A stretch of 64,000 nucleotides of DNA. Source: an uncultured Gammaproteobacteria bacterium. GTDB taxonomy: Bacteria; Patescibacteriota; Patescibacteriia; JACQRZ01. The stretch is from contig CAZUKY010000002.1 in the NCBI GenBank assembly GCA_964621085.1, positions 22,637 to 86,636 on the forward strand, read 5' to 3'. Each line of letters opens with the position of its first letter. Position 1 is the first letter of the stretch. The notes under the pieces are model-generated. The model worked only from the letters and a program-made list of their open reading frames with translations. It had not been told where the DNA came from and did no database searches. This document shows, piece after piece, positions 1 to 64,000 of the stretch. Both the position numbers and the translations under genes were made by a program.

Positions 1-872
1 TGACGCTGTTCCGCAATGCGCAGGTGATCGAGGATCCGAAGGACTGGGACGCGTTCCAGCGCGTGGTCAAGCAACTCACGCTCATCGACAACCAGCGCAA
101 CGACACGTCAGACATCATTCAGTCGGGAGCGGCATTCGGCGGCGCGGACAATGTGGAGCGGTCACCGGATATCATCGCGACGCTCATGATGCAAAGCGGC
201 GCAGTCATGACCGACGGCAATCAGGTGGCCTTCGATCGTCCGTCGCGCCAGTCGCAGAACCGGAGCGTGGTGCCTGCCGTCGAGGCGCTGCGCTTCTATA
301 CCGACTTTGCCTCGTACGCGCCGCGCAAGGAGCCGTATGCGTGGAACGTGGACCAGCCGAACAGCTTTCAGGCGTTTTTGCAAGGCAAGACGGCGATGTT
401 TTTCGGCTACTCGTACCACCAGACCGCTCTCCGCGCGCAGGCGCCGCAGCTGAACTTCGCGACCCGCCCGATTCCGCAGATCAATCCGCAGCGTCCCGTA
501 ACGTTCGCAAACTACTGGGTGGAAACCGTCTCGAAAAAGAGCGCAAACACGGATTACGCCTGGGACTTTCTCATGTTTGCCGCGGCAAACCAGGATCTGA
601 TGCGCGACTACACGAAAACATCCGGCCGTCCGACTGCCTTGCGGTCGCTTGTTGCCGAGCAGACGGCAACCGAGGATATGAACGCGTTTGCCTCGCAGCT
701 GATCATGGCGCGGAGCTGGTACCGCGGCAAAAAGCCGCTTGTGGCCGAGGAGGCGCTGCGTCGGATGATTGCCGATGCGCTGGACGCCAAGGGCGGTACC
801 GAGTCCGAGGAACGCAGCAAGCTGATGGCGATCGTTCGCAAGGCCCAGCAGGCGATTCAAGCAACCTATTGA
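1..872 (+). CDS. ABC transporter substrate-binding protein, 5'-truncated (C-terminal part only)
   Basis: Open frame runs from the window edge to the stop at 872. The translation (..ALRFYTDFASYAP..TAMFFGYSYHQ..WYRGKKPL..) resembles family-1 extracellular solute-binding proteins. No start codon lies inside the window. Confidence 0.45.
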   Translation, partial: TLFRNAQVIEDPKDWDAFQRVVKQLTLIDNQRNDTSDIIQSGAAFGGADNVERSPDIIATLMMQSGAVMTDGNQVAFDRPSRQSQNRSVVPAVEALRFYTDFASYAPRKEPYAWNVDQPNSFQAFLQGKTAMFFGYSYHQTALRAQAPQLNFATRPIPQINPQRPVTFANYWVETVSKKSANTDYAWDFLMFAAANQDLMRDYTKTSGRPTALRSLVAEQTATEDMNAFASQLIMARSWYRGKKPLVAEEALRRMIADALDAKGGTESEERSKLMAIVRKAQQAIQATY

Positions 873-876
873 GTAT

Positions 877-904
877 GACTCAGGAATCAGGACTCAGGAA
901 TCAG
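877..904. repeat. Short tandem repeat, 14-nt unit gactcaggaatcag x2 plus a partial copy
   Basis: Direct tandem copies read in the sequence between the SBP gene stop and pilin-like gene 1. Confidence 0.6.
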
Positions 905-943
905 GAATTGCGGCCATCATTCCCGCGCCGCGGCTGGCGGCGG

Positions 944-2311
944 ATGGGTATCATGGCAGCAGGTGTCTTTTGCATCTTTGCGGTTTTTATTTTGACCACC
1001 GCTCTTCCTGTTGCGGCGTACAAGTCGACAGGCATCATTCCGAGCGAGTGCTACGGCAGTGGCAACTACGGATGGGGCGGGATCATGCTTCTGATCGGCA
1101 ACATCATCAAGTTCGCACTCGGCTTGTCCGGCACGATCGCGCTTCTGATGTTTTTTGTGGGCGGCTACTTCTGGATCTTCGGTGGCGCCTCGGAGAGCAA
1201 TATCAAAAAAGGCAAAGAGTTCATGACGAATGCCGTCATTGGACTTTTGATCGTGTACGGCAGCTGGGTCGGCGTGAACTACTTCGTCGCAACACTTACG
1301 ACGCCGGAGGGTCAGCGCATTCAGGCTCAGGGCCTGCTCTTCGGTCAGCCGTGGAACCAGTTCGCCCGAGAAACCGAGGTCTGTATCGAGATCGCCAGAA
1401 GCTCAAGAGGCGGCGCATCGATACCGGAGATGAAGGCACCGAAGCCAGCGGCACCAGCGGCGATTCCTGGCAATACTATTAATCACCAGATCACAACCTG
1501 TAAAAAAGAAGATATAAAGCCTGACGCAAAGCCGGCAGGGTCGAACTGCCGATCAAGTGCGTGCAATTGTAAGTCGGGTAGGTGCGACGCAACAGGCGTA
1601 TGTATGCCTGAAGAGATGTCTGAGCAAGTTGCGGAGAATTCGAGGGGTAACTGTTGCTATTTTACGGAAAACTCAGACGGTTCATTTAAGCGAGAGAGTC
1701 CCCGAGTCCACAACGCACAGGGATGTCGAGATCTCATAGCTAGAAGTAGCGATGCTTCATATAAGCGAGATGTCTACTTTTGTGCGACAGAGGCAGGAGC
1801 CGATCCAAAAAATGAAGCAATATGCTTTCAGTATCCGGCTCTCGGGGCATCAAAAACTGATTTTAATTCCGCTTACTTCAAGCAAGGACAGTGTCCGAAA
1901 AGGATAAATATCCGGGCCGCCGGCCTGCAACAACTGCCACCACCGGAGGCGACCGGAGTATGTTGTTATAACTTGAAGAAACGAGAGACTTCAGGAGTTA
2001 GTACAATAACAACCTATTCAGCAGAAGGTGTTAAAAGGACCAGAAATAATTGTTCTAAAGCACGCGTCCAGTCAGCGTACCCATCTGCCACCACTGTAAT
2101 CAACGGCACAAAAACAGACTTGAAAGTAGAAGATACAAGATACTGCTATAAGCATACGAATCCGGAAAGTATTGCCACATCTGCGTGCGGTTCTCAGGTC
2201 GACGCAGGGACGGGTAGTTTTATAGAAGGAGCTCTTGAAGGGGAAGTGAGAGGTAAAAAATGGTATCCTATAGACCAAGAGGCACAAGGAATCACCTGTG
2301 AGCCCCGATAG
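944..2311 (+). CDS. VirB2/TrbC-like pilin-family protein, paralog 1, with ~310-aa Cys-rich C-terminal extension
   Basis: First in-frame ATG after the upstream stop gives a signal-peptide-like N-terminus (MGIMAAGVFCIFAVFILTTALPVAA). The conserved two-helix core is IIKFALGLSGTIALLMFFVGGYFWIFGG..KKGKEFMTNAVIGLLIVYGSW. About 30 Cys lie in the C-terminal region. The ORF track's earlier start at 341 overlaps the upstream gene and is rejected. Confidence 0.5.
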   Translation: MGIMAAGVFCIFAVFILTTALPVAAYKSTGIIPSECYGSGNYGWGGIMLLIGNIIKFALGLSGTIALLMFFVGGYFWIFGGASESNIKKGKEFMTNAVIGLLIVYGSWVGVNYFVATLTTPEGQRIQAQGLLFGQPWNQFARETEVCIEIARSSRGGASIPEMKAPKPAAPAAIPGNTINHQITTCKKEDIKPDAKPAGSNCRSSACNCKSGRCDATGVCMPEEMSEQVAENSRGNCCYFTENSDGSFKRESPRVHNAQGCRDLIARSSDASYKRDVYFCATEAGADPKNEAICFQYPALGASKTDFNSAYFKQGQCPKRINIRAAGLQQLPPPEATGVCCYNLKKRETSGVSTITTYSAEGVKRTRNNCSKARVQSAYPSATTVINGTKTDLKVEDTRYCYKHTNPESIATSACGSQVDAGTGSFIEGALEGEVRGKKWYPIDQEAQGITCEPR

Positions 2312-2318
2312 GTATTAT

Positions 2319-2669
2319 ATGAGCACATGGAAAGTTCTTATTGCAGTGATTTTTTTCTTGACACTTCTTTTCGCAAGTGTCGACCCAATCCTCGCTGCAA
2401 AGCTCGACGATCCGCTGAATATCGGCGAGAACAACAAGGGTATCCAGATCGTCGTCGGGCGGTTTCTCAAAGGACTGCTGGGGATATCGGGTGTTGTGGT
2501 GCTGCTGATGTTTGTCCTCGGGGGCTTTCAACTCCTTACCTCGGCTGGCGACAAGAAAAAATACCAGCAAGGAACAACGACGCTCTGGTGGGCCGCCGTC
2601 GGCATCCTGACGGTATTCGGCAGCTACGCGATCGTCGAGTTCCTCCTACGATCGTTTATTTCAGGGTGA
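2319..2669 (+). CDS. VirB2/TrbC-like pilin-family protein, paralog 2
   Basis: Signal-peptide-like N-terminus (MSTWKVLIAVIFFLTLLFASV). Core is LLGISGVVVLLMFVLGGFQLLTSAGDKKKYQQGTTTLWWAAVGILTVFGSYAIVEFL. The ATG at 2298 is an alternative start. Confidence 0.5.
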   Translation: MSTWKVLIAVIFFLTLLFASVDPILAAKLDDPLNIGENNKGIQIVVGRFLKGLLGISGVVVLLMFVLGGFQLLTSAGDKKKYQQGTTTLWWAAVGILTVFGSYAIVEFLLRSFISG

Positions 2670-2670
2670 T

Positions 2671-3381
2671 ATGAGCACGAGTCTGAAAAAAGTTTCATTG
2701 ATCATTGCGACAGCATGGCTGATCGGAGGCTTTTCGTTTGTGTCTGCAGAGGAAAGTCCGTCGGGTAGTGGCACATTTTTTTCATCGGACGGCAATTTGG
2801 AACCTTCCAACCCTTATGAAAACGATTACCAATCAGGAGTTCCTTCGACTTTGCAAAGCGCTCCGCTTTCCAATCCTTCACAGGTAGGACAGCTGAACTT
2901 TTGTCCTGGCGCCGGTACCACGCGGGCCGATATCACGACCGAGCAGGCATGCAACGCGTACTGCACGCATGAGAACAACTTTGAAAGGATGGAGGGCTTC
3001 GGTCTGAACAAATCGAAGTATGCCGACGTCGACTGCTGCTGCTGGAAGGGAAGCGTCACATCGCAACCCAAAAAAGTCACCTGCAGCGAGCTGCCGGATG
3101 GCACGTGCGAGCTTGGCAATACATTGAAAGGAGACGTCGCCAAGACGCCGCAGGAGTTTGCGGGGCGGATCATCAAGAACTTCTTGGGGATCGTCGGCGT
3201 GCTTGCACTCGTTATGTTTATGTGGGGCGGCGCGCAGATCATGATGTCTCGCTTCGGCGGCGACGATAAGACAAAATACCAGCAAGGCATCCAGACGCTT
3301 GTCGGCGCAGGCGCGGGCCTCGTTGTGATCTTTGGCAGCTACGCGCTCGTCGAGTTTCTCTTCTCCCGCCTCTTGTCGTAA
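2671..3381 (+). CDS. VirB2/TrbC-like pilin-family protein, paralog 3, with N-proximal Cys-rich insert
   Basis: Signal peptide MSTSLKKVSLIIATAWLIGGFSFVSA. Cys-rich segment (CPGAG..CNAYCTHEN..DCCCWKG..CSELPDGTCELG) precedes the core IVGVLALVMFMWGGAQIMMSRFGGDDKTKYQQGIQTLVGAGAGLVVIFGSYALVEFL. The ATG sits 1 nt after the upstream stop, consistent with translational coupling. Confidence 0.55.
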   Translation: MSTSLKKVSLIIATAWLIGGFSFVSAEESPSGSGTFFSSDGNLEPSNPYENDYQSGVPSTLQSAPLSNPSQVGQLNFCPGAGTTRADITTEQACNAYCTHENNFERMEGFGLNKSKYADVDCCCWKGSVTSQPKKVTCSELPDGTCELGNTLKGDVAKTPQEFAGRIIKNFLGIVGVLALVMFMWGGAQIMMSRFGGDDKTKYQQGIQTLVGAGAGLVVIFGSYALVEFLFSRLLS

Positions 3382-3384
3382 AAG

Positions 3385-3417
3385 TATCCCCATTCCGTCC
3401 GGAAAATGTGGTATACT
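3385..3417 (+). promoter_or_regulatory. Putative promoter: TATCCCCA, 16-nt spacer, extended -10 TGGTATACT
   Basis: Read directly: tatcccca(3385-3392), 16 nt, tggtatact(3409-3417), upstream of paralog 4. The same bipartite motif recurs at 5884 and 13113. Confidence 0.45.
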
Positions 3418-3468
3418 AACCATTACGTGAATAACTTTTTAAGCAGAGCCTTTGGCTCAATCGATCGT

Positions 3469-3855
3469 ATGGCACTTCGCAGGCTTTTCGCAGCCCTCTC
3501 TCTGGCCGGCATTCTCCTCGTTCCCGCAGGCGTGTTGGCGCAGGATCTCGACCCGTCGGATCCTGAAACGTTCCGGAAATACAATCCGCCCGTTTCTTCG
3601 AACGTCGAGACGGATATCGGCATGATCGCGAAAAACATCATCGGCGTCGTTATGGGTTTCCTTGGACTGTTCGCCGTGGTCATCATTATCATTGCGGGTT
3701 TCAAGTGGATGACGGCGGGCGGTGATGAGAAAAAGGTTGAAGAGGCGAAAAACCAACTCATCCAAGGCGCGATCGGTCTTGTCATCATCATCGCCTCCTG
3801 GAGCATCGCCTTTTTCGTCATCGAGCAGATCGCAAAGGTTGTCGGTGGGCAGTAG
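3469..3855 (+). CDS. VirB2/TrbC-like pilin-family protein, paralog 4
   Basis: Start chosen at MALRRLFAALSLAGILLVPAGVLAQD (signal peptide), downstream of the predicted promoter. Core is IIGVVMGFLGLFAVVIIIIAGFKWMTAGGDEKKVEEAKNQLIQGAIGLVIIIASWSIAFFVIEQI. Confidence 0.5.
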   Translation: MALRRLFAALSLAGILLVPAGVLAQDLDPSDPETFRKYNPPVSSNVETDIGMIAKNIIGVVMGFLGLFAVVIIIIAGFKWMTAGGDEKKVEEAKNQLIQGAIGLVIIIASWSIAFFVIEQIAKVVGGQ

Positions 3856-3874
3856 GGCATAAAACAACCTCCCC

Positions 3875-4324
3875 ATGCTTTTTCAAAAGACAGCATTCCT
3901 CTTTTTCGCGTGGAGCGCTGTCTTTTTGTTTTTCTTCGCCCCCATCAGCGGCACATTTTCGTTTGTTGATGCAGCCGAGTCTTCATCCGGGCCCGTGAAT
4001 TTGAATGTCTCCGGCACGGGCCTGGAAGACACCGGCAAGGCGGCTGGATTCAAAGAGGGGCAAAACCAATTGCCAGGGTATATCGGCACCGTCCTCAAGG
4101 CATTTTTTGGCGTGTTGGGTATTATCTTCCTCGCCTTGACGATCTATGGCGGCCTGCGGTGGATGCTCTCGCAGGGAAACGACACCGAAATCAAAGGCGC
4201 CCGCGATACGATTATTAGCGCGGTTATCGGCATTGCCATCGTTGCAGCATCCTATGCGATTACAGACTTTGTCATCGACCAGCTTGTAAAAAGCGGGGTA
4301 AAACAGGAGATTATCGGCGAGTGA
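3875..4324 (+). CDS. VirB2/TrbC-like pilin-family protein, paralog 5
   Basis: Hydrophobic N-terminus. Core is FFGVLGIIFLALTIYGGLRWMLSQGNDTEIKGARDTIISAVIGIAIVAASYAITDFVIDQL. Confidence 0.5.
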   Translation: MLFQKTAFLFFAWSAVFLFFFAPISGTFSFVDAAESSSGPVNLNVSGTGLEDTGKAAGFKEGQNQLPGYIGTVLKAFFGVLGIIFLALTIYGGLRWMLSQGNDTEIKGARDTIISAVIGIAIVAASYAITDFVIDQLVKSGVKQEIIGE

Positions 4325-4325
4325 T

Positions 4326-4724
4326 ATGCAAATCCTTTCTTCCATCATTTCTCGTGGAGCCGTGTTTGTGGGCGTATTCTTGCCGGCAACGGCAGTTTTT
4401 GCGGACAATCCTCCTGCAAACACAATAAAAGGAAATCTGAAAGAGAGTGCTAGTAGCGTATTTTCGCAAAGCGAGATTGCTGTTGTCATCGGCTCGATCG
4501 TCACTGCGCTTCTTGGAGTTCTGGGTGTCGTTTTTTTGGCGCTGTTGATCTATGGCGGCTTTCTGTACATGACTGACCTGGGCGATGAGAAGCAGGCGGC
4601 AACAGCAAAGAAACTGATCACGAATGCAACCATCGGGTTGGTTATCGTTGCAGTCTCGTTCGCGGTGACGAAGTTCGTGCTGGATAGCATCGGCGGGGCT
4701 GCCGGAGTAAGTGGTAGTTTTTAA
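4326..4724 (+). CDS. VirB2/TrbC-like pilin-family protein, paralog 6
   Basis: Signal peptide MQILSSIISRGAVFVGVFLPATAVFA. Core is LLGVLGVVFLALLIYGGFLYMTDLGDEKQAATAKKLITNATIGLVIVAVSFAVTKFVL. Start lies 2 nt after the upstream stop. Confidence 0.55.
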   Translation: MQILSSIISRGAVFVGVFLPATAVFADNPPANTIKGNLKESASSVFSQSEIAVVIGSIVTALLGVLGVVFLALLIYGGFLYMTDLGDEKQAATAKKLITNATIGLVIVAVSFAVTKFVLDSIGGAAGVSGSF

Positions 4725-4732
4725 GACCGTAT

Positions 4733-5317
4733 ATGGCAGAAATAAAGAAAAGAACAGTAACGCGTGCTCGTACGGGCCGCAGCGGTCAGGCAACACGAAA
4801 GCCGCGCGTCGCGGCTCGTCCTGTGCGTCGGAAGCGGCCCGCGATCTCGGCGGAGAATATTCCACAACTCGAAGCGGTCATCATAGAAGAGGGGAGAAGT
4901 GCAGAGCCTGGCCACATCATCTTTATGCAGCGCACAGGCGTCGTTCTCAACCGTGCGTTTAGCGTCACGACGGCGACAGTCCTTTCCCTTTCCCTTATGC
5001 TGGGTGGCATGACAACGTTCGCCGAAGGACTCAAATTTAGTGACGTGCAAAACAATGTCGGCGCCGAACTTGATCTGGCGACAGTCATCGCGAATATCAT
5101 CAACGTATTACTTGGTTTACTGGGTGTCGTTTTTGTGTTATTTGTTATCTATGGCGGGTTTCTCTGGATGACAGACAAGGGCGATGAGAAGCAGGCAGAG
5201 CACGCGAAAGCCGTCCTGAAAAACTCCACCATCGGCGTTGTCATCGTTGCGCTTGCCATGGCGATTTCCAACTTTGTGATCAGCACTCTGGCAACCAAGG
5301 TCTTTACAGGCGAGTAA
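4733..5317 (+). CDS. VirB2/TrbC-like pilin-family protein, paralog 7 (possible internal start at 4925)
   Basis: Core is LLGLLGVVFVLFVIYGGFLWMTDKGDEKQAEHAKAVLKNSTIGVVIVALAMAISNFVISTL. The first 64 codons are strongly basic and atypical. The Met at 4925 (MQRTGVVLNRAFSVTTATVLSLSLML) would give a signal-peptide-like start. Confidence 0.45.
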   Translation: MAEIKKRTVTRARTGRSGQATRKPRVAARPVRRKRPAISAENIPQLEAVIIEEGRSAEPGHIIFMQRTGVVLNRAFSVTTATVLSLSLMLGGMTTFAEGLKFSDVQNNVGAELDLATVIANIINVLLGLLGVVFVLFVIYGGFLWMTDKGDEKQAEHAKAVLKNSTIGVVIVALAMAISNFVISTLATKVFTGE

Positions 5318-5370
5318 GACTTTCGTACGCTTTTTTTCAAAATAGCTATAATCTCAATAATTTTGATCAT

Positions 5371-5811
5371 ATGAAAAAAGCTATTGCACTTTTCGGCGCA
5401 ACTGCTGCGATCTGCTCGCTTCTTGTGCCGGTTGCCGTTTTCGGTGCCGAAACGACTGTTTCTGGTTCGCTCGGCGGATCGACCGCCCCAACTGGAATAG
5501 GACAGGCGCTCCAGGGCGGCGCAACCGCTGAACTGGAGAAAGAGGACCTGTTTAAGACAAAGACCGACTTCATCACGATTGTTGCCAATATTATCAGTGT
5601 TATTTTGGGCTTCCTCGGACTGATCCTGGTCGCCTTCATCATCTATGCCGGCTTCCTCTGGATGACGGACAACGGCGACGAGAAACGCACCGAAACAGCA
5701 AAGAATATTCTCCGCAACTCGATTATCGGCCTCATCATCATCGTGGTAGCGTATGCGATTTCAAACTTTGTCGTGAGTACGCTGGCAACTGACGTCTTGA
5801 AGCAGCAGTAA
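5371..5811 (+). CDS. VirB2/TrbC-like pilin-family protein, paralog 8
   Basis: Signal peptide MKKAIALFGATAAICSLLVPVAVFGA. Core is ILGFLGLILVAFIIYAGFLWMTDNGDEKRTETAKNILRNSIIGLIIIVVAYAISNFVVSTL. A TATAAT -10 lies at 5347-5352 upstream and a terminator follows downstream. Confidence 0.55.
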   Translation: MKKAIALFGATAAICSLLVPVAVFGAETTVSGSLGGSTAPTGIGQALQGGATAELEKEDLFKTKTDFITIVANIISVILGFLGLILVAFIIYAGFLWMTDNGDEKRTETAKNILRNSIIGLIIIVVAYAISNFVVSTLATDVLKQQ

Positions 5812-5832
5812 GGAAGGCAAAAAGAAAGTAAA

Positions 5833-5861
5833 AGAGCGTCTGCGTACAGACGCTCTTTTTC
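5833..5861 (+). terminator. Rho-independent terminator closing the pilin-like array
   Basis: agagcgtctg / cgta / cagacgctct 10-bp stem followed by a T-run (ttttc). Confidence 0.7.
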
Positions 5862-5883
5862 AGTTGCGCCTTTTGCGCAAGGT

Positions 5884-5919
5884 TATCCCCATGAATAGAT
5901 ACCGAAAGATTGGTATACT
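5884..5919 (+). promoter_or_regulatory. Putative promoter: TATCCCCA, 19-nt spacer, TGGTATACT
   Basis: tatcccca(5884-5891), 19 nt, tggtatact(5911-5919). Lies about 35 nt upstream of the tail-fibre-like gene start. Confidence 0.45.
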
Positions 5920-5954
5920 TGAGCATATAGTGAGCGGCATTCGCCTGAACGGCG

Positions 5955-8900
5955 ATGCGGCATTTTCTCACATACCCCATGCCATCTCAATTTTCCAAAA
6001 GAGGATGGGCGCTCCTTACTGCAGTCGGAGCGATTTTTGCGTTGCTGACTGCAACCGCCTCGTCTACCTTCGCCCAACCCAAAAGCACCGAGGGTCCCAG
6101 CGCGACGCTCAATGAGCTGCTCGAGGATGAGACGCTCAAGAAGGTTATCAATCGCGGCGCGACCGATCAAAGCCGCAACGATGCGAGCGAGTACACGGGC
6201 CCGATCATCTTTGGGGGAAGCCTGGAGGTGCGCGGCGGGTTAAAGGGTGTACCAGACTCAGCCGATCCGAGTGATCCGAAGAAAAACAAGCTTTTGCTGC
6301 AAAAAGACGGCGGGAACGTCGGAATTGGAACGGCAACGCCGATAAACGCAGCGTTGGAAGTGGTTAAGGCGGGGGGCGTACAGGGACGGTTTGCGTACGA
6401 CGCCGATCGCTATATTGATATTATTGGGAATGTCGGCGTTAAGCTTCGCTCGGCAGACAGTCAGAACAACCCCCTTGAGATCGTAAAGGAGGGAAAGGGC
6501 GAGTTGGTTTTCAAGACCGGCCTCAATGGTGCAACAGCAGCCCGACTGATAATTCTTCAGGATGGCAACATTGGCATCGGGACGGCCGATCCGAAAAACA
6601 AACTGACGATTGGCTCAAGCAACAAGATTCAAGAGACGAAAGGGCTGGGCTTAGGCGCGGATCAGAATGTTGTCGAGTTGGTGCATTCAACGTACGGAAA
6701 CGGCTACGGATCAAAGCTCTACGGCCGCGATTTCGGTAATGGAGGGACGGGTCTTGCCATCGCTACGCGCGGAAATACGGGAACATGGACAGACGCCGTT
6801 ACGATCCGCGCAGATGACGCGACCGGCGGAAAGAACGGTAACGTCGGCATCGGCACGATTTCGCCGAATGCCGCACTTGCTATTTTTCGGAACGGCGTGA
6901 ATGCTGCGATCGACCTTGGATCGAAAGGCGAGAACGGCAACTATTGGTCGTTACGGCATGATGGCAGTGATGACAGACTCGCATTTTGGTTCAAAGATGG
7001 CGGCGATAAGTTGTCGCTTGGCAAAGACGGCGTGTTGTCTGGCAATGCATTCTCATCCCTTGCGAAGCAGTACGACTGGGTATCTTTGGGCGCGCGCACG
7101 ATGACGAGTCCCCAGCTTGCCGGCATTCCGCTCTGCGGCGCAAGCAACTTCAACAACCCTCTCGAACCGATTTGCTATACCGGCAGCGGCTCGAACTACG
7201 AGTTCAAGGAGCGCCAGGGCGTCGCCCATCCGAATACAAAACAGAAGGATGGCACGATCGCAACTCACGCACTTACTGCCGAGCGAAAGATCGCGATCGG
7301 TCTTCCTGGCTCGCAACAGAACGCTCTGTTGAACCCATCGTTGGAAATCAATCAGCCCTTCTACAGTCGCATCTTCCTGGGCGCGACGCAGTACCAACCA
7401 GAAGCCCAGCACGTGAAGATGGTCGTGGACGCCCGCGGCGACGGCCGCCTGGGCGGTGCGAACATGGGCCAGATCGGCACGATCTCGGGTCATCCCCTGA
7501 GCCTTTTGACAAATGACAGGGAACGCCTGCGCATCAGCGAATATGGCGGCGCAGAGATTTTTGCCTCGGAAAACAACACCAACGCTCTGGTCGTGAACGG
7601 CACGGTTCGCATCAAGAAGGTCGGTAACGAGCACGGCGGCTTGTATGTTGACGGCCCCGCTCAATTCCGCAACGGCATCACCTTCCCGCAGCTCGATGCA
7701 AATGGCAATCCAACCGCAACGAACCTCGCGTATATCAATCAGGCCGGCGACGCGATGTTTAGGAACCTACAGGTTAACGGCACCCTCACTGACAAGAGCG
7801 GCAATGAGTTTAAGCCCATCTGGTCTGGTGACGCAGCAAAGGCGTATCTTGCGAGCGGATTCGAAAACGCATCGGTCGGTATCGGTACGAATGATCCGAA
7901 GGCGAAGTTGCATGTGGAAGGTGATAATGGTCTTATGCTATCTCGAGCTGGCAACCAGACCTTGGGTGGAGGCCGTATAGGGCTTTTAGTCGGCTCCATC
8001 CTGAATGTTATTCAAAGCGCGGGTACTGGAAATTTGCATATATCCGGCGGCCTTGTCCCTGGTTCAGATGATCCTGTTCGCACTTCAGTAATTCTTCAGC
8101 CTACGGATGGTTATGTCGGTATAGGAACTATGCAACCGGGAGAAATACTCGCCTTGGGGGGCTCAAAGCCAGCGATTGATCTTGGCGCGGGTACTGAAAA
8201 CAGAGAGTTGAATGCAGGAAAAATCGCCTATCAGCGTTGGAGTGACGGTCTTGATATTGTTGGGGCGGGTGGCCCTAATGTAGCTGATCGAAAGATATAC
8301 TTTTATAATGAAGGAGGCGCTTTTTTTAACGGAGATGTGCAATTGAGCGCCACTAAAACATTACGGAGCTCAGGGCGAATGCATATCACGGGTGAAGAAA
8401 ACTTATATCTACTTAATAAGGGGGGAGTTGTAGTCAGTAATGCTTGGGGAGGAAACGGCAGTTTGACTGTAGATGGCAAAACCACTATCGGAAATGCAAG
8501 CACGAGAGGACAGGTGATGCTCGAGGTGCTTGGGAAAGCAGAGATTCATGGAGACGTGAACCTCAAACTCAGTAGCGCGAACAATCCGCTTGCGAAAAAG
8601 GGCTCGTATCTTGCCTACGATCCAAAGGTACAAGGTTTCGATATTGCAGAAAAATTTTCAACGGACTCCGATGTTGAGCCGGGGGATGTACTTGTTGCTG
8701 GTAAGAAGTCAAACACATTGACTCTATCCTCGAGACAATATCAAAAAGGCGCGATTGGCGTTGTTTCCACATCACCCGCTATCGTTTTTGAAGGAGGTGA
8801 GATAAAACTTGCCGCAGAAGCGCGGTTTTCGAAAGGGAAAAATCCCCCAGTAGCACTTTCAGGGCGTGTTCCAGTAAAGGTTACACTCGAAAATGGCCCG

Positions 8901-9131
8901 ATTCATCCTGGTGACTACCTCACGGCTTCATCAAGAAAGGGGTATGCGATGAAGGCAACCGAACCCGGCCCCATAATCGGCATCGCGCTTGAGTCCTATA
9001 CTTCGAGAACGTCAACAGAAAAGATCATGATGTTCGTGAATACTTCGGAAGGAAATACAGAACTGGTCACCCAGGAGTTATTGAAGCTTCGCAAGGAACT
9101 GGACGAGGTGAAGAAAAAGCTTCGAAAATAA
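5955..9131 (+). CDS. Phage tail-fibre-like secreted protein with C-terminal intramolecular-chaperone-like domain
   Basis: Signal peptide (..MPSQFSKRGWALLTAVGAIFALLTATASSTFAQP). The alternative start at 5979 is in frame. Five copies of the x-V-G-I-G-T-x-x-P-x-x-K/A-L motif (GNVGIGTATP, GNIGIGTADP, GNVGIGTISP, ASVGIGTNDP, GYVGIGTMQP) typical of tail-fibre-domain proteins. The C-terminus (PVALSGRVPVKV..GPIHPGDYLTASSRKGYAMKATEPGPIIGIALESY) resembles peptidase G2 / S74-type auto-processing chaperone domains. Terminal coiled coil is ELLKLRKELDEVKKKLRK. Confidence 0.55.
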   Translation: MRHFLTYPMPSQFSKRGWALLTAVGAIFALLTATASSTFAQPKSTEGPSATLNELLEDETLKKVINRGATDQSRNDASEYTGPIIFGGSLEVRGGLKGVPDSADPSDPKKNKLLLQKDGGNVGIGTATPINAALEVVKAGGVQGRFAYDADRYIDIIGNVGVKLRSADSQNNPLEIVKEGKGELVFKTGLNGATAARLIILQDGNIGIGTADPKNKLTIGSSNKIQETKGLGLGADQNVVELVHSTYGNGYGSKLYGRDFGNGGTGLAIATRGNTGTWTDAVTIRADDATGGKNGNVGIGTISPNAALAIFRNGVNAAIDLGSKGENGNYWSLRHDGSDDRLAFWFKDGGDKLSLGKDGVLSGNAFSSLAKQYDWVSLGARTMTSPQLAGIPLCGASNFNNPLEPICYTGSGSNYEFKERQGVAHPNTKQKDGTIATHALTAERKIAIGLPGSQQNALLNPSLEINQPFYSRIFLGATQYQPEAQHVKMVVDARGDGRLGGANMGQIGTISGHPLSLLTNDRERLRISEYGGAEIFASENNTNALVVNGTVRIKKVGNEHGGLYVDGPAQFRNGITFPQLDANGNPTATNLAYINQAGDAMFRNLQVNGTLTDKSGNEFKPIWSGDAAKAYLASGFENASVGIGTNDPKAKLHVEGDNGLMLSRAGNQTLGGGRIGLLVGSILNVIQSAGTGNLHISGGLVPGSDDPVRTSVILQPTDGYVGIGTMQPGEILALGGSKPAIDLGAGTENRELNAGKIAYQRWSDGLDIVGAGGPNVADRKIYFYNEGGAFFNGDVQLSATKTLRSSGRMHITGEENLYLLNKGGVVVSNAWGGNGSLTVDGKTTIGNASTRGQVMLEVLGKAEIHGDVNLKLSSANNPLAKKGSYLAYDPKVQGFDIAEKFSTDSDVEPGDVLVAGKKSNTLTLSSRQYQKGAIGVVSTSPAIVFEGGEIKLAAEARFSKGKNPPVALSGRVPVKVTLENGPIHPGDYLTASSRKGYAMKATEPGPIIGIALESYTSRTSTEKIMMFVNTSEGNTELVTQELLKLRKELDEVKKKLRK

Positions 9132-9232
9132 CAACCACTCATCTAATCCGCAGCATAAGGCGAAGCGATGACGTGATCCGTATATGAGCAAACGGAATCA
9201 GCGCTCTCGCTTCGCCTCTTCAGTAGAAAGGC

Positions 9233-12200
9233 ATGAAACCGTCAGCGCAAAATAATATATTCGCCAAGGGATTCCTCGGAATCCTTTTTGGCGTTTTAGC
9301 TACTGGTATTATCGGTTTCTTTCTCAACGTGGACCCAATTCAGGCCGCTTGGTGTATTACAAAAGGGGAAAAAACGGACTGCATCCCGAACTTCAATTAT
9401 ACAAGCGGCACGCCCGTCAATCAAACCTATCAAATCGAAGGAAAGACAGCTGATCCGAATAAGAAGTGGACGATAACGAACCAGCGTTCCGGCTATTGCA
9501 ATAATAATGTCTGTGTCAACGATCTTGGTCTGCCGAAATTTGAGATGGTTTCCCGAGGAGATGATAACGATACGGATGATAAGATCCAAATACGCCTGAG
9601 GGTCCAGGGCAACACCGGAAGCTATTGGTATGTACGAAAAAATAGTGGATACAGTAACGATGACGGGTACCCGAATACCGGAGATCCCCAAGAAGATCGA
9701 GGTCTTTCAAGGATCCAATACGATGGTATTCAAGGATTAAGAGGCGGGAATTACGCGCAAAATCTTTGTCCCGGGGATAATGGCAGTAGCTGGGACGACA
9801 AATTCGATGTCACTCAGGCAGGCGGATATTTTACTGCGGAAGCACCAGGACCGCGTACGTGCTATGACTCAAAGCTCGTCACTGTAACACATAAGGCGCC
9901 GCAGCAAGTTACAGACCCGAAACATCAGGACACATGGCGAGTGTATGTGTATAGCCCCCAGGATGGGATGATGCACTATACAGATCACACAGACGCTGGT
10001 ACTTATCCGAATGGGTGGAATGCCTATTGGAATAACTGCTGGAAGGGATGGCCATTAAATTGTGAAGGTCGCTGGGAGCAGCCACGCTATCCGGAGTGCG
10101 GCTGCGGCAAAAATGACCCCACTGAAAAGCTCTGTATAAGTTACGGCGTGGCCGGCTTACAATCAAACAATAACTGCTACGACTTCTTTAAAAAGCACAT
10201 CGGCTTTGGGACGAAAACAGAAAATTCTAAAACAGTGACAGAGATGAGGTACCGCGAGGTTACCACGGTGCCCCGATTTAGTCTCGCTACGCTCAACAAT
10301 AAAACTGCATATGCTCCCCATAGAGAAGGTGCGGTATGGCCTGACAATACCTACTTACTCTACTATGATACAAAGAATTTAAATCGAACGGACGGGGCAA
10401 AAAATAAGGTAAAGGCCGTTCAGAACGAGCAGCCGGTTTTTTCCGATCTTAACAAGTGCATTTTTGACCGTAAATTTCTTGAAGTAACACATCATGGTTC
10501 GTACACTGATTATGTTGTTCAAGCGGAAGGACTTCTCGGCAACAGGTTCATCGGATGGCTTTTGTTAAGCCGCGATGAACAAAATGCTATAAAACAAAAG
10601 ATTCTTACGCATGATAAAAGGTTCTACGACAGATCTATAAAAGACGCGCAAAATGAGGAACAAGTAGGGCTGGTACTCATGAGTTTTAAAGCCACCGATG
10701 CATTCAAAAATGACGTCATCAATTCCAAGTTACTAAAAGAGAAGGAGTTTAACGTCATATTCAAGGGAGTATCGCAAACCGTCCAGGCGGCTACCGAAGT
10801 CCCCAAAGAAAAAGATGAGGGCATTGCATGTCGCGCACAACTGCCCTCAGAGTTCGGCATGACCAGTACATATACGTACTTTACTGGTCCAGCTTCAATA
10901 CCGCCTGTTGAGATTCGTTCGTTTCGGGCGACAGCGGTCGGTCCGGATAGTGACTTTGTCGGCGAGACAACACAAGAGCTTACAAGTATTGGAAGCGGCG
11001 CTAATGTTCTCCCCGACCCAACTAATCGATTTTCGTCTGCGCGTGCTGACCTGAGTGCTGGCGCGGGCGAAGTATTGGATCTGCAGGCATACCAGGATAC
11101 CGTCAATCTCAGACTGGAGTGGCAAACTCCCTTTGCCGGCCGGGTACGGATTTTTCAAAAAGATGAGCGGCATGCGACGGCGACGGATCTCAGTCAGTTG
11201 GCGTGTTTGGGTAGATGGGGGGACATCATTGACAGTAATGACCCATGCCCGGCAAGGGGAGAAGTAACATCTGTACGGGAGCTTACGGTTGAGGGACTTC
11301 AGAGCAATAAGAACTATACGTTTTATATCGTCGTCGAAAATAAGCGCGGCGACAGCACCGCGCTACAGCCGACTCAGTGGGCTACAGCCGCCAGACTCGA
11401 CGTTACTGTCCGGCCGGCACCGATTGTCGTCACGAGCGCAACCGCGAAATACGTGAAAGGAAAGGAGAACTGCAAGAGTAATGCATTACCGGGCCAGACC
11501 AATACTCCGACCGAGTGCGCGGAAATTACCTGGAAAGTCGATGGTAGACCGACAGAGATAGTTCTTAAAGCGCCGAAAGGATGGAATAGGACAGTATGGA
11601 CAGACCATACATTCGCTTCGCACTCCTACACGTCAAACGGTGATTTTGACAGATATTTTCCTATTCATACAAGCGAAATCAATCGTTATCGCTCAAATTT
11701 TATCCTCATTGCAAAACGCGGCGATATTACATCGGCCGAGTTTCCTTTTGAGCTTCGAGGCGTGCCGCGCGATCCTATGACAATCGCGGCAGAAGGATGG
11801 AAGGATGGCAACAATGTTCGTGACAAGTCTCTTTTTGAGGCGATTCTCAATACCGACTGCGATGAGTGGTGGCCAGGTTTAGATTTGATATGCAGAGGAA
11901 CGACATTTAGCAGTATTTTTAATATCGCTCGTGAGTCAATATCGTCATCGCTCGCCGGTGCACTGGCAGTAGTGACTGGAGGTGCCGGCGCACTCCTTAA
12001 GCCGATTGTCGATTTTGTTCTAAGGGTTGTTGAGCCGATTGCCTTTGGATTGGTTGGTATGATAGGAAATTTAGTGCAGGCGAACAACGAGAATCTTATT
12101 GACTGGAAGAAGGACATTAATTGGCAGCCATTTCTCGGTTCCTTCGGACTGAGTTTCGCAGTCAATTCATTTACCGGCGTGCTTCAGGCGATCTTTGGAA

Positions 12201-13069
12201 AATGTGCGGCAGCGCCCCTCGTTGGTGCAATTCACCAGGTTATTGATCTTGTCGGCACGCTCCTCAGAATCGCTGGAATTAATTTAGGCTGTCCGGATGG
12301 TGAAGAAAATAGCTGCGAAATGGGAGCAGATATGGGGAAGACAATGGGAATAATTGCCGGTGAAACAGTTTATTATGCAGTAACCGGCGATAACTCTTGG
12401 AAGCCAGAGGTCTGCCCTGGTGAAAAACCTCCGGAAGAGGAAGAAGATCCGTGTACTCCGAAGCCAGGCGAACCGTTCGATTACGCGAGATCGCAAGAGT
12501 GTTTTGGAGAGAAGTATCTGCCCCAACGCTATGGATGCAACGAAGAAAATAAGTGCGTGCCCGCTGAAGCCGGTACCTTTGCTGATCCGTTATGCAGTAA
12601 CACATGCGATGTGTCAAAAATTGTCGAGAAGAAGGTAACGGAAATAGTAAAAGAAGACACAAAATCAATATTTGACTGCTCGGGTACTGTGGATGGAACC
12701 GAAGTCGGTCAAGGTTATGGCGGTGAGCGATATGCTAACGAATACCAGTATAGAACGCGCTCAAAGAAAGCGGTTGCCGATGCGCTTATGTCAGCATATT
12801 ATGTTGCGACGTGTGGTAAATTTTGCCTGAGAAAGGACGCGGCTCTTAGTTGTTCTGAGGATCTCTACAACAATAATAAAAACAATTTCGATTCAATATT
12901 TAATACCGCAGATTCGTATATTGATGACAAAAATAGACGGAATCTAAGTACCAAGGTGCATGATAATCTGTTCCGTGATACGTTTGATGGTCTCATGAAA
13001 GAGGCAGCTTCATGCGGCATTAAAGATGTTACTAGGTTTATTCCCGTCCCCTGCGCATTCGCACAATAA
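9233..13069 (+). CDS. Large Cys-rich membrane-anchored hypothetical protein (1278 aa)
   Basis: N-terminal TM helix (FAKGFLGILFGVLATGIIGFFLNV). Many Cys throughout. Internal Gly/Ala-rich hydrophobic segment (AGALAVVTGGAGALLKPIVDFV..FGLVGMIGNL). Visibly AT-richer than flanking genes. No family recognised. Confidence 0.5.
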   Translation: MKPSAQNNIFAKGFLGILFGVLATGIIGFFLNVDPIQAAWCITKGEKTDCIPNFNYTSGTPVNQTYQIEGKTADPNKKWTITNQRSGYCNNNVCVNDLGLPKFEMVSRGDDNDTDDKIQIRLRVQGNTGSYWYVRKNSGYSNDDGYPNTGDPQEDRGLSRIQYDGIQGLRGGNYAQNLCPGDNGSSWDDKFDVTQAGGYFTAEAPGPRTCYDSKLVTVTHKAPQQVTDPKHQDTWRVYVYSPQDGMMHYTDHTDAGTYPNGWNAYWNNCWKGWPLNCEGRWEQPRYPECGCGKNDPTEKLCISYGVAGLQSNNNCYDFFKKHIGFGTKTENSKTVTEMRYREVTTVPRFSLATLNNKTAYAPHREGAVWPDNTYLLYYDTKNLNRTDGAKNKVKAVQNEQPVFSDLNKCIFDRKFLEVTHHGSYTDYVVQAEGLLGNRFIGWLLLSRDEQNAIKQKILTHDKRFYDRSIKDAQNEEQVGLVLMSFKATDAFKNDVINSKLLKEKEFNVIFKGVSQTVQAATEVPKEKDEGIACRAQLPSEFGMTSTYTYFTGPASIPPVEIRSFRATAVGPDSDFVGETTQELTSIGSGANVLPDPTNRFSSARADLSAGAGEVLDLQAYQDTVNLRLEWQTPFAGRVRIFQKDERHATATDLSQLACLGRWGDIIDSNDPCPARGEVTSVRELTVEGLQSNKNYTFYIVVENKRGDSTALQPTQWATAARLDVTVRPAPIVVTSATAKYVKGKENCKSNALPGQTNTPTECAEITWKVDGRPTEIVLKAPKGWNRTVWTDHTFASHSYTSNGDFDRYFPIHTSEINRYRSNFILIAKRGDITSAEFPFELRGVPRDPMTIAAEGWKDGNNVRDKSLFEAILNTDCDEWWPGLDLICRGTTFSSIFNIARESISSSLAGALAVVTGGAGALLKPIVDFVLRVVEPIAFGLVGMIGNLVQANNENLIDWKKDINWQPFLGSFGLSFAVNSFTGVLQAIFGKCAAAPLVGAIHQVIDLVGTLLRIAGINLGCPDGEENSCEMGADMGKTMGIIAGETVYYAVTGDNSWKPEVCPGEKPPEEEEDPCTPKPGEPFDYARSQECFGEKYLPQRYGCNEENKCVPAEAGTFADPLCSNTCDVSKIVEKKVTEIVKEDTKSIFDCSGTVDGTEVGQGYGGERYANEYQYRTRSKKAVADALMSAYYVATCGKFCLRKDAALSCSEDLYNNNKNNFDSIFNTADSYIDDKNRRNLSTKVHDNLFRDTFDGLMKEAASCGIKDVTRFIPVPCAFAQ

Positions 13070-13112
13070 AAAGAGGAGCTCTAGGGCGGAGCGCTGATGC
13101 GGTGAATGAACC

Positions 13113-13148
13113 TATCCCCACAACAAACAGAACAGGGAGTGGTATGAT
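13113..13148 (+). promoter_or_regulatory. Putative promoter: TATCCCCA, 19-nt spacer, TGGTATGAT
   Basis: tatcccca(13113-13120), 19 nt, tggtatgat(13140-13148). Lies about 70 nt upstream of the giant protein gene. Confidence 0.45.
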
Positions 13149-13217
13149 AGAAGTGCCGTTCTTATTTGAACGGCAGGGCGTTTACCGCCATTTTAGGCAA
13201 CGTATATCAAGAGGCGC

Positions 13218-16200
13218 GTGCCCGTATTTTTGAGACATCATCGGCTGGTTTTCGCTGCCGGGGTTTTGGCCCTTGGCGGGTTTTTTGGCGTTCCCGTACT
13301 TGCGAATGCTCTTAGCGTCATGGTGGCAACGCCATTTCGAATCAGTACGCCTATCAACGGAACGGTGGTCACACTGCCGGAAGCGAAAGTGACGGTTCCA
13401 ATTACTGTTGTGTCGCCAGGCGACCAATATGCTGGCGTTACGGTTACCGCAGAGATCCGTTCGGCAAGCGGTGATGTGCGGACGCTTCCGATGAGTGTTT
13501 CATCGACCGGTGCAGCCGGAACGACATTTTCTGCGCAGTGGACTGCCACGACCGTCGGGAGCTACCTGATCACTGCGCGCGCAACGCAGTCCGGGTATAA
13601 TGACCGGGTCAGTGCGCCGGTTCGCGTGAATATCATCTCTCCGTCCGGAAACGCATCAGGGCGCATTTCCGGCGCTTTTACGCAGAGTGCCGCCAAGCAA
13701 GCCGGAAAATTCGACGTCATTCCTGGAACAGATGCAGGTGCAATTCCTGGTGACTACCGCCGGCCGCGCATTGGGCCCGTTCTGCCGCCGATCTTTGAGT
13801 TCAGTATTTCGGAACCGCTTGAACAGAAAGTGATGATGGATGTCAGTCTTTACGGCGCCGAAGCGCGAAAAGCCGCGGCAGAGAACTCGCGATTCCTGCT
13901 TGATTGGAGTGCAAATACTATTGCTCGCGAGCTGTCTGCCGGTGCACAGGAACGCATTCCGATCTATCGGAATGGCGCTGCTATTGTGCTCTCTGTTGGG
14001 CAAGTCAACCAAAATGCATACATCGATCTCTACTCCGCGCCGTACTATGACGGAGTTGCCGATGATATCGAGGATCCGATAAAATCAGTTCCCGGTTTTC
14101 AGAAACTGAAGGCCTGTCCGAATGCAGTCTCGTGCATTTTTTCTTTGGGGACAGCCAAGAACGGCCGGCATATCGTAGTCGCTCGTGTCAGTGCGAATGG
14201 CATCTCGCGCTTCTCATATCGTCTTGTCGAGGTGCGCGGGCAGAATGCGGCGCCGATTGTTGCAATGAGTCTTCTGAGCGATCAGAAACCATTTCTCCTG
14301 CCGCAAAAATTGAACATCCGAGTAGATGTGGCAGATGCTGACTCGGATCGCAATGCCGCTGGCAGCCCCATCGAGCGAGTGATTATTTTTGCGGGAGACA
14401 AAAAGATTGCCGAACTCGAAAAGCCAACACAAAATATTAATACGCGCACGGAAAAATTCAATTCTCTTTTTAAAGATCTCGATTTTTCGACGTACGCCAC
14501 ACTGCAGACGTATGCGGCCGAGTGGAAGGTTGAAAGCGGCCGCCATGACCTACGCGCGGTCGCAATCGACACCGAAGGCATGCCGTCAGATCCCTTTGTT
14601 ATTAAGGATTTCATTGCAACCGAGCGGCCGAAAGTTTCTGATCTTATCGTCGTCGGAAAGGAGCGTCCGTCGGATAGCGGTCCGTGGATCGTGCAAGAAG
14701 GAGAGGAGTTCACGTTGCAAGCAAAAGCGACAGACGACGGACGCATCGTGTCGATGGCATTTACGAGCGAACAAAAGGCGGCAGGCGGCGGATCCGCCTC
14801 GCCAGTTTCCGGTGAAGACAATCTGTATCGTCTCACCGTAAAGGATCGCGCCGCCGGCGCTGAATACGTATACGCCGGCATTGCACAGGATAACGAGGGG
14901 GTTACCAACGATCCTCTGCCGCGGATGACCGTCAAGATGAATAAGAAGCCGGATATCCGAGATCTGTCCCGTGATGCCGAGGAGTATCAGCCGAATACAA
15001 AAGTAACGCTTGCCGCACTTGCAAAGGACATCGATAGCGCGCTTTCATCCGTCGAGCTCGTTGATGCAAAGACAGGAGCCCGCATCGATTTCAAAGAAAA
15101 TATCGGCGCTTCAAAAAATACCGATTACGCCTACCGCTTCGAGTGGGTGCCGCCATGGAATGAAGATGCGAAAAATGTCGATCAGAGCGCGATGCACTCG
15201 CTTAAGCTCATCGTCCGGGATGCGGACGGCGGCGTTCGCGAGGCGACCTTCCCGACGGTGACCGTTCGCAACCGTGCGCCGTCCGTCACCAAATTTTCCG
15301 CCACAAAGGCGGTGTATCAGGATACCGAGCCCGTCGTCGTATCACTTGAGGCAATCGATAACGACAGTGGCATGAACGGCGTCACATTTGTCTTGAAAAA
15401 CACCGCCGGAACACTCAGTAAAAATTTCATTCTCAATGCCCCGACGCGGCCGGTGTCAGGCATTGATGTACGACGAGGCGGGGTGTATGAGGCCGAGATA
15501 AAAAATCTTGCGCCGGACTCCTACATCATAACGGCGATCGCTTCGGATATCGCTTCGCCCGCAAAAGCATCACCCGAACAGGTGGTGAGTGTCCGTGTCA
15601 ACGCGCCGCCGACGGCAGAAGGCCTGACGGTTTCCACTCCGCTCGTCCAACCGAACGTGCCCGCGACTTTTTCGATTATCGCGCGGGACAGCGACAGCGA
15701 CGTGAAAAGCGACAGTCGGATCGGGTCGGTGATGCTGCTGCGCGATGGTGTGGAAATCGCCGTCATGCGTCTGCGCGCTGGCAGTGGCGACACCTATGAA
15801 GCGAGCTGGACGCCGACCCTGTGGTCGCCAGACATTCCCGATCAGGCACAGCAGTATATCTCGAAAGGTTTTTCCGTACGGATCGAGGATACGGATAGGC
15901 GGCGCATCGAAAAAAAGACAGACATAACAGTAACCGTCAAGAATGATCCGCCTGCGCTTGTGCCGGATGGCAAGCAGCTGACCGAGCGGAGCGTCTATCA
16001 GAAGGGCGAGACCGTGACACTCTCGGCCGCTGTCAGTGATGCGGATAGCGGCGTTGCGCGCCTTCAGTTTTTCGCGAATGGGACGGCGATTCATACCATC
16101 GACAATCCTTCCCAAAAAGTTTCGTTCCAGTGGAAGCCGACTCCCGGAAGTTATGCCCTGACGGCAACGGCGACCGATCGCGCGAAACCGGTCAAGACGG

Positions 16201-19200
16201 CACAGTATCCGTCCGGAACCAATACGGTCGCAATCAAGGTCAACAATCCGCCGACGATCGATCGCATCGAGGTTGCGCCGAGTGCGCGCAAAACGGCGGA
16301 GTACCAGCCGAACGAACCGGTGAGCGTGACGGTCTACGCGACAGATGCGGACGGAAGCATTTCTCAGTCGGAGGTGCGCCTCATTGATGAGAAGGGAGCA
16401 AATCTCCCTATTGCGCTCAAGAAGGCAACACAAGCCGCAACAAAAGACGGCAAGGGAAACACGTATGCCTTCCAGATCGAGTGGCGTCCGACGTGGGCAG
16501 AGGATGGGGCGAATACAAACCAGTCGATGGTCTTTCCGTTCCGCGCGAGCGTGAAAGATAGCGACGGCGCGCAGCCCGAGGTTCTCGAGCAGTCGCGCGT
16601 AATAGTGAAGAACAGCGCACCGACAATTTCGGCTGCGGTAGCAAAGAGCGCGGCGAGCGACGGAAGATATTACGAGGGTGTCGACATTGCGCTTTCCGCG
16701 ACCGTGAAGGACGCCGAAGGAGAGGTTGGCGGCGTTACCTTCTATCGCGAGGAAGATAAAACGGCAATCGGCACTGGCGCGCGCGGCACGGCAGATACCT
16801 TCTCATACCTTTGGAAAAACGCGGCCGCAGGCACGCACCAGCTTTCCGTAAAAGCGATCGATAAAGCCCAACCGCCAAAGACCGCGCGGTATCCGGCAGC
16901 GGCAGGGCAGTTTATTCCGATTAAGGTGCTGGCAAAGCCGTCGATCGTATCCTTTACGGGTCCGACTCCCACCGTCGTTCATCTGAGCGGCGGAAACACA
17001 GGAACGGCGTCAATTCCGTTGGAATTGAAGGTGTCGGATCCGGACGGCATTGTGGCAAAGGCCGAGATCATCGGCAAGGGTGCGATGGCATCCGTGGGCA
17101 GCGGCACATATCGGTTGACGGTGTCGGAAACCGAACAAAAGATCCACTCCTATCGGGCGCGCCTCACCGACGCGATCGGCAGGACGTATGACTCGACGGT
17201 TGTCGCGGTGCGCGTCAACAAGCTTCCGACCGCAGCGATCGTGTCGCCGGCGGAAGCGGCAGTGTATTATCCAGGAACATCAGTCACGGTTACGATTGAC
17301 GCAGCCGATCCTGACGGTTCTGCTGACGGTGCGTCTGCAGGACCGGCAGAGAGCGCTAGATTGCGCGTAACGCATGGCGGCGCGACACAGGAATATCCTG
17401 CGCAGGCAGCGGGCGTGAACCGCTATACTGCAACCTTCAAAGTCGAGACAGAGGGATCTTATTCGCTTACGGCGATTTCCCGCGATAGAGATGACAAAGA
17501 CTCCCCTCTGTCTGCATCGCGGACGATCGTCGCGCAAAATGCAACGCCCGCAGTCAGCGATCTGAAGAGCGTGAAGAGCGTCTATCAGACCGGCGAGAAT
17601 GTAACGGTGTCACTCGATGCGCTGGATGCGGACAGCGGCATGGCGCGCGTCGAGTTCCTGTTGAACGGGAAGCAGACCGGCGGCGGCGCAATTTCTGAGC
17701 GAAAGGTGTCGGTAACAGCTGCCTCTGCTGGAAATGGATGTGCGGATAAGAATAAGAAGTGCACATATACCGCGAATTTCAGCGGCATTCCGGCTGGCGA
17801 GTACTCGGTGCGTGCGGTTGCATTTGACAAGGAGACTCCCGAAAAATTCGCAGCGACCGGAACAGCGGTATCCATGAAAGTTCACCGCACGCCGATCATC
17901 AGCGCATTCTCGGCAGGGAAGCCTCTCTATCAGAAAGGAGAGCGAGTGACTGTTTCGGCTACTGTGCAGGCGGACAACGGCATTGCGGGGAGCGGGTCGG
18001 CTAGTTTTGTGGAGTTCACCGCGAATGGCGCAAGAAAAGCAGTGCGGTATCCATCATCAGGCAACTGTTCGGCGGCATCATGCACGTTCAGCAGTGTCGA
18101 TCTCGGCGTTCTTTCGGACGGTGCGACCTATACGCTTAGCATTCGCGCCGTCGATACGGCAGGGAAGGCGAGCGCGACCGGCCAGTCTGGACAGGCAGCG
18201 ACCGCATCCGTCAAGGTGAATACGCCGCCGGCCGTTTCGGTAGCCGCAGCAGCACAGGGAAGAGATGCGGCAAATCAAGAGATCCGTTCGGATATTCCCG
18301 TAACAATTACGATTGCGCCCCGCGACAGTGACGGACAGATCGCTTCTGTGACACTGACGCAAGAGTACACGCCCTCGGGCTCATCAGCAGCGACGCGAAC
18401 CGTCGAGACGGCAACGCCGGGAAGTCGCCCTTCCGGTTGGGGGTATGACGCGCAGAGCGGAAACTTCACCCGAACGATCACGCCTGCCGCGGGATCGTAC
18501 AGCCTAACAGCTGTCACGCATGACACCGATGGCGCGCCGAGCGCGGTATCGAATACGATCGCGTTTATCGGAAGAAATGAAAAGCCCTCGATTGCGAGTA
18601 TGAATGCCAGCAAGGGCGTCTATCAGCAGGGTGAGTCGATCGGCGTTGAGGTGAAGGCGAAAGATGTTGATAGTGGCATGAAAGAAGTGGCATTTGTTCT
18701 CGGCGGTGATACGCGTGCCGTTCCAGCGACACAAGCGGCTGGCGGCGGTTGCGGTACGCGGGATAAGGAGTGCGTCTACGCGACAAGCTTTTCGAGTCGC
18801 AGTCCCGGCACCTATACGATTACGGCAACTGCTCGCGATACCGTGAATCCGCCTGGAGAGGCGGGCAGGACGGCAAGTTTCCGCGTGAATGCTGCTCCGT
18901 CCGGACGCATCTCTGCTCCCCAAACCGTCCAGATGAATGCAGGATTTACACTGATCCTGGATGCGACCGACAGCGACAGCAAATCGTCCGGTCCGGCAAG
19001 CGCATCAAATGGCATCAAGAGTGTTTCCTTCTCCGGTCCCGGCGTTGACAACGCGAGAATTGCGGTGAGCAACGTGACGGCAGGCGGCGCGCGCTACTCG
19101 TTGGCAGTTTCCGGGCAAGAGGCAGGCGGCCCCAAGTCGTATTCGGCAACAATCACAGACTGGGACGACAATAGCTTTACGACACCCGTCGCCGTTGTCG

Positions 19201-21761
19201 GCGTGCAGCGTCCGCCGATCCTTACGAATATGAAGACAGACAAGCGGATCTACCAAAGAGGAGATGATGTTGTCGTTTCGATTTCCGCCCAGGCCGACAA
19301 TGGGATGGATACGCTTGAGTTTTCAACCGACAGCGGCGCGATTGTAGCGGCGGCGGTAAGTAGTGCGTGCGTATCGCGCGAGTGCTCGTACTCGGCAACG
19401 TTTACGGGGCTTGCTGATGGGCGGTCGTACACGATCACGGCGACGGCAAAGGACCGAGCAGGTAAAATCGCAAGCACGACTGCGCAGATTACAATCAACC
19501 GTCCGCCGATCCTTACGATCCCGACGAGTTACTACGCGTTCCAGCAGGGTGATGATGCGAATGTTTCAGTTACTGTGCAGGCAGACAACGGCATGGATTT
19601 TGTCGAGTTCAAAGCTGCTGGTGCAACCGTGAGAACGAATGCGCCGAGTAACGACTCATGCGTCCGTTCCAGTTGCGAGTTTAGGGGGACATTTAAGGGA
19701 CTGTCAGCAGGACAAACTCATCGAGTCAGCATCACGGCACAGGATAAGGAAAAGAAGACGGCCGCAGGTACGCTTGATATCCGCGTGATAGCGCCGCCTC
19801 AGATTACGAATTTCAAACCCGGCAAGAGCGTGTATCAGGTGAACGAGTCGGTAAGCGCATCATTGGAAGTGCAGGCGGAAAATGGCATGGCGAATGCCGG
19901 CGACTCGCCAGCGATAAAAAACAGCAGCTATGTTGACTTCCAGGTAGACGGCGCAAGTAGGCGAGACTATCCCAGCCGCGGCGACTGCCGATCGGCACCA
20001 TGTTCCGTATCAACAGCGTTCGGTGCGCTCCCCGCAGGTAAAACCTATACACTATCCGCCACGGCGCGCGACAAGGCAGGGAAAGAGGCGGGTGCAACAA
20101 CAAGCGTAAAGGTGAATGCGCCGCCGAGCGGTGGGTTTGTCCGCACGCCCGAGGTTGTCGCAATTGGTAATGCACTCACACTGACGCTCGAGGTTGAGGA
20201 TGGCGACAGCGCGGACGTATCCGCAACATTGTCGGGCCCGTACAACCCGCGGCAGGTCAGCGTCAGCGGCTCAGGGAGGAAAAAAACCTACGTCTTCACG
20301 ACCGACGGCTTGCCGCTGAACACCGCAACGCCGACGACATATTCATATAGCGCGACGATTACAGACAATGAAGGGGGAAGTGCGGCGATCAGCCATGCCG
20401 TGCGCGTCAATCGCGTTCCCACACTCTCGCTCTCTTCATCTCCGACAGGCCCTCGCCTCAGGCAGGGTACGAGCGTCACACTCACAATGACTCCGAGTGA
20501 CCCTGATGGCACTATTTCGAGCGTCGATCTCTCGATCAATGGTGCGACTGAGACAATCACGCGTGCCGGTGATGGTTCATACAAGAAGACGTTTACGCCC
20601 AATCCTGGAGGATACTCGGTATCGGCTTCTGTAAAGGATACCGATGGCGCGCGTGCGACATCGGAGATCAGTTTTAATGTAAATGCAGCGCCGTCGGCGA
20701 AAATTGTAAACACGTCACGCAATGTGTGGAATGGCCAGTCGTTCACGGCACGGCCGACAGAACCGGCCGTCAATCCGGGCGAGTGGATCAGTGTGGACGT
20801 GGAGGCGACAGACTCCGACCGGGGCATTCGGGAGATTACGGCGATATTTCAAGGAGTGACACAGACGCTGTACACGACGGGATACTCGGATTGCGTCGCT
20901 GGTGCCGCCTGCGCAAGACGGTTTGATTTTCATGCTCCCTCCGGCGGGTGGCGGCCCGGAACGCACGAGCTGATCATCGAGACATACGACCGCGAGCCGC
21001 CGGACGCGCGCATGAGCGCACGGGTGAGTAAATCGATCCGCGTGAATGCGCCGCCTGTCGTCTCGTGGTATACGGTCAATATGCCAGGCCGCGGATACGT
21101 CTGGTGGTCATGGTGGGGAGGAGGCGCTCCGCCGGCACAGAGTATGAAGCTGGGTGAGGGCACAGCGTATCTTTACATGACAGCATACGATGATGGCGAG
21201 CTTGATAACAACACGGCATTCTTCGTAATCAATGGGAGTACTATCAAAGCTACGCATTACAGTACAAGTGGACAAACGCGCTATTATTACGCGACATATA
21301 CGCCATCACGGAGCGGACAATACACAATTACCGGACAAGTTGGCGATACGCAAGGCGGACTTACAGTACTTGGTAGAGATAAGGCTTTTGTGCTGACGGT
21401 CATAAATGATCCTCCGGTCGTATCAAATTTCACCCGCAAACTTGTTAGTAATTACCCGTACTGCGTACTCAATCTTTCTATGGAAGCCGCCGATGCTGCA
21501 CCGGGTGTCAGTTGGATGGGATTTTTATCGCTTTATAATTACTGGTCATGGCGATGGCCGGCATGGAGATGGGGTGGAGGGAAGTATGAAGCAAATGTAA
21601 CCTTCACAGAACCAGGAACACATTTGATTTCTGCGCGTGCGGCAGATCATGAAGGGGGATATACTGCGACGAGCGATGCCTACGTGTACATTGGTGACCG
21701 AGGATGGATCTGGGACTGGTGGAGTGGATGGCGTAGAGGCACCTATTGCGCGTATTACTAG
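13218..21761 (+). CDS. Giant secreted surface protein (2847 aa) of tandem bacterial Ig-like (Big-type) domains with Trp-rich C-terminal modules
   Basis: Signal peptide MPVFLRHHRLVFAAGVLALGGFFGVPVLANA. More than 20 repeats of ~100 aa with the pattern VN-x-PP..YQxGExVxVsxxAxDxDSGxxxVxF..NG...G.Y.LTA.A.D, joined by VNAPP / VKNSAP / VNRPP linkers. The last three modules carry W-x-W-x-W motifs (VWWSWWGGG, WSWRWPAWRWGGG, WIWDWWSGWRRG). Confidence 0.6.
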   Translation: MPVFLRHHRLVFAAGVLALGGFFGVPVLANALSVMVATPFRISTPINGTVVTLPEAKVTVPITVVSPGDQYAGVTVTAEIRSASGDVRTLPMSVSSTGAAGTTFSAQWTATTVGSYLITARATQSGYNDRVSAPVRVNIISPSGNASGRISGAFTQSAAKQAGKFDVIPGTDAGAIPGDYRRPRIGPVLPPIFEFSISEPLEQKVMMDVSLYGAEARKAAAENSRFLLDWSANTIARELSAGAQERIPIYRNGAAIVLSVGQVNQNAYIDLYSAPYYDGVADDIEDPIKSVPGFQKLKACPNAVSCIFSLGTAKNGRHIVVARVSANGISRFSYRLVEVRGQNAAPIVAMSLLSDQKPFLLPQKLNIRVDVADADSDRNAAGSPIERVIIFAGDKKIAELEKPTQNINTRTEKFNSLFKDLDFSTYATLQTYAAEWKVESGRHDLRAVAIDTEGMPSDPFVIKDFIATERPKVSDLIVVGKERPSDSGPWIVQEGEEFTLQAKATDDGRIVSMAFTSEQKAAGGGSASPVSGEDNLYRLTVKDRAAGAEYVYAGIAQDNEGVTNDPLPRMTVKMNKKPDIRDLSRDAEEYQPNTKVTLAALAKDIDSALSSVELVDAKTGARIDFKENIGASKNTDYAYRFEWVPPWNEDAKNVDQSAMHSLKLIVRDADGGVREATFPTVTVRNRAPSVTKFSATKAVYQDTEPVVVSLEAIDNDSGMNGVTFVLKNTAGTLSKNFILNAPTRPVSGIDVRRGGVYEAEIKNLAPDSYIITAIASDIASPAKASPEQVVSVRVNAPPTAEGLTVSTPLVQPNVPATFSIIARDSDSDVKSDSRIGSVMLLRDGVEIAVMRLRAGSGDTYEASWTPTLWSPDIPDQAQQYISKGFSVRIEDTDRRRIEKKTDITVTVKNDPPALVPDGKQLTERSVYQKGETVTLSAAVSDADSGVARLQFFANGTAIHTIDNPSQKVSFQWKPTPGSYALTATATDRAKPVKTAQYPSGTNTVAIKVNNPPTIDRIEVAPSARKTAEYQPNEPVSVTVYATDADGSISQSEVRLIDEKGANLPIALKKATQAATKDGKGNTYAFQIEWRPTWAEDGANTNQSMVFPFRASVKDSDGAQPEVLEQSRVIVKNSAPTISAAVAKSAASDGRYYEGVDIALSATVKDAEGEVGGVTFYREEDKTAIGTGARGTADTFSYLWKNAAAGTHQLSVKAIDKAQPPKTARYPAAAGQFIPIKVLAKPSIVSFTGPTPTVVHLSGGNTGTASIPLELKVSDPDGIVAKAEIIGKGAMASVGSGTYRLTVSETEQKIHSYRARLTDAIGRTYDSTVVAVRVNKLPTAAIVSPAEAAVYYPGTSVTVTIDAADPDGSADGASAGPAESARLRVTHGGATQEYPAQAAGVNRYTATFKVETEGSYSLTAISRDRDDKDSPLSASRTIVAQNATPAVSDLKSVKSVYQTGENVTVSLDALDADSGMARVEFLLNGKQTGGGAISERKVSVTAASAGNGCADKNKKCTYTANFSGIPAGEYSVRAVAFDKETPEKFAATGTAVSMKVHRTPIISAFSAGKPLYQKGERVTVSATVQADNGIAGSGSASFVEFTANGARKAVRYPSSGNCSAASCTFSSVDLGVLSDGATYTLSIRAVDTAGKASATGQSGQAATASVKVNTPPAVSVAAAAQGRDAANQEIRSDIPVTITIAPRDSDGQIASVTLTQEYTPSGSSAATRTVETATPGSRPSGWGYDAQSGNFTRTITPAAGSYSLTAVTHDTDGAPSAVSNTIAFIGRNEKPSIASMNASKGVYQQGESIGVEVKAKDVDSGMKEVAFVLGGDTRAVPATQAAGGGCGTRDKECVYATSFSSRSPGTYTITATARDTVNPPGEAGRTASFRVNAAPSGRISAPQTVQMNAGFTLILDATDSDSKSSGPASASNGIKSVSFSGPGVDNARIAVSNVTAGGARYSLAVSGQEAGGPKSYSATITDWDDNSFTTPVAVVGVQRPPILTNMKTDKRIYQRGDDVVVSISAQADNGMDTLEFSTDSGAIVAAAVSSACVSRECSYSATFTGLADGRSYTITATAKDRAGKIASTTAQITINRPPILTIPTSYYAFQQGDDANVSVTVQADNGMDFVEFKAAGATVRTNAPSNDSCVRSSCEFRGTFKGLSAGQTHRVSITAQDKEKKTAAGTLDIRVIAPPQITNFKPGKSVYQVNESVSASLEVQAENGMANAGDSPAIKNSSYVDFQVDGASRRDYPSRGDCRSAPCSVSTAFGALPAGKTYTLSATARDKAGKEAGATTSVKVNAPPSGGFVRTPEVVAIGNALTLTLEVEDGDSADVSATLSGPYNPRQVSVSGSGRKKTYVFTTDGLPLNTATPTTYSYSATITDNEGGSAAISHAVRVNRVPTLSLSSSPTGPRLRQGTSVTLTMTPSDPDGTISSVDLSINGATETITRAGDGSYKKTFTPNPGGYSVSASVKDTDGARATSEISFNVNAAPSAKIVNTSRNVWNGQSFTARPTEPAVNPGEWISVDVEATDSDRGIREITAIFQGVTQTLYTTGYSDCVAGAACARRFDFHAPSGGWRPGTHELIIETYDREPPDARMSARVSKSIRVNAPPVVSWYTVNMPGRGYVWWSWWGGGAPPAQSMKLGEGTAYLYMTAYDDGELDNNTAFFVINGSTIKATHYSTSGQTRYYYATYTPSRSGQYTITGQVGDTQGGLTVLGRDKAFVLTVINDPPVVSNFTRKLVSNYPYCVLNLSMEAADAAPGVSWMGFLSLYNYWSWRWPAWRWGGGKYEANVTFTEPGTHLISARAADHEGGYTATSDAYVYIGDRGWIWDWWSGWRRGTYCAYY

Positions 21762-21772
21762 GGAGTGAATAT

Positions 21773-24016
21773 ATGCAGAGCGGATTACAATGGATTCAAA
21801 AGAATAGCCGTGCTGCCTTTCTTGCACTTTTTGTCGTTGGTGTGCTTGGGGGTACATACCTACTTGTATCGTATCGCGGTACCGGTCCGGAGCAGGGCGG
21901 CCGGGACGGTTTTGTTTTTTTTGATGGTGCCTGGCACCCTGCCTTGAAAGAAGGGGATAGTGCATCTCTGAAACGTCTCTTACCGGTGCGTTTTTCATCA
22001 GCAGGCGGAGATGAGGTTGTCTCGCTATCGGCAGGCGAGGTTCTCAAGGGCAGCATATCCGTCGATTGGCTCTCGCCTGCTGCTCAGAGCATCACTGCCT
22101 CTGTTTTTGACCGGGAAACGTATGCAAAAATCGGTCAGGGAGTTTTTTCTCTCAAGCGAAATGAGATCTCTTCCGAGGGTTTTGTCCCATTTGAGGGGAC
22201 GGTCACGTACAGCGCCGCATCAAGCACGGACGGCTTTCTCCTTTTTGATGCAGGAGCTTCTCTTGCTGGAGAAACGCCAGATGCGCACGAAAAAGCTGAC
22301 GAAAGGGAAATAACAGCATACAGCATTTCGGTACTCCTCATTCCATCCGGGACTAATAAAAAACTTGTTGAGGGATTGAAGCAGTCGAAACAGTATGCAG
22401 CCCAAAATGCGTCAATTCGGATTATTGCATCGGGTGCGGAGGGAGTGGCGTTAGGTGAAGGGGGTGTTGGTGATGAAGCGGATGTCGTGAAGATAGAAAA
22501 AGTCATTGGAACTCAGACAGGAGCGGCAGGAGAACAAATGGTGATCAATTCTGGCGAAATGCTGAGGGGCTTGCTGCGCACTGATATTCTCGCCGCACAA
22601 TCAGTCACCACAGTCGCCGCTACTGTCGTTGACTCAAAAAAATTGAAGACGATCGGAAGTGGGACACTCTCCCTCAAGCGAGGCGAGACCTCTTCTGATG
22701 GCTTTGTCCCCTTTGAAGGCACGGTCACGTATAGCGGCGCATCAAGCACGGACGGATTTCTCCTGTTTGAGGCGGATGGGACTTCTGTCGGATCCAGTAT
22801 TCCGGTGATCCTCATTCCATCCGGCACAGATAGAAAGCTTGTCGAGGGGCTAAAAATGTCAAAGCAATACAACGCCTCTGAGGCGGTGATCCGCATCCTT
22901 CCGGGCAATGAGACGGAGCAGATGCCCGCCGGCCTGAAGCAGTCTTTTTCCGGTTCACTTCGCACTGATATTCTCGCCTCACAATCAGTCACCACAGTCG
23001 CCGCTACTGTCGTTGACTCAAAAAAATTGAAGACGATCGGAAGTGGGACACTCTCCCTCAAGCGAGGCGAGACCTCTTCTGATGGCTTTGTCCCCTTTGA
23101 AGGCACGGTCACGTATAGCGGCGCATCAAGCACGGACGGATTTCTCCTGTTTGAGGCAGGAAAGTTCCGAACACCGCAAGGATCGGAAGCAACTGCGGGG
23201 GGTGCAAGTGTTCCTTTTCCACTTGTCGCTCTTCCCGTGTTGGGTAATCAGCAAAAGCAAGAGCAGTCATCGATCCAGCCGAGTCGCTTTGACACGGCAG
23301 ATGCATCAATCCGCCTCTTCCCCTCAGGGGCAGGCACTGGTGATGGGTCGCAGACTTCTCTTCGGGGAGCTATTCATAAGGATGTGCTTGGTGCGCAACC
23401 CACCCCATCTATTTCTGCGCATATCATAGATCCAAAGACGACCTCCGTGATCGGCAGCGGCTCGTTTTCACTTAAACATGATGAAATCGGGAATGACGGG
23501 TTTGTCCCGTTCGATGGACAGATCACACAGAACGGCTCGCTCGGCTCGGAAGGAATCATGCTTTTCCAGATGGGTGCGGAAAAAGACGCGTTCTATGCCG
23601 CACTCGTTTCATTAGACTCTAAGGGACGAATAGCTGTTGTGCAGACTCGTCTTGAAGAGAAGCCGCCGGAAGCAGCGACTCCTCCGCCTTCCTCATCTTC
23701 ATCATCAGCGAACGCGGCATCTCAACAGGATGCAATAAAACTGGAACGAATTTCTGTCGTGCCGCGTGTCGGGCAAGGACCGCTTACACCGCCGCTTGCG
23801 AAGGATGGGGAGTGCCGTATTACCGGATGCAATAGGGAAGTTTGCGCTGATCGGGATTCACACTCTTCATGCGAACAGTACCTGCCCGAGTATGCATGCT
23901 ACGCAGGCGCCGTCTGCGAGCGCCAAAGCAACGGGGCGTGCGGATGGACACAGACAAAGGAACTCGCGCAATGCATTGAGGGTGTTCAGCGTGCAGGAAC
24001 CCAATCTTCACAGTAG
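21773..24016 (+). CDS. Membrane-anchored protein with four Gmad2-like Ig-fold repeats and a C-terminal Cys-rich module
   Basis: GGAG Shine-Dalgarno sits 8 nt upstream of the ATG at 21773. N-terminal TM (AAFLALFVVGVLGGTYLLV). Four repeats end in GFVPFEGTVTYS/GFVPFDGQITQN...GFLLFEA, a pattern reminiscent of GerM-associated Gmad2 domains. C-terminus is CRITGCNREVCADRD..CEQYLPEYACYAGAVCERQSNGACGW. Confidence 0.5.
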   Translation: MQSGLQWIQKNSRAAFLALFVVGVLGGTYLLVSYRGTGPEQGGRDGFVFFDGAWHPALKEGDSASLKRLLPVRFSSAGGDEVVSLSAGEVLKGSISVDWLSPAAQSITASVFDRETYAKIGQGVFSLKRNEISSEGFVPFEGTVTYSAASSTDGFLLFDAGASLAGETPDAHEKADEREITAYSISVLLIPSGTNKKLVEGLKQSKQYAAQNASIRIIASGAEGVALGEGGVGDEADVVKIEKVIGTQTGAAGEQMVINSGEMLRGLLRTDILAAQSVTTVAATVVDSKKLKTIGSGTLSLKRGETSSDGFVPFEGTVTYSGASSTDGFLLFEADGTSVGSSIPVILIPSGTDRKLVEGLKMSKQYNASEAVIRILPGNETEQMPAGLKQSFSGSLRTDILASQSVTTVAATVVDSKKLKTIGSGTLSLKRGETSSDGFVPFEGTVTYSGASSTDGFLLFEAGKFRTPQGSEATAGGASVPFPLVALPVLGNQQKQEQSSIQPSRFDTADASIRLFPSGAGTGDGSQTSLRGAIHKDVLGAQPTPSISAHIIDPKTTSVIGSGSFSLKHDEIGNDGFVPFDGQITQNGSLGSEGIMLFQMGAEKDAFYAALVSLDSKGRIAVVQTRLEEKPPEAATPPPSSSSSSANAASQQDAIKLERISVVPRVGQGPLTPPLAKDGECRITGCNREVCADRDSHSSCEQYLPEYACYAGAVCERQSNGACGWTQTKELAQCIEGVQRAGTQSSQ
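22571..22770 (+). repeat. Intragenic direct repeat, copy 1 (~200 bp)
   Basis: Matches 22961-23160 with a single mismatch across ~198 nt (gccgcacaa vs gcctcacaa). Confidence 0.85.
22961..23160 (+). repeat. Intragenic direct repeat, copy 2 (~200 bp)
   Basis: Near-identical to 22571-22770 and in the same reading frame. Both copies encode a Gmad2-like repeat. Confidence 0.85.
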
Positions 24017-24099
24017 GTATCATCGTCACAAGGGAGACAGGGTGCCGATCTTGTCATTTATGTGAATTTGGGTAGAGTGGGAGAATAAGCAGTTTTGCT

Positions 24100-27048
24100 A
24101 TGACGGCATCAGAACGGGAGAAAAAAATCCTTGAGTTTTGGGATCAAAACGCCATTTTTGAAAAATCGGTGCAGGAGCGGCCTGTAGAACGGCCGTATGT
24201 TTTTTATGACGGTCCGCCGTTTGCGACCGGGTTGCCGCACTATGGCCACATCGTCGCCTCACTCATGAAGGATATTGTTCCGCGCTATCGGACTATGAAG
24301 GGCGACCGTGTGGAGCGCGTGTGGGGATGGGACTGCCATGGCCTGCCGATCGAAAATATTATCGAGGAGAAGCTTTCTCTCTCGAGTAAAAAGGATATCG
24401 AAGACTACGGCGTTGCGCGGTTCAACGAGGCGTGCCGTGCGACGGTTTTGCAGTACGCTGAGGAGTGGAAGAAGACGATCCGGCGCATGGGCCGCTGGGT
24501 TGATATGGAGCACTCGTACATGACCATGGACCCCTCGTACATGGAGAGCGTGTGGTGGGTCTTCCGACAGTTGTGGGATCGCGGCTTGATCTATGAAGGG
24601 AAAAAAGCGATGCACATCTGTCCTCGCTGCGTAACGCCGCTTTCCAACTTCGAGGTTACGTTGAACTATAAGGACGCGAAAGACATCTCGGCAACGGTCG
24701 CGTTCCGCGTGACAAATGCCCACGCGATCGCCGAAACCGACCTCGCTATTCTCGCATGGACGACAACGCCCTGGACGCTGCCGGGAAATGTGCTGTTGGC
24801 CGTCGGAGAAGACATCGAGTACGCGGTCGCGACGGCGGGAGAGAATACTACGCAAAAAATCATTCTCGCCAAAGACCGCGTCGATGCGTACCGGGAAAAA
24901 ATGAAGGATACTCCGATTTCGATCGAACGGACGGTGAGGGGTATGGATCTGGTCGGTCTGACGTACGAACCGCTGTTTCCGTATTACGCCGATACGCCAA
25001 ACGCTTTCAGAGTCGTTGCCGCGGATTTCGTCACGACCGAAGACGGAACGGGCGTTGTTCATATCGCCCCGGCGTTCGGCGAAGACGACTATCGTCTCGG
25101 CGAAAAGGAGGGCGTCGGATTCGTCCAACACGTGACGATGGCAGGCACGTTTGCGAGCGAGGTGAGTGACTTTGCCGGACAGGAGGTTAAACCGAAAGAG
25201 GACCCGACACGCGCCGATATTGAGATCATCAAGTATTTGTCGCGCACCGATGCGCTGTTTTTCAAAGAAAAATACGAGCACACCTATCCTTTTTGCTGGC
25301 GCTGCGAAACCCCGCTCCTTAATTACGCAACAAGCAGCTGGTTTGTCCGCGTGACCGAGTTGAAAGAGCAGATGCGCGAGAATAATCAAAAAATTTCGTG
25401 GGTGCCAGAGCACATGAAAGAGGGGCGTTTCGGAAAATGGCTGGAGAATGCGCGCGACTGGGCGATATCGCGAAGCCGATTTTGGGGAACGCCGCTGCCG
25501 ATTTGGAAGAGCGAGTCGGGAGACACGATCTGCGTCGGAAGTATTGCAGAACTGAAGCAGCTTTCCGGCGCAGAGGTGTCTGATCTGCACAAGCACATCA
25601 TCGACGAGGTGCCGATCGTGAAGGATGGGGTAATCTATCGTCGGATTCCCGAGGTGCTGGACTGTTGGTTTGAGTCGGGTTCGATGCCGTACGCTCAGAT
25701 GCACTATCCGTTTGAGAACAAAGAGAAGTTCGAGGCGGGGTTTCCTGCCGAGTTTATTGCCGAGGGCCAAGACCAGACGCGCGGATGGTTCTATACGCTC
25801 CACGTGCTTGCAACCGCGCTGACGCGACCGCCCGCACCAGCGATTCCGGTTCGCCAAAGCGAGCCGGCATTCCGCAATGTGGTCGTCAATGGCATCGTCT
25901 TGGCCGAGGATGGGAAAAAGATGAGCAAGCGGCTGAAGAACTACCCGGATCCGTTGGACGTGATCGAGACCTATGGCGCCGACGCGTTGCGGCTCTACTT
26001 TGCGGCCTCGCCGGCAATGCATGCGGAAAACTTGAACTTTTCTGAAAGTGGCGTTCGCGAGGTGTACAACAAGGTGATCAATACGCTCTTTAATGTGGTT
26101 TCGTTTTACGAGTTGTTCGCTTCCGAGGCGAGGAGTGGAGAAGAAGGATCAGTTCAACGAACCGTTCTTGACCACTGGATCTTCTCGCGGGTTGGGGCGT
26201 TGCGCGAAGAGGTATCCCGGCACCTGCAGGCGTACCGCCTTGCAGAAGCCGCCCGTCCGTTTGTCGCGTTTTCGGCAGACCTGTCCCAGTGGTATGTGCG
26301 TCGGTCGCGCGACCGGTTCAAGAGTGACGATCTCCCTGAGCGCGCGGCAGCGATTTCGACGCTCGCACGCGTCTTGTTCGAGGTCTCGCGGCTGCTCGCG
26401 CCATTCGCTCCGTTTCTTGCGGAAGAAATTCATCAAACGCTGCGCCGTTGCGGCGGATTACCGCCCGATGCGGCCGAGTCCGTGCATCTTGAGGAGTGGC
26501 CGGCAGCCGACCTGGTGCGCGACGAAGCGCTGGAACAGGAGATGGAGGCAGCACGAAGTGTTGTGGAAATGGCCCATGGCCTGCGCGCGGAGGCGAAAAT
26601 TCGCGTGCGCCAGCCGCTTGGTATGCTGTTGTGTTCGCGGGCATTTTCTTCAGAGATAGCCCGAATTATTGCCGACGAGGTCAATGTGGAGCAGGTTGCG
26701 TATGGAGGCGACAGGGCGGCTGACGATCAGTGGCGCGTGCGCGAGGCCGGCGGAATCCGCGCCGCGCTTTCCATTGAAATAACACCCGAACTGCGCGATG
26801 CCGGAATTGTCCGCGAGATCGTCCGCCGTGTGAATGATTTGCGGAAAGAGGCCGGCCTGACGCCGAAAGATCGCATCGAGGTGGCGTATGAGACCGATGA
26901 TGAGAAGCTCGCCGCACTGCTCGCCGCGCGGGCAGAAGACATACAGCGCAGCATCGGTGCGGATGGGATTACTCGCAAGCGACTCGAGGCAATGGAGCGG
27001 ATTGAGGTTGATGCTTCGTCGCTTTCAATCGCAGTCATACGCACATGA
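24100..27048 (+). CDS. ileS: Isoleucine--tRNA ligase, type 2 (eukaryote/archaea-like)
   Basis: N-terminus FYDGPPFATGLPHYGHIVASLMKD (HYGH class-I motif). KMSKR motif at ..GKKMSKRLKNYPDP. Length 982 aa. The overall arrangement matches type-2 IleRS. Confidence 0.85.
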   Translation: MTASEREKKILEFWDQNAIFEKSVQERPVERPYVFYDGPPFATGLPHYGHIVASLMKDIVPRYRTMKGDRVERVWGWDCHGLPIENIIEEKLSLSSKKDIEDYGVARFNEACRATVLQYAEEWKKTIRRMGRWVDMEHSYMTMDPSYMESVWWVFRQLWDRGLIYEGKKAMHICPRCVTPLSNFEVTLNYKDAKDISATVAFRVTNAHAIAETDLAILAWTTTPWTLPGNVLLAVGEDIEYAVATAGENTTQKIILAKDRVDAYREKMKDTPISIERTVRGMDLVGLTYEPLFPYYADTPNAFRVVAADFVTTEDGTGVVHIAPAFGEDDYRLGEKEGVGFVQHVTMAGTFASEVSDFAGQEVKPKEDPTRADIEIIKYLSRTDALFFKEKYEHTYPFCWRCETPLLNYATSSWFVRVTELKEQMRENNQKISWVPEHMKEGRFGKWLENARDWAISRSRFWGTPLPIWKSESGDTICVGSIAELKQLSGAEVSDLHKHIIDEVPIVKDGVIYRRIPEVLDCWFESGSMPYAQMHYPFENKEKFEAGFPAEFIAEGQDQTRGWFYTLHVLATALTRPPAPAIPVRQSEPAFRNVVVNGIVLAEDGKKMSKRLKNYPDPLDVIETYGADALRLYFAASPAMHAENLNFSESGVREVYNKVINTLFNVVSFYELFASEARSGEEGSVQRTVLDHWIFSRVGALREEVSRHLQAYRLAEAARPFVAFSADLSQWYVRRSRDRFKSDDLPERAAAISTLARVLFEVSRLLAPFAPFLAEEIHQTLRRCGGLPPDAAESVHLEEWPAADLVRDEALEQEMEAARSVVEMAHGLRAEAKIRVRQPLGMLLCSRAFSSEIARIIADEVNVEQVAYGGDRAADDQWRVREAGGIRAALSIEITPELRDAGIVREIVRRVNDLRKEAGLTPKDRIEVAYETDDEKLAALLAARAEDIQRSIGADGITRKRLEAMERIEVDASSLSIAVIRT

Positions 27049-27094
27049 CATCTCGCCCTCCGGATTTTGATTCCTTATTCATACATTCTTCCCC

Positions 27095-27673
27095 ATGATC
27101 GGGTATTTGCGCGGAACCATTGCAGCAAAGCGGGAACAGACAGTTCTTCTTGATGTGTCGGGTGTCGGCTATGTCGTGCATCTGTCGGTAGCGGCCCTCC
27201 AGCGCTTTTCTGTCGGTGATACTGCCGCGTACTCCATTTATCACTATGTGCGCGAGGATGCGTCTGAGCTATTCGGTTTTGAGAAGGAAGACGAACTTCG
27301 TTTTTTTGAGCGCCTCCTTTCTGTTTCTGGTGTCGGCCCCAAGACCGCTCTTTCGATTATCGGAGTAGCATCACTTGAGCGCTTGATCGAGGCGATCGGT
27401 CGGGGAGATGCAGCGCTGTTCAAAACGGTCTCGGGCGTCGGGAGTAAGACAGCCGAGCGGATCGTTGTTGAGCTAAAAAATTCTTCCGCACTCTTCCATA
27501 TCCCGAGCGGCCACGCGGAGCGGAGCGCTCCCGGCGATGCGGACATTATTGAGGCACTCATCGGGCTCGGCTATTCTGCGTCCCAGGCGCGCGATGCCGT
27601 TCGCTCCATTCCGGCCGAGCTCGTATCTGCAGAGGATCGTTTGAAGTGCGCCTTGAAAATACTCGCGCGATAA
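27095..27673 (+). CDS. ruvA: Holliday junction branch-migration protein RuvA
   Basis: MIGYLRGTIAAK...VLLDVSGVGYVVHLS..FGF..ERLLSVSGVGPKTALSII is canonical RuvA domain I/II sequence. Confidence 0.85.
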   Translation: MIGYLRGTIAAKREQTVLLDVSGVGYVVHLSVAALQRFSVGDTAAYSIYHYVREDASELFGFEKEDELRFFERLLSVSGVGPKTALSIIGVASLERLIEAIGRGDAALFKTVSGVGSKTAERIVVELKNSSALFHIPSGHAERSAPGDADIIEALIGLGYSASQARDAVRSIPAELVSAEDRLKCALKILAR

Positions 27674-27682
27674 TCCATCGAA

Positions 27683-28669
27683 GTGATGACATCACAAGAG
27701 ATTCCAGCAAGGTGGGATCAGCGACTCATCGGTGATCCGTTTCCGCAATTTTTGCAATCTTCGGCGTGGGCGGCATTCCAGTCGTCGCTTTCCCGGGAGC
27801 TCTTTTTCATTCATGATGAAGAGTTTTCGTACCAGGGCATGGGTGTTCGCCTGCCGTTGGGTCGTGCAGGATCCTATCTCTTCTTTCCGCGGGGCCCGTA
27901 CGTGCGAGATGGGGAGGCATTCGCACGGTTTTGCGACGAGGCAACCGCACTTTGCCGGAAAAAAAATTTTCTTTTTTTCCGCTGTGAGCCGATCGGGACG
28001 TCGGATGTCCAGATCCCCAAAACCCTCAAAAAAACCACCGCCATCCATCCTGCCGATACGTTGTGTGTCGACCTCTCGAAAAGCGAAGAAGAGCTGTTTT
28101 ACTCACTACATCAAAAGACACGCTATAATATTCGGTTGGCGCAAAAAAAAGGCGTACGCGTGAGCGATGAATTGTCTGAAGGAAGGATCGAGGATTTTTT
28201 GCGGCTGCTGAGGAAAACATCCGAGCGCCAACCGTTCTCGACACATCCAGCAGAATACTATCGCGCGCTCATCCGTTTTTTCTCCACACCGGCACCCCAA
28301 AGGCCGATCGGTATCCGTTTGTATTCCGCTATCCATCATGATATATGTATAGCGAACATATGCGTTCTGGAATTCGGTCCGATCGCCGTGTATCTCCACG
28401 GGGCGAGCGATTATGCGGCGCGCGACCTCATGGCGCCGGCTCTTCTTCAGTGGGAGGCGATGCTGAGCGCTAAACGGCGCGGATGTCAGACTTATGACTT
28501 TTGGGGAATAACACCATCGGCTGATCCGCATCATCCCTGGGCAGGCATTACTCGATTTAAAAAAGGATTCGGCGGCACGGTTGTCTCGTATCCGGGCACT
28601 TTTGACTCCGCCTGCAGCCCCCTGTACCAAGTGTATGCATTCGCCCGGCGGGTACTGAAAGGGCGGTGA
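27683..28669 (+). CDS. FemAB-family peptidoglycan interpeptide-bridge aminoacyltransferase (FemX-like)
   Basis: C-terminal region ..MAPALLQWEAMLSAKRRGCQTYDFWGI..WAGITRFKKGFGG matches the FemAB family pattern. 328 aa. Confidence 0.6.
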   Translation: MMTSQEIPARWDQRLIGDPFPQFLQSSAWAAFQSSLSRELFFIHDEEFSYQGMGVRLPLGRAGSYLFFPRGPYVRDGEAFARFCDEATALCRKKNFLFFRCEPIGTSDVQIPKTLKKTTAIHPADTLCVDLSKSEEELFYSLHQKTRYNIRLAQKKGVRVSDELSEGRIEDFLRLLRKTSERQPFSTHPAEYYRALIRFFSTPAPQRPIGIRLYSAIHHDICIANICVLEFGPIAVYLHGASDYAARDLMAPALLQWEAMLSAKRRGCQTYDFWGITPSADPHHPWAGITRFKKGFGGTVVSYPGTFDSACSPLYQVYAFARRVLKGR

Positions 28670-28848
28670 GAGTTATGTCCTCCTCGGGAGCGTTCCTTCA
28701 GGCGCCGCCCGCAGCCGGCAAGCATGGCTTTTCGAGAGAAACGAGAAAATTGCCGGCGAGGACAGAGGCGGATTCTCGCAGGGAATCCGCCGTGCGGCTG
28801 AAGGAATGCCCCCGAGTGATGCAGTGCAAAGTTCGCACTCATTTCCCC

Positions 28849-28920
28849 GCTCTCGTATTTTAATGGATAAAATACCTCCCTCCGAAGGAGGTGATAGGGG
28901 TTCGATTCCCTTCGAGAGCA
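28849..28920 (+). tRNA. tRNA-Arg (anticodon CCG)
   Basis: Manual fold: acceptor GCTCTCG/CGAGAGC, anticodon stem CCTCC/GGAGG with loop CTCCGAA, T-arm AGGGG-TTCGATT-CCCTT, discriminator A. The D-arm is AU-rich with an AATGGATA loop, shared with the Arg-TCG tRNA at 49820. No encoded CCA. Confidence 0.6.
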
Positions 28921-28944
28921 GAGAAATGAGAGTGAAAGCTGACT

Positions 28945-29496
28945 ATGGAACTAACTTTCCTTCTGATACTTCTGGCCGTCCTCGGCACCTTTTCGTACGC
29001 GAGCGTAAGCGCTGCTCCATGGGTGCCGATTCGGTCGCGTGACGTGAGACGCGCTCTTGATTTGGCCCAGATACAGCCCGGCGAGCGGCTGTACGATCTC
29101 GGATGCGGCGATGGCCGCATCGTGTTCGGGGCAGGCGCGCGGGGCGCGAAAGGCGTTGGTTTTGAGATCTCTCTTTTGCCCTACAGTATCGGAAAGATCC
29201 GCCAACTCATTTCCGGATCGAAACGCGGCAGGATTCTCTATCGGGATCTGTGGCGGGTCTCATTGGCCGATGCGGATATTGTCTACGTGTTTCTCATGCC
29301 GAAAATGTACCCGCGGCTGCAGGAAAAATTCCTGCGCGAGCTCTCACCTCAAACACGCATCATCGCGCATGCATGGCCCTTCCCTGGATGGGTGCCGGAA
29401 AAGATCGATGACGAGGCCGGACGCCTGAAACTCTACCGATATCGCCTTAAAACCGCCTTGAACACAATAAGTGAACAGAAAAATTCATTTAAATAA
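28945..29496 (+). CDS. Class I SAM-dependent methyltransferase with N-terminal TM segment
   Basis: Motif I LYDLGCGDGRIVFGAGARGAKGVGFEIS. Hydrophobic N-terminus. Confidence 0.6.
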   Translation: MELTFLLILLAVLGTFSYASVSAAPWVPIRSRDVRRALDLAQIQPGERLYDLGCGDGRIVFGAGARGAKGVGFEISLLPYSIGKIRQLISGSKRGRILYRDLWRVSLADADIVYVFLMPKMYPRLQEKFLRELSPQTRIIAHAWPFPGWVPEKIDDEAGRLKLYRYRLKTALNTISEQKNSFK

Positions 29497-29772
29497 AAAG
29501 GAAAATAGGCACTCCAAGTCAAAAGGTCTAAAAACACTGAGTAGGGAAGTGACTCAAGAAAATATAACGAATGCATGCCGACAGATCGGGATATATTTGG
29601 GGAAAAGAGAAAATTTTATTATAAATTAAGGAATTTTTTGTGGATAAGTTGGGGATGAACCGGACGTTCCTGTTGATACCATTGGTTGTTCGCTTGAAAA
29701 TATAAGGGAAAATGGCATTTTCCGGATCATTATTTGCAAAATAAAAGCTATTTTAAATAGTCAAAATACATC

Positions 29773-29801
29773 TTGACATGTATGAAGGCACGCGGTATCA
29801 T
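29773..29801 (+). promoter_or_regulatory. Sigma70-type promoter for the rpoBC operon (TTGACA-17-TATCAT)
   Basis: ttgaca(29773-29778), 17 nt, tatcat(29796-29801). Lies at the end of an AT-rich tract, about 265 nt upstream of rpoB. Confidence 0.5.
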
Positions 29802-29936
29802 TCCACATACCCTGCTTTTATCAGATATTCACGGGTAAACATGTTTTTGGGCCACATGTTGAAGTGAGTCGTTCGACTTCACCGGCATTTAATTATTGCC
29901 TGGTGATCGTTTTTTTATCTCTACGACTTTCACAGC

Positions 29937-30045
29937 TGGCGCATTTCCTCGCGTGTTAGGTTGATTCGGGGGTTCCAGCTCCGGTGCTCGACGCTGTATT
30001 CTCAAATACAGCTTACTCCGCTCATCGCTGGCACCTTGAACTGCA
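29937..30045 (+). other. Conserved non-coding element, copy A, within the rpoB leader, enclosed by a 14-bp long-range stem
   Basis: Shares the blocks tggcgcatttcCtcg, ctccggtgctcgacgctgtat, atacagcttactccgctc and ccttgaactgca with 42569-42660. The internal hairpin gctgtat/atacagc has a variable loop. Flanking stem gactttcacagctg (29925-29938) pairs with cagctgtgaaagtc (30048-30061). Confidence 0.6.
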
Positions 30046-30065
30046 CTCAGCTGTGAAAGTCGTGT

Positions 30066-33000
30066 TTGGCAAAAAATTTCCTTCTTAAATTTTTTTCGTC
30101 ACCTATGGGAGCACCGCGCACGTTTTTTACCAAGGAGCATAACGTCATTCCTCTTCCTGATCTGATCGAGGTTCAGAAGAACTCGTACAAGTGGTTTCTG
30201 GACTCGGGACTTCGCCAGCTGCTTGACGAAGTTTCGCCGGTGAAGGATTTCACCGGTCGCGATCTTGAGTTGTCCTTCCTGGATTACTATCTCGACGAGC
30301 CGAAGTTCGACGAGAAGACGAGTTTGTCAAAAAACCTAACGTTTGAGAGCGCGCTGTGGATCCGGACGCGCCTCATGAATCGCCGCACGAACGAGACCAA
30401 GGACCAGGACATCTATCTCGGCGACTTTCCGCTCATGACCGATCGAGGCACGTTTATCATCAACGGTGTCGAACGCGTGGTCGTCTCGCAGCTGATCCGC
30501 TCGGCGGGCGTTTTTTTCACCTCTCAGGTTATGCGCGGATCTGACCGGCGCGCCTACGGTGCCAAGTTGATCCCGAACCGCGGGGCATGGCTCGAGTTCG
30601 AGACGGATGACAACGGCGTCATCTCGGTAAAGATCGATCGCAAGAGAAAGATCGCGGCAACCGCCCTGCTGCGCGCATTCGGATACTCGTCTGACGAGGA
30701 GATCCTCAAGCTTTTTGAAACCGTTGATGTCCATCCCGACATCCGGTACATAGAATCGACCCTTGCAAAAGACGCCTCGACCGATGAAACCACCGGTCTT
30801 GTTGAGGTGTACAAGCGCATTCGTCCCGGCGACTTGGCAACGCCCGATAACGCCCGCTCCCTTATCCATGACATGTTTTTCCGTTTTGATCGGTACGACC
30901 TCAGTCCGGTCGGACGCCATAAGATGAACCAGCGGTTTTCCCTCGGGTTCGACCCCAAAACGAAAGAGGGGCGCGTGCTTCATCGCGAAGACATCGTCTC
31001 GATCATCGCCGAGATTATCTCCTACAACATCTCGCAGCGCGAACCTGATGATATTGACCACCTCGGCAACCGCCGCATCCGCGCAGTTGGCGAGCTGATC
31101 CAGAACAAGTTCAGGGTCGGCTTGGTCCGCATGGAGCGCATCATCAAGGATCGCATGAGTACTCTGGACATCGATACCATCACGCCGACAAAGCTGATTA
31201 ACGCGCGTCCGGTCATCATTGCCGTGAAGGAGTTTTTCATGTCGTCCCAGCTCTCGCAGTTCATGGATCAGACCAATCCGCTGTCGGAGTTGGAGCACAA
31301 GCGGCGCATCTCGGCGCTCGGCCCCGGAGGCCTTTCCCGCGAACGCGCCGGATTCGAGGTGCGCGACGTGCATCCTACCCACTACGGACGCATCTGTCCG
31401 ATCGCCACGCCCGAAGGTCCGAACATCGGACTGGTCGGCCATCTGTCCTCGCACGCCCGCCTGAACGAGTTCGGGTTTATCGAGACGCCGTTCCGAAAGG
31501 TTGTGAAAGAGACCGGAGCGAACGGAGAGACGCGCGCACGGGTGACGAATGATGTCGAATACTTGGACGCCTTCATAGAAGAAAAGCATGTCACGACCGC
31601 CGCGACGACGCCCATCGACGACAAGGGATACTTCGCAACGGAGCGCGCCGAGGTTCGCAAATACGGACAGCCGGCACTAGACGCGTCGGATGCGGTTGAG
31701 TATATGGACGTCGCATCCAATCAGATCGTCTCCGTTTCCACCTCACTGATTCCATTTCTCGAGCATGACGACGCGGCGCGCGCATTGATGGGAACGAATA
31801 TGCAGCGCCAGGCGGTTCCGCTCGTGCGCCCGCAGCGTCCGATCGTCGGCACCGGCGTGGAACACCGCGCGGCCTACGACTCGGGGCGCATGCTGATCAA
31901 TGAAGAAGATGGCACGGTCATCGGGGTAGAGGCGGATCAGATCACCATCCAGTCAGATTCAGAGGAAATCAAGGCATACCCGCTTACGAAATTTTTGCGT
32001 TCAAACGCCTCTACCTGCATTAACCAAAAGCCGATCGTGGCAAAAGGGGATCGCGTAAAGGCGGGGGACGTGCTTGCCGACGGGCCGGCGACGAACGACG
32101 GCGAACTCGCACTCGGACAAAACGTGCTTGTCGGTTTCATGTCGTGGGAACTGGGAAACTACGAAGACGCCATTCTGATTTCCGAGCGCATGGTTCAGGG
32201 AGATCGGTTTACCTCCATTCACATCGAAAACTACATGCTCTCGGTTCGCGATACGAAACTCGGCCCCGAGGTCATCACGCGCGACATCCCCAACATCAGC
32301 GAGGAAAAGCTGAAGGATCTGGATGAGGATGGCATTGTCCGCATTGGCGCAGAGGTGTCATCCGGAGACATTCTTGTCGGCAAAATCACGCCGAAGGGCG
32401 AAACCGAACTCTCGCCCGAGGAAAAGCTGTTGCGCGCAATTTTTGGCGAGAAGGCAAAAGATATCCGCGACTCCTCGCTGTATCTTGAGCATGGCGAACA
32501 CGGCAAGGTGATCGACGTGAAGATCTTCTCGCGCAAAAACGGCGACAAGCTCCCGTCCGGTGTTATCAAGAACGTCCAGGTGACCGTCGCCCATCTTCGA
32601 AAAATCCAAGTCGGCGACAAGATGGCAGGACGCCACGGAAACAAGGGCGTCATCTCCCGCGTCGTGCCGGTCGAGGATATGCCGCTGCTTCCGGACGGCC
32701 GGCCGTTGGACATCGTGCTCTCTCCGTTGGGCGTCATCTCTCGTATGAACTTGGGGCAGATTCTTGAGACGCATCTTGGACTCGCGGCGCGCAAGCTGCA
32801 TATCACGGTCGCGACGCCCGCGCTGGACGGAATCACCGAAGAGACGATCAAAGACCTTCTCGTTCAGGCTGGCTACGAGCCGGACGGAAAGCGACAGCTC
32901 TACGATGGGCGCACAGGCGAGCCGTTCCAGGAAAAGACCGTCGTCGGCAAGATGTATATGATGAAACTGATCCACATGGTCGAGGACAAGATCCACCAGC

Positions 33001-33341
33001 GCTCGATCGGTCCGTACTCGCTTATCACGCAGCAGCCGCTCGGCGGTAAGGCGCAGTCCGGCGGCCAGCGCTTCGGTGAGATGGAAGTCTGGGCGCTTGA
33101 AGCCTATGGCGCCGCGCACACGCTTCAGGAAATTTTGACGATCAAATCCGATGACGTGACCGGCCGGTCGAAGGCATATGAGGCGATCATCAAGGGAGAG
33201 CCGATCCAAAAGGTGAACGTACCGGAGGCATTCAATGTTCTCGTACGCGAGTTGAAGGGACTGTGCCTTGATGTCGAACTAATAAAGGAGACGGGCGACG
33301 ATGATGCACTCGAGGATGAAGAAGAGCGTGCATCCGAGTAG
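30066..33341 (+). CDS. rpoB: DNA-directed RNA polymerase subunit beta
   Basis: Conserved RpoB blocks (..[11 protein letters not shown].., ..[10 protein letters not shown].., ..NMQRQAVPL.., ..[57 protein letters not shown]). 1091 aa. Confidence 0.95.
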
Positions 33342-33408
33342 GGGTACGTCGCATACTTTGTATCACCCAACCACTTAGGAAACACTAACAATCATTCGCC
33401 TGTAGCCT

Positions 33409-36400
33409 ATGCCGTACGACGACAAAAAGGACTCCATCTCCACATTCGATTTTGATGCTATCCGTCTCAAGCTGGCATCCCCGGCTGACATACACCGCTG
33501 GTCCTACGGCGAGGTGACGCGGCCCGAGACGATCAACTACCGCACACAGCGTCCCGAAAAAGACGGCCTGTTTTCCGAACGCATCTTCGGGCCAACGAAG
33601 GACTGGGAGTGTTACTGCGGCAAGTACAAAAAGATCCGGTATAAAGGGATCATCTGCGATAAGTGCGGAGTGGAGGTGACGCGCTCGATCGTCCGCCGCG
33701 AACGGATGGGACACATCGATCTGGCGTCGCCGGTTTCGCATATCTGGTTTTTGCGCGGCGTGCCGTCAAAGATCGGCCTTATTCTCGATATCTCGGTGCA
33801 GAATCTCGAGAAGGTTATTTATTTTGCAAGTTTTATCATTACCAAGGTCGATGAGCAGTTAAAGGCGGCAGAGCTCGAACGACTTTCTCAAGAGTACAAG
33901 CAGGCGAAAAAGCAGATCGAGAACGAGTGGAATCAAAAAGCGAACGAGGCGCGCAGCCGCGCAGAAAAAGAAGGTGGCAGCGAGAAACAACTTGGGGATG
34001 CCCTCGCGCACGTCGAGGAAGGAAAGCGCGCTGCACTCGAGGCGCTTGATGTTCGCGCCACAGCAGCAGAGGAGGAGTTGAAAGGACTGAAAGTTCTCAA
34101 GATCATCAGCGACAGCAGCTACCGAGAGCTTTCTGAAAAATACGGCCACATCTTCGAAGCGGGCATCGGCGCCGAGGCAATCCGCGCACTGCTCGAACGT
34201 TTGGATTTGAAAAAAGCGGAAAAAGAGCTTGAGGAAGAAATCGCGGATTCCCAAGGCTTGAAAAAGGAAAAGCTGATTCGGCGATCAAAACTGATCAAGA
34301 GCTTTTTGGCAAACGGGCTTCGCCCCGAGTGGATGATCCTGACGACCGTTCCCATTATCCCTCCTGACTTGCGACCCATGGTCGCGCTGGATGGCGGCCG
34401 TTTCGCAACGTCCGATCTGAACGATCTGTATCGCCGTGTCATCAATCGGAACAACCGTCTCAAGCAGCTTATCGAGCTTCGTGCGCCGGAAGTGATCTGC
34501 CGCAACGAGAAGCGCATGCTTCAGGAGGCTGTTGATGCGCTTATCGACAACTCGGCGCGGCATGGCAAGACGGTCATGGCATCGACGGGGCAGAAGCGTC
34601 AGCTCAAGTCCCTCGCCGACATGCTCAAGGGAAAGCGCGGCCGTTTCCGGCAGAACCTGCTCGGAAAACGCATCGACTATTCCGGCCGCAGCGTCATCGT
34701 GGTCGGTCCCTCGCTCAAGATTCATCAGTGCGGGCTTCCCAAGCGCATGGCGTTGGACCTCTTCAAGCCGTTCATCATGTCGCAGCTCATTAAGCGCGGA
34801 TATGTGTTTAATGTGCGCAGCGCATCACGGTTCATCGAGACGGGCCGTGACGAGGTCTGGGATATCCTCGAGGAGATCGTGCGCGACTCGTATGTGCTTC
34901 TTAACCGCGCTCCAACCCTCCACCGCCTCGGCATTCAGGCATTCAAACCGATTCTTATCGAGGGAAAGGCGATTCAGATCCATCCGCTCGTCTGTTCGGC
35001 GTTCAACGCCGACTTCGATGGCGACCAGATGGCAGTCCACGTTCCGCTCTCAGACGAAGCCCGTGCGGAAGCCGCACAGCTCATGCTCGCAAGTCGGAAC
35101 TTGCTCAAGCCGGCGACGGGCGACCCGATCGCAATGCCGAACCAGGACATCGTCTGGGGCGCGTTTTTTATGACCTTCATGTCCGAAGAAGAAGAGGCGC
35201 GAGACGAGAAGGAGGTGCGCCGGTTTGCCGACGAGTCCGACGCGCTCTGCGCCTACTCGCTCGGAACAATCGGTCTGCAGGAAAAAATCGCCGTCCGTCC
35301 GTCCCCCGAACTTGCCGCACGGCTGGGCGAAGAGAAGCCTGGAACCATTCTCACGACCGCGGGTCGCATTCTTTTGAACGGCCATCTGCCGCCCGAGCTT
35401 CCGTTTTACAACCAGCGGCTCAACAAAAAGGCGACACAGGCTGTTATTGCCTTGTGCCTCGAGCGTTGCGGGATGGACCGCACAGCGGTTTTACTCGACG
35501 AAATCAAGGAGCTCTGCGGCCGCTATCTGACCCGCTCCGGCCTTTCGTTTGGTATGGACGACATTCCGACGCTCGGCGCCAAAGAGGAACTCATCGCAGA
35601 GGCGGAGAAGAAAATCGACGAGGTGCAGTCCCAGTATGAGATGGGTCTTTTGACCTATAATGAACGCAAAAACAGAATCATCACCATTTGGACGGAGGCG
35701 CGGGAAAAGATCTCGAAATTGTCGAGCGGATCGATCAATAAGAACGGATCAGTGTTTTCGATCATCGAATCCGGTGCACGTGGCACCTGGGCGCAGCTGA
35801 ACCAGATTATCGGCATGAAGGGCCTTGTGTCTTCTCCGTCAGGCGAGACGATCGAGCTGGCGGTTAAGAGCAGTTTCAAGGAAGGACTGGGCGTTTTGGA
35901 GTACTTCATTTCAACGCACGGCGCGCGCAAAGGACTTGCCGATACGGCATTGCGCACTTCGAGCGCGGGATATCTGACGCGCCGCCTCGTCGATGTTGCG
36001 CAGGATGTCGTTATCAACGAGGCCGATTGCGGCGATACGGAAGGATTTTCCATCGACAAGAAAGAGTCCGAACGCAGAGACCTTGATTTTTACGAGCGCG
36101 TGCTTGGACGCATGAGCATTGCCGACGTTAAAGACGGCGCCAAAACCATCGTCAAGCGCAATGAGGTGTTTCGAAAGGATGCCGTCGATGCGCTTCGGGC
36201 AGCGGGAATCGAACGCGTTGCCGTCCGTTCTCTCTTGACATGCAAGAGCGTCAGGGGCGTCTGCCAGCTGTGTTACGGTGTTGACCTTGCTATCAACGAT
36301 ACGGTCCGTCTCGGCACGGCAGTCGGGATCATCGCCGCCCAGAGTCTTGGCGAGCCCGGTACCCAGCTGACGATGCGTACGTTCCATACCGGAGGTGTGG

Positions 36401-37419
36401 CTGGCATCGGCGACATCACGCAAGGTATCCCACGCGTTGAGGAGCTCTTCGAGGCGCGTCCTCCGAAAAACAAGGCGCTCATCGCAGAGGTTTCCGGTCG
36501 CGCAACAGTCTCGTCGAAGCAAAAGAGTGTTGTCAGTGAGAGCGGCAAAGAGATCGCCGCAAGCAGTCATGGACAGAAGGTGATCGGCATCACGTATCAG
36601 GATGCCGAAGAAGATCTGTACCGCTTTGCGCCAAAAAAGAAGAAAGAGGCAAGCGCAATCATTAACGGGGAGGAGGCGCAAAGAGCGAAGAAGGCAAAGA
36701 AAGGCGTTCTCGATGTGAAGGTATCCGACGGACAGGCGGTTGGCGAGAAAGAACTTCTCTTCATTACCGAGGACGGCGTCGAGGTGCGCGCAAAACGGGC
36801 GGGAACGGCAAAAGTTGAAAAGAGCGGTATTCGCGTATTCGTCCCGCTTGAGATGGTCAAGGAATATGTCATCCCAGCGAGCATGTACACGACCGTTGCC
36901 GACGGCGATCTGGTGTCTGCCGGCGATCCGCTGACCGAGGGAAATCTGGATCTTCAGACGGTTTTCCGGTACAAGGGTCGCGAGGCGGCACAGCGCTATA
37001 TCATTGATGAGATTCAGCACATCTACTCGTCGCAAGGCCAAAAGCTCAATGATAAGCACATCGAAGTCATTGTTCGCCAGATGTTCTCTCGGGTGTATAT
37101 TACGGATGCGGGAGAGACCGATCTTTTGTCGGGAGAGACCGTCGAGCGATCCGAATTTCTGGAGGCCAATATGGCAGCTGAGCACGAGGGGAAGCGCGCG
37201 GCGAGCGGTGAGGACCTCTTGATGGGCATCACCAAGGCCTCGCTCTCGACGCGCAGCTGGCTGTCAGCAGCATCATTCCAAGAGACGGCCCGCGTCCTTA
37301 TCAATGCGGCAATCAGCGGCAAGACCGATCGCCTGGAAGGCTTGAAAGAGAATGTTATTATTGGTCGGCTTATTCCGGTTGGAACAGGATATCGCGGAAA
37401 GGAAGAAGAAGAGGAATAA
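33409..37419 (+). CDS. rpoC: DNA-directed RNA polymerase subunit beta'
   Basis: Zn-finger CYCGKYKKIRYKGIICDKCGVEV, catalytic NADFDGDQMAVH, and trigger-loop region. 1336 aa. Confidence 0.95.
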   Translation: MPYDDKKDSISTFDFDAIRLKLASPADIHRWSYGEVTRPETINYRTQRPEKDGLFSERIFGPTKDWECYCGKYKKIRYKGIICDKCGVEVTRSIVRRERMGHIDLASPVSHIWFLRGVPSKIGLILDISVQNLEKVIYFASFIITKVDEQLKAAELERLSQEYKQAKKQIENEWNQKANEARSRAEKEGGSEKQLGDALAHVEEGKRAALEALDVRATAAEEELKGLKVLKIISDSSYRELSEKYGHIFEAGIGAEAIRALLERLDLKKAEKELEEEIADSQGLKKEKLIRRSKLIKSFLANGLRPEWMILTTVPIIPPDLRPMVALDGGRFATSDLNDLYRRVINRNNRLKQLIELRAPEVICRNEKRMLQEAVDALIDNSARHGKTVMASTGQKRQLKSLADMLKGKRGRFRQNLLGKRIDYSGRSVIVVGPSLKIHQCGLPKRMALDLFKPFIMSQLIKRGYVFNVRSASRFIETGRDEVWDILEEIVRDSYVLLNRAPTLHRLGIQAFKPILIEGKAIQIHPLVCSAFNADFDGDQMAVHVPLSDEARAEAAQLMLASRNLLKPATGDPIAMPNQDIVWGAFFMTFMSEEEEARDEKEVRRFADESDALCAYSLGTIGLQEKIAVRPSPELAARLGEEKPGTILTTAGRILLNGHLPPELPFYNQRLNKKATQAVIALCLERCGMDRTAVLLDEIKELCGRYLTRSGLSFGMDDIPTLGAKEELIAEAEKKIDEVQSQYEMGLLTYNERKNRIITIWTEAREKISKLSSGSINKNGSVFSIIESGARGTWAQLNQIIGMKGLVSSPSGETIELAVKSSFKEGLGVLEYFISTHGARKGLADTALRTSSAGYLTRRLVDVAQDVVINEADCGDTEGFSIDKKESERRDLDFYERVLGRMSIADVKDGAKTIVKRNEVFRKDAVDALRAAGIERVAVRSLLTCKSVRGVCQLCYGVDLAINDTVRLGTAVGIIAAQSLGEPGTQLTMRTFHTGGVAGIGDITQGIPRVEELFEARPPKNKALIAEVSGRATVSSKQKSVVSESGKEIAASSHGQKVIGITYQDAEEDLYRFAPKKKKEASAIINGEEAQRAKKAKKGVLDVKVSDGQAVGEKELLFITEDGVEVRAKRAGTAKVEKSGIRVFVPLEMVKEYVIPASMYTTVADGDLVSAGDPLTEGNLDLQTVFRYKGREAAQRYIIDEIQHIYSSQGQKLNDKHIEVIVRQMFSRVYITDAGETDLLSGETVERSEFLEANMAAEHEGKRAASGEDLLMGITKASLSTRSWLSAASFQETARVLINAAISGKTDRLEGLKENVIIGRLIPVGTGYRGKEEEEE

Positions 37420-37442
37420 ACGGAGTCAATTTTCCCGGAAAA

Positions 37443-37471
37443 ACGGACGCGCACTGTCGCGTCCGTTTTTC
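37443..37471 (+). terminator. Rho-independent terminator after rpoC
   Basis: acggacgcg / cactgt / cgcgtccgt stem-loop followed by ttttt. Confidence 0.7.
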
Positions 37472-37632
37472 ATCTCGGTATTATCCACGGATCTAAGTAC
37501 TCCATTAAACTCATTCTTCACCCGCCACCCTTCGTCGATGAATAGCACGTATTCACCTCCTTAGGCTTTATTGTTTTCGCTCGAAATTCCAGAGTCATAC
37601 GGGATGAAAATTAATGTAATGGAGTACTAGTA

Positions 37633-37660
37633 TTGAATAGTCCGTAAAAAAAACTATACT
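37633..37660 (+). promoter_or_regulatory. Putative promoter for ftsK (TTGAAT-16-TATACT)
   Basis: ttgaat(37633-38), 16 nt, tatact(37655-60), 16 nt upstream of the ATG. Confidence 0.4.
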
Positions 37661-37675
37661 GAAAGGGTATGGGAT

Positions 37676-39967
37676 ATGAAATCATCCCATTTCTTCATTA
37701 TGCGAAGGAAAGCTTACACGCGGACGCCCGATCCATTTACTGCAGCGGTCCGAAAGGTGGCGGAATCACTCCATGCAATTTCACCACAAACGCGGCACGC
37801 GATCGGCGTCGTTATTCTTTGGGTCGGCGGCATTCTTTTTTTGTTGAGTATTTTTGACCTGGGGGGTGGGTTTGGCGCATGGATTTCAGTCCAACTTGGC
37901 GTTCTCTTCGGAGAAGCCAAGATTTTCTTTCCACTCTTGGTGCTCTCACTCGCGTTTGCCTACACCCGTGACAGCACAATGCGGTTTCAAGCTGCACGCC
38001 TTATCGGCAGTGCCCTGTTCCTGCTTGCGTTTTTCGGTTTTTGGCATCTCCAGTTTGGACCCGATATCGCGCTTGATGCCGCACGTGCCGCGCGGGGCGG
38101 GGGCTTTGCGGGTTTTCTGCTTGCAGACCCGCTACAGCGGACCGTCGGATTTTGGGGATCGCTTGTCGTGCTCGCCGGGATTGCGTTAAGCTCGCTTTTG
38201 ATCGTATTCAATACGAGCATCTACGCATTTTTGGACTGGGTACGACGCATTCTCGGATCGGTATACTCGGTTTTTGCCGAATTTTTCGGAAAGCTTTTCG
38301 AGCGGCGACCGGCTGTCCGCAGCGTTTCTTCACAGGAAGAGGATGAGAGCGAGGACGAAGACGAGACGACAGCTCCTGGTTTTCAGCGCCGCGTCCGCGA
38401 AGAGGCGGCTGTCGATGAGCACGCGGTGTCTGAGCAGGGCAACTCCCTGCACGATACTCCCGATCCTGCGATGGCGCCCGCAACCCCTGCGGCAATGGAA
38501 GTGCTCCAACCTCCACGGCAGCGGCAAAAGGTGCGCCTCTCAACGAACCTCCTGAACAGCAAATCGTCTCAGCCGACAAGCGGCGATATAAAAACGAACA
38601 AAATCATTATTCAGAAGGCGTTTGAAAACTTTAATATTCCCGTTGAGATGGGGGATGTGAATGTCGGTCCGACGGTGACGCAGTATACCATCAAGCCTGC
38701 AGACGGCATCAAAGTGGCATCAATCACCGGCCTTCACAACGACCTTGCGCTCGCGCTGGCCGCGCATCCTATCCGAATTGAGGCGCCAATTCCCGGCAAG
38801 TCGCTTGTCGGTATCGAGGTCCCGAATCAGAAGGTCGCGCTTGTCACGCTTCGGGAGCTCCTTGAGTCAGACACCTTCAAAAAACGAAAGAGCAATCTCT
38901 GCGTTACGCTTGGAAAAGACGTGTCTGGCGCGGTGCGTCTTGCCGATATTGCCGCAATGCCGCACCTCCTCATTGCCGGATCGACCGGATCGGGAAAGAC
39001 CGTCTGCGTCAACACCTTGATCATGAGTCTTCTGTTCCAGAATACCCCCGAAGAACTGCGACTTATTCTCGTCGATCCGAAACGCGTAGAGCTGACGTGC
39101 TACAACGAGATTCCGCATCTTTTGACCCCGGTGATTACGGACGTGAAAAAGACGATCAACTCGCTCAAGTGGGCTGAGGGAGAGATGGAGCGCCGCTTTA
39201 CCGTGCTTTCGGGCGCGCTGAAGCGCGATATCGCATCGTATAATGCATCTCGGCAAGAGAAGATGCCATATATTATCATCATTATCGATGAACTTGCCGA
39301 TGTGATGATGACCGCCGGCCAGGAAGTCGAGACGCTGATCATCCGTCTTGCCCAAAAGGCGCGCGCTGTCGGCATTCATCTTATCTTGGCGACGCAGCGC
39401 CCTTCCACGGACGTCATTACCGGCCTGATCAAGGCGAATATCACAGCGCGCATCGCGTTTGCCGTTGCCTCGCAAATCGACTCACGCACAATTCTGGATA
39501 CGGGAGGCGCGGAGCGGCTTGTTGGGCGTGGCGACATGCTCTTCCTCTCCGCAGAACTTTCGAAGCCGGTCCGTATCCAGGGAGCATACGTCTCGGATGG
39601 AGAGATCGATCGCGTTACCGGTGCGCTCAAAGAGAGCGGCGCACCGGAGTACCAAGAGGGGATTACTGAGAAACAGTCGGGAAGCGGTAGTGCGGGCGGG
39701 TTTGCCGATGACGACGATGACGAGCTTTTATCGGACGCGCGCGACGTGATTTTGCAGGCGCAAAAGGCATCCGCATCGCTGCTCCAGCGCCGTCTCCGAA
39801 TCGGCTATGCGCGGGCGGCGCGATTGCTGGATCTCTTGGAAGCACAGGGCTTTATTGGACCCGGCGACGGGGCGCGTCCGCGGGAACTGCTGGTCCGTTC
39901 GCCAGAGGAAATGGACATGCTGCCCTCCGATGGATTCGAGTCGGAAGACGACGAACGAACCACTTGA
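37676..39967 (+). CDS. ftsK: DNA translocase FtsK/SpoIIIE
   Basis: N-terminal TM helices. Walker A LLIAGSTGSGKTVCVNTLIMSLL. C-terminal gamma-like winged helix (..LLQRRLRIGYARAARLLDLLEAQGFIGP). Confidence 0.9.
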   Translation: MKSSHFFIMRRKAYTRTPDPFTAAVRKVAESLHAISPQTRHAIGVVILWVGGILFLLSIFDLGGGFGAWISVQLGVLFGEAKIFFPLLVLSLAFAYTRDSTMRFQAARLIGSALFLLAFFGFWHLQFGPDIALDAARAARGGGFAGFLLADPLQRTVGFWGSLVVLAGIALSSLLIVFNTSIYAFLDWVRRILGSVYSVFAEFFGKLFERRPAVRSVSSQEEDESEDEDETTAPGFQRRVREEAAVDEHAVSEQGNSLHDTPDPAMAPATPAAMEVLQPPRQRQKVRLSTNLLNSKSSQPTSGDIKTNKIIIQKAFENFNIPVEMGDVNVGPTVTQYTIKPADGIKVASITGLHNDLALALAAHPIRIEAPIPGKSLVGIEVPNQKVALVTLRELLESDTFKKRKSNLCVTLGKDVSGAVRLADIAAMPHLLIAGSTGSGKTVCVNTLIMSLLFQNTPEELRLILVDPKRVELTCYNEIPHLLTPVITDVKKTINSLKWAEGEMERRFTVLSGALKRDIASYNASRQEKMPYIIIIIDELADVMMTAGQEVETLIIRLAQKARAVGIHLILATQRPSTDVITGLIKANITARIAFAVASQIDSRTILDTGGAERLVGRGDMLFLSAELSKPVRIQGAYVSDGEIDRVTGALKESGAPEYQEGITEKQSGSGSAGGFADDDDDELLSDARDVILQAQKASASLLQRRLRIGYARAARLLDLLEAQGFIGPGDGARPRELLVRSPEEMDMLPSDGFESEDDERTT

Positions 39968-40046
39968 AAGCACGGCCGTTTTTCGCTACGATAAGAGCAT
40001 TGAATTCCGTCTGAAAAGAAGCGGATTTTTGAGCTTTACCTGGATT

Positions 40047-40754
40047 ATGTCTCATACTGGCGTACACGAATCACAGACTGTCGGCGATATATTGCGCGCG
40101 CGGCGCGATGCGTGCGGACTCACGATCGATGACATCGCGGATGCGACGCTGATCAGAAAGGCCCACATCGAATCGCTCGAGCGTAATATGTGCGACGCGA
40201 CGCTTGAGTCGGTGTATCGGGAAAACTATCTTAAGAATTACAGTACATATCTCGGATTGCCGTGGGAGGATGTCAAGCGGCGCTACGATCGCGAGCAGGA
40301 GCGATTTTGCACGCAACTCCGCGAACACAATGAGCAGCAGCCGCGCCAGACGATTGAGCGCAAGAATTTTTGGGTGACGGCACGCATCCTTCGCAATGCT
40401 TTTTTCGGAACCTTGCTTGGCGGGGTGTTTGCGTATCTCGGTTTCTTGGGATTCGTAACGCTCCACCCCCCAGAGCTGATCGTCTACTCGCCGCCGGATA
40501 ATCTCTCAAGTACCACCGACAAAATTATCGTCTCCGGCAAGGCCAATTACGAATCCGGAGTGCTGATCAATGGGCGTACGATTTCAAAGCAAAAAGACGG
40601 CACATTTTACCAAGAGATCGCCCTGAAAGATGGTCTGAACGTCATTGAGGTTTCGGCGATGAAAAAGTACGGCCAAGAGGCGAAGGTTCGCCGCACCGTT
40701 ATCGTCAATCGCGGAGAGACTGTCCGCCTGGAACGACTGGAACCCCTTAATTGA
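40047..40754 (+). CDS. RodZ-like helix-turn-helix membrane protein
   Basis: N-terminal XRE-type HTH (TVGDILRARRDACGLTIDDIADATLIRKAHIESLE), single TM (AFFGTLLGGVFAYLGFLGFV), and a C-terminal beta-rich domain. The ORF-track start at 39807 overlaps ftsK and is rejected. Confidence 0.55.
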   Translation: MSHTGVHESQTVGDILRARRDACGLTIDDIADATLIRKAHIESLERNMCDATLESVYRENYLKNYSTYLGLPWEDVKRRYDREQERFCTQLREHNEQQPRQTIERKNFWVTARILRNAFFGTLLGGVFAYLGFLGFVTLHPPELIVYSPPDNLSSTTDKIIVSGKANYESGVLINGRTISKQKDGTFYQEIALKDGLNVIEVSAMKKYGQEAKVRRTVIVNRGETVRLERLEPLN

Positions 40755-40801
40755 GCAAGAGTACTCCGTCAGTACATGAGTAATTTTGAGATGAATCTAA
40801 T

Positions 40802-41911
40802 GTGACAAGACATATGGCAAAGGACCAGGACACGTCTGTAATGAGCGACAAGGATCGGTTGCGCGTCATGAAGGAGGCGATTGACCAGATCAAGGATCGT
40901 TTCGGAGACGGATCGATCATGCGCCTTGGGGAGGCGAAAAAACTGAACGTCGAGGCGGTGACGACGGGATCCTTGAGTCTGGATATTGCTCTGGGCGTTG
41001 GTGGTATGCCGCGCGGGCGCATCATCGAAGTATACGGTCCCGAGTCGTCGGGAAAGACGACACTCGCGCAGCATGTGATTGCCGAAGTGCAAAAACAGGG
41101 CGGTGTCGCTGCCTTTATCGACGCCGAGCACGCGCTTGATCCGGAATACGCAAAAAAAATCGGCATCAATATCAACGAGATGTTCATCTCTCAGCCGGAC
41201 AATGGCGAGCAGGCGCTTGAGATTGTGGAGACGCTTGTCCGGTCAAACGCATTCGATGTCATCGTGATCGACTCGGTTGCCGCGTTGACGCCCAAAGCAG
41301 AGGTTGAGGGAGATATGGGCGACAGTCACATGGGCTTGCAGGCGCGCCTCATGAGTCAGGCCTTGCGCAAACTGACGGCGATTGCGAGCAAGTCAAAGAC
41401 AATCATTATTTTCATCAACCAGATCCGTCTCAAGATCGGCGTCTTTTTCGGCAACCCCGAGACGACGCCCGGCGGCACCGCGCTGAAATTTTACAGCTCG
41501 GTCCGTATTGAGGTTCGCAAGACGGCGCAAATCAAACAGGGGGACCGCATCGTCGGCAACCGGGTCAAGGTAAAAATCGTGAAAAACAAAGTTGCGCCCC
41601 CCTTCACGACCTGCGAATTCGACATCATGTACAATGAAGGAATTTCTCTGGCAGGAGATGTGCTGGATACCGGCCTTGAGTACAAGGTCATCCAAAAAGC
41701 CGGGAACTCATACTCCTACCGCGACACGAAACTGGGTGTCGGACGGGAGAATGCCCGCGTCTTCCTCGGTCAAAACAAGGAGCTTATGAGTGCGATTCGC
41801 CAAGAGGTGATGGCAGCACTCGCGCCGCGGGAGCAGGCCGGACCAGAGGTTACAGACATTCCGCCGGTCGGCGCTGACGAAGAGTATCCTGCTGAGGAGG
41901 AAACCTATTAA
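40802..41911 (+). CDS. recA: Recombinase RecA
   Basis: [18 protein letters not shown] Walker A and the rest of the canonical RecA core. The ATG at 40814 (MAKDQD) is an alternative start. Confidence 0.95.
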
Positions 41912-41934
41912 ATAGAAAATTTCGGTATACGAAA

Positions 41935-41960
41935 AGAGCCCGAATCATCGGGCTCTTTTG
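41935..41960. terminator. Bidirectional rho-independent terminator between recA (+) and efp (-)
   Basis: agagcccga / atca / tcgggctct stem with an A-run before and a T-run after. Confidence 0.7.
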
Positions 41961-41977
41961 TATCGAGAGAGAGGAGA

Positions 41978-42544
41978 CTACACGCGCTCCACGTACTCCA
42001 TCGTGTCGGTGTTGATGCGGATGGTGTCGCCTTCTTTAATGAAGAGCGGCGCGGAAACGACGAGGCCGGTTTCCAGTGTCACTGCCTGCGTGACGCCGCC
42101 GGACGAGTCACCCTTGATGCCGGGCGGTGCAGAGACGACTTTTAAGTCAACCTTTGGCGGGAGGCCGACCGTGATGGGACTGCCGTTGAAGGTGAGAATG
42201 TCGGCTGACATGCCCTCCGTAAGAAGCTTCTGTTTTTCGCCGAGCACCTCTTGCTCGATCGCGATCTGCTCGAACGACTCGGTATCCATGAAGTGTATGC
42301 CGGATGCATCGGAGTAGAGATAGTCGGCCTTGCGTCGCTCAAGTTCCGCCTCCTCCACTTTTTCGCCGGCCTTAAAGCTGTACTCAAGGACCTTGCCATT
42401 GATGAGGTTGCGGAGTTTGGTTTGCATGACCGGCTTTCGCTGCTGCATGCGGACGAAGTTTGCCGTGAGAACCTGGTAGGGCTCGCCGTCAAAGAGGATG
42501 GTGAGGCCTACCTTGATGGAGTTAAGAGAGGGAAGAACAGCCAT
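41978..42544 (-). CDS. efp: Elongation factor P
   Basis: MAVLPSLNSIKVGLTILFDGEPYQVL..KPVMQTKLRNL.. is typical EF-P. 188 aa. Confidence 0.9.
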   Translation of the reverse strand: MAVLPSLNSIKVGLTILFDGEPYQVLTANFVRMQQRKPVMQTKLRNLINGKVLEYSFKAGEKVEEAELERRKADYLYSDASGIHFMDTESFEQIAIEQEVLGEKQKLLTEGMSADILTFNGSPITVGLPPKVDLKVVSAPPGIKGDSSGGVTQAVTLETGLVVSAPLFIKEGDTIRINTDTMEYVERV

Positions 42545-42568
42545 AGTTACTTTTTCGGCTTTTCATAT

Positions 42569-42660
42569 TGGCGCATTTCTTCGTTGACGTCTCCGGTGCT
42601 CGACGCTGTATGAGGAATACAGCTTACTCCGCTCCTCCTCGTCGTCGCCTTGAACTGCAT
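42569..42660 (+). other. Conserved non-coding element, copy B (rpsR-efp intergenic)
   Basis: Same four conserved blocks as 29937-30045 and the same gctgtat/atacagc hairpin with a different loop (gagga vs ttctca). Plus-strand orientation matches copy A although the flanking genes are on the minus strand. Confidence 0.6.
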
Positions 42661-42675
42661 CCAATCTGAGAAGCC

Positions 42676-42900
42676 TTATTGAATTACAAATGGGAGGAGC
42701 GCCATGGTACGCGCGCGGCGGATGGCAAGCGATAGTTTTCGCTGATGCTGCGCGCAGCAGCCGTTTCGGCGCCGTGGCGCGATTTTTCCGTACGAGGAGA
42801 TGAAGCGACGAAGGAGAGTTGCGTCCTTGTAGTCTATTTCGACAGAGGTATGCGTGCAGAAGTAGCACTCTTTCGGCACGATTTTCTTAGGTTTTTGCAT
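42676..42900 (-). CDS. rpsR: 30S ribosomal protein S18
   Basis: ..[60 protein letters not shown]. Confidence 0.9.
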
Positions 42901-42912
42901 ATATGATATGAA

Positions 42913-43359
42913 CTAGAAAGGGATAGTCTCGAGTGTGCGCTCGTCATCATCCGGCGCGGCGTCTGGCGCGACACTGCTTCCTGTCGCCGCACCTGCGGCG
43001 CCATATTCAGCGGATCGCCCGCCACCGCCTTGCGCCGAGTCAAGGATAATCATATTCTCGGCGATGACTTCTGTTGTGTAGCGACGCGTGCCGTCCTGGG
43101 CGACCCAGTCGCGCGTCTGCATCCGTCCTTCAATATAGGCGCGGCGACCTTTCGCCAGATACTGGTTGCAGATCTCTGCCAATTTCCCCCAGGCGACGAT
43201 CGTATGAAACTCGCTTCGTTCTTGCTTCGCACCCGCGCCATCCGTGAAGTAGCGGTTTGTCGCAAGACTGAAGGTCGTGACGCTTTGCCCATTTGGGGTT
43301 GTTCTGAGCTCCGGATTTTTGGTCAGGCGCCCGATGAGCATCACTTTATTGAGGTCCAT
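42913..43359 (-). CDS. ssb: Single-stranded DNA-binding protein
   Basis: MDLNKVMLIGRLTKNPELRTTPNGQSVTTFSLATNR..EFHTIVAWGKLAE OB-fold region. Acidic C-terminal tail ..DDDERTLETIPF. Confidence 0.9.
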   Translation of the reverse strand: MDLNKVMLIGRLTKNPELRTTPNGQSVTTFSLATNRYFTDGAGAKQERSEFHTIVAWGKLAEICNQYLAKGRRAYIEGRMQTRDWVAQDGTRRYTTEVIAENMIILDSAQGGGGRSAEYGAAGAATGSSVAPDAAPDDDERTLETIPF

Positions 43360-43363
43360 ATTT

Positions 43364-43400
43364 TTGGCTTATTAGCTTATTAGCTTCTTGGCTTATTAGC
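43364..43400. repeat. Short tandem repeat (ttattagc / ggcttattagc units)
   Basis: Read in the 44-nt spacer between ssb and rpsF. Confidence 0.5.
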
Positions 43401-43403
43401 TTT

Positions 43404-44186
43404 TTACAATATATCATCTTTCAGGATCTCATCGAGCTTTTTGTCCAGGTCTTCGTAACTGACCCGTTCATCTTTTTTCTTTTTTGGGGCCGTGTCGGTC
43501 GCTGACTCGTCTGACGCCTCTGCTTCTTTGGTCGCAACGGCCACTCCTGACTCTTCCGGCGCTGCCACTGCGGCAGCAGGTGTTTGCGCCTCTGCCGTTT
43601 CAAGTCGCTCTTCGTCAACAGTAGTCGATGGTGCAGCTGCAGTAATGGGCTGATCCGTCGATGCATCATCGTGCGTCGGCGCTGCCGGGACGCTCATCGC
43701 GGGTGCCGCGTCGCTTTCTTCAGTTGCAACTGGAGACGTCTCCTCGCGTGTCACTGCGGCAGCGTCTGATGCCTGCTCGGCGGTCGCTGGGGTTGCCGCA
43801 TCGGGTTCGCTCGCGAACACGTCGCGAAGCTCAGCCGGAATCTCGGACTTCGTGCGCGCTTCGGCCTCGGGTCGTGCGTGGAACTGCTTCGGCGCGCCAA
43901 CCTCGTCCCGCTTGGTGATCAGGTGTCGCAGCAGATCTGCCGAGAGGCCAAGCTCGCGATCGATTTTTTTGACGATCTCCGGACTTCCGTCGAACTCATG
44001 CACGACATAATAACCGTAATGCAGGTGCTTGATCGGATAGGCGAGCTTCCGTCGCCCCATGTGCTGCGTGTAATGGATAGCGCAGCCGTTTTTTTTCAAG
44101 AGGTCATCGATTTTTCCCGTGACGCTCTCGAGCTCGCCCTCAGCGAATTTGCCGCTGACAATCGTGAGAAGTTCGTAGTGGTTCAT
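43404..44186 (-). CDS. rpsF: 30S ribosomal protein S6 with long acidic, low-complexity C-terminal extension
   Basis: MNHYELLTIVSGKF..RRKLAYPIKHLHYGYYVVHEFDG.. S6 core (~100 aa) followed by ~160 aa of Ala/Glu/Thr/Pro-rich extension. Confidence 0.85.
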   Translation of the reverse strand: MNHYELLTIVSGKFAEGELESVTGKIDDLLKKNGCAIHYTQHMGRRKLAYPIKHLHYGYYVVHEFDGSPEIVKKIDRELGLSADLLRHLITKRDEVGAPKQFHARPEAEARTKSEIPAELRDVFASEPDAATPATAEQASDAAAVTREETSPVATEESDAAPAMSVPAAPTHDDASTDQPITAAAPSTTVDEERLETAEAQTPAAAVAAPEESGVAVATKEAEASDESATDTAPKKKKDERVSYEDLDKKLDEILKDDIL

Positions 44187-44403
44187 AGATGCTCGATCTT
44201 TAAGAATGAAAAAATCACGCCTCGGCTTCGAGTTTTAAGACTGAGGGATCTTCGTCGGGCGAAGATCCGGGCCACCGAAAGGCAACCCGCGGACAAAGCC
44301 AAAAAATGCGTGATTTTTGAGCTTTGATCAATTGTGCGTACATTATATCAAAAATGAAAAAAAGTGCAAGAGGAGAGGGGGCAAATGATAGGTCGTGCAG
44401 CGC

Positions 44404-46257
44404 TTAGCACGCACTCGTTTGTTGCAGATATGCTTCGCTCAGGCAGTGTGAGAGCCGGTCATTTCCGAGCACATACAGTTCGTCCATGGCACGGGTGAGG
44501 GCGATATAGAGAAGATCTGCACGGATGCGTCGCTGCTCGGCGCAAAAGCGAGGCGGGAGTGTGGAATCGACTGGAGCGGTAAATCGATGTGCGCCGACAA
44601 GGCAGACGATATCAAACTCGACGCCTTGCGCCTCACGGACGGTTTTGATGAAGACATGCGCGTTCCCAGAAAAACGGCGCTTATATATATCCAGAAGCGA
44701 CTCCTCGAGTGCGAGCACGCCGATGACAGTATTTAGATTGTTGCAGACGAGGTTCTCCACGAACGCGACTTCTTCTTTTTCGCTTGCGCATGCGATCTCG
44801 TGTACGTCTTTTCCTTCGCGCATTCCATCCGGAATCGTAACGGGATATCCCAGCGCGGCGATGTAGGAAAGAATTTTTTTCGTGTTCCGGTAGACTTTTG
44901 CAAGTACAATGCTTCGCTCATCTTTCATCTCTTCTCCGACATCCGAGAAGGATCGAATTGAGCCGAAACGCACCTGTTGCGAGAAGTCCCCGACAAGCAA
45001 GAGTCCGGTATCTGCCCGTTTTCGGCAGGACATGAGGACCTTCAGCTGCTCGGGAAGATAGTTTTGAAACTCGTCGATCATGATAAGCGAATAAGTCACC
45101 GGCAAGCGCCCTTCTCGTTTGACGAGGCGGCCGTTTTTCTGCTGAACAAAGTACTCGTCATGACGCATGATCGCGCCATGGCGAGCCAACTGCGCAGCGA
45201 GCAACAGCGTGAGGTCGATCGTGTCCAGGATGCGCTCTTTCTTTTGGCGTGCAAAGAGCCGTGCACTGTGCGGCGAAAGGCCGGCGTACGCGCGAGTCAG
45301 GAGTGCGAACGACGTCGCGGTTTGTGCGGCGGCAGGATCGAAGGCGTGCAACGCAGCGACTTTCTCGTACTCATAAAAATCACGATCATCTTCGGTTGGT
45401 CCATAGCGGTGCGTTGTCTCGATATCGTGCAGGCGCAAGACCGAAAGCGCCCATTCCGAAAATGTGGTAATGGCAACGTCGCGGATGCCCAGGTCCGGGA
45501 GTAATTGCGAAAAATACGCCTTGCTGCCGGCATCTTGGACGAATACGATCATATGCGAACTTGGAAAGAGCGGGGCCGTGTCGGGAGAGAGGGAGAGGTA
45601 GGCGATACGGTGGAGGGCGAGTGTCGTTTTTCCGGAGCCCGCCGGACCCGAGATGGCGAAAGATCCGCGATGATCAGCGCGGATAACCTGATCTTGCGCT
45701 TTCTCCATCTGTTCGACAATTTCGGGCAACACAAAGCCGTGTTTACGAGTCGTGAAGTCCTTTTGGTAAACCAGTGCGCGCGGTTGCCCGAGCGACTCCG
45801 TCGAGAGGAAGGTAACGTCGCAGTCGACGACCATCAGACTGTCTTTACGCAGGAGCGTTCCGGTTAGAGGTGTCCCGTGCGGCACACGAATCTCGATCGG
45901 ACCGCAGGCCTCAAAACGCAAGCGCGCCGCTGGGGCAACCCACGAGTAGATCGATTCTTCTGCGAACTGGTGCTTGGAGAAGTAATACGTGCATTCACCC
46001 TTCTCGCGCGTTTCGAGATCGCAGCGCGCGAAGTACGGTGATAAGCGCATCTGCAGCCATTCATCGGTTTGCCGACTGAGGTTTTTCATAACCCCCTCGG
46101 CGGAAATCTGGTCGCCGCGACTCAAGGAGCGCGATTCGGCGGACAAGCGCGCGATTGACCGCGTCGTTCTTTCGATCGCCGCGCCGATTCTTTCGATGAC
46201 CTGCGTCACATGCGCCCGCGTCCTGGCCAAAAGGCGGTCTTTTTCTTGCTGGGTCAT
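44404..46257 (-). CDS. UvrD/REP-family ATP-dependent DNA helicase (HelD-like)
   Basis: Walker A FAISGPAGSGKTTLALHRIAYL. Helicase motifs (..IMIDEFQNY.., ..VYRNT.., ..VGAHRFTAPVD..ADLLYIALTRAMDELYVLG). Confidence 0.7.
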   Translation of the reverse strand: MTQQEKDRLLARTRAHVTQVIERIGAAIERTTRSIARLSAESRSLSRGDQISAEGVMKNLSRQTDEWLQMRLSPYFARCDLETREKGECTYYFSKHQFAEESIYSWVAPAARLRFEACGPIEIRVPHGTPLTGTLLRKDSLMVVDCDVTFLSTESLGQPRALVYQKDFTTRKHGFVLPEIVEQMEKAQDQVIRADHRGSFAISGPAGSGKTTLALHRIAYLSLSPDTAPLFPSSHMIVFVQDAGSKAYFSQLLPDLGIRDVAITTFSEWALSVLRLHDIETTHRYGPTEDDRDFYEYEKVAALHAFDPAAAQTATSFALLTRAYAGLSPHSARLFARQKKERILDTIDLTLLLAAQLARHGAIMRHDEYFVQQKNGRLVKREGRLPVTYSLIMIDEFQNYLPEQLKVLMSCRKRADTGLLLVGDFSQQVRFGSIRSFSDVGEEMKDERSIVLAKVYRNTKKILSYIAALGYPVTIPDGMREGKDVHEIACASEKEEVAFVENLVCNNLNTVIGVLALEESLLDIYKRRFSGNAHVFIKTVREAQGVEFDIVCLVGAHRFTAPVDSTLPPRFCAEQRRIRADLLYIALTRAMDELYVLGNDRLSHCLSEAYLQQTSAC

Positions 46258-46273
46258 ATGTGTAGGAAAAATA

Positions 46274-46303
46274 GAAAAATGAAAAAACTGCCCTTCAGGC
46301 AGT
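46274..46303 (-). terminator. Rho-independent terminator (minus strand) after the hypothetical membrane protein gene
   Basis: aactgcc / cttca / ggcagtt stem. The minus-strand reading is followed by a T-run (plus strand aaaaatgaaaaa upstream). Confidence 0.55.
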
Positions 46304-46416
46304 TTCCTGGCGATTGTATCGTTTGATTATTGGTATATACCGTATCCTCATGTGTAAACGGTAGCACGCACGCAAGGACATGTCAACCGTCGTGTTGGGA
46401 TAAATCTGTATTGTAA

Positions 46417-46953
46417 TCAGTAATCAAATAACATTGGAGAGAAAATACTCTTCTCTTCGATGGCTAGGGGGAATTCTTTTCCTAGGAAAGAGGATATCTC
46501 TGAAATATGTTTTTGAATATGTTTTTCACGCGTATCAATATCCAAAAGCATTTTTTTCTCCCCACGGTTTTTTAAAAGAAGTATAAGCGTCGGCAGATAA
46601 GAGGGGCCAGGCTCAAAACTTGGATTGCGACGCCTCTCTATAATAAAACCCTCGATATCATTAAACGACACATGGACACTTCTTTTTTTGAAGCCGAGAA
46701 GTGTTTTTTCAAGAACGCACTCTTGTGTTGTTGCATCGAACGTAATATTTTTTCTATCCTGTGAGAGGAGACCAACAGCAAGTGTAAGGATTACGAACAA
46801 TGATACTCCAACTCCGCGGATGAAAAATCCTGATCCATATATTCCCATGACCACTCCAATAGTAAGAAGGCATACCGCTAAAATAAGACTAAGGAATCTT
46901 TTGTTGTGCTCGAGCGTAAGAACAAGCTGATTATTGCGTAGCACTGTTTTCAT
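46417..46953 (-). CDS. Hypothetical membrane protein (178 aa), low-GC
   Basis: Two predicted N-terminal TM helices (FLSLILAVCLLTIGVVMGIYGSGFFIRGVGVSLFVILTLAVGLL). No recognisable family. Markedly AT-richer than neighbours. Confidence 0.5.
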   Translation of the reverse strand: MKTVLRNNQLVLTLEHNKRFLSLILAVCLLTIGVVMGIYGSGFFIRGVGVSLFVILTLAVGLLSQDRKNITFDATTQECVLEKTLLGFKKRSVHVSFNDIEGFIIERRRNPSFEPGPSYLPTLILLLKNRGEKKMLLDIDTREKHIQKHISEISSFLGKEFPLAIEEKSIFSPMLFDY

Positions 46954-46969
46954 AGGGATTCAGTCAACC

Positions 46970-47854
46970 TCATTCAAGAACACAGCAAGCCTTTACTGAA
47001 AGAACAAACATTCCGATTGTGTAGAGCGCCATGATAAGAATGAGCGCTAACAACGAAAAAAGAGCAATGTTCCGATACCGGGAGCGATGATCTTTTTTCT
47101 TTGTGTACATCACGGCAGACCAAATTAGAAGAACTGTTGCGATTACCCCAAGTATAAGACAGATGGTCCTGAGAAGATTAATAATAACATCCTCTAAAGT
47201 TCCCACTGCACTTGGTTCGAGGGGGACAACCGGAAGCGTTTCCTCGGATTTTAATGGCGGCGTATACACATATTCATACCCTGGCGCAATCGGGTCTGCC
47301 ATTCCTTCTTTCATTGTTGCATACGCATGTTCTTGAACGCTTCCGTCATTTTTTTCAATAATGCGTTTAGCAAGCCGAAGTGAAAAATGCTGATCATCGA
47401 GCACGTCAATCGTGAACACGTCTTCTATTTTCTTCCGCGGATCTTCGAGATCATACACCTTGATTGGCGAAACGGGCACCTCCACTTCGGAATGAAGAAC
47501 ATCTTTGCTGGTATTGAAATAATCGATTTCTTTCCATAATTCGGTGGGATCCAGTGCCCGGATACCGGATTGCAGAAACTGCTTGCTTTGTACGGCAACT
47601 ATTTCATCGCGGTTGCTCCGCGCAAAGCACTCATTCGCGATGAGGGGAACAAACGGATCCCGAAAATCATCTTTATCTGCTGTTGGGTATCGGGCAATGA
47701 GTCGGTATTTCAGATGATAGTCTTCAAGGTTCTCAATGCGATAGCAATACTCAATTTCCTTGAGCGGCGGCTCGATTGCGCCATGAACCGGAAATACAGG
47801 AAACAATAAAATAAACATCAGAACTGCACCACACCGCTGATTATTTACTGACAT
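46970..47854 (-). CDS. Hypothetical secreted / C-terminally anchored protein (294 aa), low-GC
   Basis: Signal peptide (..GAVLMFILLFPVFPVHGA). Two C-terminal TM helices (..ICLILGVIATVLLIWSAVMY.. and ..IALFSLLALILIMALYTIGMFVL). AT-rich. Confidence 0.5.
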   Translation of the reverse strand: MSVNNQRCGAVLMFILLFPVFPVHGAIEPPLKEIEYCYRIENLEDYHLKYRLIARYPTADKDDFRDPFVPLIANECFARSNRDEIVAVQSKQFLQSGIRALDPTELWKEIDYFNTSKDVLHSEVEVPVSPIKVYDLEDPRKKIEDVFTIDVLDDQHFSLRLAKRIIEKNDGSVQEHAYATMKEGMADPIAPGYEYVYTPPLKSEETLPVVPLEPSAVGTLEDVIINLLRTICLILGVIATVLLIWSAVMYTKKKDHRSRYRNIALFSLLALILIMALYTIGMFVLSVKACCVLE

Positions 47855-47931
47855 GTATTTTCTCTGCTAGTGCTGATTAATTGCTCTCATTCAAAAAGTA
47901 TACCGAGTTTATCGAGCTGGCGCGAGCTGTG

Positions 47932-49368
47932 CTATTGGGTCGAGGCTTTTTTGTCGGTGAGAATACTTCCGATCAGGTCTTTCGGCAGGCCGCCCGCGCA
48001 CCAGAGAGACGCGCCATAGATAAGGATGGAAAGGGAAATGAGAACAAAGAGCGGCAAGGACTGCCCGGCAAGCAGAAAGAAGGACATGACTCCCGTTGCC
48101 GCGAGCGCGCGCACAATAATTGTTGCAGACGGCCAGATGCGCGTTTTTCGGAAAAAGACATATGCGCCTACAGCCAGGACGGTCAGTTCGGAAATGACGG
48201 TTCCCCAGGCAGCGCCCCATGAGGAGTAGGGAGGAATAAGTGCAAGATACGCAGCAATGCCTGCGAGAGCGCCAAAGAGATACCCAGCTATCATGCGCCG
48301 CTGTTCGCCAATCACATTGATAAGGTATCCGAAAAAAGAGCTGAAGTATACGATGCCGACACCGAGCGCGAGTATAGCTAGTATCTCGCCCGCCGCGGCA
48401 AACTCCTCGCCCGCGACAAGTCGCATGATCGGACTGCCAAGGAAATAGGCGCCGGCGACGAGCGGCAGGGCAAGAATCGTGAAAACCTCGAACGACCGCT
48501 GAGTGTAACGGCGGAATGACGCCATGTCGTCTCCTGACCACGCGCGCGCAAAGCTCGCCAACATCAGCCCCATAAACATGGGCGGGAAGGTGACCAGAAC
48601 GTCCACAACGCGATATGCAGCGCCGTACAGGCCGACGTCCGCCTCGCCTTTCAGCAGCGAGAGGATGATGACGTCGCCCCGCAGATAGACAAGGTTGAGG
48701 ATAATGGAAAGGGCGATCGGCCAGCTGCGCGAAAGTGTCTCACGCACGATCGCGCGGTTCCATGCCAGACGGATAGAAAAAAACCGCGCGCGGGCATACG
48801 CAAAGAGGATTCCGGCAGGAATGATATTGTTGAGCGTAATCGCGAAAAGAATGGCGTATAATCCGAGTTCCCATGCGTGAATGCCGATCAGGAGGCCGAT
48901 AAGCGCAACGCGCCCAGCCACATCGGCAGCGAAGGGGATATGCATGGAATAGCGGATTTGGAAAAGTGCGCGGAGGAGCTGGATAGCTGAGTTCAGGAAT
49001 ACAGAGAAGAGGAAGAGAACAATACCGATTTTTATTGGCAGGGAGTAGGGGAGGAGAAAGGCGATCGGAACGGCTGCCGCAAGGACGATGGCAAGCGTCA
49101 CGATGCGAAGCGTAAGGATGGTGTTGTAGTTTTCCCGCTCATCGCGCCCGACCTCAGACATCATCTGGATGGAAACAAGGTAGAGGCCGAAGTCCGCAAT
49201 CACGCCAAAAAATCCGGCGAACGAACTGATCACGGTAAACTGCCCATACCCCTCCTGGCCGAGATAGCGCGTCATCATGCCAAGCGCTATCATCGCAAGC
49301 CCGGTATCGACGATCTTGGCGATAACTTGGATTATCGTATTGTGTGCAATTTGCCTCGTCAGGGACAT
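47932..49368 (-). CDS. MOP-superfamily polysaccharide / lipid-II flippase (Wzx/MurJ-like)
   Basis: 478 aa with about 12-14 TM segments. The N-terminal region (..IAKIVDTGLAMIALGMMTRYLGQEGYGQFTVISSFAGFFGVIADFGL..) matches the Polysacc_synt family. Confidence 0.65.
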   Translation of the reverse strand: MSLTRQIAHNTIIQVIAKIVDTGLAMIALGMMTRYLGQEGYGQFTVISSFAGFFGVIADFGLYLVSIQMMSEVGRDERENYNTILTLRIVTLAIVLAAAVPIAFLLPYSLPIKIGIVLFLFSVFLNSAIQLLRALFQIRYSMHIPFAADVAGRVALIGLLIGIHAWELGLYAILFAITLNNIIPAGILFAYARARFFSIRLAWNRAIVRETLSRSWPIALSIILNLVYLRGDVIILSLLKGEADVGLYGAAYRVVDVLVTFPPMFMGLMLASFARAWSGDDMASFRRYTQRSFEVFTILALPLVAGAYFLGSPIMRLVAGEEFAAAGEILAILALGVGIVYFSSFFGYLINVIGEQRRMIAGYLFGALAGIAAYLALIPPYSSWGAAWGTVISELTVLAVGAYVFFRKTRIWPSATIIVRALAATGVMSFFLLAGQSLPLFVLISLSILIYGASLWCAGGLPKDLIGSILTDKKASTQ

Positions 49369-49436
49369 GGAAGTGCTTTAATCAGGGGGAAAATACGCTA
49401 TTGAGTCAAATCTTTATTCATTATAAAGACGTCACC

Positions 49437-49465
49437 TTGACTCATGAGTAAAAAAGTGGTATACT
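49437..49465 (+). promoter_or_regulatory. Promoter (TTGACT-17-TATACT with TGG extension)
   Basis: ttgact(49437-42), 17 nt, tggtatact(49457-65), upstream of the small ORF at 49499. Confidence 0.5.
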
Positions 49466-49498
49466 AAATTATGTTAAAAACAAAAATAAAAAAATTGT

Positions 49499-49738
49499 AT
49501 GTATTCGGTTGAATCAAAAATGAGTTCACGTCAGGTAAAAGATTTTGCGATACTGCTTGCGTTTTCATTCGCGATTGTTGCCGCAACAGCGTTTTCCTTC
49601 CGCACTTTGGACGAACATATCACAAAAGAAAATCAGCTGCGCCATGCAGCTGCATTGAGCGAATCACTGACTCATGCCAGTGAAACTATAGCAGACGTGA
49701 GGGGCGGACGCAACGCCGCTTCACCGGATGCTCGGTAA
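49499..49738 (+). CDS. Small hypothetical membrane protein (79 aa)
   Basis: One TM helix (FAILLAFSFAIVAATAFSF). Framed by a strong promoter and an intrinsic terminator. Confidence 0.45.
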   Translation: MYSVESKMSSRQVKDFAILLAFSFAIVAATAFSFRTLDEHITKENQLRHAAALSESLTHASETIADVRGGRNAASPDAR

Positions 49739-49766
49739 CCTCAAAGAAGAGTTTTAGAAAAATTAC

Positions 49767-49790
49767 ACCGCCTTCGGGCGGTTGATTTTT
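49767..49790 (+). terminator. Rho-independent terminator
   Basis: acaccgcc / ttcg / ggcggt stem followed by tgattttta. Confidence 0.6.
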
Positions 49791-49819
49791 ATTCAAGACT
49801 CTCGTATACTCTCCCACAT

Positions 49820-49891
49820 GCGCCCGTCGTTTAATGGATAGGACACGTGGCTTCGAACCACGCAATGGGAGTTCGATTCTCTCCGGGCGCA
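49820..49891 (+). tRNA. tRNA-Arg (anticodon TCG)
   Basis: Acceptor GCGCCCG/CGGGCGC, anticodon stem CGTGG/CCACG with loop CTTCGAA, T-arm GGGAG-TTCGATT-CTCTC, discriminator A. No encoded CCA. Confidence 0.75.
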
Positions 49892-49904
49892 AGGGCAAGT
49901 TAGT

Positions 49905-49950
49905 AAACGAACAACCGCCTCTCTCCTGAGAGGCGGTTGTTCGTTTTGGG
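49905..49950. terminator. Bidirectional terminator between tRNA-Arg (+) and the MgtE-like gene (-)
   Basis: 19-bp stem aaacgaacaaccgcctctc / gagaggcggttgttcgttt with a TCCT loop and a T-run. Confidence 0.7.
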
Positions 49951-49969
49951 ATACGCTCGCCGATTTTTA

Positions 49970-50611
49970 TCAGAGCATGATGGTACTCGCGATCAGGCCA
50001 TATATCAGCACGCTCGCGGTATCCTGGATGACCGTAGCGATGGGGCCTGCGCCGACGGCAGGATCCTTGTGCTCCAACTGAAGGGCTTCCGTGACGGCCA
50101 ATGCGATCAGTGGCGCTGATGCGATGGCGCCGAACAGCGAGAGCGAGACGGTCGCTGCTAACTCCCAGTCTTTAAACCAGATGAGAATGATTGGTATGAC
50201 CAGTACGGCAAATAAGAATCCAAAGAAGAGCCCTAATGCGCTTTCTTTGAGAAGATATTTTTTGAAATCCGCCTTTCCACTCTTCAGGTCGCGAGCGTAT
50301 ATGCTTTGTGTTTGCGTGCCGACTGCCGCAGCGAGATACACGACCAGAGGAATAAAAAATGCAACAGCGATATTTTTTGAAAGCACCTCCTCAAATCGAG
50401 CGACGACCGATGAAAGGACGATGCCAAGGATAAGTCCCATGAGCAGCGACGGGATCCTGAGTCGAAAAAGAGAGCCTATGGATCCGGTGTCATCATCCGC
50501 CAGTATGATTTTTTCTTTTCGCATATCGTATGTGACCTCTTTAGCATACCAGAAAAACATCCACGCGTGAGGTCGTATGCTCCATTCCGTATTCTTGAAC
50601 GAACGCAACAT
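49970..50611 (-). CDS. MgtE/SLC41-type divalent-cation transporter, membrane domain only
   Basis: Five TM helices. ..PLIALAVTEALQLEHKDPAVGAGPIATVIQDTASVLIYGLIAS.. matches the MgtE C-terminal pore domain. No CBS or N-domain is encoded. Confidence 0.6.
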   Translation of the reverse strand: MLRSFKNTEWSIRPHAWMFFWYAKEVTYDMRKEKIILADDDTGSIGSLFRLRIPSLLMGLILGIVLSSVVARFEEVLSKNIAVAFFIPLVVYLAAAVGTQTQSIYARDLKSGKADFKKYLLKESALGLFFGFLFAVLVIPIILIWFKDWELAATVSLSLFGAIASAPLIALAVTEALQLEHKDPAVGAGPIATVIQDTASVLIYGLIASTIML

Positions 50612-50718
50612 CTTGATTCGCTAGATGCCGACTTTAGTCTCGGCTTTGAAGTTGTCTTTGCCCCCTTCATAAAATTCGGTAAAATAAGTGCACCGTTTGC
50701 TGAATTATTGGAAACGGA

Positions 50719-51135
50719 TTGAACGATGGTGAGCGTATGCTTCTCGTAAAAACGAAGATCGGTCAGAGTGCTATTCATGGCATCGGCTTGTTTGCAGATC
50801 AGTTCATTCCTGAAGGGACGCCGATATGGAAATTTCAGCTCGGCTTTGACCTCAAGGTTGATACAGATGAACTTTCTCGATTGTCTGAGCCGGCAAGGGA
50901 GCAGTTTCTCAAATATGCGTATTTGAATCCGCAAACCAACACATACGTTTTGTGTTTTGATGACGCGCGGTATTTCAACCATTCCGATGACCCGAACTGT
51001 GCGGATGTCGAGTCGCCCGATGGGGAAGAAGAGGGAATCACCGTTGCGATCAAAGATGTTCCTGCGGGCGAAGAGCTGACATGGAACTATCGGGAATCCG
51101 ATGCCGATTTTGAGTCGAAAATGAAAGCGCGATAA
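50719..51135 (+). CDS. SET-domain protein (putative protein-lysine methyltransferase)
   Basis: GIGLFADQFIPEGTPIW.. and the NHS-x-x-PN motif (YFNHSDDPNCA) with E..L.WNY at the C-terminus. 138 aa. Confidence 0.65.
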   Translation: MNDGERMLLVKTKIGQSAIHGIGLFADQFIPEGTPIWKFQLGFDLKVDTDELSRLSEPAREQFLKYAYLNPQTNTYVLCFDDARYFNHSDDPNCADVESPDGEEEGITVAIKDVPAGEELTWNYRESDADFESKMKAR

Positions 51136-51139
51136 GGGT

Positions 51140-51967
51140 ATGCCAGTAGCACGAATTCTCCACTCCGCATTTCTTGATGAGAAATCGCGAGTGTATCACA
51201 TTTTTCACGACGTTCTTTCTGTCATTATTCTTGTTTCGATTGTTGCTGTCATTCTTGAGTCGGTCGACTCCCTGGCCGTGCGCTATGCGCAGTTATTCTT
51301 TTGGGCTGAGGTGGTATTTATCAGTATTTTTCTCTGCGAATATATCATTCGTCTTTGCGTGACGCCCAAACCCCTTGCGTATGCCGTGAGCCCGATGGGC
51401 ATTATTGATCTCATCGCGATTGTGCCCGGCCTTATCGTATTGGGGTATCCGTTAGCGCAAGAATACCTTTCGCTTCGAGTGCTGCGTATCTTGCGTATTC
51501 TTCGCTTGTTGCGTCTTTTTCGGGTGCTCAAGCTTATTAGCTACGCGCAGCGGCGTTGGAATGGGAATACGATGTGGGACAACCTTCAGTGGCAAAATAT
51601 TCAAATCTACGTTTTTTCCGTATTTTCTCTCGTCGTTATTTCCGGTACTCTTATCTATCTTGCCGAGTTGCGGGCCGTCGATCCTGTATTTAAAAATATC
51701 CCCGAGGCGCTGTGGTGGTCGGTGGTAACGGTGAGTACCGTCGGATACGGCGATTTTGTTCCTGCAACACCGTTGGGCAAGGTGATCGCTGCGCTAACGA
51801 TGCTCTCGGGACTTGCGCTTTTTGCAATGCTTGTGAGTGTCATGGGAAAGAGCTTGCAGAGGACTATTTTCGGGTCCACTCTTGAGGAGACCGAGTTGCT
51901 CGGGGGCGGGGTGCAAAGCGCGCCAAAGCGAAAGGTGCGATCGTATCAGCGGTCTGCAAGCAAATAG
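51140..51967 (+). CDS. Voltage-gated-type potassium channel (6TM, Kv-like)
   Basis: S4-like segment with regularly spaced Arg (LRVLRILRILRLLRLFRVLKL). Pore helix and selectivity filter WWSVVTVSTVGYGDF. Start lies 4 nt after the SET gene stop. Confidence 0.75.
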   Translation: MPVARILHSAFLDEKSRVYHIFHDVLSVIILVSIVAVILESVDSLAVRYAQLFFWAEVVFISIFLCEYIIRLCVTPKPLAYAVSPMGIIDLIAIVPGLIVLGYPLAQEYLSLRVLRILRILRLLRLFRVLKLISYAQRRWNGNTMWDNLQWQNIQIYVFSVFSLVVISGTLIYLAELRAVDPVFKNIPEALWWSVVTVSTVGYGDFVPATPLGKVIAALTMLSGLALFAMLVSVMGKSLQRTIFGSTLEETELLGGGVQSAPKRKVRSYQRSASK

Positions 51968-52002
51968 CACCTCGCGTGCGCGCGTTCGGAGCTAGTGCCA
52001 CA

Positions 52003-52692
52003 TCACGCCTGTTCCCATGCCGAGCGGGGATCGGGCATTTCATTGTACTGCTTTCTGAATGTCGCATACTGTTCGGCGCTTAAGTGCCGCGTGTTGAGGC
52101 CGTCAGGGCCGAGATACGTATAGTTCCCATCAGGTTGGAGTTCTGCTGTTTCGATGATCCGTTTCAGCGGCTCGCGTCGTTCCCGATATCCCGATGCATA
52201 ATGGGCCTTATCATCCAACTGATACCCATGGTAGTCCAGCGAGCGATCGGCACTCAATGCTTGATACCGTTGATCTTGCTGGAGCGCCGAGTACAGCAGC
52301 TTCGCATCCGCAACACTTGCGAAATTCGCCACGAACCGAGTTTCTCTTCCGTCCATATGCGACGGGAAGCTTTTTGTCGTATCGATGAATTTGAATGCGA
52401 GCGGTATTTTGAGTTGATGTGCTTTTTCCAAAAGAAGCTCCTTGAGCGCATCAAGTGAAGATATCGGCACATCGAAATACATGCGCTCTTTGCCCCACTC
52501 AGCCGTGCCGGCTGCCTTGCGCTCATTCCATTCATTGTTTGAGTATGAGTGCCAGAACATTCCCTGGTCGGTTTCCCCGTGGGCGTACGTGAAGTTTTCA
52601 AAACGGTCTTTTTCGTTGTGTTCTGGGCTCTGTGTCGAGATATTAAGTTGCTCCCGTATTTTATTGATTCTTTGGTTGGCCTGTGTGCCCAC
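52003..52692 (-). CDS. Hypothetical protein (229 aa)
   Basis: ORF only. No recognisable motif. Overlaps the upstream hypothetical gene by 32 nt. Confidence 0.35.
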   Translation of the reverse strand: MGTQANQRINKIREQLNISTQSPEHNEKDRFENFTYAHGETDQGMFWHSYSNNEWNERKAAGTAEWGKERMYFDVPISSLDALKELLLEKAHQLKIPLAFKFIDTTKSFPSHMDGRETRFVANFASVADAKLLYSALQQDQRYQALSADRSLDYHGYQLDDKAHYASGYRERREPLKRIIETAELQPDGNYTYLGPDGLNTRHLSAEQYATFRKQYNEMPDPRSAWEQA

Positions 52693-53221
52693 TCTGAAAG
52701 ACCATTGCCAGCGCGATTTTTTTCAAAAGCGCGCCATATGCATACGAATCGGCCGATCGTGAAAATTGAAAGGATATGGGTGAGTGCGGATCCCGCTCTT
52801 TTGCTAAACGGTAGTGCGTACGCATTTTATCGAGAAGATGCTTCTCATGCGGTGCAAGAGAAATCGGCAGTGCCTCTTCGCCGCGAAAGAAGGCTCCGAT
52901 ACGAGATGGCGCGTTGTTCAACTCCTCTTCAAATATGATTCGATCGTGTGATGAAAGTTTTGCGGCTACCGCATCCTGGTTATGATAATTGGTCAGAGCG
53001 CGCTGTTCTTCAAAAGAGCGTAATGCACAAATCGCGTTTTCCCGCCGCTGCTGTTCGGCGGTCGTCTTATCGGGATCGACGAATATCTGCTGCTGCCACA
53101 ACTCCTCGACAATGTCGCTTGGCAGATTCCGGTACTGCGCCGGAACGCTATCCAGTGCGGAGGAAGCCGCATCCTGATGCTTGGATTGGGGGGACGCTTC
53201 AATGGGTTCTTGATCTGTCAT
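52661..53221 (-). CDS. Hypothetical protein (186 aa)
   Basis: ORF only. Acidic N-terminus. No recognisable motif. Confidence 0.35.
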   Translation of the reverse strand: MTDQEPIEASPQSKHQDAASSALDSVPAQYRNLPSDIVEELWQQQIFVDPDKTTAEQQRRENAICALRSFEEQRALTNYHNQDAVAAKLSSHDRIIFEEELNNAPSRIGAFFRGEEALPISLAPHEKHLLDKMRTHYRLAKERDPHSPISFQFSRSADSYAYGALLKKIALAMVFQSGHTGQPKNQ

Positions 53222-53328
53222 AGTTCATTCAAACTAGCATGTTCTTTCACAACATCAACTCTCCTGTGTTGTGGGGAGAGGCCTCTTGATTTTTCCAGAA
53301 GGAATCGTATACTATAAAAACTGCACAT

Positions 53329-53404
53329 GCGCTCATAGCTCAGTCGGTAGAGCAGCTCGCTCTTAACGAGATGGTCGGGGGTTCGAATCCCTCTGGGCGC
53401 ACCA
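53329..53404 (+). tRNA. tRNA-Lys (anticodon CTT), CCA encoded
   Basis: GCGCTCA-TA-GCTC-AGTCGGTA-GAGC.., anticodon loop CTCTTAA, T-arm GGGGG-TTCGAAT-CCCTC, acceptor TGGGCGC, then ACCA. Confidence 0.8.
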
Positions 53405-53431
53405 AAAAACCGGTCGAAAGACCGGTTTTTT
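53405..53431. terminator. Bidirectional terminator between tRNA-Lys (+) and hup (-)
   Basis: aaaaaaccggtc / gaaa / gaccggtttttt. Confidence 0.75.
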
Positions 53432-53450
53432 GTTTTTGGTGAGAAATCGC

Positions 53451-53741
53451 TTAGTTCAGGGCGTCCTTGAGCGCCTTGCCTGCCTTGAAGCGGGGGACGG
53501 TGCTTGCCGGGATCTGAACTTTTTCGGATGGGTTCTTTGGGTTGATACCGACGCGGCCCTTGCGCTGTTTTGCAAGGAAGGTGCCAAAGCCGGTGAGCGT
53601 CAGTTCGTCGCCTTTCTTCAGAAGACCAGTGATGTAGCTAAGCATCGCTTCGACCGTATCTTCTGCCTGCTTTTTGCTGAGGCCGGCAGCGTTTGCCAGG
53701 TGCTCGACGAGGTCCGACTTTTTGTACTTTGTCATACGCAC
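53451..53741 (-). CDS. hup: DNA-binding protein HU
   Basis: ..LSKKQAEDTVEAM..GFGTF..RKGRVGINPKNPSEKVQIPASTVPRFKAGKALKDAL. 96 aa. Confidence 0.85.
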   Translation of the reverse strand: MRMTKYKKSDLVEHLANAAGLSKKQAEDTVEAMLSYITGLLKKGDELTLTGFGTFLAKQRKGRVGINPKNPSEKVQIPASTVPRFKAGKALKDALN

Positions 53742-53864
53742 AAAAGGGAAATTTCCCTATAATTATAATTCTTTTTAACGATCGCGCGGGTTTTGAGGTG
53801 TGGCGGACGCGTAGGTTTGCGCCAAATCATCCACAATCTCTGCCTCAAGTATAGCAAAAGTGTT

Positions 53865-54659
53865 TTAAATATCAATATCTTTTTGAATTCGGCTGATGGA
53901 AGCGCACCGTCGTGTCTCCGGATCGATCTCGATGAGTACTGAGTTGAAGACAACTGTGCCGTTCTCGGCGATGTCTTTTCGTGCCGGCGCGCCGGTCAGA
54001 AAGGTATTGATGACGCTCTCAAAATTGATGCCGATGGACGAGTGCTTGAGTCCGACCATGCCAATGTCTGTGATATAGCCCGTACCGCCCGGAAGGATGC
54101 GCTCGTCGGCAGTCGGGACGTGGGTGTGGGTGCCGACAACTGCGGATACGCGTCCGTCCGCGTAATAGCCGAACGTATTTTTTTCCGATGTCGTCTCGGC
54201 ATGAAAGTCGACGATGATGCCGGCGTATTCGTGCGCATTGTGTGTCGAGAGAATGCTGTCCAGCGCGAGAAACGGATTGTCGACGGCATCATACATGAAG
54301 ACCGTGCCGATGAGGTTGATGATGAGAAGTTTCGCATCTCCGACCGAAACCGAAGCGATGCCGATTCCTGAGTTGTTTTCTGGGTAGTTGGCGGGGCGCA
54401 AAACGCGCGGCGGCGTCTCGTTCAGAATATCCGCGCCTTGGGGTTTGGACCAGATGTGGTTTCCCGAGGTGCAGAAGTCGACGCCGGCATTTGTAATGTC
54501 TGCAAGGGTGTCTGGCGTGATGCCTTTGCCGTGCGCAAGATTCTCGGCATTTCCGATAACGAAATCAACGCCGTGTTCTGCGCGAATGGCGGGCAGAAGT
54601 CGCTGCACCGCCTTGCGCCCGGGTTTTCCGACAATATCTCCGATGAAGAGGATTTTCAT
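53865..54659 (-). CDS. ymdB: YmdB-like TIGR00282-family metallophosphoesterase (2',3'-cyclic-nucleotide phosphodiesterase)
   Basis: MKILFIGDIVGKPGRKAV..DFVIGNAENLAHGKGIT.. Conserved immediately downstream of rny. Confidence 0.75.
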   Translation of the reverse strand: MKILFIGDIVGKPGRKAVQRLLPAIRAEHGVDFVIGNAENLAHGKGITPDTLADITNAGVDFCTSGNHIWSKPQGADILNETPPRVLRPANYPENNSGIGIASVSVGDAKLLIINLIGTVFMYDAVDNPFLALDSILSTHNAHEYAGIIVDFHAETTSEKNTFGYYADGRVSAVVGTHTHVPTADERILPGGTGYITDIGMVGLKHSSIGINFESVINTFLTGAPARKDIAENGTVVFNSVLIEIDPETRRCASISRIQKDIDI

Positions 54660-54671
54660 GGAGTTGGTGAT

Positions 54672-56195
54672 TTACCGCGCGAACTCGATAATTCGCTTTT
54701 CGCGGATGAGCGTTACTTTCAACTCGCCCGGATACTGAAGCTCGTCCTCGATGCGTTTGGCGATGGTTTTGGCAAGCTTGTGCGCGCCGACGTCGTCGAC
54801 GTTTTCCGGCGTGACAAAGACGCGGATCTCGCGGCCGGCCTGGATGGCATACGCCTTCTCGACGCCGTCAAACGAGGTTGCCAGGCCCTCAAGTTCAGTA
54901 ATGCGTTGGAGATACTTTTCTGCCGTGTCGCGGCGGGCGCCCGGACGGCTCGCAGAAAGCGCGTCGGCCACCTTGACGATGACGCCCTCGAGCGTGCGCG
55001 GGCTGTCTTCGTGGTGCGCGATTGCCATGTAGGCGATCTCCTCGGGAAGGTTGAACTTCTTCATGATCTCATATCCGATCTGCGGGTGGCCGCCCTGCAC
55101 CTCGTGGTCGACTGCTTTACCGATATCGTGCAAGAGCCCGCCCTTTTTGCAGACGGCGACGTTTGCGCCCAATTCTTCGGCAAGGAAGGTTGCAAGATAT
55201 CCGACCTCCAGCGAGTGCAAGAGCGCGTTCTGGCCATAGCTAGTGCGATACTTGAGCCGTCCCAAAATCTGGACGAGCCGCGGATCCAGTCCCGTGATGC
55301 CGAGCTGGAAGACCGACTCGTCACCGGCTTTTTTGATGTCTTGCGCCAACTCCTGTTTTGCCGCTTCGACGTATTCTTCGATGCGCCCTGGATGGATACG
55401 TCCGTCTTTGAGGAGTTTTTCGATAGCGATTTTTGCAACGTGGCGGCGGATCAGGCTGAAGCTGGAGAGCGTGATCGCCTGCGGCGTGTCGTCGATGATG
55501 ATCTCGACGCCGGTAAGGTTTTCAATCGCGCGAATGTTGCGGCCCTCTTTGCCGATGATGCGGCCCTTCATCTCGTCTGACGGCAAGTTCACCGATGTGG
55601 TTGTCGTCTCGGATACGACCGACATGGCGTAGCGCTGCATGGCGTCTGCGATGATTGAGCGGGACTTCATCTGCAGCTCGTCAACCCCTTCCTGCTCGAT
55701 CTTCTTGATGCGCGCGACAACATCCTCGCGCGCCTCGCGCTCGACGTGGTCAAGAAGGATCTGTTTCGCTTCTTCGCGACTCAGGGCGGCGACGCGTTCC
55801 AGTTTGGCAAGCTGTTCTTCCTTGATTTTTGCGATCTCGCCCTTGATCTGGTCGATCTGCGCTGCTTTTTCGTGGATTTTTTGCTGCTTCTCCTGCAGTT
55901 CGAGGAGTTTTTGGTCAAACAGCGCTTCGCGGCGCTCAAGACGCTGTTGGATATGCGCGGTCTCTTTGCGGCGCTGTTCCGTTTCTTTTTTCGCCTCGTC
56001 GATAATTGCCAGCGCCTTGTCCTTTGCGCGGAGCAGGATGTCGCTTTCTTTTGTCTTTGCCTCGGTCAAAATCTTCTCGGCCTTGTTTTCCGCCGAGTTG
56101 ATCTGGTTTGCGCCGAGCTGTTTGCGGATAAGATATCCCAGCGCGCCGCCCAAGAGCAACGAAACGATCGTTACAATAAAAATAATCGCTTCCAT
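54672..56195 (-). CDS. rny: Ribonuclease Y
   Basis: N-terminal TM (IIFIVTIVSLLLGGALGYLI), coiled-coil, KH domain (..IGKEGRNIRAIENLTGVEIIID..), HD domain (..HSLEVGYLATFLAEELGA..LLHDIGKA..). Confidence 0.9.
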   Translation of the reverse strand: MEAIIFIVTIVSLLLGGALGYLIRKQLGANQINSAENKAEKILTEAKTKESDILLRAKDKALAIIDEAKKETEQRRKETAHIQQRLERREALFDQKLLELQEKQQKIHEKAAQIDQIKGEIAKIKEEQLAKLERVAALSREEAKQILLDHVEREAREDVVARIKKIEQEGVDELQMKSRSIIADAMQRYAMSVVSETTTTSVNLPSDEMKGRIIGKEGRNIRAIENLTGVEIIIDDTPQAITLSSFSLIRRHVAKIAIEKLLKDGRIHPGRIEEYVEAAKQELAQDIKKAGDESVFQLGITGLDPRLVQILGRLKYRTSYGQNALLHSLEVGYLATFLAEELGANVAVCKKGGLLHDIGKAVDHEVQGGHPQIGYEIMKKFNLPEEIAYMAIAHHEDSPRTLEGVIVKVADALSASRPGARRDTAEKYLQRITELEGLATSFDGVEKAYAIQAGREIRVFVTPENVDDVGAHKLAKTIAKRIEDELQYPGELKVTLIREKRIIEFAR

Positions 56196-56472
56196 ACAGA
56201 TGGGTCAAAACCAAAAGGAAGCGAGCGCTTCTTGTTTACGCCATGAATTCTCGTCCGGATACGGAATCCGGCGAGTGAGATGAAAAAACTCCGAAATGAA
56301 AGCTTTTTTTCTGTGCGAGAGTCATGGGAGTGGTGTCTATCGCGACTGATATGTGCCGCAGTCCGCGAAAGAAGAAATACGCTCGTTTTTTGGTTTATTT
56401 TAAGAGTATATGGGTATCATACCATCGATTCGGCGAGACTGCAACCCTCCAGTTTTTCGTCACAATACAAGA

Positions 56473-56499
56473 AAAGCGCCCTGGGGATGGGCGCTTTTT
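56473..56499. terminator. Terminator (minus strand) after the S8 protease gene
   Basis: gcgccc / tggggat / gggcgc stem flanked by an A-run before and a T-run after. Confidence 0.55.
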
Positions 56500-56519
56500 G
56501 CCATGTCTCAAGAGCTGAA

Positions 56520-58070
56520 TTAGAGCTTTCCTGCTTGCAATACGGGCTCCTGATGGCGTCCGGTCGGGTCGGTATGGCCGCTGTTCAGAAGCTCGCCTGA
56601 GCGGATAAGCGCATTGCGGACCTCCTCGAGTTTTGCGTTGGGGTGCGACTTCAGGTAGAGGGCCGCAGCGCCCGCGACGTGCGGAGCTGCCATACTGGTG
56701 CCGTTCATTGCGCGGGTGCCGCCGCCTTTAACGGTGGATACCACATCAACGCCCGGCGCAGCGATATCGACAATGGATCCGTAGTTGCTGAAGAGCGCAA
56801 AGGTGTCATCTGCGCCTTGCCGCGACGAGGGACCGCGGCCGCCAGGAGCGCCATCGGTGTCGGTAAGTGCGGACACGGTGATAACGGCATCTTTGTAGTT
56901 TGCGGGCGATTCGGAGTCGGCGTTCTTGCTGCTGTTGCCGGCGGCAACCACGAAGGTGATGCCCTTGTCGCGCGCGCGGCAGATCGCCTGGTGAAGCGCG
57001 TCGTTGTTGGAGTATCCGCAGTTGTTGTCAGATCCCATGCCGGATCCGCCCAAACTCATGTTCGCGACTTTGATATTGTATTTCGCAGCATTTTCGGTCA
57101 TCCACTCGATGCCGCAGAGGATCGATGACCAGTCGCCCGAGCCGTCGGATTTGAGGACCTTGATTGGGATGATTTTTGCTTCCGGTGCGACGCCGACGAC
57201 CCCGGTGCTGTTGTTCAGCGCAGCGATCGTTCCGGCGACATGCGTGCCGTGGCCGTTGTCATCGGAGGGCGCGCCGCTGCCGACGCAGTTCTTGCCCGGA
57301 CCGAGGATATTGCCGGCAAGGTCGGGATGGGACATGTCAACGCCGCTATCTAAGACGGCAACACCGATAGTCGTACCTTTATTGGCGATTCCATTTGCGC
57401 CGACGCGCTTGATTCCGTATGGAATTTGCTGCCCACCGGGCTGGCTTGGCGGTTGGGGGGTGGGAAGTGGCGCTGGCGTCGGTGCGGGAGCAGGCGGCGT
57501 CGGGCGCGGTGTCGGCTGCGGTGCGGGAGTCGGCTGAGGCTTGGGAGCGGGTGCTGGGGTTGGCGTCGGCCGCGTTGGTGTGCCCGGCCACGGATAGTAC
57601 GGGTATCCAGGATAGTACGGATATCTCGGATATCCGGGGTAGAGATAGTACGGGGGTTGCCACCACCACCAGGACGCGCGGACGGACTCCTCGCGGACTG
57701 CAGGTGTTGCCGGGGATGGGAGGTTGTTTTCCGTCAGGTCGTACGCCTGCACCGTGTAATCGCGCGTCAGGAAGGCCACGTTCGGATCGTGGCGAAGAGA
57801 CGTGATATCCGAGACGTTCGTGAGGTCGGCCGCAAAGCCCTTGAAGGCAGAACGGTACGACTCGTACGGCGTAATGCCGCGGCGTTTTTCAGTCAGTTCT
57901 TTTGTATAGGTGTCCGGCGAGGAGACAGAGTCCTTGTAGACGACAATATAACGGCCGGTCTGCAGATCTTCGGGCAGTGTCAATGCTGAAGAGGGGAGAG
58001 GAAGGAGTGAGGAAAGGAAAATTCCCAGCACAAAAGCAACCAATGGCCGCAAGATTCGGTCATGATCCAT
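56520..58070 (-). CDS. Secreted subtilisin-like (S8) serine protease with I9 propeptide and Pro-rich linker
   Basis: Signal peptide. Pro/Thr-rich linker (PTPAPAPKPQPTPAPQPTPRPTPPAPAPTP). Catalytic motifs ..VAVLDSGVD.., ..GHGTHVAGTIAAL.., ..GTSMAAPHVAGAAAL... Confidence 0.85.
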   Translation of the reverse strand: MDHDRILRPLVAFVLGIFLSSLLPLPSSALTLPEDLQTGRYIVVYKDSVSSPDTYTKELTEKRRGITPYESYRSAFKGFAADLTNVSDITSLRHDPNVAFLTRDYTVQAYDLTENNLPSPATPAVREESVRASWWWWQPPYYLYPGYPRYPYYPGYPYYPWPGTPTRPTPTPAPAPKPQPTPAPQPTPRPTPPAPAPTPAPLPTPQPPSQPGGQQIPYGIKRVGANGIANKGTTIGVAVLDSGVDMSHPDLAGNILGPGKNCVGSGAPSDDNGHGTHVAGTIAALNNSTGVVGVAPEAKIIPIKVLKSDGSGDWSSILCGIEWMTENAAKYNIKVANMSLGGSGMGSDNNCGYSNNDALHQAICRARDKGITFVVAAGNSSKNADSESPANYKDAVITVSALTDTDGAPGGRGPSSRQGADDTFALFSNYGSIVDIAAPGVDVVSTVKGGGTRAMNGTSMAAPHVAGAAALYLKSHPNAKLEEVRNALIRSGELLNSGHTDPTGRHQEPVLQAGKL

Positions 58071-58450
58071 ATGAGATTTTATGGTTTAGTCGCGCGCATT
58101 TCCTGTTGGGAAAGGCGCTGCGGTCGGGCCAGTTTTGCGCGAAAGCTTTGGGATCGGGCCGCGTGAGAATGGATAATGAATAGAGAAACAAAATGCAGGC
58201 GTATTTCCTCTGAGACGTCCGAGGGCGAGGAAGGTGCGAGGGACAAAGCGACAAGCTCTTTATTTCCCTGTTCCTTATTCATTTTTTTGCGCATGCTCGG
58301 TCGGGATCCTATGCTTTTTGGGCAAGAGTTTTTCAACTCTCAGCCGTATCAGGCACAACCGCACGTCTGTATATACGCACTCAAGCCGTCGGCAAGTTTC
58401 TAGCGACGAGCTATTTCTTTCATGCCTTAAGGCGGGGAATGCGAGAAACC

Positions 58451-58479
58451 TTGACAATTTCGAGAAAATCGAGTATGAT
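58451..58479 (+). promoter_or_regulatory. Sigma70-type promoter (TTGACA-17-TATGAT)
   Basis: ttgaca(58451-56), 17 nt, tatgat(58474-79). An AAGGAGG RBS follows, then the ATG at 58500. Confidence 0.55.
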
Positions 58480-58499
58480 TTATGCTTGAAAAGGAGGTC

Positions 58500-58961
58500 A
58501 TGGTGGACGTGATTCTGCTGAGAGTGGACGACCTCGGAAGAGGACGCGGAAAGCCCTACCTGCATATTGCCGATCCCTGTGCGGTTCCCAGCGCCGAAGT
58601 GGTATGGGAGACTGCCGAACGCCACAATGCGATCGGCATGAAGGCCGATTCGCGCGTTGCGCTCGGCTTCGTGCTTGTGTGCCGTGTCCGTTTCGGCCAC
58701 TCGGGCGATGTACTGAGGCGCGTGGAGGAGTTGACGAGTGACGAACTCGCCGTCCGTCTCTCCGAGGAGCGGACAAGGGCTGTGCAAGCGGCCGAAGAAG
58801 CTCGTCGCGTGCGCGAACAAGAGGCCCAGAAAAGGGAAGCCGCCCACCAGGAAGCGCGCGAAATCGATGCGACGCTCCAGCAGTGGGAAGCGGGCGGCGC
58901 AGTGCGGGTCGTCCGACGGAACTCCAAATCCCCCAATAGTGGCGACCTTAAAAGGGGCTGA
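58500..58961 (+). CDS. Hypothetical protein with C-terminal coiled-coil (about 153 aa)
   Basis: Start chosen at the ATG preceded by AAGGAGG. The 58482 ATG overlaps the -10 element. C-terminus ..RAVQAAEEARRVREQEAQKREAAHQEAREIDATLQQWEAGG. Confidence 0.45.
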   Translation: MVDVILLRVDDLGRGRGKPYLHIADPCAVPSAEVVWETAERHNAIGMKADSRVALGFVLVCRVRFGHSGDVLRRVEELTSDELAVRLSEERTRAVQAAEEARRVREQEAQKREAAHQEAREIDATLQQWEAGGAVRVVRRNSKSPNSGDLKRG

Positions 58962-58990
58962 GACGTTCGTTCTCAGCCCCTTTCTCTATT
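58953..58990. terminator. Bidirectional terminator between the hypothetical gene (+) and clpP (-)
   Basis: 10-bp stem ggggctgaga / tctcagcccc with a 7-nt loop, followed by tttctctattttt. Confidence 0.7.
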
Positions 58991-59011
58991 TTTGTCGATT
59001 GTGTGCGAGAG

Positions 59012-59659
59012 TTATTCTGGTGCCACTGTCGGCGTGATGACTTTGTCAACGATGCCGTATTTGATCGCCTCGTCGGCGCCCATGAAGTAGTCGCGATCCG
59101 TATCCTTATGAATCCGTTCGATGTCCTGGCCGGTATGAAATGAGAGGATCTTGTCGAGCCGCTCCTTAGTCTTCCAGATGTGCTCAGTTCGGATCTTGAT
59201 GTCTGCGGCTTGCCCTTCGACGCCGCTCATGACTTGGTGAATCATCACCTCGGCATTCGGCAGGACGTATCGCTTGCCCTTTGCGCCGCTTGCCAAGAGG
59301 ATAGCGGCCATGGATGCGCAGATGCCGATGCCGATCGTCGCGACATCCGGCTTGATGTATTGCATGGTGTCATACATGGCAAGGCCCGCCGTCACCGAGC
59401 CGCCCGGAGAGTTGATGTAGAGCTTGATGTCGCGATCCTTGTCCTCGTTTTCCAGAAAAAGAAGCTGGGCAATGACGGTGTTTGCGACATTATCGTCGAT
59501 AGCGTCGCCCAAAAAAATGATTCGTTCCTTCAGGAGGCGGGAGTAGATGTCGTACGCGCGCTCGCCGCCCGCCGCTTTTTCGATGACTGTCGGAATCAGT
59601 TGATAGTTTTTCATATATGAATGCTCGAAATGTTTCTTTGATCGTGTATTTTCCATCAT
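59012..59659 (-). CDS. clpP: ATP-dependent Clp protease proteolytic subunit
   Basis: ..[68 protein letters not shown]. Confidence 0.9.
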
Positions 59660-60009
59660 CCTCCTGCGCCCCGTTCCTTGTCAAGTTCTTGGAAAATGTC
59701 ATCGATCTCATCCCGTTCGTCCGGATTGGGATCGATCGCAAAGGCAAGACGCGGAACATGTTGCATCGCGAGCGTGCGATTGAGAACGCGTTGGAGATGG
59801 CCGGCTTTTTTTCGAATAAGGCGGAGAACTTCGCCGGTTTTGTTCGTTGGCTGAACGACAAGAAGGATGTCGGTAGTGCGTCCGTCCGGTTGGGTACGGA
59901 CCTTTGTAATTGTGGCGATGCTGCCGATAGGAAACTCGAGTTCGCGGGAAAAAATCCCCCCGAGCTCCTGCCTGATCAGCTCGTTGATCTGTTCGACGCG
60001 CTTGCTCAT
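59656..60009 (-). CDS. rbfA: Ribosome-binding factor A
   Basis: [49 protein letters not shown].. 117 aa. Confidence 0.8.
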
Positions 60010-60032
60010 AGGTGGAGAGGACTCGGAATCAG

Positions 60033-62021
60033 CTAGCTTTCAAGTGTCCGCTTGATCTTCTCTTCCTTGAACGTCTCCATGACATCTCCGACGGCCAAGG
60101 GTACTTTTCCCTCAAAACTCATGCCGAACTCCTGGCCTGACTTGACCGACGGAATCTCCTGCTTGCCGGATTGAAGCTTGATGATCTTGCCCTCCCCGAC
60201 CGACTGGCCATTGCGGAGAATGCGGGCGCGCATGCCGGGCTCTAATACCCCCTCAAGCGCGGAGCCGCCAACGATCATCGTAGATCCGTCGCTCCGGAAA
60301 AGAGCGAGGATTTTTGCGGAGCCGACGGTCGTGCGGGAGATCTCGGGCGAGAGAAGCGATTCCATTCGTTCTTTAACATCGTCAAGGAGCTCGTAAATGA
60401 TGCGGTAGGATTTTATTTCGACGCTTTTTTCGCCAGCCAGCTGTTCGGCTGACGGCGAGACATCGACATGGAAGCCGGCGATATACGAGCCGGTCGCCTC
60501 GGCCTTGAGAACATCCGCTGTCGTTACGGCGCCGAGATCTTTTGCGACGATTGTTACCTTGACCTCTTTTTGCTCAAGTTTGAGCAGCGCGTTTGCGATC
60601 GCTTCCAGCGATCCGAGGGTATCCGTTTTGAGGAGGAGATTCACCGATTTTGCCCCGTTTTTTTCGTGTTTCGGCGTGACAACGACCGACTGGGACGCCG
60701 TCCGTTTCGCTTTTTCGATGTCGCGGTCAAGGGTTTTTTCTGCCCGTACGATATACCCGACGACGGGCGCAGACTTGAATCCGATGATTTTGACGGGTTG
60801 GCTGGGCAGCGCGTGTTTTACCAGCTGCCCCCGGTAGTCGCGCATGGCGCGCACGCGGCCGTAATAGGTGTTGTCGATGATCAGATAGTCATTTTGTGCG
60901 AGCGTTCCGTTCTGGACGAGCACGGTCGCGAGCGGCCCTTCGTTTTTGTCTATGTGCGACTCAATGACCGTTGCCACCGTCGCACCATTGGGATTTGCAA
61001 CAATCTTATCCTGCTCCATTTCAGCAACAATCAAAATCACCTCTAAGAGATCGTCGAGCCCCGTTTTCGCCTTTGCCGATATGGGGACACATGTTGTTTT
61101 TCCACCCCAATCTTCCGGTATGAGGCCGTGGTCGGAGAGTTCACGCTTGACGCGGTCGATATTCGCATCAGGTTTGTCCATTTTGTTGATGGCGACGACC
61201 ATCGGCGTGCCGGCCGCCTGGATGATCTTGATTGCTTCGATGGTTTGCGGCTTGACGCCGTCGTCGGCGGCAACAACAAGAATGGCGATATCTGCAACCC
61301 GCGCTCCTCGGCTGCGCATTGTGGTGAACGCCTCGTGCCCCGGGGTGTCGAGAAAGGTGATGAGGTGCTGTTCGCCGGTTTTTTTCATGGTCGCACTGAC
61401 TTGGTATGCGCCGATATGCTGCGTAATGCCGCCAGACTCGCCCGCAACGACATTGGTCTGCCGCAGGGCATCCAGAAGCGTCGTCTTGCCGTGATCCACG
61501 TGCCCCATAACCACGATAATGGGCGGTCGGGGTGCGAGCGCTTCGCGGTCTTCATGTTCGATGATCTCGCGGATCGGGTCGGTGACGGCCGGTGTGGGAA
61601 GAGACTGGTCATCCGCGGATTTTTTTTGCGGCACAAAGCCCAAGTCCTCGGCAATGATGGCAGCGGTGTCGTAATCGATCTTTTCATTCAGTGCCGCGAG
61701 AATACCGTTATTCATGAGGGTTTGAATGAGCTTGGTGACCGGAATATTGAGAGCAACGGCAAAATCCCGCACCGTGATGACGGCGGGGAGGGTGACGACG
61801 GTCTTTTCTTTTGGAGCGACCTCTACCGCCTCTTCTGCGGAAGTTTCCGCCTTCGACGCGAGGAGATGCTGGTACCGCGGCCACTCGCGCAGCACCTTGA
61901 ACGCCGTCCGGTCATCGATCTTGATCGCCCGACGGCCGATATCGATGCCAATCTGCGGCAATACCTCGTGCAGCTGGTCTGTGGTGATCTTTAATTTTCG
62001 TGCAAGTTCTGAAACATTCAT
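60033..62021 (-). CDS. infB: Translation initiation factor IF-2 (short form)
   Basis: G-domain GHVDHGKTTLLDALR, ..FLDTPGHEAF.., ..NKMDK... Beta-barrel domains follow. 662 aa. Confidence 0.9.
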   Translation of the reverse strand: MNVSELARKLKITTDQLHEVLPQIGIDIGRRAIKIDDRTAFKVLREWPRYQHLLASKAETSAEEAVEVAPKEKTVVTLPAVITVRDFAVALNIPVTKLIQTLMNNGILAALNEKIDYDTAAIIAEDLGFVPQKKSADDQSLPTPAVTDPIREIIEHEDREALAPRPPIIVVMGHVDHGKTTLLDALRQTNVVAGESGGITQHIGAYQVSATMKKTGEQHLITFLDTPGHEAFTTMRSRGARVADIAILVVAADDGVKPQTIEAIKIIQAAGTPMVVAINKMDKPDANIDRVKRELSDHGLIPEDWGGKTTCVPISAKAKTGLDDLLEVILIVAEMEQDKIVANPNGATVATVIESHIDKNEGPLATVLVQNGTLAQNDYLIIDNTYYGRVRAMRDYRGQLVKHALPSQPVKIIGFKSAPVVGYIVRAEKTLDRDIEKAKRTASQSVVVTPKHEKNGAKSVNLLLKTDTLGSLEAIANALLKLEQKEVKVTIVAKDLGAVTTADVLKAEATGSYIAGFHVDVSPSAEQLAGEKSVEIKSYRIIYELLDDVKERMESLLSPEISRTTVGSAKILALFRSDGSTMIVGGSALEGVLEPGMRARILRNGQSVGEGKIIKLQSGKQEIPSVKSGQEFGMSFEGKVPLAVGDVMETFKEEKIKRTLES

Positions 62022-62121
62022 ACGGCGTAGTATTTATGAAAAATTCGAAAATGTCAATTATTTAAAGAAAAACTGTCGGTTGCCGTCGGGGCGCTTGCCT
62101 CATTTTGACAAAAACGGTAGC

Positions 62122-62466
62122 ATGAACGGTATTACAGATACGTACACTATGACTGACCAGGAAATTCTTGATTTGGATATCATTGCCGCGTTGGGGCTGG
62201 AGTACCTGACCGACCAGGAAAAAAAGGAAATCAAAGAGCGACTCGGATCCCTTGTTGAAAAAACGGTCGAGCTGCGGCTCTTGAACATGCTTTCCTCAGA
62301 TGCCATCTCTCAGGCACGAGAGATTATTGCGGAGAAGGGCGGGGAGTCGGAGGACTTGCTCCGATTTCTCCAATCTGTTATTCCGAATGCGGGGGACATC
62401 TACCAACAGGAGCTGATCTCAACAAAGCGAAATTTATTAGTCACCGTAATGCCGCAGGCGGCGTAG
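62122..62466 (+). CDS. Small acidic hypothetical protein
   Basis: ORF only (MNGITDTYTMTDQEILDLDIIAALGLEYLTDQEKKEIKERLGSL..). Alternative start at 62149. Confidence 0.35.
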   Translation: MNGITDTYTMTDQEILDLDIIAALGLEYLTDQEKKEIKERLGSLVEKTVELRLLNMLSSDAISQAREIIAEKGGESEDLLRFLQSVIPNAGDIYQQELISTKRNLLVTVMPQAA

Positions 62467-62470
62467 ATAT

Positions 62471-62653
62471 ATGGCTGTGGAGTCCAGAGAAATTCATCCG
62501 GTAAGCGTCGAGGATCTGCTCGATGTCTTCACGAGCAGGGAAGCAGAGCTCGAGCAAGGGTTGGAGAATTGGATGAAGAATGCCCAGGTGTCTGGCAGTG
62601 AGCGAGATGCGATGCGGGGCAGTCTGCGACGGCTGTGCGCCATGGAAAAATAG
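62471..62653 (+). CDS. Small hypothetical protein (60 aa)
   Basis: ORF lies 5 nt after the previous stop and is followed by a terminator. No motif recognised. Confidence 0.3.
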   Translation: MAVESREIHPVSVEDLLDVFTSREAELEQGLENWMKNAQVSGSERDAMRGSLRRLCAMEK

Positions 62654-62706
62654 TCCGCCCGCATCAAGGCACAGCACACGAACTGCCATTTTAGCTCAAA
62701 TATTGA

Positions 62707-62733
62707 AAAAACCTCCGAAATCGGAGGTTTTTT
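62707..62733. terminator. Bidirectional terminator between the small ORFs (+) and rplT (-)
   Basis: aaaacctccg / aaat / cggaggtttttt. Confidence 0.75.
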
Positions 62734-62745
62734 CGTCTTTGACTT

Positions 62746-63093
62746 TTATGCCTTCACTTTTTCGACGATCTTTGCGAACGCTGCGGGCTGTTCGCGGGCG
62801 ATTTCGGCAAGAATCTTGCGGTCAACGCCAACGTTCGCCTTTTTGAGTTTATCGATAAACGTGCTGTAGGTCATGCCCAGCTCCCGGACGGCAGCATTGA
62901 TCTGCATCTGCCAGAGAGAGCGGAAGGAGCGCTTTTTCGTCCGCCGGTCGCGATAGGCGTACACCCCTGCCTTGAGCATTGCCGGGCGGGCAAGTTTGAT
63001 CTTGTTTTTGCGGCCCCACTTGTAGCCTTTGACGGCGGCCATCAGTTTGCGGCGCTTCTTCAGGTGAATGACGCCCCTCTTTACGCGTGGCAT
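62746..63093 (-). CDS. rplT: 50S ribosomal protein L20
   Basis: MPRVKRGVIHLKKRRKLMAAVKGYKWGRKNK..AGVYAYRDRR..KR.FRSLWQMQINAAVR. Confidence 0.9.
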   Translation of the reverse strand: MPRVKRGVIHLKKRRKLMAAVKGYKWGRKNKIKLARPAMLKAGVYAYRDRRTKKRSFRSLWQMQINAAVRELGMTYSTFIDKLKKANVGVDRKILAEIAREQPAAFAKIVEKVKA

Positions 63094-63118
63094 ACGGTAG
63101 TATCAGTTTTTATTTAAA

Positions 63119-63316
63119 TTACAGAGTATTCGTCAAAACTTTCACGGTTTTTTGCAGCGACTTGGAAAGCGTCACATCGCGGCGCTTTTTGCGGGTGATC
63201 TTGCCGGAGCTGCGGGCGTTGAAGTGGTCTTGGCCGCAGTAGCGTTTTAGGACCTTTTTCGCCTTGGTTACCTTGAAGCGCTTTGCGCTCGCCTTGTGAG
63301 TCTTGTTTTTTGGCAT
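63119..63316 (-). CDS. rpmI: 50S ribosomal protein L35
   Basis: MPKNKTHKASAKRFKVTKAKKVLKR... 65 aa. Confidence 0.85.
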   Translation of the reverse strand: MPKNKTHKASAKRFKVTKAKKVLKRYCGQDHFNARSSGKITRKKRRDVTLSKSLQKTVKVLTNTL

Positions 63317-63335
63317 ATCAGATACATTAATGGAC

Positions 63336-63890
63336 CTATTTTTTCGTTCCGATGATGGTGCTCAACCGCCCTCCCTGGACGCTGATCGGCCCTTCCATGG
63401 CGGCCGGGACGTTCCGTTCGGCGAGCGTGGCGACGAAGTTTCCGATAATTTCCTTTGCAAGTTCCGTATGTTGGCGTTCGCGTCCGCGAAGAATCATCTC
63501 AAGCTTCACCTTGTCGTCTTCCTCCAAAAAGCGTTGCGCCTGCTTGAGGCGAACCTCCAAGTCATGCTGGCCGATCCGCAGTGAAAGGCGGATGCCTTTG
63601 ACCTCGGTCTTTTTCTGTCGCGCTTTTTGCTTGCGAAGCTCCTTTTCGAGGTTATATTTGAGCCGGCCGTAGTCCATGATCTTGCAGACCGGGGGTTGTG
63701 CCGTGGGCTCGATCTCGATCAGGTCGCACTCGAGCTCTTGAGCCCGGGCGAGCGCTTCTTCAAGCGGAACGACGCCGATATGGCCTTCTGTCTCGTCAAT
63801 AAGCCGGACCTCGGGAGCGGTAATGGCCCCATTGGTCCGATACTGCTTTTTCTGCTCGGTTGGTTTTGCTTTTCGGTAGTTTTTTCGCAT
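63336..63890 (-). CDS. infC: Translation initiation factor IF-3
   Basis: ..INGAITAPEVRLIDETEGHIGVVPLEEALARAQELECDLIEI..PPVCKIMDYGRLKY.. and the C-domain. True start is uncertain because infC often uses a non-ATG start. Coordinates begin at the MRKNYRK Met, and the ORF extends to 63947. Confidence 0.8.
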   Translation of the reverse strand: MRKNYRKAKPTEQKKQYRTNGAITAPEVRLIDETEGHIGVVPLEEALARAQELECDLIEIEPTAQPPVCKIMDYGRLKYNLEKELRKQKARQKKTEVKGIRLSLRIGQHDLEVRLKQAQRFLEEDDKVKLEMILRGRERQHTELAKEIIGNFVATLAERNVPAAMEGPISVQGGRLSTIIGTKK

Positions 63891-64000
63891 TGGATAGGTA
63901 AGGGTCAGAGGGTAAAGGGCGAAAGGGTCACAGGATTGCTGTTTCAAACCCTTTAACCCTTTGCCCCTTTACCGCTTTAATTTTGGTGGAGATGGCGGGA

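Follow-up and report, generated by a model that had tools for sequence, protein, structure and literature searches.

Extended −10 (TGn) promoters work without a −35 element, as E. coli galP1 does, and are common in Firmicutes. Holoenzymes of the σ70 family require a constant spacing of about 16–18 nt, and hardly any described DnaA box departs from the conserved CACA part. To our knowledge, gene regulation is almost unstudied in the Patescibacteria, which have very few regulators; literature searches on promoters of this phylum, and on the 8-mer described below, returned nothing relevant. In Caulobacter, the W-box TCCCCA is a weak DnaA site (Taylor et al., 2011, as summarised in PMC4285127). 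Patescibacteria carry arrays of 2–11 VirB2-like pilin genes that have been reported as essential for the epibiotic lifestyle, and their T4SS genes often lie near dnaA (PMC12102498). That study, from which the word ‘promoter’ is absent, proposed an effect of gene dosage close to the origin and not of binding by DnaA.

The window, the 64,000-nucleotide stretch of DNA analysed here, contains a tandem array of eight pilin paralogs of family PF18895 (T4SS_pilin). Their alignment is too divergent for seeding a locus search. Paralogs 4–8 (3469–3855, 3875–4324, 4326–4724, 4733–5317 and 5371–5811; all on the + strand) are tightly packed and therefore presumably form one operon. A strong hairpin of 13 pairs with T-runs on both sides (5830–5859) provides an intrinsic terminator after pilin 8. 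Further downstream, all on the + strand, lie a gene for a 1058-aa fibre-like protein with GxxGIGT repeats (5955–9131), a 1278-aa gene (9233–13069), the gene of a 2847-aa Big_7/Ig-repeat protein (13218–21761) and a 756-aa gene that overlaps the latter (21746–24016). The 101-nt gap between the 1058-aa and 1278-aa genes holds no promoter-like site, so these two genes are probably co-transcribed. No regulator gene was seen adjoining the locus, and an Rfam search of the window returned only three tRNAs.

Three intergenic gaps of this locus hold the same bipartite motif, always on the coding strand and upstream of a gene. The initial annotation had described these three sites, and its positions, spacers and −10 words proved exact in every case. 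At site 1, in the gap 3382–3468 ahead of pilin paralog 4, the box TATCCCCA (3385–3392, +, at about −39 to −32) is followed after 16 nt by the extended −10 word TGGTATACT (3409–3417, hexamer 3412–3417), the predicted promoter of the P4–P8 pilin operon. Site 2, in the gap 5812–5954 ahead of the 1058-aa gene, consists of TATCCCCA (5884–5891, +, at about −42 to −35), which reads TTATCCCCA together with the preceding T, a 19-nt spacer and the predicted promoter word TGGTATACT (5911–5919, +). As the terminator at 5830–5859 stands ahead of it, this promoter would serve an independent unit. Site 3, in the gap 13070–13217, combines TATCCCCA (13113–13120, +, again at about −42 to −35), 19 nt and TGGTATGAT (13140–13148, +) at the predicted promoter of the giant Ig-repeat gene. 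A hairpin read from the sequence, GCCGTTC-ttattt-GAACGGC (13155–13174, +), lies where the transcript of this gene is predicted to begin. Similar 5′ hairpins are present in relatives too.

A chance origin of the three-site motif is excluded. The DNA scanned comprised 78.6 kb (the window and adjoining sequence) of a genome of roughly 1 Mb. The 8-mer TATCCCCA was found in four copies against 0.74 expected, with at least four copies in none of 100 shuffles, and the bipartite pattern gave three matches against 0.00 expected from shuffles. In a simulation of 15 random 25-nt promoter-upstream stretches, any 8-mer was common to at least three of them in only 17 of 20,000 trials (~1e-3). As would be expected of an operator, one word recurs at several promoters, at a similar position and above chance. 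The two 19-nt spacers of sites 2 and 3 agree at 5 of 19 positions, the random level; they are therefore unrelated, and selection would have acted only on the box and the −10. The three genes downstream of the boxes are mutually unrelated, so gene duplication cannot have brought the promoter along. We also discarded a copied or mobile promoter segment, as similarity stops at the box and the −10, the spacers differ in sequence and length, and there is no longer repeat.

The fourth copy of TATCCCCA (2479–2486, −) is the antisense of CTG GGG ATA, the codons for the conserved pilin residues L-G-I; it is a codon artefact and not part of the system. The near-copy GATCCCCA at 3185 (−) has the same codon origin, and a terminator hairpin has CATCCCCA as its loop at 56482 (−). 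An invertible promoter, considered on account of the inverted copy at 2479, was rejected because the match ends at 8 nt and is explained by codons.

The downstream halves of the motif are very probably real extended −10 promoters. At all three sites, TG and then one further base precede a hexamer that resembles TATAAT and whose second and sixth bases are A and T. As the initial annotation had proposed, these intergenic, coding-strand words match the TGnTATAMT of other promoters in the window; the additional sites that it had named, at 49457 (+) and 56424–56416 (−), are also real, each with a TTG-type −35 at 17 nt. Ordinary promoters of the window combine the same extended −10 with TTGACT, TTGCAG, TTGCAC, TTGATA or TTGACA at 16–17 nt. 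The three box promoters, on the other hand, have at most 3 of 6 −35 matches at that spacing, site 1 lacks a TTG-type −35 at 16–18 nt, and a consensus −35/−10 scan misses all three. The box itself is non-random and matches no −35 hexamer, in agreement with the earlier claim that the upstream half is not a σ70 −35. Between the last base of the box and the −10 hexamer lie 19 nt at site 1 and 22 nt at each of sites 2 and 3, so that at site 1 the box sits 3 bp nearer the −10, or ~100 degrees around the helix.

The bipartite motif with the exact box was absent from all 160 related loci. The nearest relative of paralog 4 (L083), on a 2.3-kb contig, shares 67% identity with it across 59% of the protein; its promoter is an ordinary TTGACA-N18-TATAAT without a box. 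This indicates that the box is young or lineage-restricted; no close relative that would allow phylogenetic footprinting exists. For the promoters of sites 2 and 3 no orthologues were found; GTDB genomes encode no relative of the 1058-aa protein, and among 5.8 billion proteins it has only local matches covering 13–37% of its length. For site 1, the orthologous pilin of relatives is likewise preceded by a separate TGnTATACT promoter. P4-type pilin genes of relatives have their own TGnTA...T promoter, followed 7–9 nt later by TGT[TG][AG]ATAA, an element present at 13 of 48 P4-type promoters versus 1 of 94 others. Its local copy is CGTGAATAAC (3426–3435, +), 8 nt after the −10; the antisense of this word, TTATTCACG, is DnaA-box-like, and a GTG inside it (3427) is in frame with paralog 4. 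Site 1 is recognisable from these features as the local version of a conserved P4-type pilin promoter.

The best explanation, to which we give an even chance, is that TATCCCCA is the operator of one sequence-specific DNA-binding protein, with DnaA as the leading candidate, and covers the −35 position in three σ70-type promoters that lack this element. These promoters would rely on the extended −10 TGGTATAMT without a −35 hexamer, and one factor would co-regulate three units: the pilin 4–8 operon, the 1058-aa and 1278-aa genes, and the giant Ig-repeat gene. The bound protein may sterically occlude RNA polymerase and so repress transcription. Because of the 3-bp shift of the box, occlusion fits slightly better than face-specific activation, and we slightly favour repression over activation. 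Of the roles suggested initially, we thus favour the activator or repressor site. A class II-type activator would replace the missing −35, as PhoB does at the pho box, and the promoters would be silent unless it was bound. The absence of a −35 at all three promoters is consistent with this, as activator-dependent promoters typically have poor −35 elements, and the box lies exactly in the −35-replacing activator zone, −42 to −32. However, promoters with the near-consensus extended −10 TGGTATACT are usually active without a −35, and the 3-bp shift between site 1 and the other two would rotate the bound protein to another face of the helix with respect to the polymerase. There is also no direct repeat or dyad of the response-regulator kind, and no regulator gene was found nearby. 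Dependence on an activator is for these reasons rather unlikely. The other role suggested initially, that the box is the −35 of an alternative sigma factor driving a surface-protein regulon, we reject as very improbable. It would account for a non-TTGACA word common to three functionally related units, and an ECF-type sigma gene, in locus L084, lies about 2 kb to the right of the window. But 19, 22 and 22 nt to the hexamer are both inconsistent and outside 16–18 nt, the −10 is the same TGGTATAMT as in the window's housekeeping promoters with TTGnnn −35 elements, and the ECF sigma gene, the only extra sigma nearby, has its own GTAAC-N17-CGTC and a σ70-type promoter but no box. An ECF promoter reading of the three sites failed on both spacing and sequence, and the spacing is unlike the −24/−12 pattern of σ54.

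The box might also have no function, being either coincidental or left over from promoter DNA that was copied. Its three copies are few, the exact word is conserved in no relative, and one extra copy and two near-copies are due to codons or a terminator loop. Such an origin is nevertheless unlikely given the shuffling and simulation results, in which no bipartite match and hardly ever a shared 8-mer was expected, and given that box and −10 are perfect while the spacers between them are random in identity and unequal in length. Least probable of all, in our estimate, is that the box is a methyltransferase or restriction–modification target through which the surface genes switch epigenetically. 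Switching of this kind often affects surface-gene loci in general, but nothing here supports it directly: the 78.6 kb read encode no methyltransferase or specificity gene, no A or C of the box is in a testable known methylation context, and the CCCC tract lacks the length needed for slippage.

DnaA, or another reader of DnaA-box-like words, is possibly the protein that binds the operator. The box differs from the E. coli-type DnaA box TTATCCACA by the A-to-C change that also defines the Caulobacter W-box, and at all three sites it consists of TA followed by TCCCCA. In intergenic DNA, TCCCCA occurs 9 times against 3.3 expected. Compared with the 9-mer DnaA box TTATNCACA, site 2 has one mismatch, at the conserved A of CACA, and sites 1 and 3 have two. 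An early enrichment of DnaA-like words 5′ of all pilins was largely an artefact, as TGTGGATGA encodes the pilin motif L-W-M-T; the test was therefore repeated on true intergenic DNA alone. In 23 such regions 5′ of P4-type pilins in GTDB Patescibacteria, TTATCCACA with at most one mismatch was found 12 times against 1.03 expected, ~12-fold. DnaA-box-like words were also in excess in an independent metagenome set (15 against 5.2 expected). The orthologous element is TTATCCCCA in two related loci, L031 and L037, but TTATCCACA in sister genomes. Arguing against DnaA, the A-to-C change falls in the CACA part, and all three sites carry one variant and none is canonical. Among the AT-rich relatives, enrichment falls on TTATCAACA or TTATTAACA, a word that is specific to P4-type genes, keeps a constant position where the transcript starts and in every case has a start codon at its beginning. 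Instead of a DnaA site, this word may accordingly be a dedicated operator or a leaderless mini-ORF. No dnaA was found in any related locus or in the window, so that proximity to oriC does not account for the boxes.

Elsewhere in the window, in an AT-rich spacer upstream of the rpoB promoter (29586–29678), five box-like words, TATCCCGA, TTTCCCCA, TTATCCACA, TCATCCCCA and TATCAACA, all stand on the − strand. Among them, TTATCCACA is the only perfect DnaA box of the window and contains the one-mismatch variant TATCCACA; TCATCCCCA is 2 bp away from it. The spacer holds four one-mismatch box variants against 0.40 expected (P=0.0015), and the perfect box and the CCCC variants follow each other at 2–3 bp in a single orientation. 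Unlike this closely spaced array, the three promoter boxes stand singly. A replication origin at 29.6 kb was considered and dismissed, as the GC skew keeps its sign throughout the window, the genes are co-oriented across the position and dnaA was not found. Two earlier statements hold only in part. The restriction of the upstream half to the surface-protein locus holds for the exact 8-mer within the 78.6 kb read, but one-mismatch variants cluster upstream of rpoB. Likewise, three surface units do share the box, as a regulon of surface genes would imply, but the box is absent at other surface genes nearby (the subtilase at 56520–58070, and the 1236-aa and S8/FG-GAP genes to the right of the window) and its variants occur at rpoB.

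If a pilin operon and the genes of two giant surface proteins do share an operator, it would be among the first defined cis-regulatory units of the phylum, in the form of a short, testable sequence. For a scan of the whole assembly, the bipartite pattern can be given wider spacers, TATCCCCA-N14-22-TGNTANNNT, and for probe comparison the mutated counterpart of the box is TATGGGGA. If the factor were DnaA, expression of surface structures would be tied to the cell cycle in organisms that need host attachment to replicate. We put forward, tentatively and as a rather improbable extension, that the T4SS-type pilin array and the giant adhesin genes are under the direct control of DnaA or a reader of DnaA-box-like words, acting through the W-box-like TATCCCCA, with DnaA-box-like words at the P4-type transcript start phylum-wide. 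The host-contact surface structures of these reduced episymbionts would then be coupled to the state of replication initiation, which would offer a mechanistic account of the link between T4SS genes and dnaA that has been published but not explained.

The locus, with its eight paralogs, is a VirB2-like pilin array of the kind described for Patescibacteria (PMC12102498), and differs from the published pattern in having no dnaA near it. Its promoters resemble −35-less TGn promoters in carrying TGnTATAMT without a recognisable −35, as other promoters of this genome also carry TGnTATAMT, but here a conserved 8-mer fills the −35 zone at three of them. The position of the box at −42 to −32, and the use of one site word at several units, recall the pho box of PhoB and repressor sites that overlap the −35; the box differs from these in being a single asymmetric 8-mer without repeat or dyad, at a spacing that varies by 3 bp. 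In comparison with DnaA boxes, the sites stand at surface-protein promoters and not at an origin, and the substitution falls in the normally conserved CACA, whereas the W-box core, the reading TTATCCCCA at site 2, the enrichment at orthologous pilin promoters and the array upstream of rpoB, which is built like arrays of weak DnaA sites, are shared with them.

The 8-mer TATCCCCA, hereafter the box, occurs on the plus strand at 3385, 5884 and 13113 (sites 1, 2 and 3), with TGGTATACT, TGGTATACT and TGGTATGAT lying 16, 19 and 19 nt further downstream, respectively. All three copies of the element claimed in the initial annotation were thus confirmed, in position and in spacing. The box is found four times in the window against 0.74 expected, and the bipartite pattern of box, spacer and extended −10 (TGGTATAMT type) three times against 0.00 expected; in a simulation, any 8-mer was common to 3 of 15 promoter-upstream stretches in 17 of 20,000 trials. 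The fourth exact copy (2479–2486, minus strand) is the antisense of codons for the conserved pilin residues L-G-I, as is GATCCCCA at 3185 (minus strand), and CATCCCCA at 56482 (minus strand) is a terminator loop. No longer repeat was found around the three sites, and the 19-nt spacers of sites 2 and 3 share 5 of 19 bases. Conservation is confined to the box and the −10, which makes recent copying of a segment unlikely. No further exact box was present in the 78.6 kb of genome read (window plus adjoining DNA). The proposed restriction of the box to the surface-protein locus therefore holds for the exact sequence within this DNA and fails for one-mismatch variants, which occur upstream of rpoB.

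The window, with a GC content of ~54%, comes from the chromosome of a Patescibacterium (CPR) and encodes IleRS, RuvA, FemAB, rpoB, rpoC, FtsK, RecA, SSB, S6, RNase Y, ClpP and IF-2; a 103-kb NCBI contig and Logan assemblies of SRR5011273 contain the same sequence. Its left end holds eight tandem VirB2-like pilin paralogs (PF18895; 944–2311, 2319–2669, 2671–3381, 3469–3855, 3875–4324, 4326–4724, 4733–5317 and 5371–5811), whose nearest relatives among GTDB genomes are labelled Uhrbacteria, Falkowbacteria and other Patescibacteria. Downstream of the array lie genes for a 1058-aa protein with GxxGIGT repeats (5955–9131), a 1278-aa protein (9233–13069), a 2847-aa Big_7/Ig-repeat protein (13218–21761) and a 756-aa protein. 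The last gene contains three ~200-nt direct repeats within 22052–23157, two of which (22574–22773 and 22958–23157) are 99% identical. A long hairpin between the 1058-aa and 1278-aa genes (9155–9215; GGCGAAGCG ... CGCTTCGCC), without a T-run or promoter-like site, may have a role in processing or stabilisation.

All three box sites are intergenic and on the coding strand, and a strong terminator hairpin (5830–5859) precedes site 2. Other promoters in the window have the same extended −10 plus a TTG-type −35 at 16–17 nt, namely TTGACT (49457, plus strand) and, on the minus strand, TTGCAG (56424), TTGCAC (44350), TTGATA (53856) and TTGACA (46366). The first two correspond to the further extended −10 elements noted in the initial annotation at 49457 and ~56416 (minus strand). 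Location, strand and shared −10 together support the reading of the downstream halves as extended −10 elements. At the 16–17 nt position the box sites have at most 3/6 matches to a TTG-type −35, and a consensus −35/−10 scan of the window did not report them. A hairpin (13155–13174) lies at the predicted 5′ end of the transcript from an extended −10 promoter. Stable hairpins at predicted 5′ ends were also seen in other compared loci (L031, 8888–8915; L037, 8782–8809; L009, upstream of 8888); such hairpins may be 5′ stabilisers, and those of L031 and L037, followed by a T-run, could be attenuators.

Sigma-70-family holoenzymes require a fixed spacer of ~16–18 nt. The box is separated from the −10 hexamer by 19, 22 and 22 nt at sites 1, 2 and 3, which agrees with the earlier view that the box is not a sigma-70 −35. 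These distances, together with a −10 of housekeeping type, argue against the suggested −35 of an alternative sigma factor. Nor do the sites conform to a sigma-54 pattern. The sole extra sigma gene within reach is of ECF type, with a DUF5667 neighbour, ~1–2 kb to the right of the window (L084, the adjoining DNA). One of its promoters is typical of ECF autoregulation (GTAAC-N17-CGTC) and another is of sigma-70 type, and the box is absent from the promoters of this gene in L084. The cluster (L084 1–6930, ~1–8 kb beyond the window) also encodes a 1236-aa protein, a TPR protein and an S8 peptidase with FG-GAP repeats.

On sequence grounds, the box is best read as a putative operator that overlies the −35 zone, at about −39 to −32 at site 1 and −42 to −35 at sites 2 and 3, and that one DNA-binding protein would recognise. 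A near-consensus extended −10 can function without a −35, and a protein on the box could either block or contact the polymerase. Relative to site 1, the box at sites 2 and 3 is displaced by 3 bp, equivalent to a rotation of the bound protein by ~100 degrees. Since such a shift suits occlusion better than face-specific activation, we lean towards repression at these promoters. Of the earlier proposal of an activator or repressor site, a regulator site common to several promoters is favoured, with repression the slightly more plausible mode.

Site 1 is a local form of a conserved promoter. Pilins of the paralog 4 type (P4-type), marked by the motif GGFKWMTAGG, have their own TGnTA...T promoter in many relatives, and across Patescibacteria the word TGT[TG][AG]ATAA(C) starts 7–9 nt past its −10 hexamer (TGT[TG][AG]ATAA at 13 of 48 P4-type extended −10 promoters vs 1 of 94 others). 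The word reads ATGTTAATAAC in AT-rich and TGTGGATAA in GC-rich lineages (L083, L045, L046, L094, L104–L162 and others), and CGTGAATAAC at 3426–3435 in the window, 8 nt past the site 1 hexamer. It nearly always opens with a start codon (M-L/W-I...) and may be a leaderless mini-ORF rather than a DNA operator. GTG 3427 shares the reading frame of pilin 4, and no Shine-Dalgarno sequence precedes ATG 3469; the transcript of pilin 4 may lack a leader and begin at the conserved element. At the box position, relatives carry TTGTCT or TTCTCA, and the novelty of this genome at site 1 is the box in their place. No close relative was found: the nearest pilin 4 relative (67% identical) has a canonical promoter without the box, no orthologue of the 1058-aa protein was found in GTDB genomes or a wider protein search, and the exact box in bipartite form is absent from all 160 related loci scanned; the box appears to be young or lineage-restricted.

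A candidate for the binding protein is DnaA. The box differs by one change from the DnaA box TTATCCACA, and the sequence at site 2 is TTATCCCCA. The sole perfect DnaA box of the window (29639–29647, minus strand) is located in an AT-rich spacer that precedes the rpoB promoter (TTGACA 29772, TATCAT 29796); TCATCCCCA is 2 bp away, and TTTCCCCA, TATCCCGA and TATCAACA are close by. These five DnaA-box-like words share one orientation (29586–29678, minus strand), 115–190 nt upstream of the promoter, and the spacer holds four one-mismatch variants of TATCCCCA (0.40 expected; P=0.0015). By skew and gene orientation, the array is not a replication origin. TCCCCA occurs 9 times in intergenic DNA of the window against 3.3 expected. 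At the HU gene promoter (53827–53856, minus strand), TTGATA is followed by TGCTATACT and, ~12 nt past the −10, by TGTGGATGA, one mismatch from the DnaA box; TTATCCACG lies upstream of ftsK at 37481.

Among 23 true intergenic regions upstream of P4-type pilins in GTDB Patescibacteria, words within one mismatch of TTATCCACA numbered 12 (1.03 expected; intergenic background 0.34 per kb), and 6 of 104 control genes had one. These counts exclude coding DNA, where TGTGGATGA encodes the pilin motif L-W-M-T and would inflate them. The words lie at or just past the −10 in either orientation, as palindromic pairs in L027 and L060; two perfect boxes flank the promoter in L043, and the element is TTATCCCCA in L031 and L037 and TTATCCACA in sister genomes. 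An independent set of 80 metagenome loci gave 15 words against 5.2 expected. Patescibacteria T4SS genes are often near dnaA, with gene dosage offered as the reason (PMC12102498); dnaA was found in none of the compared pilin loci, so origin proximity does not account for the words. In a related Patescibacterium, a TTGACA promoter ahead of a 16S rRNA gene has a perfect DnaA box and TTATCCGCT immediately upstream (L026, 3686–3760). In L055 (2150–2290), TTGACC-N17-TATAAT overlaps a perfect DnaA box, with a terminator ~80 nt further on; the unit could encode a small RNA.

The word enriched among the AT-rich metagenome loci reads TTATCAACA or TTATTAACA and has a constant position where the transcript is predicted to begin. 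It is specific to P4-type genes and nearly always opens with ATG, TTG or GTG (ATG TTA ATA..., xTG TGG ATA...); a leaderless mini-ORF or a dedicated operator would account for this no less well than DnaA. The three promoter boxes of the window all carry the same variant, and none (0/3) is a canonical DnaA box. We consider it unlikely that DnaA itself binds the box. DnaA is an unusual and testable candidate factor in a phylum whose cis-regulation is essentially uncharted. The A-to-C change falls in the part conserved by nearly all described DnaA boxes (PMC4285127); according to the same source, this change defines the W-box TCCCCA of Caulobacter, a weak DnaA site.

Follow-up and report, generated by a model that had tools for sequence, protein, structure and literature searches.

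The closest described system is that of the mosaic adhesive trimer (MAT) fibres of Bdellovibrio bacteriovorus, among them Bd2133, Bd1334 and Bd3182 (PDB 8OND, 8OML and 8OJN), which carry a signal peptide, are displayed at the cell surface and bind prey glycans, and which in 13 of 21 cases have their S74 chaperone cleaved off (Caulton et al., 2024, Nat Microbiol, PMC10769870). The MATs share with S74-terminated fibres a capping-loop consensus, V-G-x-G/N-x-x-x-P-x-x-x-L, and phage examples of such capping-loop S74 fibres include T5 pb1 and the K1F endosialidase (both cited in PMC10769870). Phage fibres of this type belong to the virion and have fibritin and lysozyme genes as neighbours; they carry no signal peptide, and their terminal domain is S74. 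A second point of reference is the pre-neck appendage protein gp12 of phage phi29, whose domain D4 (MEROPS G2, PF11962; structures 3GQH and 3SUC) is the known relative of the C-terminal domain discussed below, and whose body, unlike the present fibre, is an enzymatic beta-helix spike attached to the virion. A third comparison is offered by the Phage_cement_2 (DUF2190) proteins, XM1 gp53, HFTV1 and the base formed by phi29 gp8.5, all of which are stand-alone capsid proteins of 120-160 aa.

The gene considered here begins with ATG and lies in a window of 64,000 nucleotides (the whole stretch of DNA analysed) from a Patescibacteria chromosome, the RecA of which is 78-80% identical to Uhrbacteria RecA and 81% identical to its nearest sequences. 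An independent gene call on the public contig SRR5011273_26943 gives the identical gene, and the protein clusters with no other in a set of 15 billion. We propose, with a probability of roughly 0.6, that its product is a cell-made, phage-like trimeric fibre adhesin folded from a self-cleaving C-terminal chaperone. Like the MATs it is chromosomal rather than phage-borne, is about 1000 aa long, has a predicted N-terminal signal sequence and has a stalk of repeated modules that bear the capping-loop motif, and like most of them it is predicted to end in a self-cleaving chaperone. It differs from them in that this chaperone is a gp12/G2 beta-tulip with a coiled coil rather than S74, in that its central 255 residues have no detectable counterpart, and in that the organism is a Patescibacterium, presumed to be a single-membrane episymbiont, rather than a two-membrane predator. 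The protein joins a MAT-like stalk to a gp12-type chaperone, both parts being of known kinds. Within the gene, the following features were delineated:

5955..9131, + strand: whole gene, precursor of a MAT-like fibre, 1058 aa (ORF and translation)
5955..6074, + strand: predicted Sec signal peptide or signal anchor, residues 1-40 (sequence reading and hydropathy scan)
6243..7034, + strand: repeat block 1, three beta-helix modules with capping loops at nt 6318, 6570 and 6843 (motifs, PHROG, tblastn, phmmer, unit alignment)
7035..7799, + strand: central stretch of ~255 residues lacking the motif (no Pfam, PDB or homologue coverage)
7800..8294, + strand: repeat block 2, two capping-loop modules at nt 7875 and 8115 (motifs, unit alignment, five-unit profile)
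8295..8639, + strand: predicted to form the distal tip once the fibre is mature, residues 781-895 (position between the last module and the predicted cleavage site)
8640..9047, + strand: tandem beta-tulip intramolecular-chaperone domain of gp12/Peptidase G2 type, residues 896-1031
8640..8651, + strand: predicted autocleavage site F895|D896 with predicted catalytic Asp and Glu, D896-I-A-E899 (alignment to gp12)
9057..9128, + strand: C-terminal amphipathic heptad helix, residues 1035-1058, net charge +3 (AlphaFold, heptad register)

Searches of the whole protein or its thirds against Pfam, NCBIfam and PDB sequences returned nothing useful, and the signal came only from profiles of relatives and of internal repeats. 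At the N-terminus, sequence reading reveals a K15-R16 n-region, a hydrophobic core of 20 residues and T-F-A|Q at residues 38-41, and the core is the sole stretch of the protein in which a Kyte-Doolittle 19-mer exceeds 1.6, in line with the signal peptide claimed in the initial annotation; the same segment may instead serve as an uncleaved anchor. No relatives were found for residues 43-100, the region corresponding in position to a beta-rich domain, conserved and ~130 aa long, that stands right behind the signal peptide in all 21 B. bacteriovorus MATs (PMC10769870), and no cell-surface anchor was identified in the fibre protein, which counts against the main reading.

The five motifs of VGIGTxxP type that had been claimed are all present, as [VI]G[IV]GT..P starting at residues 122, 206, 297, 641 and 721 (nt 6318, 6570, 6843, 7875 and 8115), and they correspond to the capping-loop consensus. 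Shuffling of the sequence (n=20000) gave a mean of 0.001 motifs and a maximum of 1, and the motif was not found outside the fibre gene in the six frames of the whole window. The tail-fibre-like character of the body is further borne out by matches of PHROG tail-fibre families to residues 119-317 (E=7e-9 and 2e-8), by a tblastn match (E=5e-13) to gp114 of Synechococcus phage S-CRES2, an S74-terminated fibre to which it is 35% identical over 209 aa and with which it has both the capping-loop stalk modules and these PHROG families in common, and by phmmer matches of repeat block 1 to the Bd2133 and Bd1334 structures. When a profile built from the alignment of all five units was run against the PDB, its matches were limited to Bdellovibrio MAT fibres: the best was Bd2133 (E=1.5e-8), followed by 8oml and 8ojn, described as 'cell wall surface anchor family protein' (E=4.4e-4 and 8.6e-4), and by the weaker 8on4 and 8ol4 (E=0.012 and 0.2); these four entries are assigned to Bd1334, Bd3182 and Bd2439 according to the data-availability list of the MAT paper (PMC10769870). 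For the body as a whole (residues 43-895) there were no relatives for an alignment, coverage being restricted to the motif region, and the AlphaFold single-sequence model of these residues was unusable (pLDDT 31.7), so that the trimeric beta-helix proposed for the stalk is drawn from homology at the level of the motif. The ~255 central residues remain without explanation, a point that, like the motif-level basis of the stalk, weighs against our main reading, and a search for relatives of residues 781-895 found none.

The C-terminal peptide quoted in the initial annotation is present in the translation, and the resemblance to intramolecular chaperone and auto-cleavage domains suggested there is supported by both profile and structure. 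The C-terminal domain has a tandem beta-tulip fold like that of D4 in gp12, its structural match to the gp12 chaperone is clearly ahead of all others, and Foldseek also paired it, at up to 36% identity, with tail-fibre and 'preneck appendage' proteins of phages. Residues D896-I-A-E899 align with D692-F-A-E695 of phi29 gp12 (DIAEKF against DFAEYF), and the crystallised cleaved gp12 fragment 3GQH begins at the aligned Asp, while entry 3SUC reads DFAQYF. D692 and E695 are the catalytic residues of gp12. The D and E of the motif are invariant in 38 of 38 relatives, and DxAE occurs in 288 of the 304 domain copies (95%) found in the top 150 relatives. The earlier advice had been to look for Ser-Lys or Asp catalytic residues, and what was found is a predicted catalytic Asp/Glu pair, with no SDxxxK at the domain boundary. 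Identity to gp12 is ~20%, and the protein lies below Pfam detection: the HMM check that had been suggested gave a match of the fibre protein to neither Peptidase_S74 nor Peptidase_G2, PF11962 (cut-off 25 bits) failing to match even the C-terminus alone at E<=10. However, PF11962 matches 14 of the 38 relatives at E<=1 (best 1.8e-6), and a distant relative, P0084, scores 37.1 bits, above the cut-off. With no Pfam match of the protein's own, its link to the G2 family is transitive and structural. The family profile run against PDB sequences aligned with the cleaved gp12 fragment, starting at its residue 1. This favours the chaperone reading; the modest E-value (3.4e-4) tells against the main reading.

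The domain is followed by a basic helix, described earlier as a coiled coil, with which nothing in gp12 aligns. AlphaFold models the last 24 residues (1035-1058) as a single helix (model residues 156-178); they hold one heptad register with T, V, L, L, L, V and L at the a/d positions, and they contain 8 K/R against 5 D/E. This helix is likely a trimeric coiled coil, and a coiled-coil-like tail of ~30 aa likewise comes after the domain in many relatives, which belong to Elusimicrobia and further phyla.

Two other identities were considered for the C-terminus. It could be a chaperone of the endosialidase type, Peptidase S74 with Ser-Lys catalysis, as the capping-loop motif is typical for S74-terminated fibres and the best phage match of the stalk carries the annotation 'chaperone of endosialidase'. 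However, with no match to PF13884, no S74 among the fold matches and no SDxxxK at the boundary, this identity was rejected, and we regard it as extremely improbable. Alternatively, the beta-tulip module may stay on the fibre for good as a tip for trimerisation or binding and possibly be the adhesive end itself, for which the cement and decoration proteins of phages, the base of the phi29 head fibre and the non-S74 tips of MATs could serve as models. This we consider unlikely: the DxAE motif aligns to the cleavage and catalytic residues of gp12 and is held at the 38/38 and 95% levels given above, a constraint that a purely structural tulip would not need, and among known structures the gp12 chaperone is clearly the closest. 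We know of no DxAE cleavage motif in phage cement or decoration proteins, and no capsid gene occurs in the scanned part of the window.

The genomic setting is chromosomal and non-phage. Upstream on the same strand stand eight VirB2-like pilin genes; seven upstream ORFs match Pfam T4SS_pilin, six of them above the cut-off, ORF 341-2311 matching weakly at 23.5 bits, and the eighth, ORF 2319-2669, has a weak T4SS_pilin match on its public gene call, while a local pilin HMM matches 8/8 of these ORFs. Downstream lie giant surface proteins of 1278, 2847 (Big_7) and 756 aa. The flanks of pilin-like and surface-protein genes reported initially were thus recovered. Genes around them encode NDH2, PGI, SPP, a solute-binding protein, IleRS, RuvA, FemAB, rpoB, FtsK, RecA, EF-P, S6, UvrD and others. 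The absence of phage genes nearby also held: none was found among 34 larger ORFs scanned or called between a point 10 kb upstream (which reaches 4 kb outside the window), where an upstream prophage had been the refuting case, and window position ~50.6 kb, or 44.7 kb past the start of the gene, with rpoC (33409-37419) and the ORFs at 51-64 kb lying outside the scan.

These observations bear on whether the gene could be a relic of a degraded prophage or of another phage-derived element, such as a tailocin fibre. Both of its modules are common to phage tail proteins, and the 3' third of the gene together with the start of the next gene is lower in GC. However, the stretch from -10 kb to about +45 kb yielded no integrase, terminase, capsid, tail-tube, baseplate or lysis genes, housekeeping genes make up the flanks, an N-terminus resembling a signal peptide is foreign to virion proteins, and hundreds of relatives reside within large secreted proteins of cellular genomes; a relic origin is therefore highly improbable. 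The AT-richer 3' third noted earlier is real, with GC of 0.548, 0.563 and 0.472 and GC3 of 0.61, 0.66 and 0.43 in successive thirds. Yet the fall begins ~570 nt ahead of the C-terminal domain and runs into the next gene to about 10750, and since the low-GC tract thus misses the domain boundary and crosses the gene boundary, the drop does not decide for or against the 'modular acquisition' read from it.

The pilin array raises a further scenario, by which the fibre would be a tip adhesin or accessory of a pilus or T4SS-like apparatus formed from the adjacent VirB2-like pilins. The fibre gene lies directly 3' of the array on the same strand, a survey of T4SS in Patescibacteria found no PrgB-type adhesin (PMC12102498), and a possible interplay of adhesion and pili was noted in the MAT paper (PMC10769870). 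However, the array and the fibre gene are separated by a strong hairpin:

5830..5859, no strand assigned: 13-bp perfect palindromic hairpin with A-run and T-run flanks, after the last pilin gene and ahead of the fibre gene

This hairpin is likely a bidirectional terminator, so that the fibre gene would be transcribed apart from the pilin array. Further, of 80 other loci encoding the C-terminal domain none has a pilin-like ORF within 6 kb by an HMM that recovers all eight pilins of the window, so that no conserved linkage of the domain to pilin arrays was seen among them, and VirB4 and other T4SS parts were absent among the ORFs covered by the general scan. A role at a pilus tip is accordingly improbable.

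The C-terminal domain itself is widespread. A profile search found it in 34,310 protein clusters, in most of which Pfam leaves the domain unlabelled, and these are abundant in Patescibacteria, Elusimicrobia and Omnitrophota. A scan of representative bacterial genomes (GTDB) with a 7-sequence alignment gave 343 relatives, many in Patescibacteria, which are usually large proteins with signal-peptide-like N-termini, and the capping-loop motif is also present in 29 of 63 relatives. Several loci of Saccharibacteria are among those whose homologues bear the motif. A scan of IMG/VR viral contigs with narrow patterns returned no relatives, which, owing to the narrowness of the patterns and to the presence of the domain in GenBank phages and BFVD, is not read as absence from phages; in PA5oct gp359, a virion protein encoded beside a tail-fibre gene, the domain stands at the C-terminus. 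In many relatives, by comparison, the domain is internal and duplicated and is followed by 250-690 more residues, an arrangement that fits poorly with a terminal, throw-away chaperone.

Taken together, these data allow a model for the assembly of the fibre to be put forward, with the chaperone reading as its basis. The precursor would leave the cell via Sec by means of its N-terminal signal sequence, and outside the membrane the C-terminal modules of three chains, each a tandem beta-tulip with a short coiled coil, would join first. This assembly may fix the register of the chains and template the folding of an intertwined beta-helix stalk comprising five capping-loop modules like those of Bdellovibrio MAT fibres. 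The C-terminal module would then cut itself off at F895|D896, with D896 and E899 acting like D692 and E695 of gp12, thereby freeing a 163-residue fragment and baring the mature tip (about residues 781-895), which may bind a surface ligand on another cell, probably the host of the presumed episymbiont. A role as a cell-surface adhesin is thus probable by analogy with the MAT fibres, which offer a direct experimental precedent for a domesticated-fibre adhesin. phi29 gp12 folds in the cytoplasm, whereas the present protein is predicted to be exported, and release of the gp12 domain was reportedly found by Xiang et al. in 2009 to require ATP. ATP is absent outside the cell, and the need for it in phi29 thus stands as an observation against the main reading.

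A chaperone-protease familiar from phage spikes, that of the phi29 gp12 type, appears to be in wide cellular use on exported proteins, on which ATP-dependent release cannot operate as described; if the present reading is true, such fibres would mature extracellularly without ATP, unlike phi29 gp12. For annotation, the family of the C-terminal domain is very large and largely unseen by Pfam. It is conceivable, and we put this forward tentatively, that fibres ending in a gp12-type beta-tulip form a large, unnamed class of autoprocessing surface proteins, which in ultrasmall episymbionts may include the long-sought adhesins for host recognition. To our knowledge, type IV pili alone have so far been implicated in host recognition and attachment by Patescibacteria. 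The survey of their T4SS loci found no PrgB-type adhesin (PMC12102498). The present fibre may be a concrete candidate host adhesin, akin to the prey-recognition fibres of Bdellovibrio.

The ORF at 5955..9131 on the + strand translates into a fibre protein of 1058 aa, and an independent call on a public contig of run SRR5011273 yields the same gene. A pattern search places [VI]G[IV]GT..P at residues 122, 206, 297, 641 and 721, against a mean of 0.001 copies in 20000 shuffles of the protein, which bears out the five tail-fibre-type motifs of the initial annotation; no further copy is found in any of the window's six reading frames. The whole protein matches nothing in Pfam, NCBIfam or the PDB sequences, and in a collection of 5.8 billion proteins its clear relatives are confined to its C-terminal ~140 residues. 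The motif region is matched by two PHROG tail-fibre families (E=7e-9 and 2e-8) and, at 35% identity over 209 aa (E=5e-13), by gp114 of Synechococcus phage S-CRES2, whose gene is annotated as a fibre with S74, the endosialidase-type chaperone (PF13884), and adjoins fibritin and lysozyme genes. A phmmer search of PDB sequences with residues 101-332 returned two chains, both mosaic adhesive trimer (MAT) fibres of Bdellovibrio bacteriovorus. Searched with a profile built from the five repeat units, the PDB gave Bd2133 first (E=1.5e-8), then Bdellovibrio chains named 'cell wall surface anchor family protein' at E=4.4e-4, 8.6e-4, 0.012 and 0.2 (Bd1334, Bd3182 and Bd2439 according to the entry list of PMC10769870); the other rows were weak ones to ribosomal uS5 at E>0.1. 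MAT fibres are ~1000-aa products of chromosomal genes, carry a signal peptide and fold into intertwined trimeric beta-helix fibres on the predator surface, where they serve prey recognition, with Proteus glycans bound by Bd2439; a self-cleaving S74 chaperone forms the C-terminus in 13/21 and other tip domains in 8/21 (Caulton et al. 2024, PMC10769870). The motif of the initial annotation is their 'capping loop' consensus, V-G-G/N-pi-X-X-P-X-X-X-L, and the table of such fibres in other organisms holds predators and one Omnitrophica bacterium, with Patescibacteria absent (PMC10769870). The protein studied here is likewise chromosomally encoded and has capping-loop stalk modules, but its terminal chaperone is of the type of gp12, the phi29 pre-neck appendage, and is joined to a coiled coil, whereas those 13 MATs end in S74. 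Because AlphaFold, run on the single sequence of residues 43-895, gave no usable model (pLDDT 31.7), we infer a trimeric beta-helix for the stalk from module-level homology. The central ~255 residues (about 361-615) found no match in Pfam, PDB or homologue searches.

The relatives outline a domain at residues 891-1031, with the conserved pattern G-x-D-[LIVF]-A-E ... EPGDVV ... GVVST-PG ... VAL-GRVPVKV--ENG-I--GD-L--S--PGYAMKA ... IG-ALE, in which D896 and E899 are invariant across 38 aligned sequences. Against the PDB, the profile of this alignment finds gp12 (E=3.4e-4), and the match begins with the first residue of the cleaved C-terminal fragment that was crystallised (3GQH, DFAEYF...), a stretch that reads W690-S691-D692-F-A-E695 in full-length gp12 and DFAQYF in entry 3SUC. 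Both Peptidase_S74 and Peptidase_G2 (PF11962) had been put forward as models for checking; G2 fails on the query itself and matches 14/38 relatives (best E=1.8e-6), a distant one reaching 37 bits against a 25-bit cut-off. An S74 chaperone at the C-terminus is all but ruled out, as Pfam searches of query and relatives and the fold matches gave no S74 signal anywhere. The claimed resemblance to a phage intramolecular chaperone is supported by the gp12 profile match and the G2 matches. The overall interpretation of the initial annotation, modular acquisition aside, is supported too, and the chaperone type is now given as G2 rather than S74. With the alignment as input, AlphaFold models residues 880-1058 at pLDDT 90, and Foldseek matches among viral models, with identities of up to 36%, include 'preneck appendage', tail-fibre and tropism-determinant proteins. 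The virion protein gp359 of Pseudomonas phage PA5oct, encoded beside a long-tail-fibre gene, carries the domain as its C-terminus. The final 24 residues form one helix in the AlphaFold model; its heptads are clean (a/d = T,V,L,L,L,V,L) and its net charge is +3, consistent with the basic coiled coil proposed earlier. Below significance, the domain profile also touches the Aureispira grappling-hook protein GhpA (residues 3720-3757, E=0.037) and capsid protein chain 8h2i_cU (named P22; residues 1125-1188, E=0.085). The latter would fit the reported similarity between D4, the C-terminal autochaperone domain of gp12, and Vp260 on condition that entry 8H2I is the PBCV-1 capsid, as we take it to be. 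As cited elsewhere, the 2009 gp12 paper reportedly describes D4 as sequence-similar to PBCV-1 Vp260 and 'some bacterial adhesion proteins'.

The 3' third of the fibre gene is AT-richer, as had been noted with modular acquisition as a possible cause, with a GC of 0.47 after 0.55-0.56 in the first two thirds (GC3 by thirds 0.61, 0.66 and 0.43). The low-GC tract sets in ~570 nt before the C-terminal domain and runs on into the next gene, to ~10750, and is therefore not a mark of the domain boundary. At ~8000-10750 the GC is 0.42-0.49, against a window mean of 0.536, a span that takes in the last third of the fibre gene, the gap behind it and 1.5 kb at the start of its downstream neighbour. The surroundings are as follows.

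Features around the fibre gene
Beyond the window start, upstream of the pilin array: NDH2, PGI, signal-peptide peptidase, solute-binding protein
875-5811, +: VirB2-like pilin array, eight tandem divergent genes (Pfam T4SS_pilin PF18895 and local HMM)
5830-5859, between pilin array and fibre gene: perfect 13-bp inverted repeat, AAAAGAGCGTCTG-CGTA-CAGACGCTCTTTT, with A-/T-runs at its sides
9233-13069, +: 1278-aa protein directly after the fibre gene, no family match, singleton cluster
13218-21761, +: 2847-aa protein, Big_7 and other Ig-like repeats
21746-24016, +: 756-aa protein, C-terminus weakly matching the Cys-rich CGP-CTERM family
Beyond the large-protein genes, in order: IleRS, RuvA, FemAB, rpoB, 1336-aa ORF, FtsK, RecA, EF-P, S6, UvrD

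The pilin-like and surface-protein flanks described earlier are thus eight pilin genes upstream and three large proteins downstream, the latter forming with the fibre gene a surface-protein island of ~18 kb. T4SS_pilin scores above cut-off in 6/8 pilin genes and weakly in 2/8, the local HMM matches 8/8, and the first gene (875-2311; 478 aa) is far larger than the other seven. The 1336-aa ORF after rpoB occupies the expected rpoC position. The RecA of the window shares 78-80% identity with named Candidatus Uhrbacteria sequences and 81% with unnamed sequences, the remaining named matches being Patescibacteria or Parcubacteria; Patescibacteria have been described as carrying arrays of 2-11 VirB2-like genes, which are essential to a cultured strain (PMC12102498). 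RecA and pilin array together identify the window as chromosomal DNA of a Patescibacteria (CPR) bacterium. Phage structural, replication and integration genes were not seen from -10 kb to ~+45 kb (the 1336-aa ORF and those at 51-64 kb lay outside the scan), in agreement with the initial annotation, and it is highly improbable that the fibre gene is a prophage relic, given this non-phage context and the signal-peptide-like N-terminus of its product. That the fibre is a pilus or type IV secretion (T4SS) accessory is a little less remote, yet still improbable: the hairpin at 5830-5859 looks, from its sequence, like a bidirectional intrinsic terminator separating the array from the fibre gene, and adjacency to pilins is not conserved in the family, as 0/80 loci encoding the domain have a pilin-like ORF within 6 kb by the HMM that finds 8/8 window pilins. 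VirB4 or other T4SS parts did not turn up among the ORFs scanned. A 294-aa ORF without Pfam match at 46970-47854 (-), weakly matched by the window-pilin HMM (E=4.7e-5), may be a distant ninth pilin-like protein remote from the array. The ORF at 39807-40754 (+) is a fusion of HTH_25 and Glucodextran_B-like domains; it shares ~160 nt with the 3' end of ftsK, and its true start is probably further downstream.

From these data the following mechanism seems the most likely. At the fibre N-terminus K15-R16 precede a 20-residue hydrophobic core, and T-F-A|Q follows at residues 38-41, strong hydrophobicity being confined to this segment in a hydropathy scan, and Sec would export the precursor. Three chains would trimerise first at the tulip-plus-coiled-coil C-terminal module, which would then template the intertwined beta-helix stalk from the C-terminus towards the N-terminus. 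The precursor may cut itself at F895|D896, using D896 and E899 as catalytic residues, and the freeing of a 163-residue fragment would expose a mature tip (residues ~781-895). The N-terminal part would hold the fibre on the cell as a putative adhesin that binds a ligand on another cell. Release of gp12 is reportedly ATP-dependent, which cannot apply outside the cell and hence to an exported fibre. Cell-encoded phage-like fibres with self-cleaving chaperones are already known from the MAT fibres (2024) and, in eukaryotes, MyRF. What is new is how the parts are put together: a gp12-type chaperone, not one of the S74 type, plus a coiled coil caps a MAT-type stalk, in a probably exported protein of a Patescibacterium, with a domain branch invisible to Pfam.

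Against 1.84 billion representative proteins, the domain profile gives 34,310 matches at E<=1e-3 and 12,188 at E<=1e-30. Scanning a single genome of each species by pattern yields 343 relatives, in many Patescibacteria lineages, Elusimicrobia, Omnitrophota, Planctomycetes, uncultured Gammaproteobacteria and Myxococcota, one of the last on a complete Sorangium chromosome. Among 63 reconstructed ORFs, complete N-termini are mostly signal-peptide-like, the capping-loop motif occurs in 29 (up to 20 copies), and the domain is followed by 3-7 aa, by a coiled coil of ~30 aa like that of the query or by a 250-690-aa extension. The beta-tulip module could instead be a permanent, uncleaved tip, a reading favoured by its similarity to phage cement proteins and by the internal, duplicated copies in relatives; this is unlikely, though not negligibly so, since the DxAE motif (D896-I-A-E899 in the query) is near-universal, being kept in 288/304 domain copies among the best 150 of the 34,310 relatives. 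The best family matches are giant proteins of 1000-5700 aa, usually with two tandem copies and ~250 residues after the last. Two copies ~120 aa apart occur in 136/150 best-scoring relatives; both copies keep DxAE, and in most of these relatives the domain is internal, with 250-690 residues after it that are often Pro/Glu/Thr-rich. We know of no system that cuts giant proteins via two such tandem domains; should cleavage take place at both copies, each of these proteins would end up as three pieces.

Follow-up and report, generated by a model that had tools for sequence, protein, structure and literature searches.

A small family of fibre-associated, cysteine-rich secreted proteins in Patescibacteria with a putative glycine-zipper module

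Little is known of how ultrasmall bacteria with an episymbiotic lifestyle recognise their hosts, hold on to them and exploit them, and annotation is missing for most of their surface proteins. Epibiotic growth requires surface adhesins, and several large, secreted, adhesin-like surface proteins of Southlakia epibionticum are essential (PMC11665869). Arrays of VirB2-like pilins have been described in Patescibacteria and are likewise essential in Southlakia (PMC12102498). The locus described here combines such an array with a fibre-like gene and a large cysteine-rich gene, the target of this analysis. This apparent orphan proves to belong to a small family whose modules can be defined, and to be one half of a conserved gene pair, a fibre and its Cys-rich partner, that is often accompanied by a protease and a membrane protein.

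The locus, the gene family and the fibre pairing

The window, the whole 64-kb stretch of DNA analysed, is Patescibacteria chromosome, not phage, and encodes IleRS, RuvA, FemAB, RpoB/C, FtsK and RecA. It carries, in order, on the + strand eight paralogous genes for VirB2-like T4SS_pilin proteins (PF18895; 341..5811, from Pfam and paralogue BLAST), a fibre-like gene (5955..9131), the target gene (9233..13069), and a giant Ig-repeat protein gene (13218..21761), and then IleRS-RuvA-FemAB; the target indeed lies between the fibre-like and giant genes. In the first paralogue the pilin is fused to a C-terminal part rich in Cys, and its true start is probably near nt 900; the ORF at 24..872 represents the terminal part of a gene for a solute-binding protein. 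The 1058-aa fibre-like secreted protein has PHROG tail-fibre matches at aa 119–317 (7e-9) and, from sequence comparison, a conserved C-terminal domain at aa 850–1058 (8502–9128, + strand). The giant surface protein (2847 aa) consists of Big_7/Ig-like repeats (Pfam Big_7, 6.9e-42, and other Ig-like families) and is weakly similar to a PA14/Big_7 giant at locus L003. The ORF list, translation and homologues agree that the target is a real + strand gene, with an ATG start and a possible SD-like GAAAGG 4 nt 5’ of it, for a secreted protein of 1278 aa. Its 36 Cys residues (2.8%) bear out the description of the product as Cys-rich.

The first-pass annotation had called this product an orphan without a recognisable family. 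The orphan status does not stand: an exhaustive phmmer search of 1.84 billion representative proteins gave four full-length relatives of 1172–1307 aa (P0002, 3.7e-83; P0003, 3.1e-23; P0004, 1.1e-10; P0005, 1.5e-9), one of them from a Candidatus Uhrbacteria genome. These are collinear with the target over ~1000 aa, and their alignment (A1) has 51 invariant columns. A k-mer-indexed search of 5.8 billion proteins matched the target to itself only. No recognised family was found in Pfam, NCBIfam, PHROG and PDB searches, except for a sub-threshold fn3 match at aa 670–714. The family is also marked by a signal peptide, followed by the motif x-[YFW]-C-x-G...C and an N1 module. By sequence, the target and P0002–P0005 form a small, undescribed, fibre-associated Cys-rich family in Patescibacteria, and a rare one, with five full-length members in 1.84 billion representative proteins; single modules are shared with four further proteins, encoded at L004, L006, L007 and L012. 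A role as the target of a diversity-generating retroelement was considered and rejected; no direct repeat of at least 40 nt touches 9233–13069, and the annotated genes include no reverse transcriptase.

Comparison of related loci provides evidence for the gene pairing. A fibre-like gene with the conserved C-terminal domain lies directly 5’ of the family or module-sharing gene in the window, L001, L003 and L007, and within a few genes of it in L002, L004 and L006. The fibre C-terminal domain is 44–50% identical in L001–L003, is carried by six genome loci and 140 metagenome stretches, and is absent from 2.9 million viral contigs. At all 13 loci with the closest C-terminal domains, a signal-peptide protein with at least 2.2% Cys follows within two genes of the fibre, and 11 of these 13 proteins have an internal Gly-rich hydrophobic region. 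Synteny was found at one distant locus only, L011 (IleRS 59% identical), where a pilin array is followed by a fibre gene, a Cys-rich gene and IleRS-RuvA-FemAB; this Cys-rich gene is not homologous to the target. Elsewhere a metzincin-like protein and a polytopic membrane protein accompany the fibre pair, neither of which is encoded at the window locus.

Domain organization of the cysteine-rich protein

The protein had been described as N-terminally anchored. A hydrophobic N-terminal stretch is present (aa 8–37 by hydropathy), but its function as an anchor is doubtful, because a conserved small-x-small site and the Cys motif after it fit a cleaved Sec signal peptide. This probable signal peptide (aa 1–39; 9233..9349, + strand), placed by hydropathy and the conserved site, has Lys residues at its start, a 19-aa hydrophobic core and a site between IQA and AW; its hydropathy maximum is 2.27, with an Eisenberg <H> of 0.90 and a low hydrophobic moment. 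In all family members the small-x-small site ends the hydrophobic stretch, and x-[YFW]-C-x-G...C follows directly. Cleavage of the target N-terminus is probable.

The remainder of the protein can be divided into modules, all given here with + strand coordinates. The N1 module (aa 37–135; 9341..9637), found with iterative HMM and hhalign searches, is marked by two conserved Cys pairs (41/50, 89/94) and by two motifs, P-x-L-E-M-V-D-R-G and Y-W-Y; it occurs in the window, L001, L002, L003, L004 and L007 at E values of 1e-31 to 1e-39 (iterative HMM), with an hhalign probability of 92.7% against L004. A variable Cys-containing region (aa 136–525; 9638..10807) is conserved in the core family only, where Cys 179, 289, 291, 301, 315 and 409 are invariant; AlphaFold2 is confident within it only for a helical insert at aa 436–511. 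The J module (aa 526–570; 10808..10942), defined by invariant columns in alignment A1, carries the motif G-x2-C-R-A-x-L-x-S-P...Y-x-Y-[FY]-T-G...P-P-x2-I-x-S-F and also occurs in L007 (E 1e-21). The fibronectin-III/Ig-like beta-sandwich region that follows (aa 571–865; 10943..11827) is assigned from weak Fn3 matches and probably comprises two Fn3/Ig-like domains. Pfam fn3 matches aa 670–714 with 17.4 bits (E 0.005), under the gathering cutoff of 25, PDB twitchin and neogenin Fn3 match at E 0.27, and jackhmmer started from this region converges on repeated Fn3-like domains from many loci.

Two further regions follow the Gly-rich module. An acidic Pro-/Cys-rich linker with short C...C units, recognised from sequence (aa 1061–1170; 12413..12742), aligns poorly within the family and has pLDDT <30. 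The C-terminal domain (aa 1171–1275; 12743..13057), found by profile search, hhalign and alignment A7, is helical, with the motif K-[KR]-A-V-A-D-A-L-M...C...C and conserved Cys pairs; it is present in L002, L003 and L012 (E 1e-37 to 1e-42; hhalign 97.7% against L012). Cysteines are conserved as sequential pairs on either side of the hydrophobic module, and a CxxC motif is absent. AlphaFold2 models of the target are unusable, at pLDDT 39.7 and 30.8.

The Gly/Ala-rich segment that first drew attention as amphipathic corresponds to aa 908–947, within a hydrophobic region at 903–1021. It is part of a putative glycine-zipper helical module (aa 866–1060; 11828..12412), delimited by hydropathy, low-confidence AlphaFold2 and motif counts. 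The module has about five helices (892–914, 919–950, 964–988, 990–1013 and 1025–1051), is bracketed by Cys 876/887 and Cys 1020/1028, and is all-helical in the low-confidence model. Gly makes up 12.7% of it, against 7.6% elsewhere in the target, and it holds 10 small-xxx-small-xxx-small motifs against 4.2±2.1 in shuffles, a roughly twofold excess. An excess of at least ~1.7-fold is seen in seven of ten relatives tested, and is absent in P0004, L004 and L007. Helices H2 and H4 are amphipathic (hydrophobic moment 0.53–0.57), and H3 is evenly hydrophobic. Overall the helices reach only moderate hydrophobicity (Kyte-Doolittle maximum 1.74; <H> 0.2–0.5, against 0.90 for the signal peptide) and include conserved charged positions, E934-P935 for example, so that they do not qualify as classical membrane anchors. 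Pfam searches with six Gly-rich modules at E<=5 gave no match, pore-forming and glycine-zipper families included. At the equivalent position L004, L007 and L009 have a hydrophobic segment, followed in L004 and L007 by a Cys-free Pro/Ser-rich tail; L009 is a counterpart by position alone and shows no detectable homology. A VirB2-like pilin domain was also considered for this module and rejected (hhalign 0.4% against the eight pilin domains of the window).

The low-GC3 tract and its origin

The GC of the target is compared here with that of the 64-kb window. The low GC content noticed at first is upheld (0.473 for the target against 0.537 for the window), and the target is the window's lowest-GC 3.8-kb stretch, yet its z score is only -1.6 to -1.8, and two shorter genes (46417..47854) have lower GC. 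The deficit is mostly one of third positions rather than amino-acid composition (GC3 0.468, against a mean of 0.614 over the 37 other genes in the window). Codon usage likewise deviates: synonymous usage correlates with that of the window's housekeeping genes at r=0.31 for the target, 0.76 for the fibre gene and 0.87 for the giant gene. It is near that of the L001 locus (r=0.64), which is largely the same signal as GC3.

The gene is thus AT-richer than its surroundings, but the AT-rich tract is not limited to it. A GC3 breakpoint defines a tract on the + strand (7911..13069) that contains the 3’ third of the fibre gene, the spacer and the target. Its left edge is sharp, at fibre codon 652 (~nt 7911), where GC3 falls from 0.655 to 0.423 (z=7.4); the right edge lies between 13069 and ~14486, and a two-breakpoint fit gives 7907..14486. 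The best GC3 splits in seven housekeeping genes of the window reach only |z|<=2.8, and the fibre genes of ten related loci lack such a breakpoint (|z|<=2.9, both directions). No integrase is present among the annotated genes and no flanking repeats were found, and the only tRNAs in the window, at 28849, 49819 and 53329, mark no island at the target. The first-pass suggestion of horizontal acquisition into this locus survives in part: the composition points to a foreign or recombinant origin, but the insertion of a lone orphan does not agree with a family that is a conserved fibre partner. The acquired unit was probably ~5.1 kb, the fibre 3’ third together with the target rather than the target alone, and both were probably replaced together through recombination with a lower-GC relative. 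Replacement as one block is proposed as the reason for the low GC of the target. Such a cassette exchange would leave a concrete footprint, the breakpoint within the fibre gene.

Two other histories were weighed against block replacement. Transfer of a lone orphan from an unrelated source, inserted between the fibre and giant genes, would agree with the window's lowest-GC stretch coinciding with the target, with codon usage that differs from the flanks and with a k-mer-indexed search that returned nothing else. It is largely refuted and now improbable, as homologues occupy the same place after the fibre gene in related Patescibacteria, the compositional tract begins within the fibre gene and not at a gene border, the flanks hold no mobility genes, tRNA or repeats, and phage or viral matches are lacking. 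Vertical inheritance without transfer, in which weak expression or relaxed selection on codons, together with a composition rich in Asn, Lys and Tyr, would account for the low GC3, is unlikely but draws on several observations: the modest z score of the target, lowish GC3 in other surface genes of the locus (0.495 in a 756-aa gene, 0.507 in the pilin fusion) and homologues of which three in six fall 1–2 GC points under the loci that they come from. Relaxed selection acts gene-wide, so it leaves the switch at fibre codon 652 unexplained; this switch has no equivalent in the ten related fibre genes, and a mostly third-position deficit does not point to amino-acid composition.

Proposed working and comparison with described systems

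The best explanation, held with about even confidence, is that the target is a secreted, disulfide-rich fibre partner with a membrane-associated Gly-zipper, part of a host-contact unit and of a block replaced by recombination. The producer would be an episymbiotic-type, Uhrbacteria-like Patescibacterium. Removal of the signal peptide may expose the conserved Cys-loop N-terminus and the N1 module, the two Fn3/Ig-like domains may serve as a stalk, and the Gly-zipper module could tie the protein to a membrane, most likely the cell's own, as two helical hairpins; with such a two-hairpin entry, both Cys-rich flanks would remain outside. Target and fibre would then act as a fast-evolving contact or adhesion unit beside the VirB2-like pilin array, with the conserved C-terminal domain of the fibre co-varying and co-transferring with the target, and the donor of the replaced block would be a lower-GC relative with the same cassette. 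The function is proposed from sequence features, and gene adjacency is the one line of evidence that points to an interaction with the fibre. A bolder and decidedly doubtful extension is that fibre and Cys-rich protein, joined in relatives by the metzincin-like protease and polytopic membrane protein, form an undescribed contact apparatus of Uhrbacteria-like Patescibacteria, in which the Gly-zipper opens a nutrient conduit in the host membrane and the fibre C-terminal part and target are exchanged between lineages as a specificity cassette. The analysis reveals no new mechanism; its yield is a set of candidates that can be tested, both as determinants of host specificity and as a membrane-active module.

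Other roles are less probable. The target may be an effector whose zipper module, a metastable bundle with amphipathic helices packed about a hydrophobic one, inserts into the host membrane on contact to form a pore or conduit, with targeting that the fibre and N-terminal modules would supply. Amphipathic H2 and H4 next to evenly hydrophobic H3, the enriched zipper motifs, Cys pairs that make both flanks look extracytoplasmic and a mean hydrophobicity too low for a constitutive anchor are consistent with this role; the metzincin-like protease of related cassettes could process such a protein, and nutrient uptake from hosts by epibiotic Patescibacteria is an open question (PMC11665869). It is nevertheless rather unlikely, given no pore-forming or glycine-zipper Pfam match even at E<=5, no usable structure of the module, and an ordinary single hydrophobic segment in L007 and in the positional counterpart L009, which in L007 is followed by an anchor-like Cys-free Pro-rich tail. 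A dedicated component of the VirB2-like T4SS pilus, such as a VirB5-comparable tip adhesin or a VirB6-like membrane subunit, is suggested by the position of the target 3.4 kb 3’ of the eight-gene pilin array, by the same gene order in L011 and by the fact that a PrgB-type adhesin has so far not been found in Patescibacteria (PMC12102498). We consider this quite unlikely, as at L005 the pair lacks any pilin array within 10 kb, at L013 it lies inside a type IV pilus cluster, the window has no VirB4, hhalign separates the target from the pilin domain, and Pfam and NCBIfam searches gave no T4SS family match. The PHROG tail-fibre matches of the upstream protein also recall a prophage tail remnant, in which the target, next to a tail fibre, would be an ejection or tape-measure protein whose membrane segments are rich in Gly. 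Gly-rich hydrophobic segments are frequent in tape-measure proteins. This origin is very unlikely: the target has no PHROG match, tblastn of 50,697 phage records found none, the fibre C-terminal domain is missing from the viral contigs, the neighbours are housekeeping genes with conserved IleRS-RuvA-FemAB synteny, and a Sec signal peptide and paired Cys misfit a virion-internal protein.

The likeness to phage fibre and tape-measure modules, then, consists of a tail-fibre-like neighbour and Gly-rich hydrophobic helices; the chromosomal housekeeping context, secretion signal and absence of phage homologues set the locus apart. VirB2/TrbC-like pilins (PF18895; PMC12102498) share the locus and paired hydrophobic helices, and in this array some members carry fused Cys-rich ectodomains, but the target is ten times larger, non-homologous and has no Pfam match (PF18895, PF04956). 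Fn3 domains (PF00041) are matched weakly by aa ~600–860, which recruit many Fn3-like repeats on iteration, but they score under the Pfam gathering threshold and make up <1/4 of the target.

Resemblance of the Gly-rich module to VacA-type GxxxG zippers, to glycine-zipper toxins of type VI/VII secretion and to pore-forming helical bundles of the colicin type is a lead only. The module shares with glycine-zipper membrane-active domains its Gly-rich helices, enriched small-xxx-small motifs and mix of amphipathic and hydrophobic segments; it differs in lacking detectable sequence or profile similarity, in a membrane activity that is putative, and in being embedded between disulfide-rich parts of a Sec-secreted 1278-aa protein. 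Similar to the adhesins of Patescibacteria/CPR, the target has a Sec signal, a large modular Ig/Fn3-like ectodomain, a surface-appendage neighbourhood in a reduced genome and rapid divergence. Unlike them, it is unrelated in sequence to the named adhesin families, carries a Gly-zipper module in its C-terminal third and a Cys-paired C-terminal domain, and is always paired with a fibre-like gene.

Anatomy and relatives of the Cys-rich protein

The gene at 9233..13069 (+) starts with ATG and codes for a 1278-aa protein (P0001) with 36 Cys residues (2.8%), a hydrophobic N-terminal stretch (aa 8–37) and a second hydrophobic, Gly/Ala-rich region (aa 903–1021). The latter includes the segment quoted in the first-pass annotation, whose description of the reading frame, of the many cysteines and of both hydrophobic segments is borne out. 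That annotation also considered the protein an orphan with no recognisable family. In curated libraries this stands: Pfam, NCBIfam, PHROGs, and PDB sequence and profile searches yield nothing beyond weak Fn3 matches, and no curated family exists there for any module. A word-indexed (k-mer) search of 5.8 billion proteins with the full protein matches only itself, and k-mer-indexed searches with the family alignment or the C-domain alignment return the protein itself or nothing. The orphan status nevertheless falls once 1.84 billion representatives are scanned exhaustively with HMMER, as four collinear relatives of similar size emerge. These relatives are P0002 (1211 aa, 3.7e-83), P0003 (1255 aa), P0004 (true length 1443 aa) and P0005 (1172 aa). 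P0004 is labelled a hypothetical protein in a Candidatus Uhrbacteria MAG; deposited as MBI4252812.1 with 1307 aa (locus L002, 9593-13924), it was apparently called 136 residues too short, and the upstream in-frame extension holds the family’s signal peptide and N-terminal Cys motif. A fifth match in the same scan is confined to Fn3 repeats, and species-representative genomes scanned with the P0001 and P0002 alignment contain no relative. The five-sequence alignment, too divergent for deriving search patterns, has 51 invariant columns, including Cys 179, 289, 291, 301, 315, 409, 533, 876 and 1108.

On sequence comparison the family is modular. Across the ORFs of 89 related loci, iterative searches with the modules, together with hhalign, place the N1 module (aa 37–135) also in L004 and L007, and the J module (aa 526–570) also in L007. 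The C-terminal domain (aa 1171–1275) is also found in L012 (hhalign 97.7%), and L006 contains a match to P0005’s Gly-rich region (1e-26). The counterparts in L009, L011, L013 and L014 and the 672-aa protein of L002 were considered as remote homologues and rejected on insignificant hhalign scores; they are treated as positional analogues.

In all family members, the N-terminal hydrophobic segment closes with a small-x-small site (I-Q-A/A-W in P0001), immediately followed by a conserved x-[YFW]-C-x-G-x(2-6)-C motif. The hydrophobic N-terminus had been read as an anchor; this arrangement fits a cleaved Sec signal peptide better than a permanent anchor, and the stretch is probably a signal peptide. 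Cysteines are conserved as sequential pairs on either side of the hydrophobic module (41/50, 89/94, 289/291/301/315, 876/887, 1090/1108, 1198/1207 and 1261/1274), and the protein contains no CxxC motif. Together these features argue for disulfide bonds and for an extracytoplasmic location of both flanks. Residues ~600–860 are Fn3/Ig-like, with weak matches.

The Gly-rich module (aa 866–1060) is predicted to be all-helical, with five helices (H1–H5) in a low-confidence AlphaFold2 model; models built from the five-sequence alignment reach pLDDT 39.7 for aa 850–1278 and 30.8 for aa 37–560. Gly makes up 12.7% of the module versus 7.6% elsewhere, charged residues are depleted, and small-xxx-small-xxx-small motifs are enriched ~twofold over shuffles in most relatives tested. 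H2 and H4 are amphipathic, H3 is evenly hydrophobic, and none of the helices comes close to the probable signal peptide in hydrophobicity. A hydrophobic segment occupies the equivalent place in L004, L007 and L009, the last being a positional counterpart only, and is followed in L004 and L007 by a Cys-free Pro/Ser-rich tail. From these properties we conclude that the module probably mediates membrane association. Most likely it would form two helical hairpins in the membrane of the producer itself; a less likely alternative would be that it inserts into the membrane of a host. Comparison by hhalign rejects the module as a divergent VirB2 pilin domain.

Pairing with a fibre-like gene

In L001 and L003, the homologue of the Cys-rich gene lies directly 3’ of a fibre-like gene, as it does in the window, and in L002 it lies at most a few genes downstream. 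The last ~200 residues of the fibre proteins from L001–L003 are 44–50% identical to those of the window’s fibre protein (alignment A3). As a query, this fibre C-terminal domain recovers six loci from species-representative genomes (four belong to Candidatus Uhrbacteria MAGs) and 140 metagenome stretches, with no match among viral contigs. The closest fibre C-domains come from 13 distinct loci, and every one of these encodes a Cys-rich protein (2.2–5% Cys) with an N-terminal signal-like segment no more than two genes after the fibre gene, and in 11 of them this protein has an internal Gly-rich hydrophobic region. More distant fibre homologues occur in other gene contexts.

Related cassettes often contain two further components, a metzincin-like protein (HExxHxxGxxH, weak Matrixin match) and a homologous polytopic membrane protein (GPDPase_memb/UPF0259-like); the window has neither. 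The metzincin-like proteins, 339–399 aa in length, follow the Cys-rich gene at L001 7503-8540, L002 13942-15093, L003 6885-8084 and L006 13720-14739. The polytopic proteins are encoded at L003 8104-8997, L004 8116-8985, L006 14769-15710, L012 4926-5840, L013 12212-13417 and L014 12284-13384; they are a third recurrent part of the cassette, even alongside Cys-rich proteins that are not detectably homologous.

Two loci illustrate the setting of the pair. In L013 it lies among clustered type IV pilus genes (2846-7270 and 13766-14845; PilM, a PilB-type ATPase and a PilT-like ATPase), and the pair therefore associates with surface-appendage loci generally, not with VirB2-like arrays alone. L011, from a distant relative whose IleRS is 59% identical, retains the order of pilin array, fibre gene, Cys-rich gene and IleRS-RuvA-FemAB, without a counterpart of the giant gene found in the window (13218..21761). 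Its Cys-rich gene codes for a thrombospondin-repeat protein that is not homologous to P0001; thus, within a syntenic block that is old, the position of the gene at 9233..13069 can be filled variably.

Composition and origin of the AT-rich tract

The Cys-rich gene has a GC content of 0.473 versus 0.537 for the window, and a GC3 of 0.468, where the 37 remaining genes average 0.614. No other stretch of equal length in the window has a lower GC, yet z stays at -1.6 to -1.8. Lower still are two shorter genes at 46417..47854 (-), the lowest-GC genes of the window, with values of 0.389 and 0.444. The deficit lies mostly in third codon positions, not in amino-acid composition. The gene had been described as AT-richer than its surroundings, which is correct; however, the AT-rich tract already begins in the neighbouring fibre gene (5955..9131), ~1.3 kb upstream. 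GC3 in the fibre gene is 0.655 over the first 652 codons and 0.423 over the remainder (z=7.4), with a sharp switch at ~nt 7911, and the low values carry on through the Cys-rich gene. A two-breakpoint fit places the tract at 7907..14486, with a fuzzy right edge. The best GC3 splits in seven housekeeping genes have absolute z values of 2.8 or less, and a comparison of the last 400 fibre codons with the rest at ten related loci finds no such switch (absolute z of 2.9 or less, with differences in both directions). A second low-GC3 tract (21153-22538, about 0.43–0.44) runs from the last part of the giant gene (split z=4.8) into the following 756-aa gene, of which it takes in the first 264 codons; this surface locus may thus hold a further patch of recombination.

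Synonymous codon usage of the Cys-rich gene correlates with that of the window’s housekeeping genes at r=0.31, compared with 0.76 for the fibre gene and 0.87 for the giant gene; r is 0.64 when the comparison is with the genes beside its closest homologue, whose locus has 48% GC. The family is otherwise found in genomes of 42–50% GC. The simplest account, drawn from 64 kb of sequence, is that the 3’ third of the fibre gene and the Cys-rich gene were replaced homologously as one block, the donor presumably being a lower-GC relative carrying the same cassette. Joint movement of the two would fit a functional partnership between them. The horizontal acquisition proposed earlier survives in altered form: we infer that relatives exchanged a cassette, not that a foreign orphan was inserted. 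The tract is not marked as an island by a tRNA, by an integrase among the annotated genes or by repeats on its flanks. A phage origin is rejected on PHROG, phage-record and viral-contig searches, and a role of the gene as a DGR target on a repeat search.

Chromosomal setting and a probable place in the host-contact surface

The window is part of a bacterial chromosome and shows features typical of Patescibacteria (CPR). Along the plus strand, the 3’ part of a gene for a solute-binding protein (SBP_bac_1, 24..872) is followed by eight paralogous VirB2-like pilin genes (about 900..5811; Pfam T4SS_pilin, PF18895), the gene for the 1058-aa fibre-like secreted protein (5955..9131; PHROG tail-fibre similarity), the Cys-rich gene (9233..13069), the giant gene for a 2847-aa Big_7/Ig-repeat protein (13218..21761), a gene for a 756-aa protein with a Cys-rich C-terminus (21746..24016) and, from 24100, genes for IleRS, RuvA, FemAB, RpoB, RpoC, FtsK and RecA. 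No VirB4 gene is present in the window. The first pilin gene has an unusual layout: it is listed as a 656-aa ORF (341-2311) with 29 Cys altogether, its true start is probably near nt 900, and the pilin domain (aa 250–315) precedes a C-terminal extension of ~340 aa. A 294-aa protein encoded within 46417-47854 (-) has a weak C-terminal T4SS_pilin match (E 0.01), a further pilin-like gene outside the array.

The 756-aa gene contains a 200-nt repeat in three copies at 22052-23157, of which those at 22574-22773 and 22958-23157 are 99% identical and the third is 62% identical, and a second repeat pair at 22318/22792; these internal repeats point to a recent internal duplication. Both spacers beside the Cys-rich gene contain inverted repeats, upstream at 9160-9215 (GCGAAGCG...CGCTTCGC) and downstream at 13153-13176 (GTGCCGTTC...GAACGGCAG). 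As hairpins they could mark transcript ends or serve in processing; they are not called as terminators by the consensus scan, whose promoter and terminator counts are at chance level.

The protein represents a family of secreted Cys-rich proteins in Uhrbacteria-like Patescibacteria that is new, rare and modular and whose members are paired with a fibre protein. Judged by its anatomy and context, it probably belongs to the host-contact surface. The literature searched describes neither the family nor the cassette; it deals with pilin arrays and, in general terms, with how important surface adhesins are. Arrays of 2–11 VirB2-like pilin genes have been described in Patescibacteria, and in Southlakia epibionticum one of them is essential (PMC12102498).
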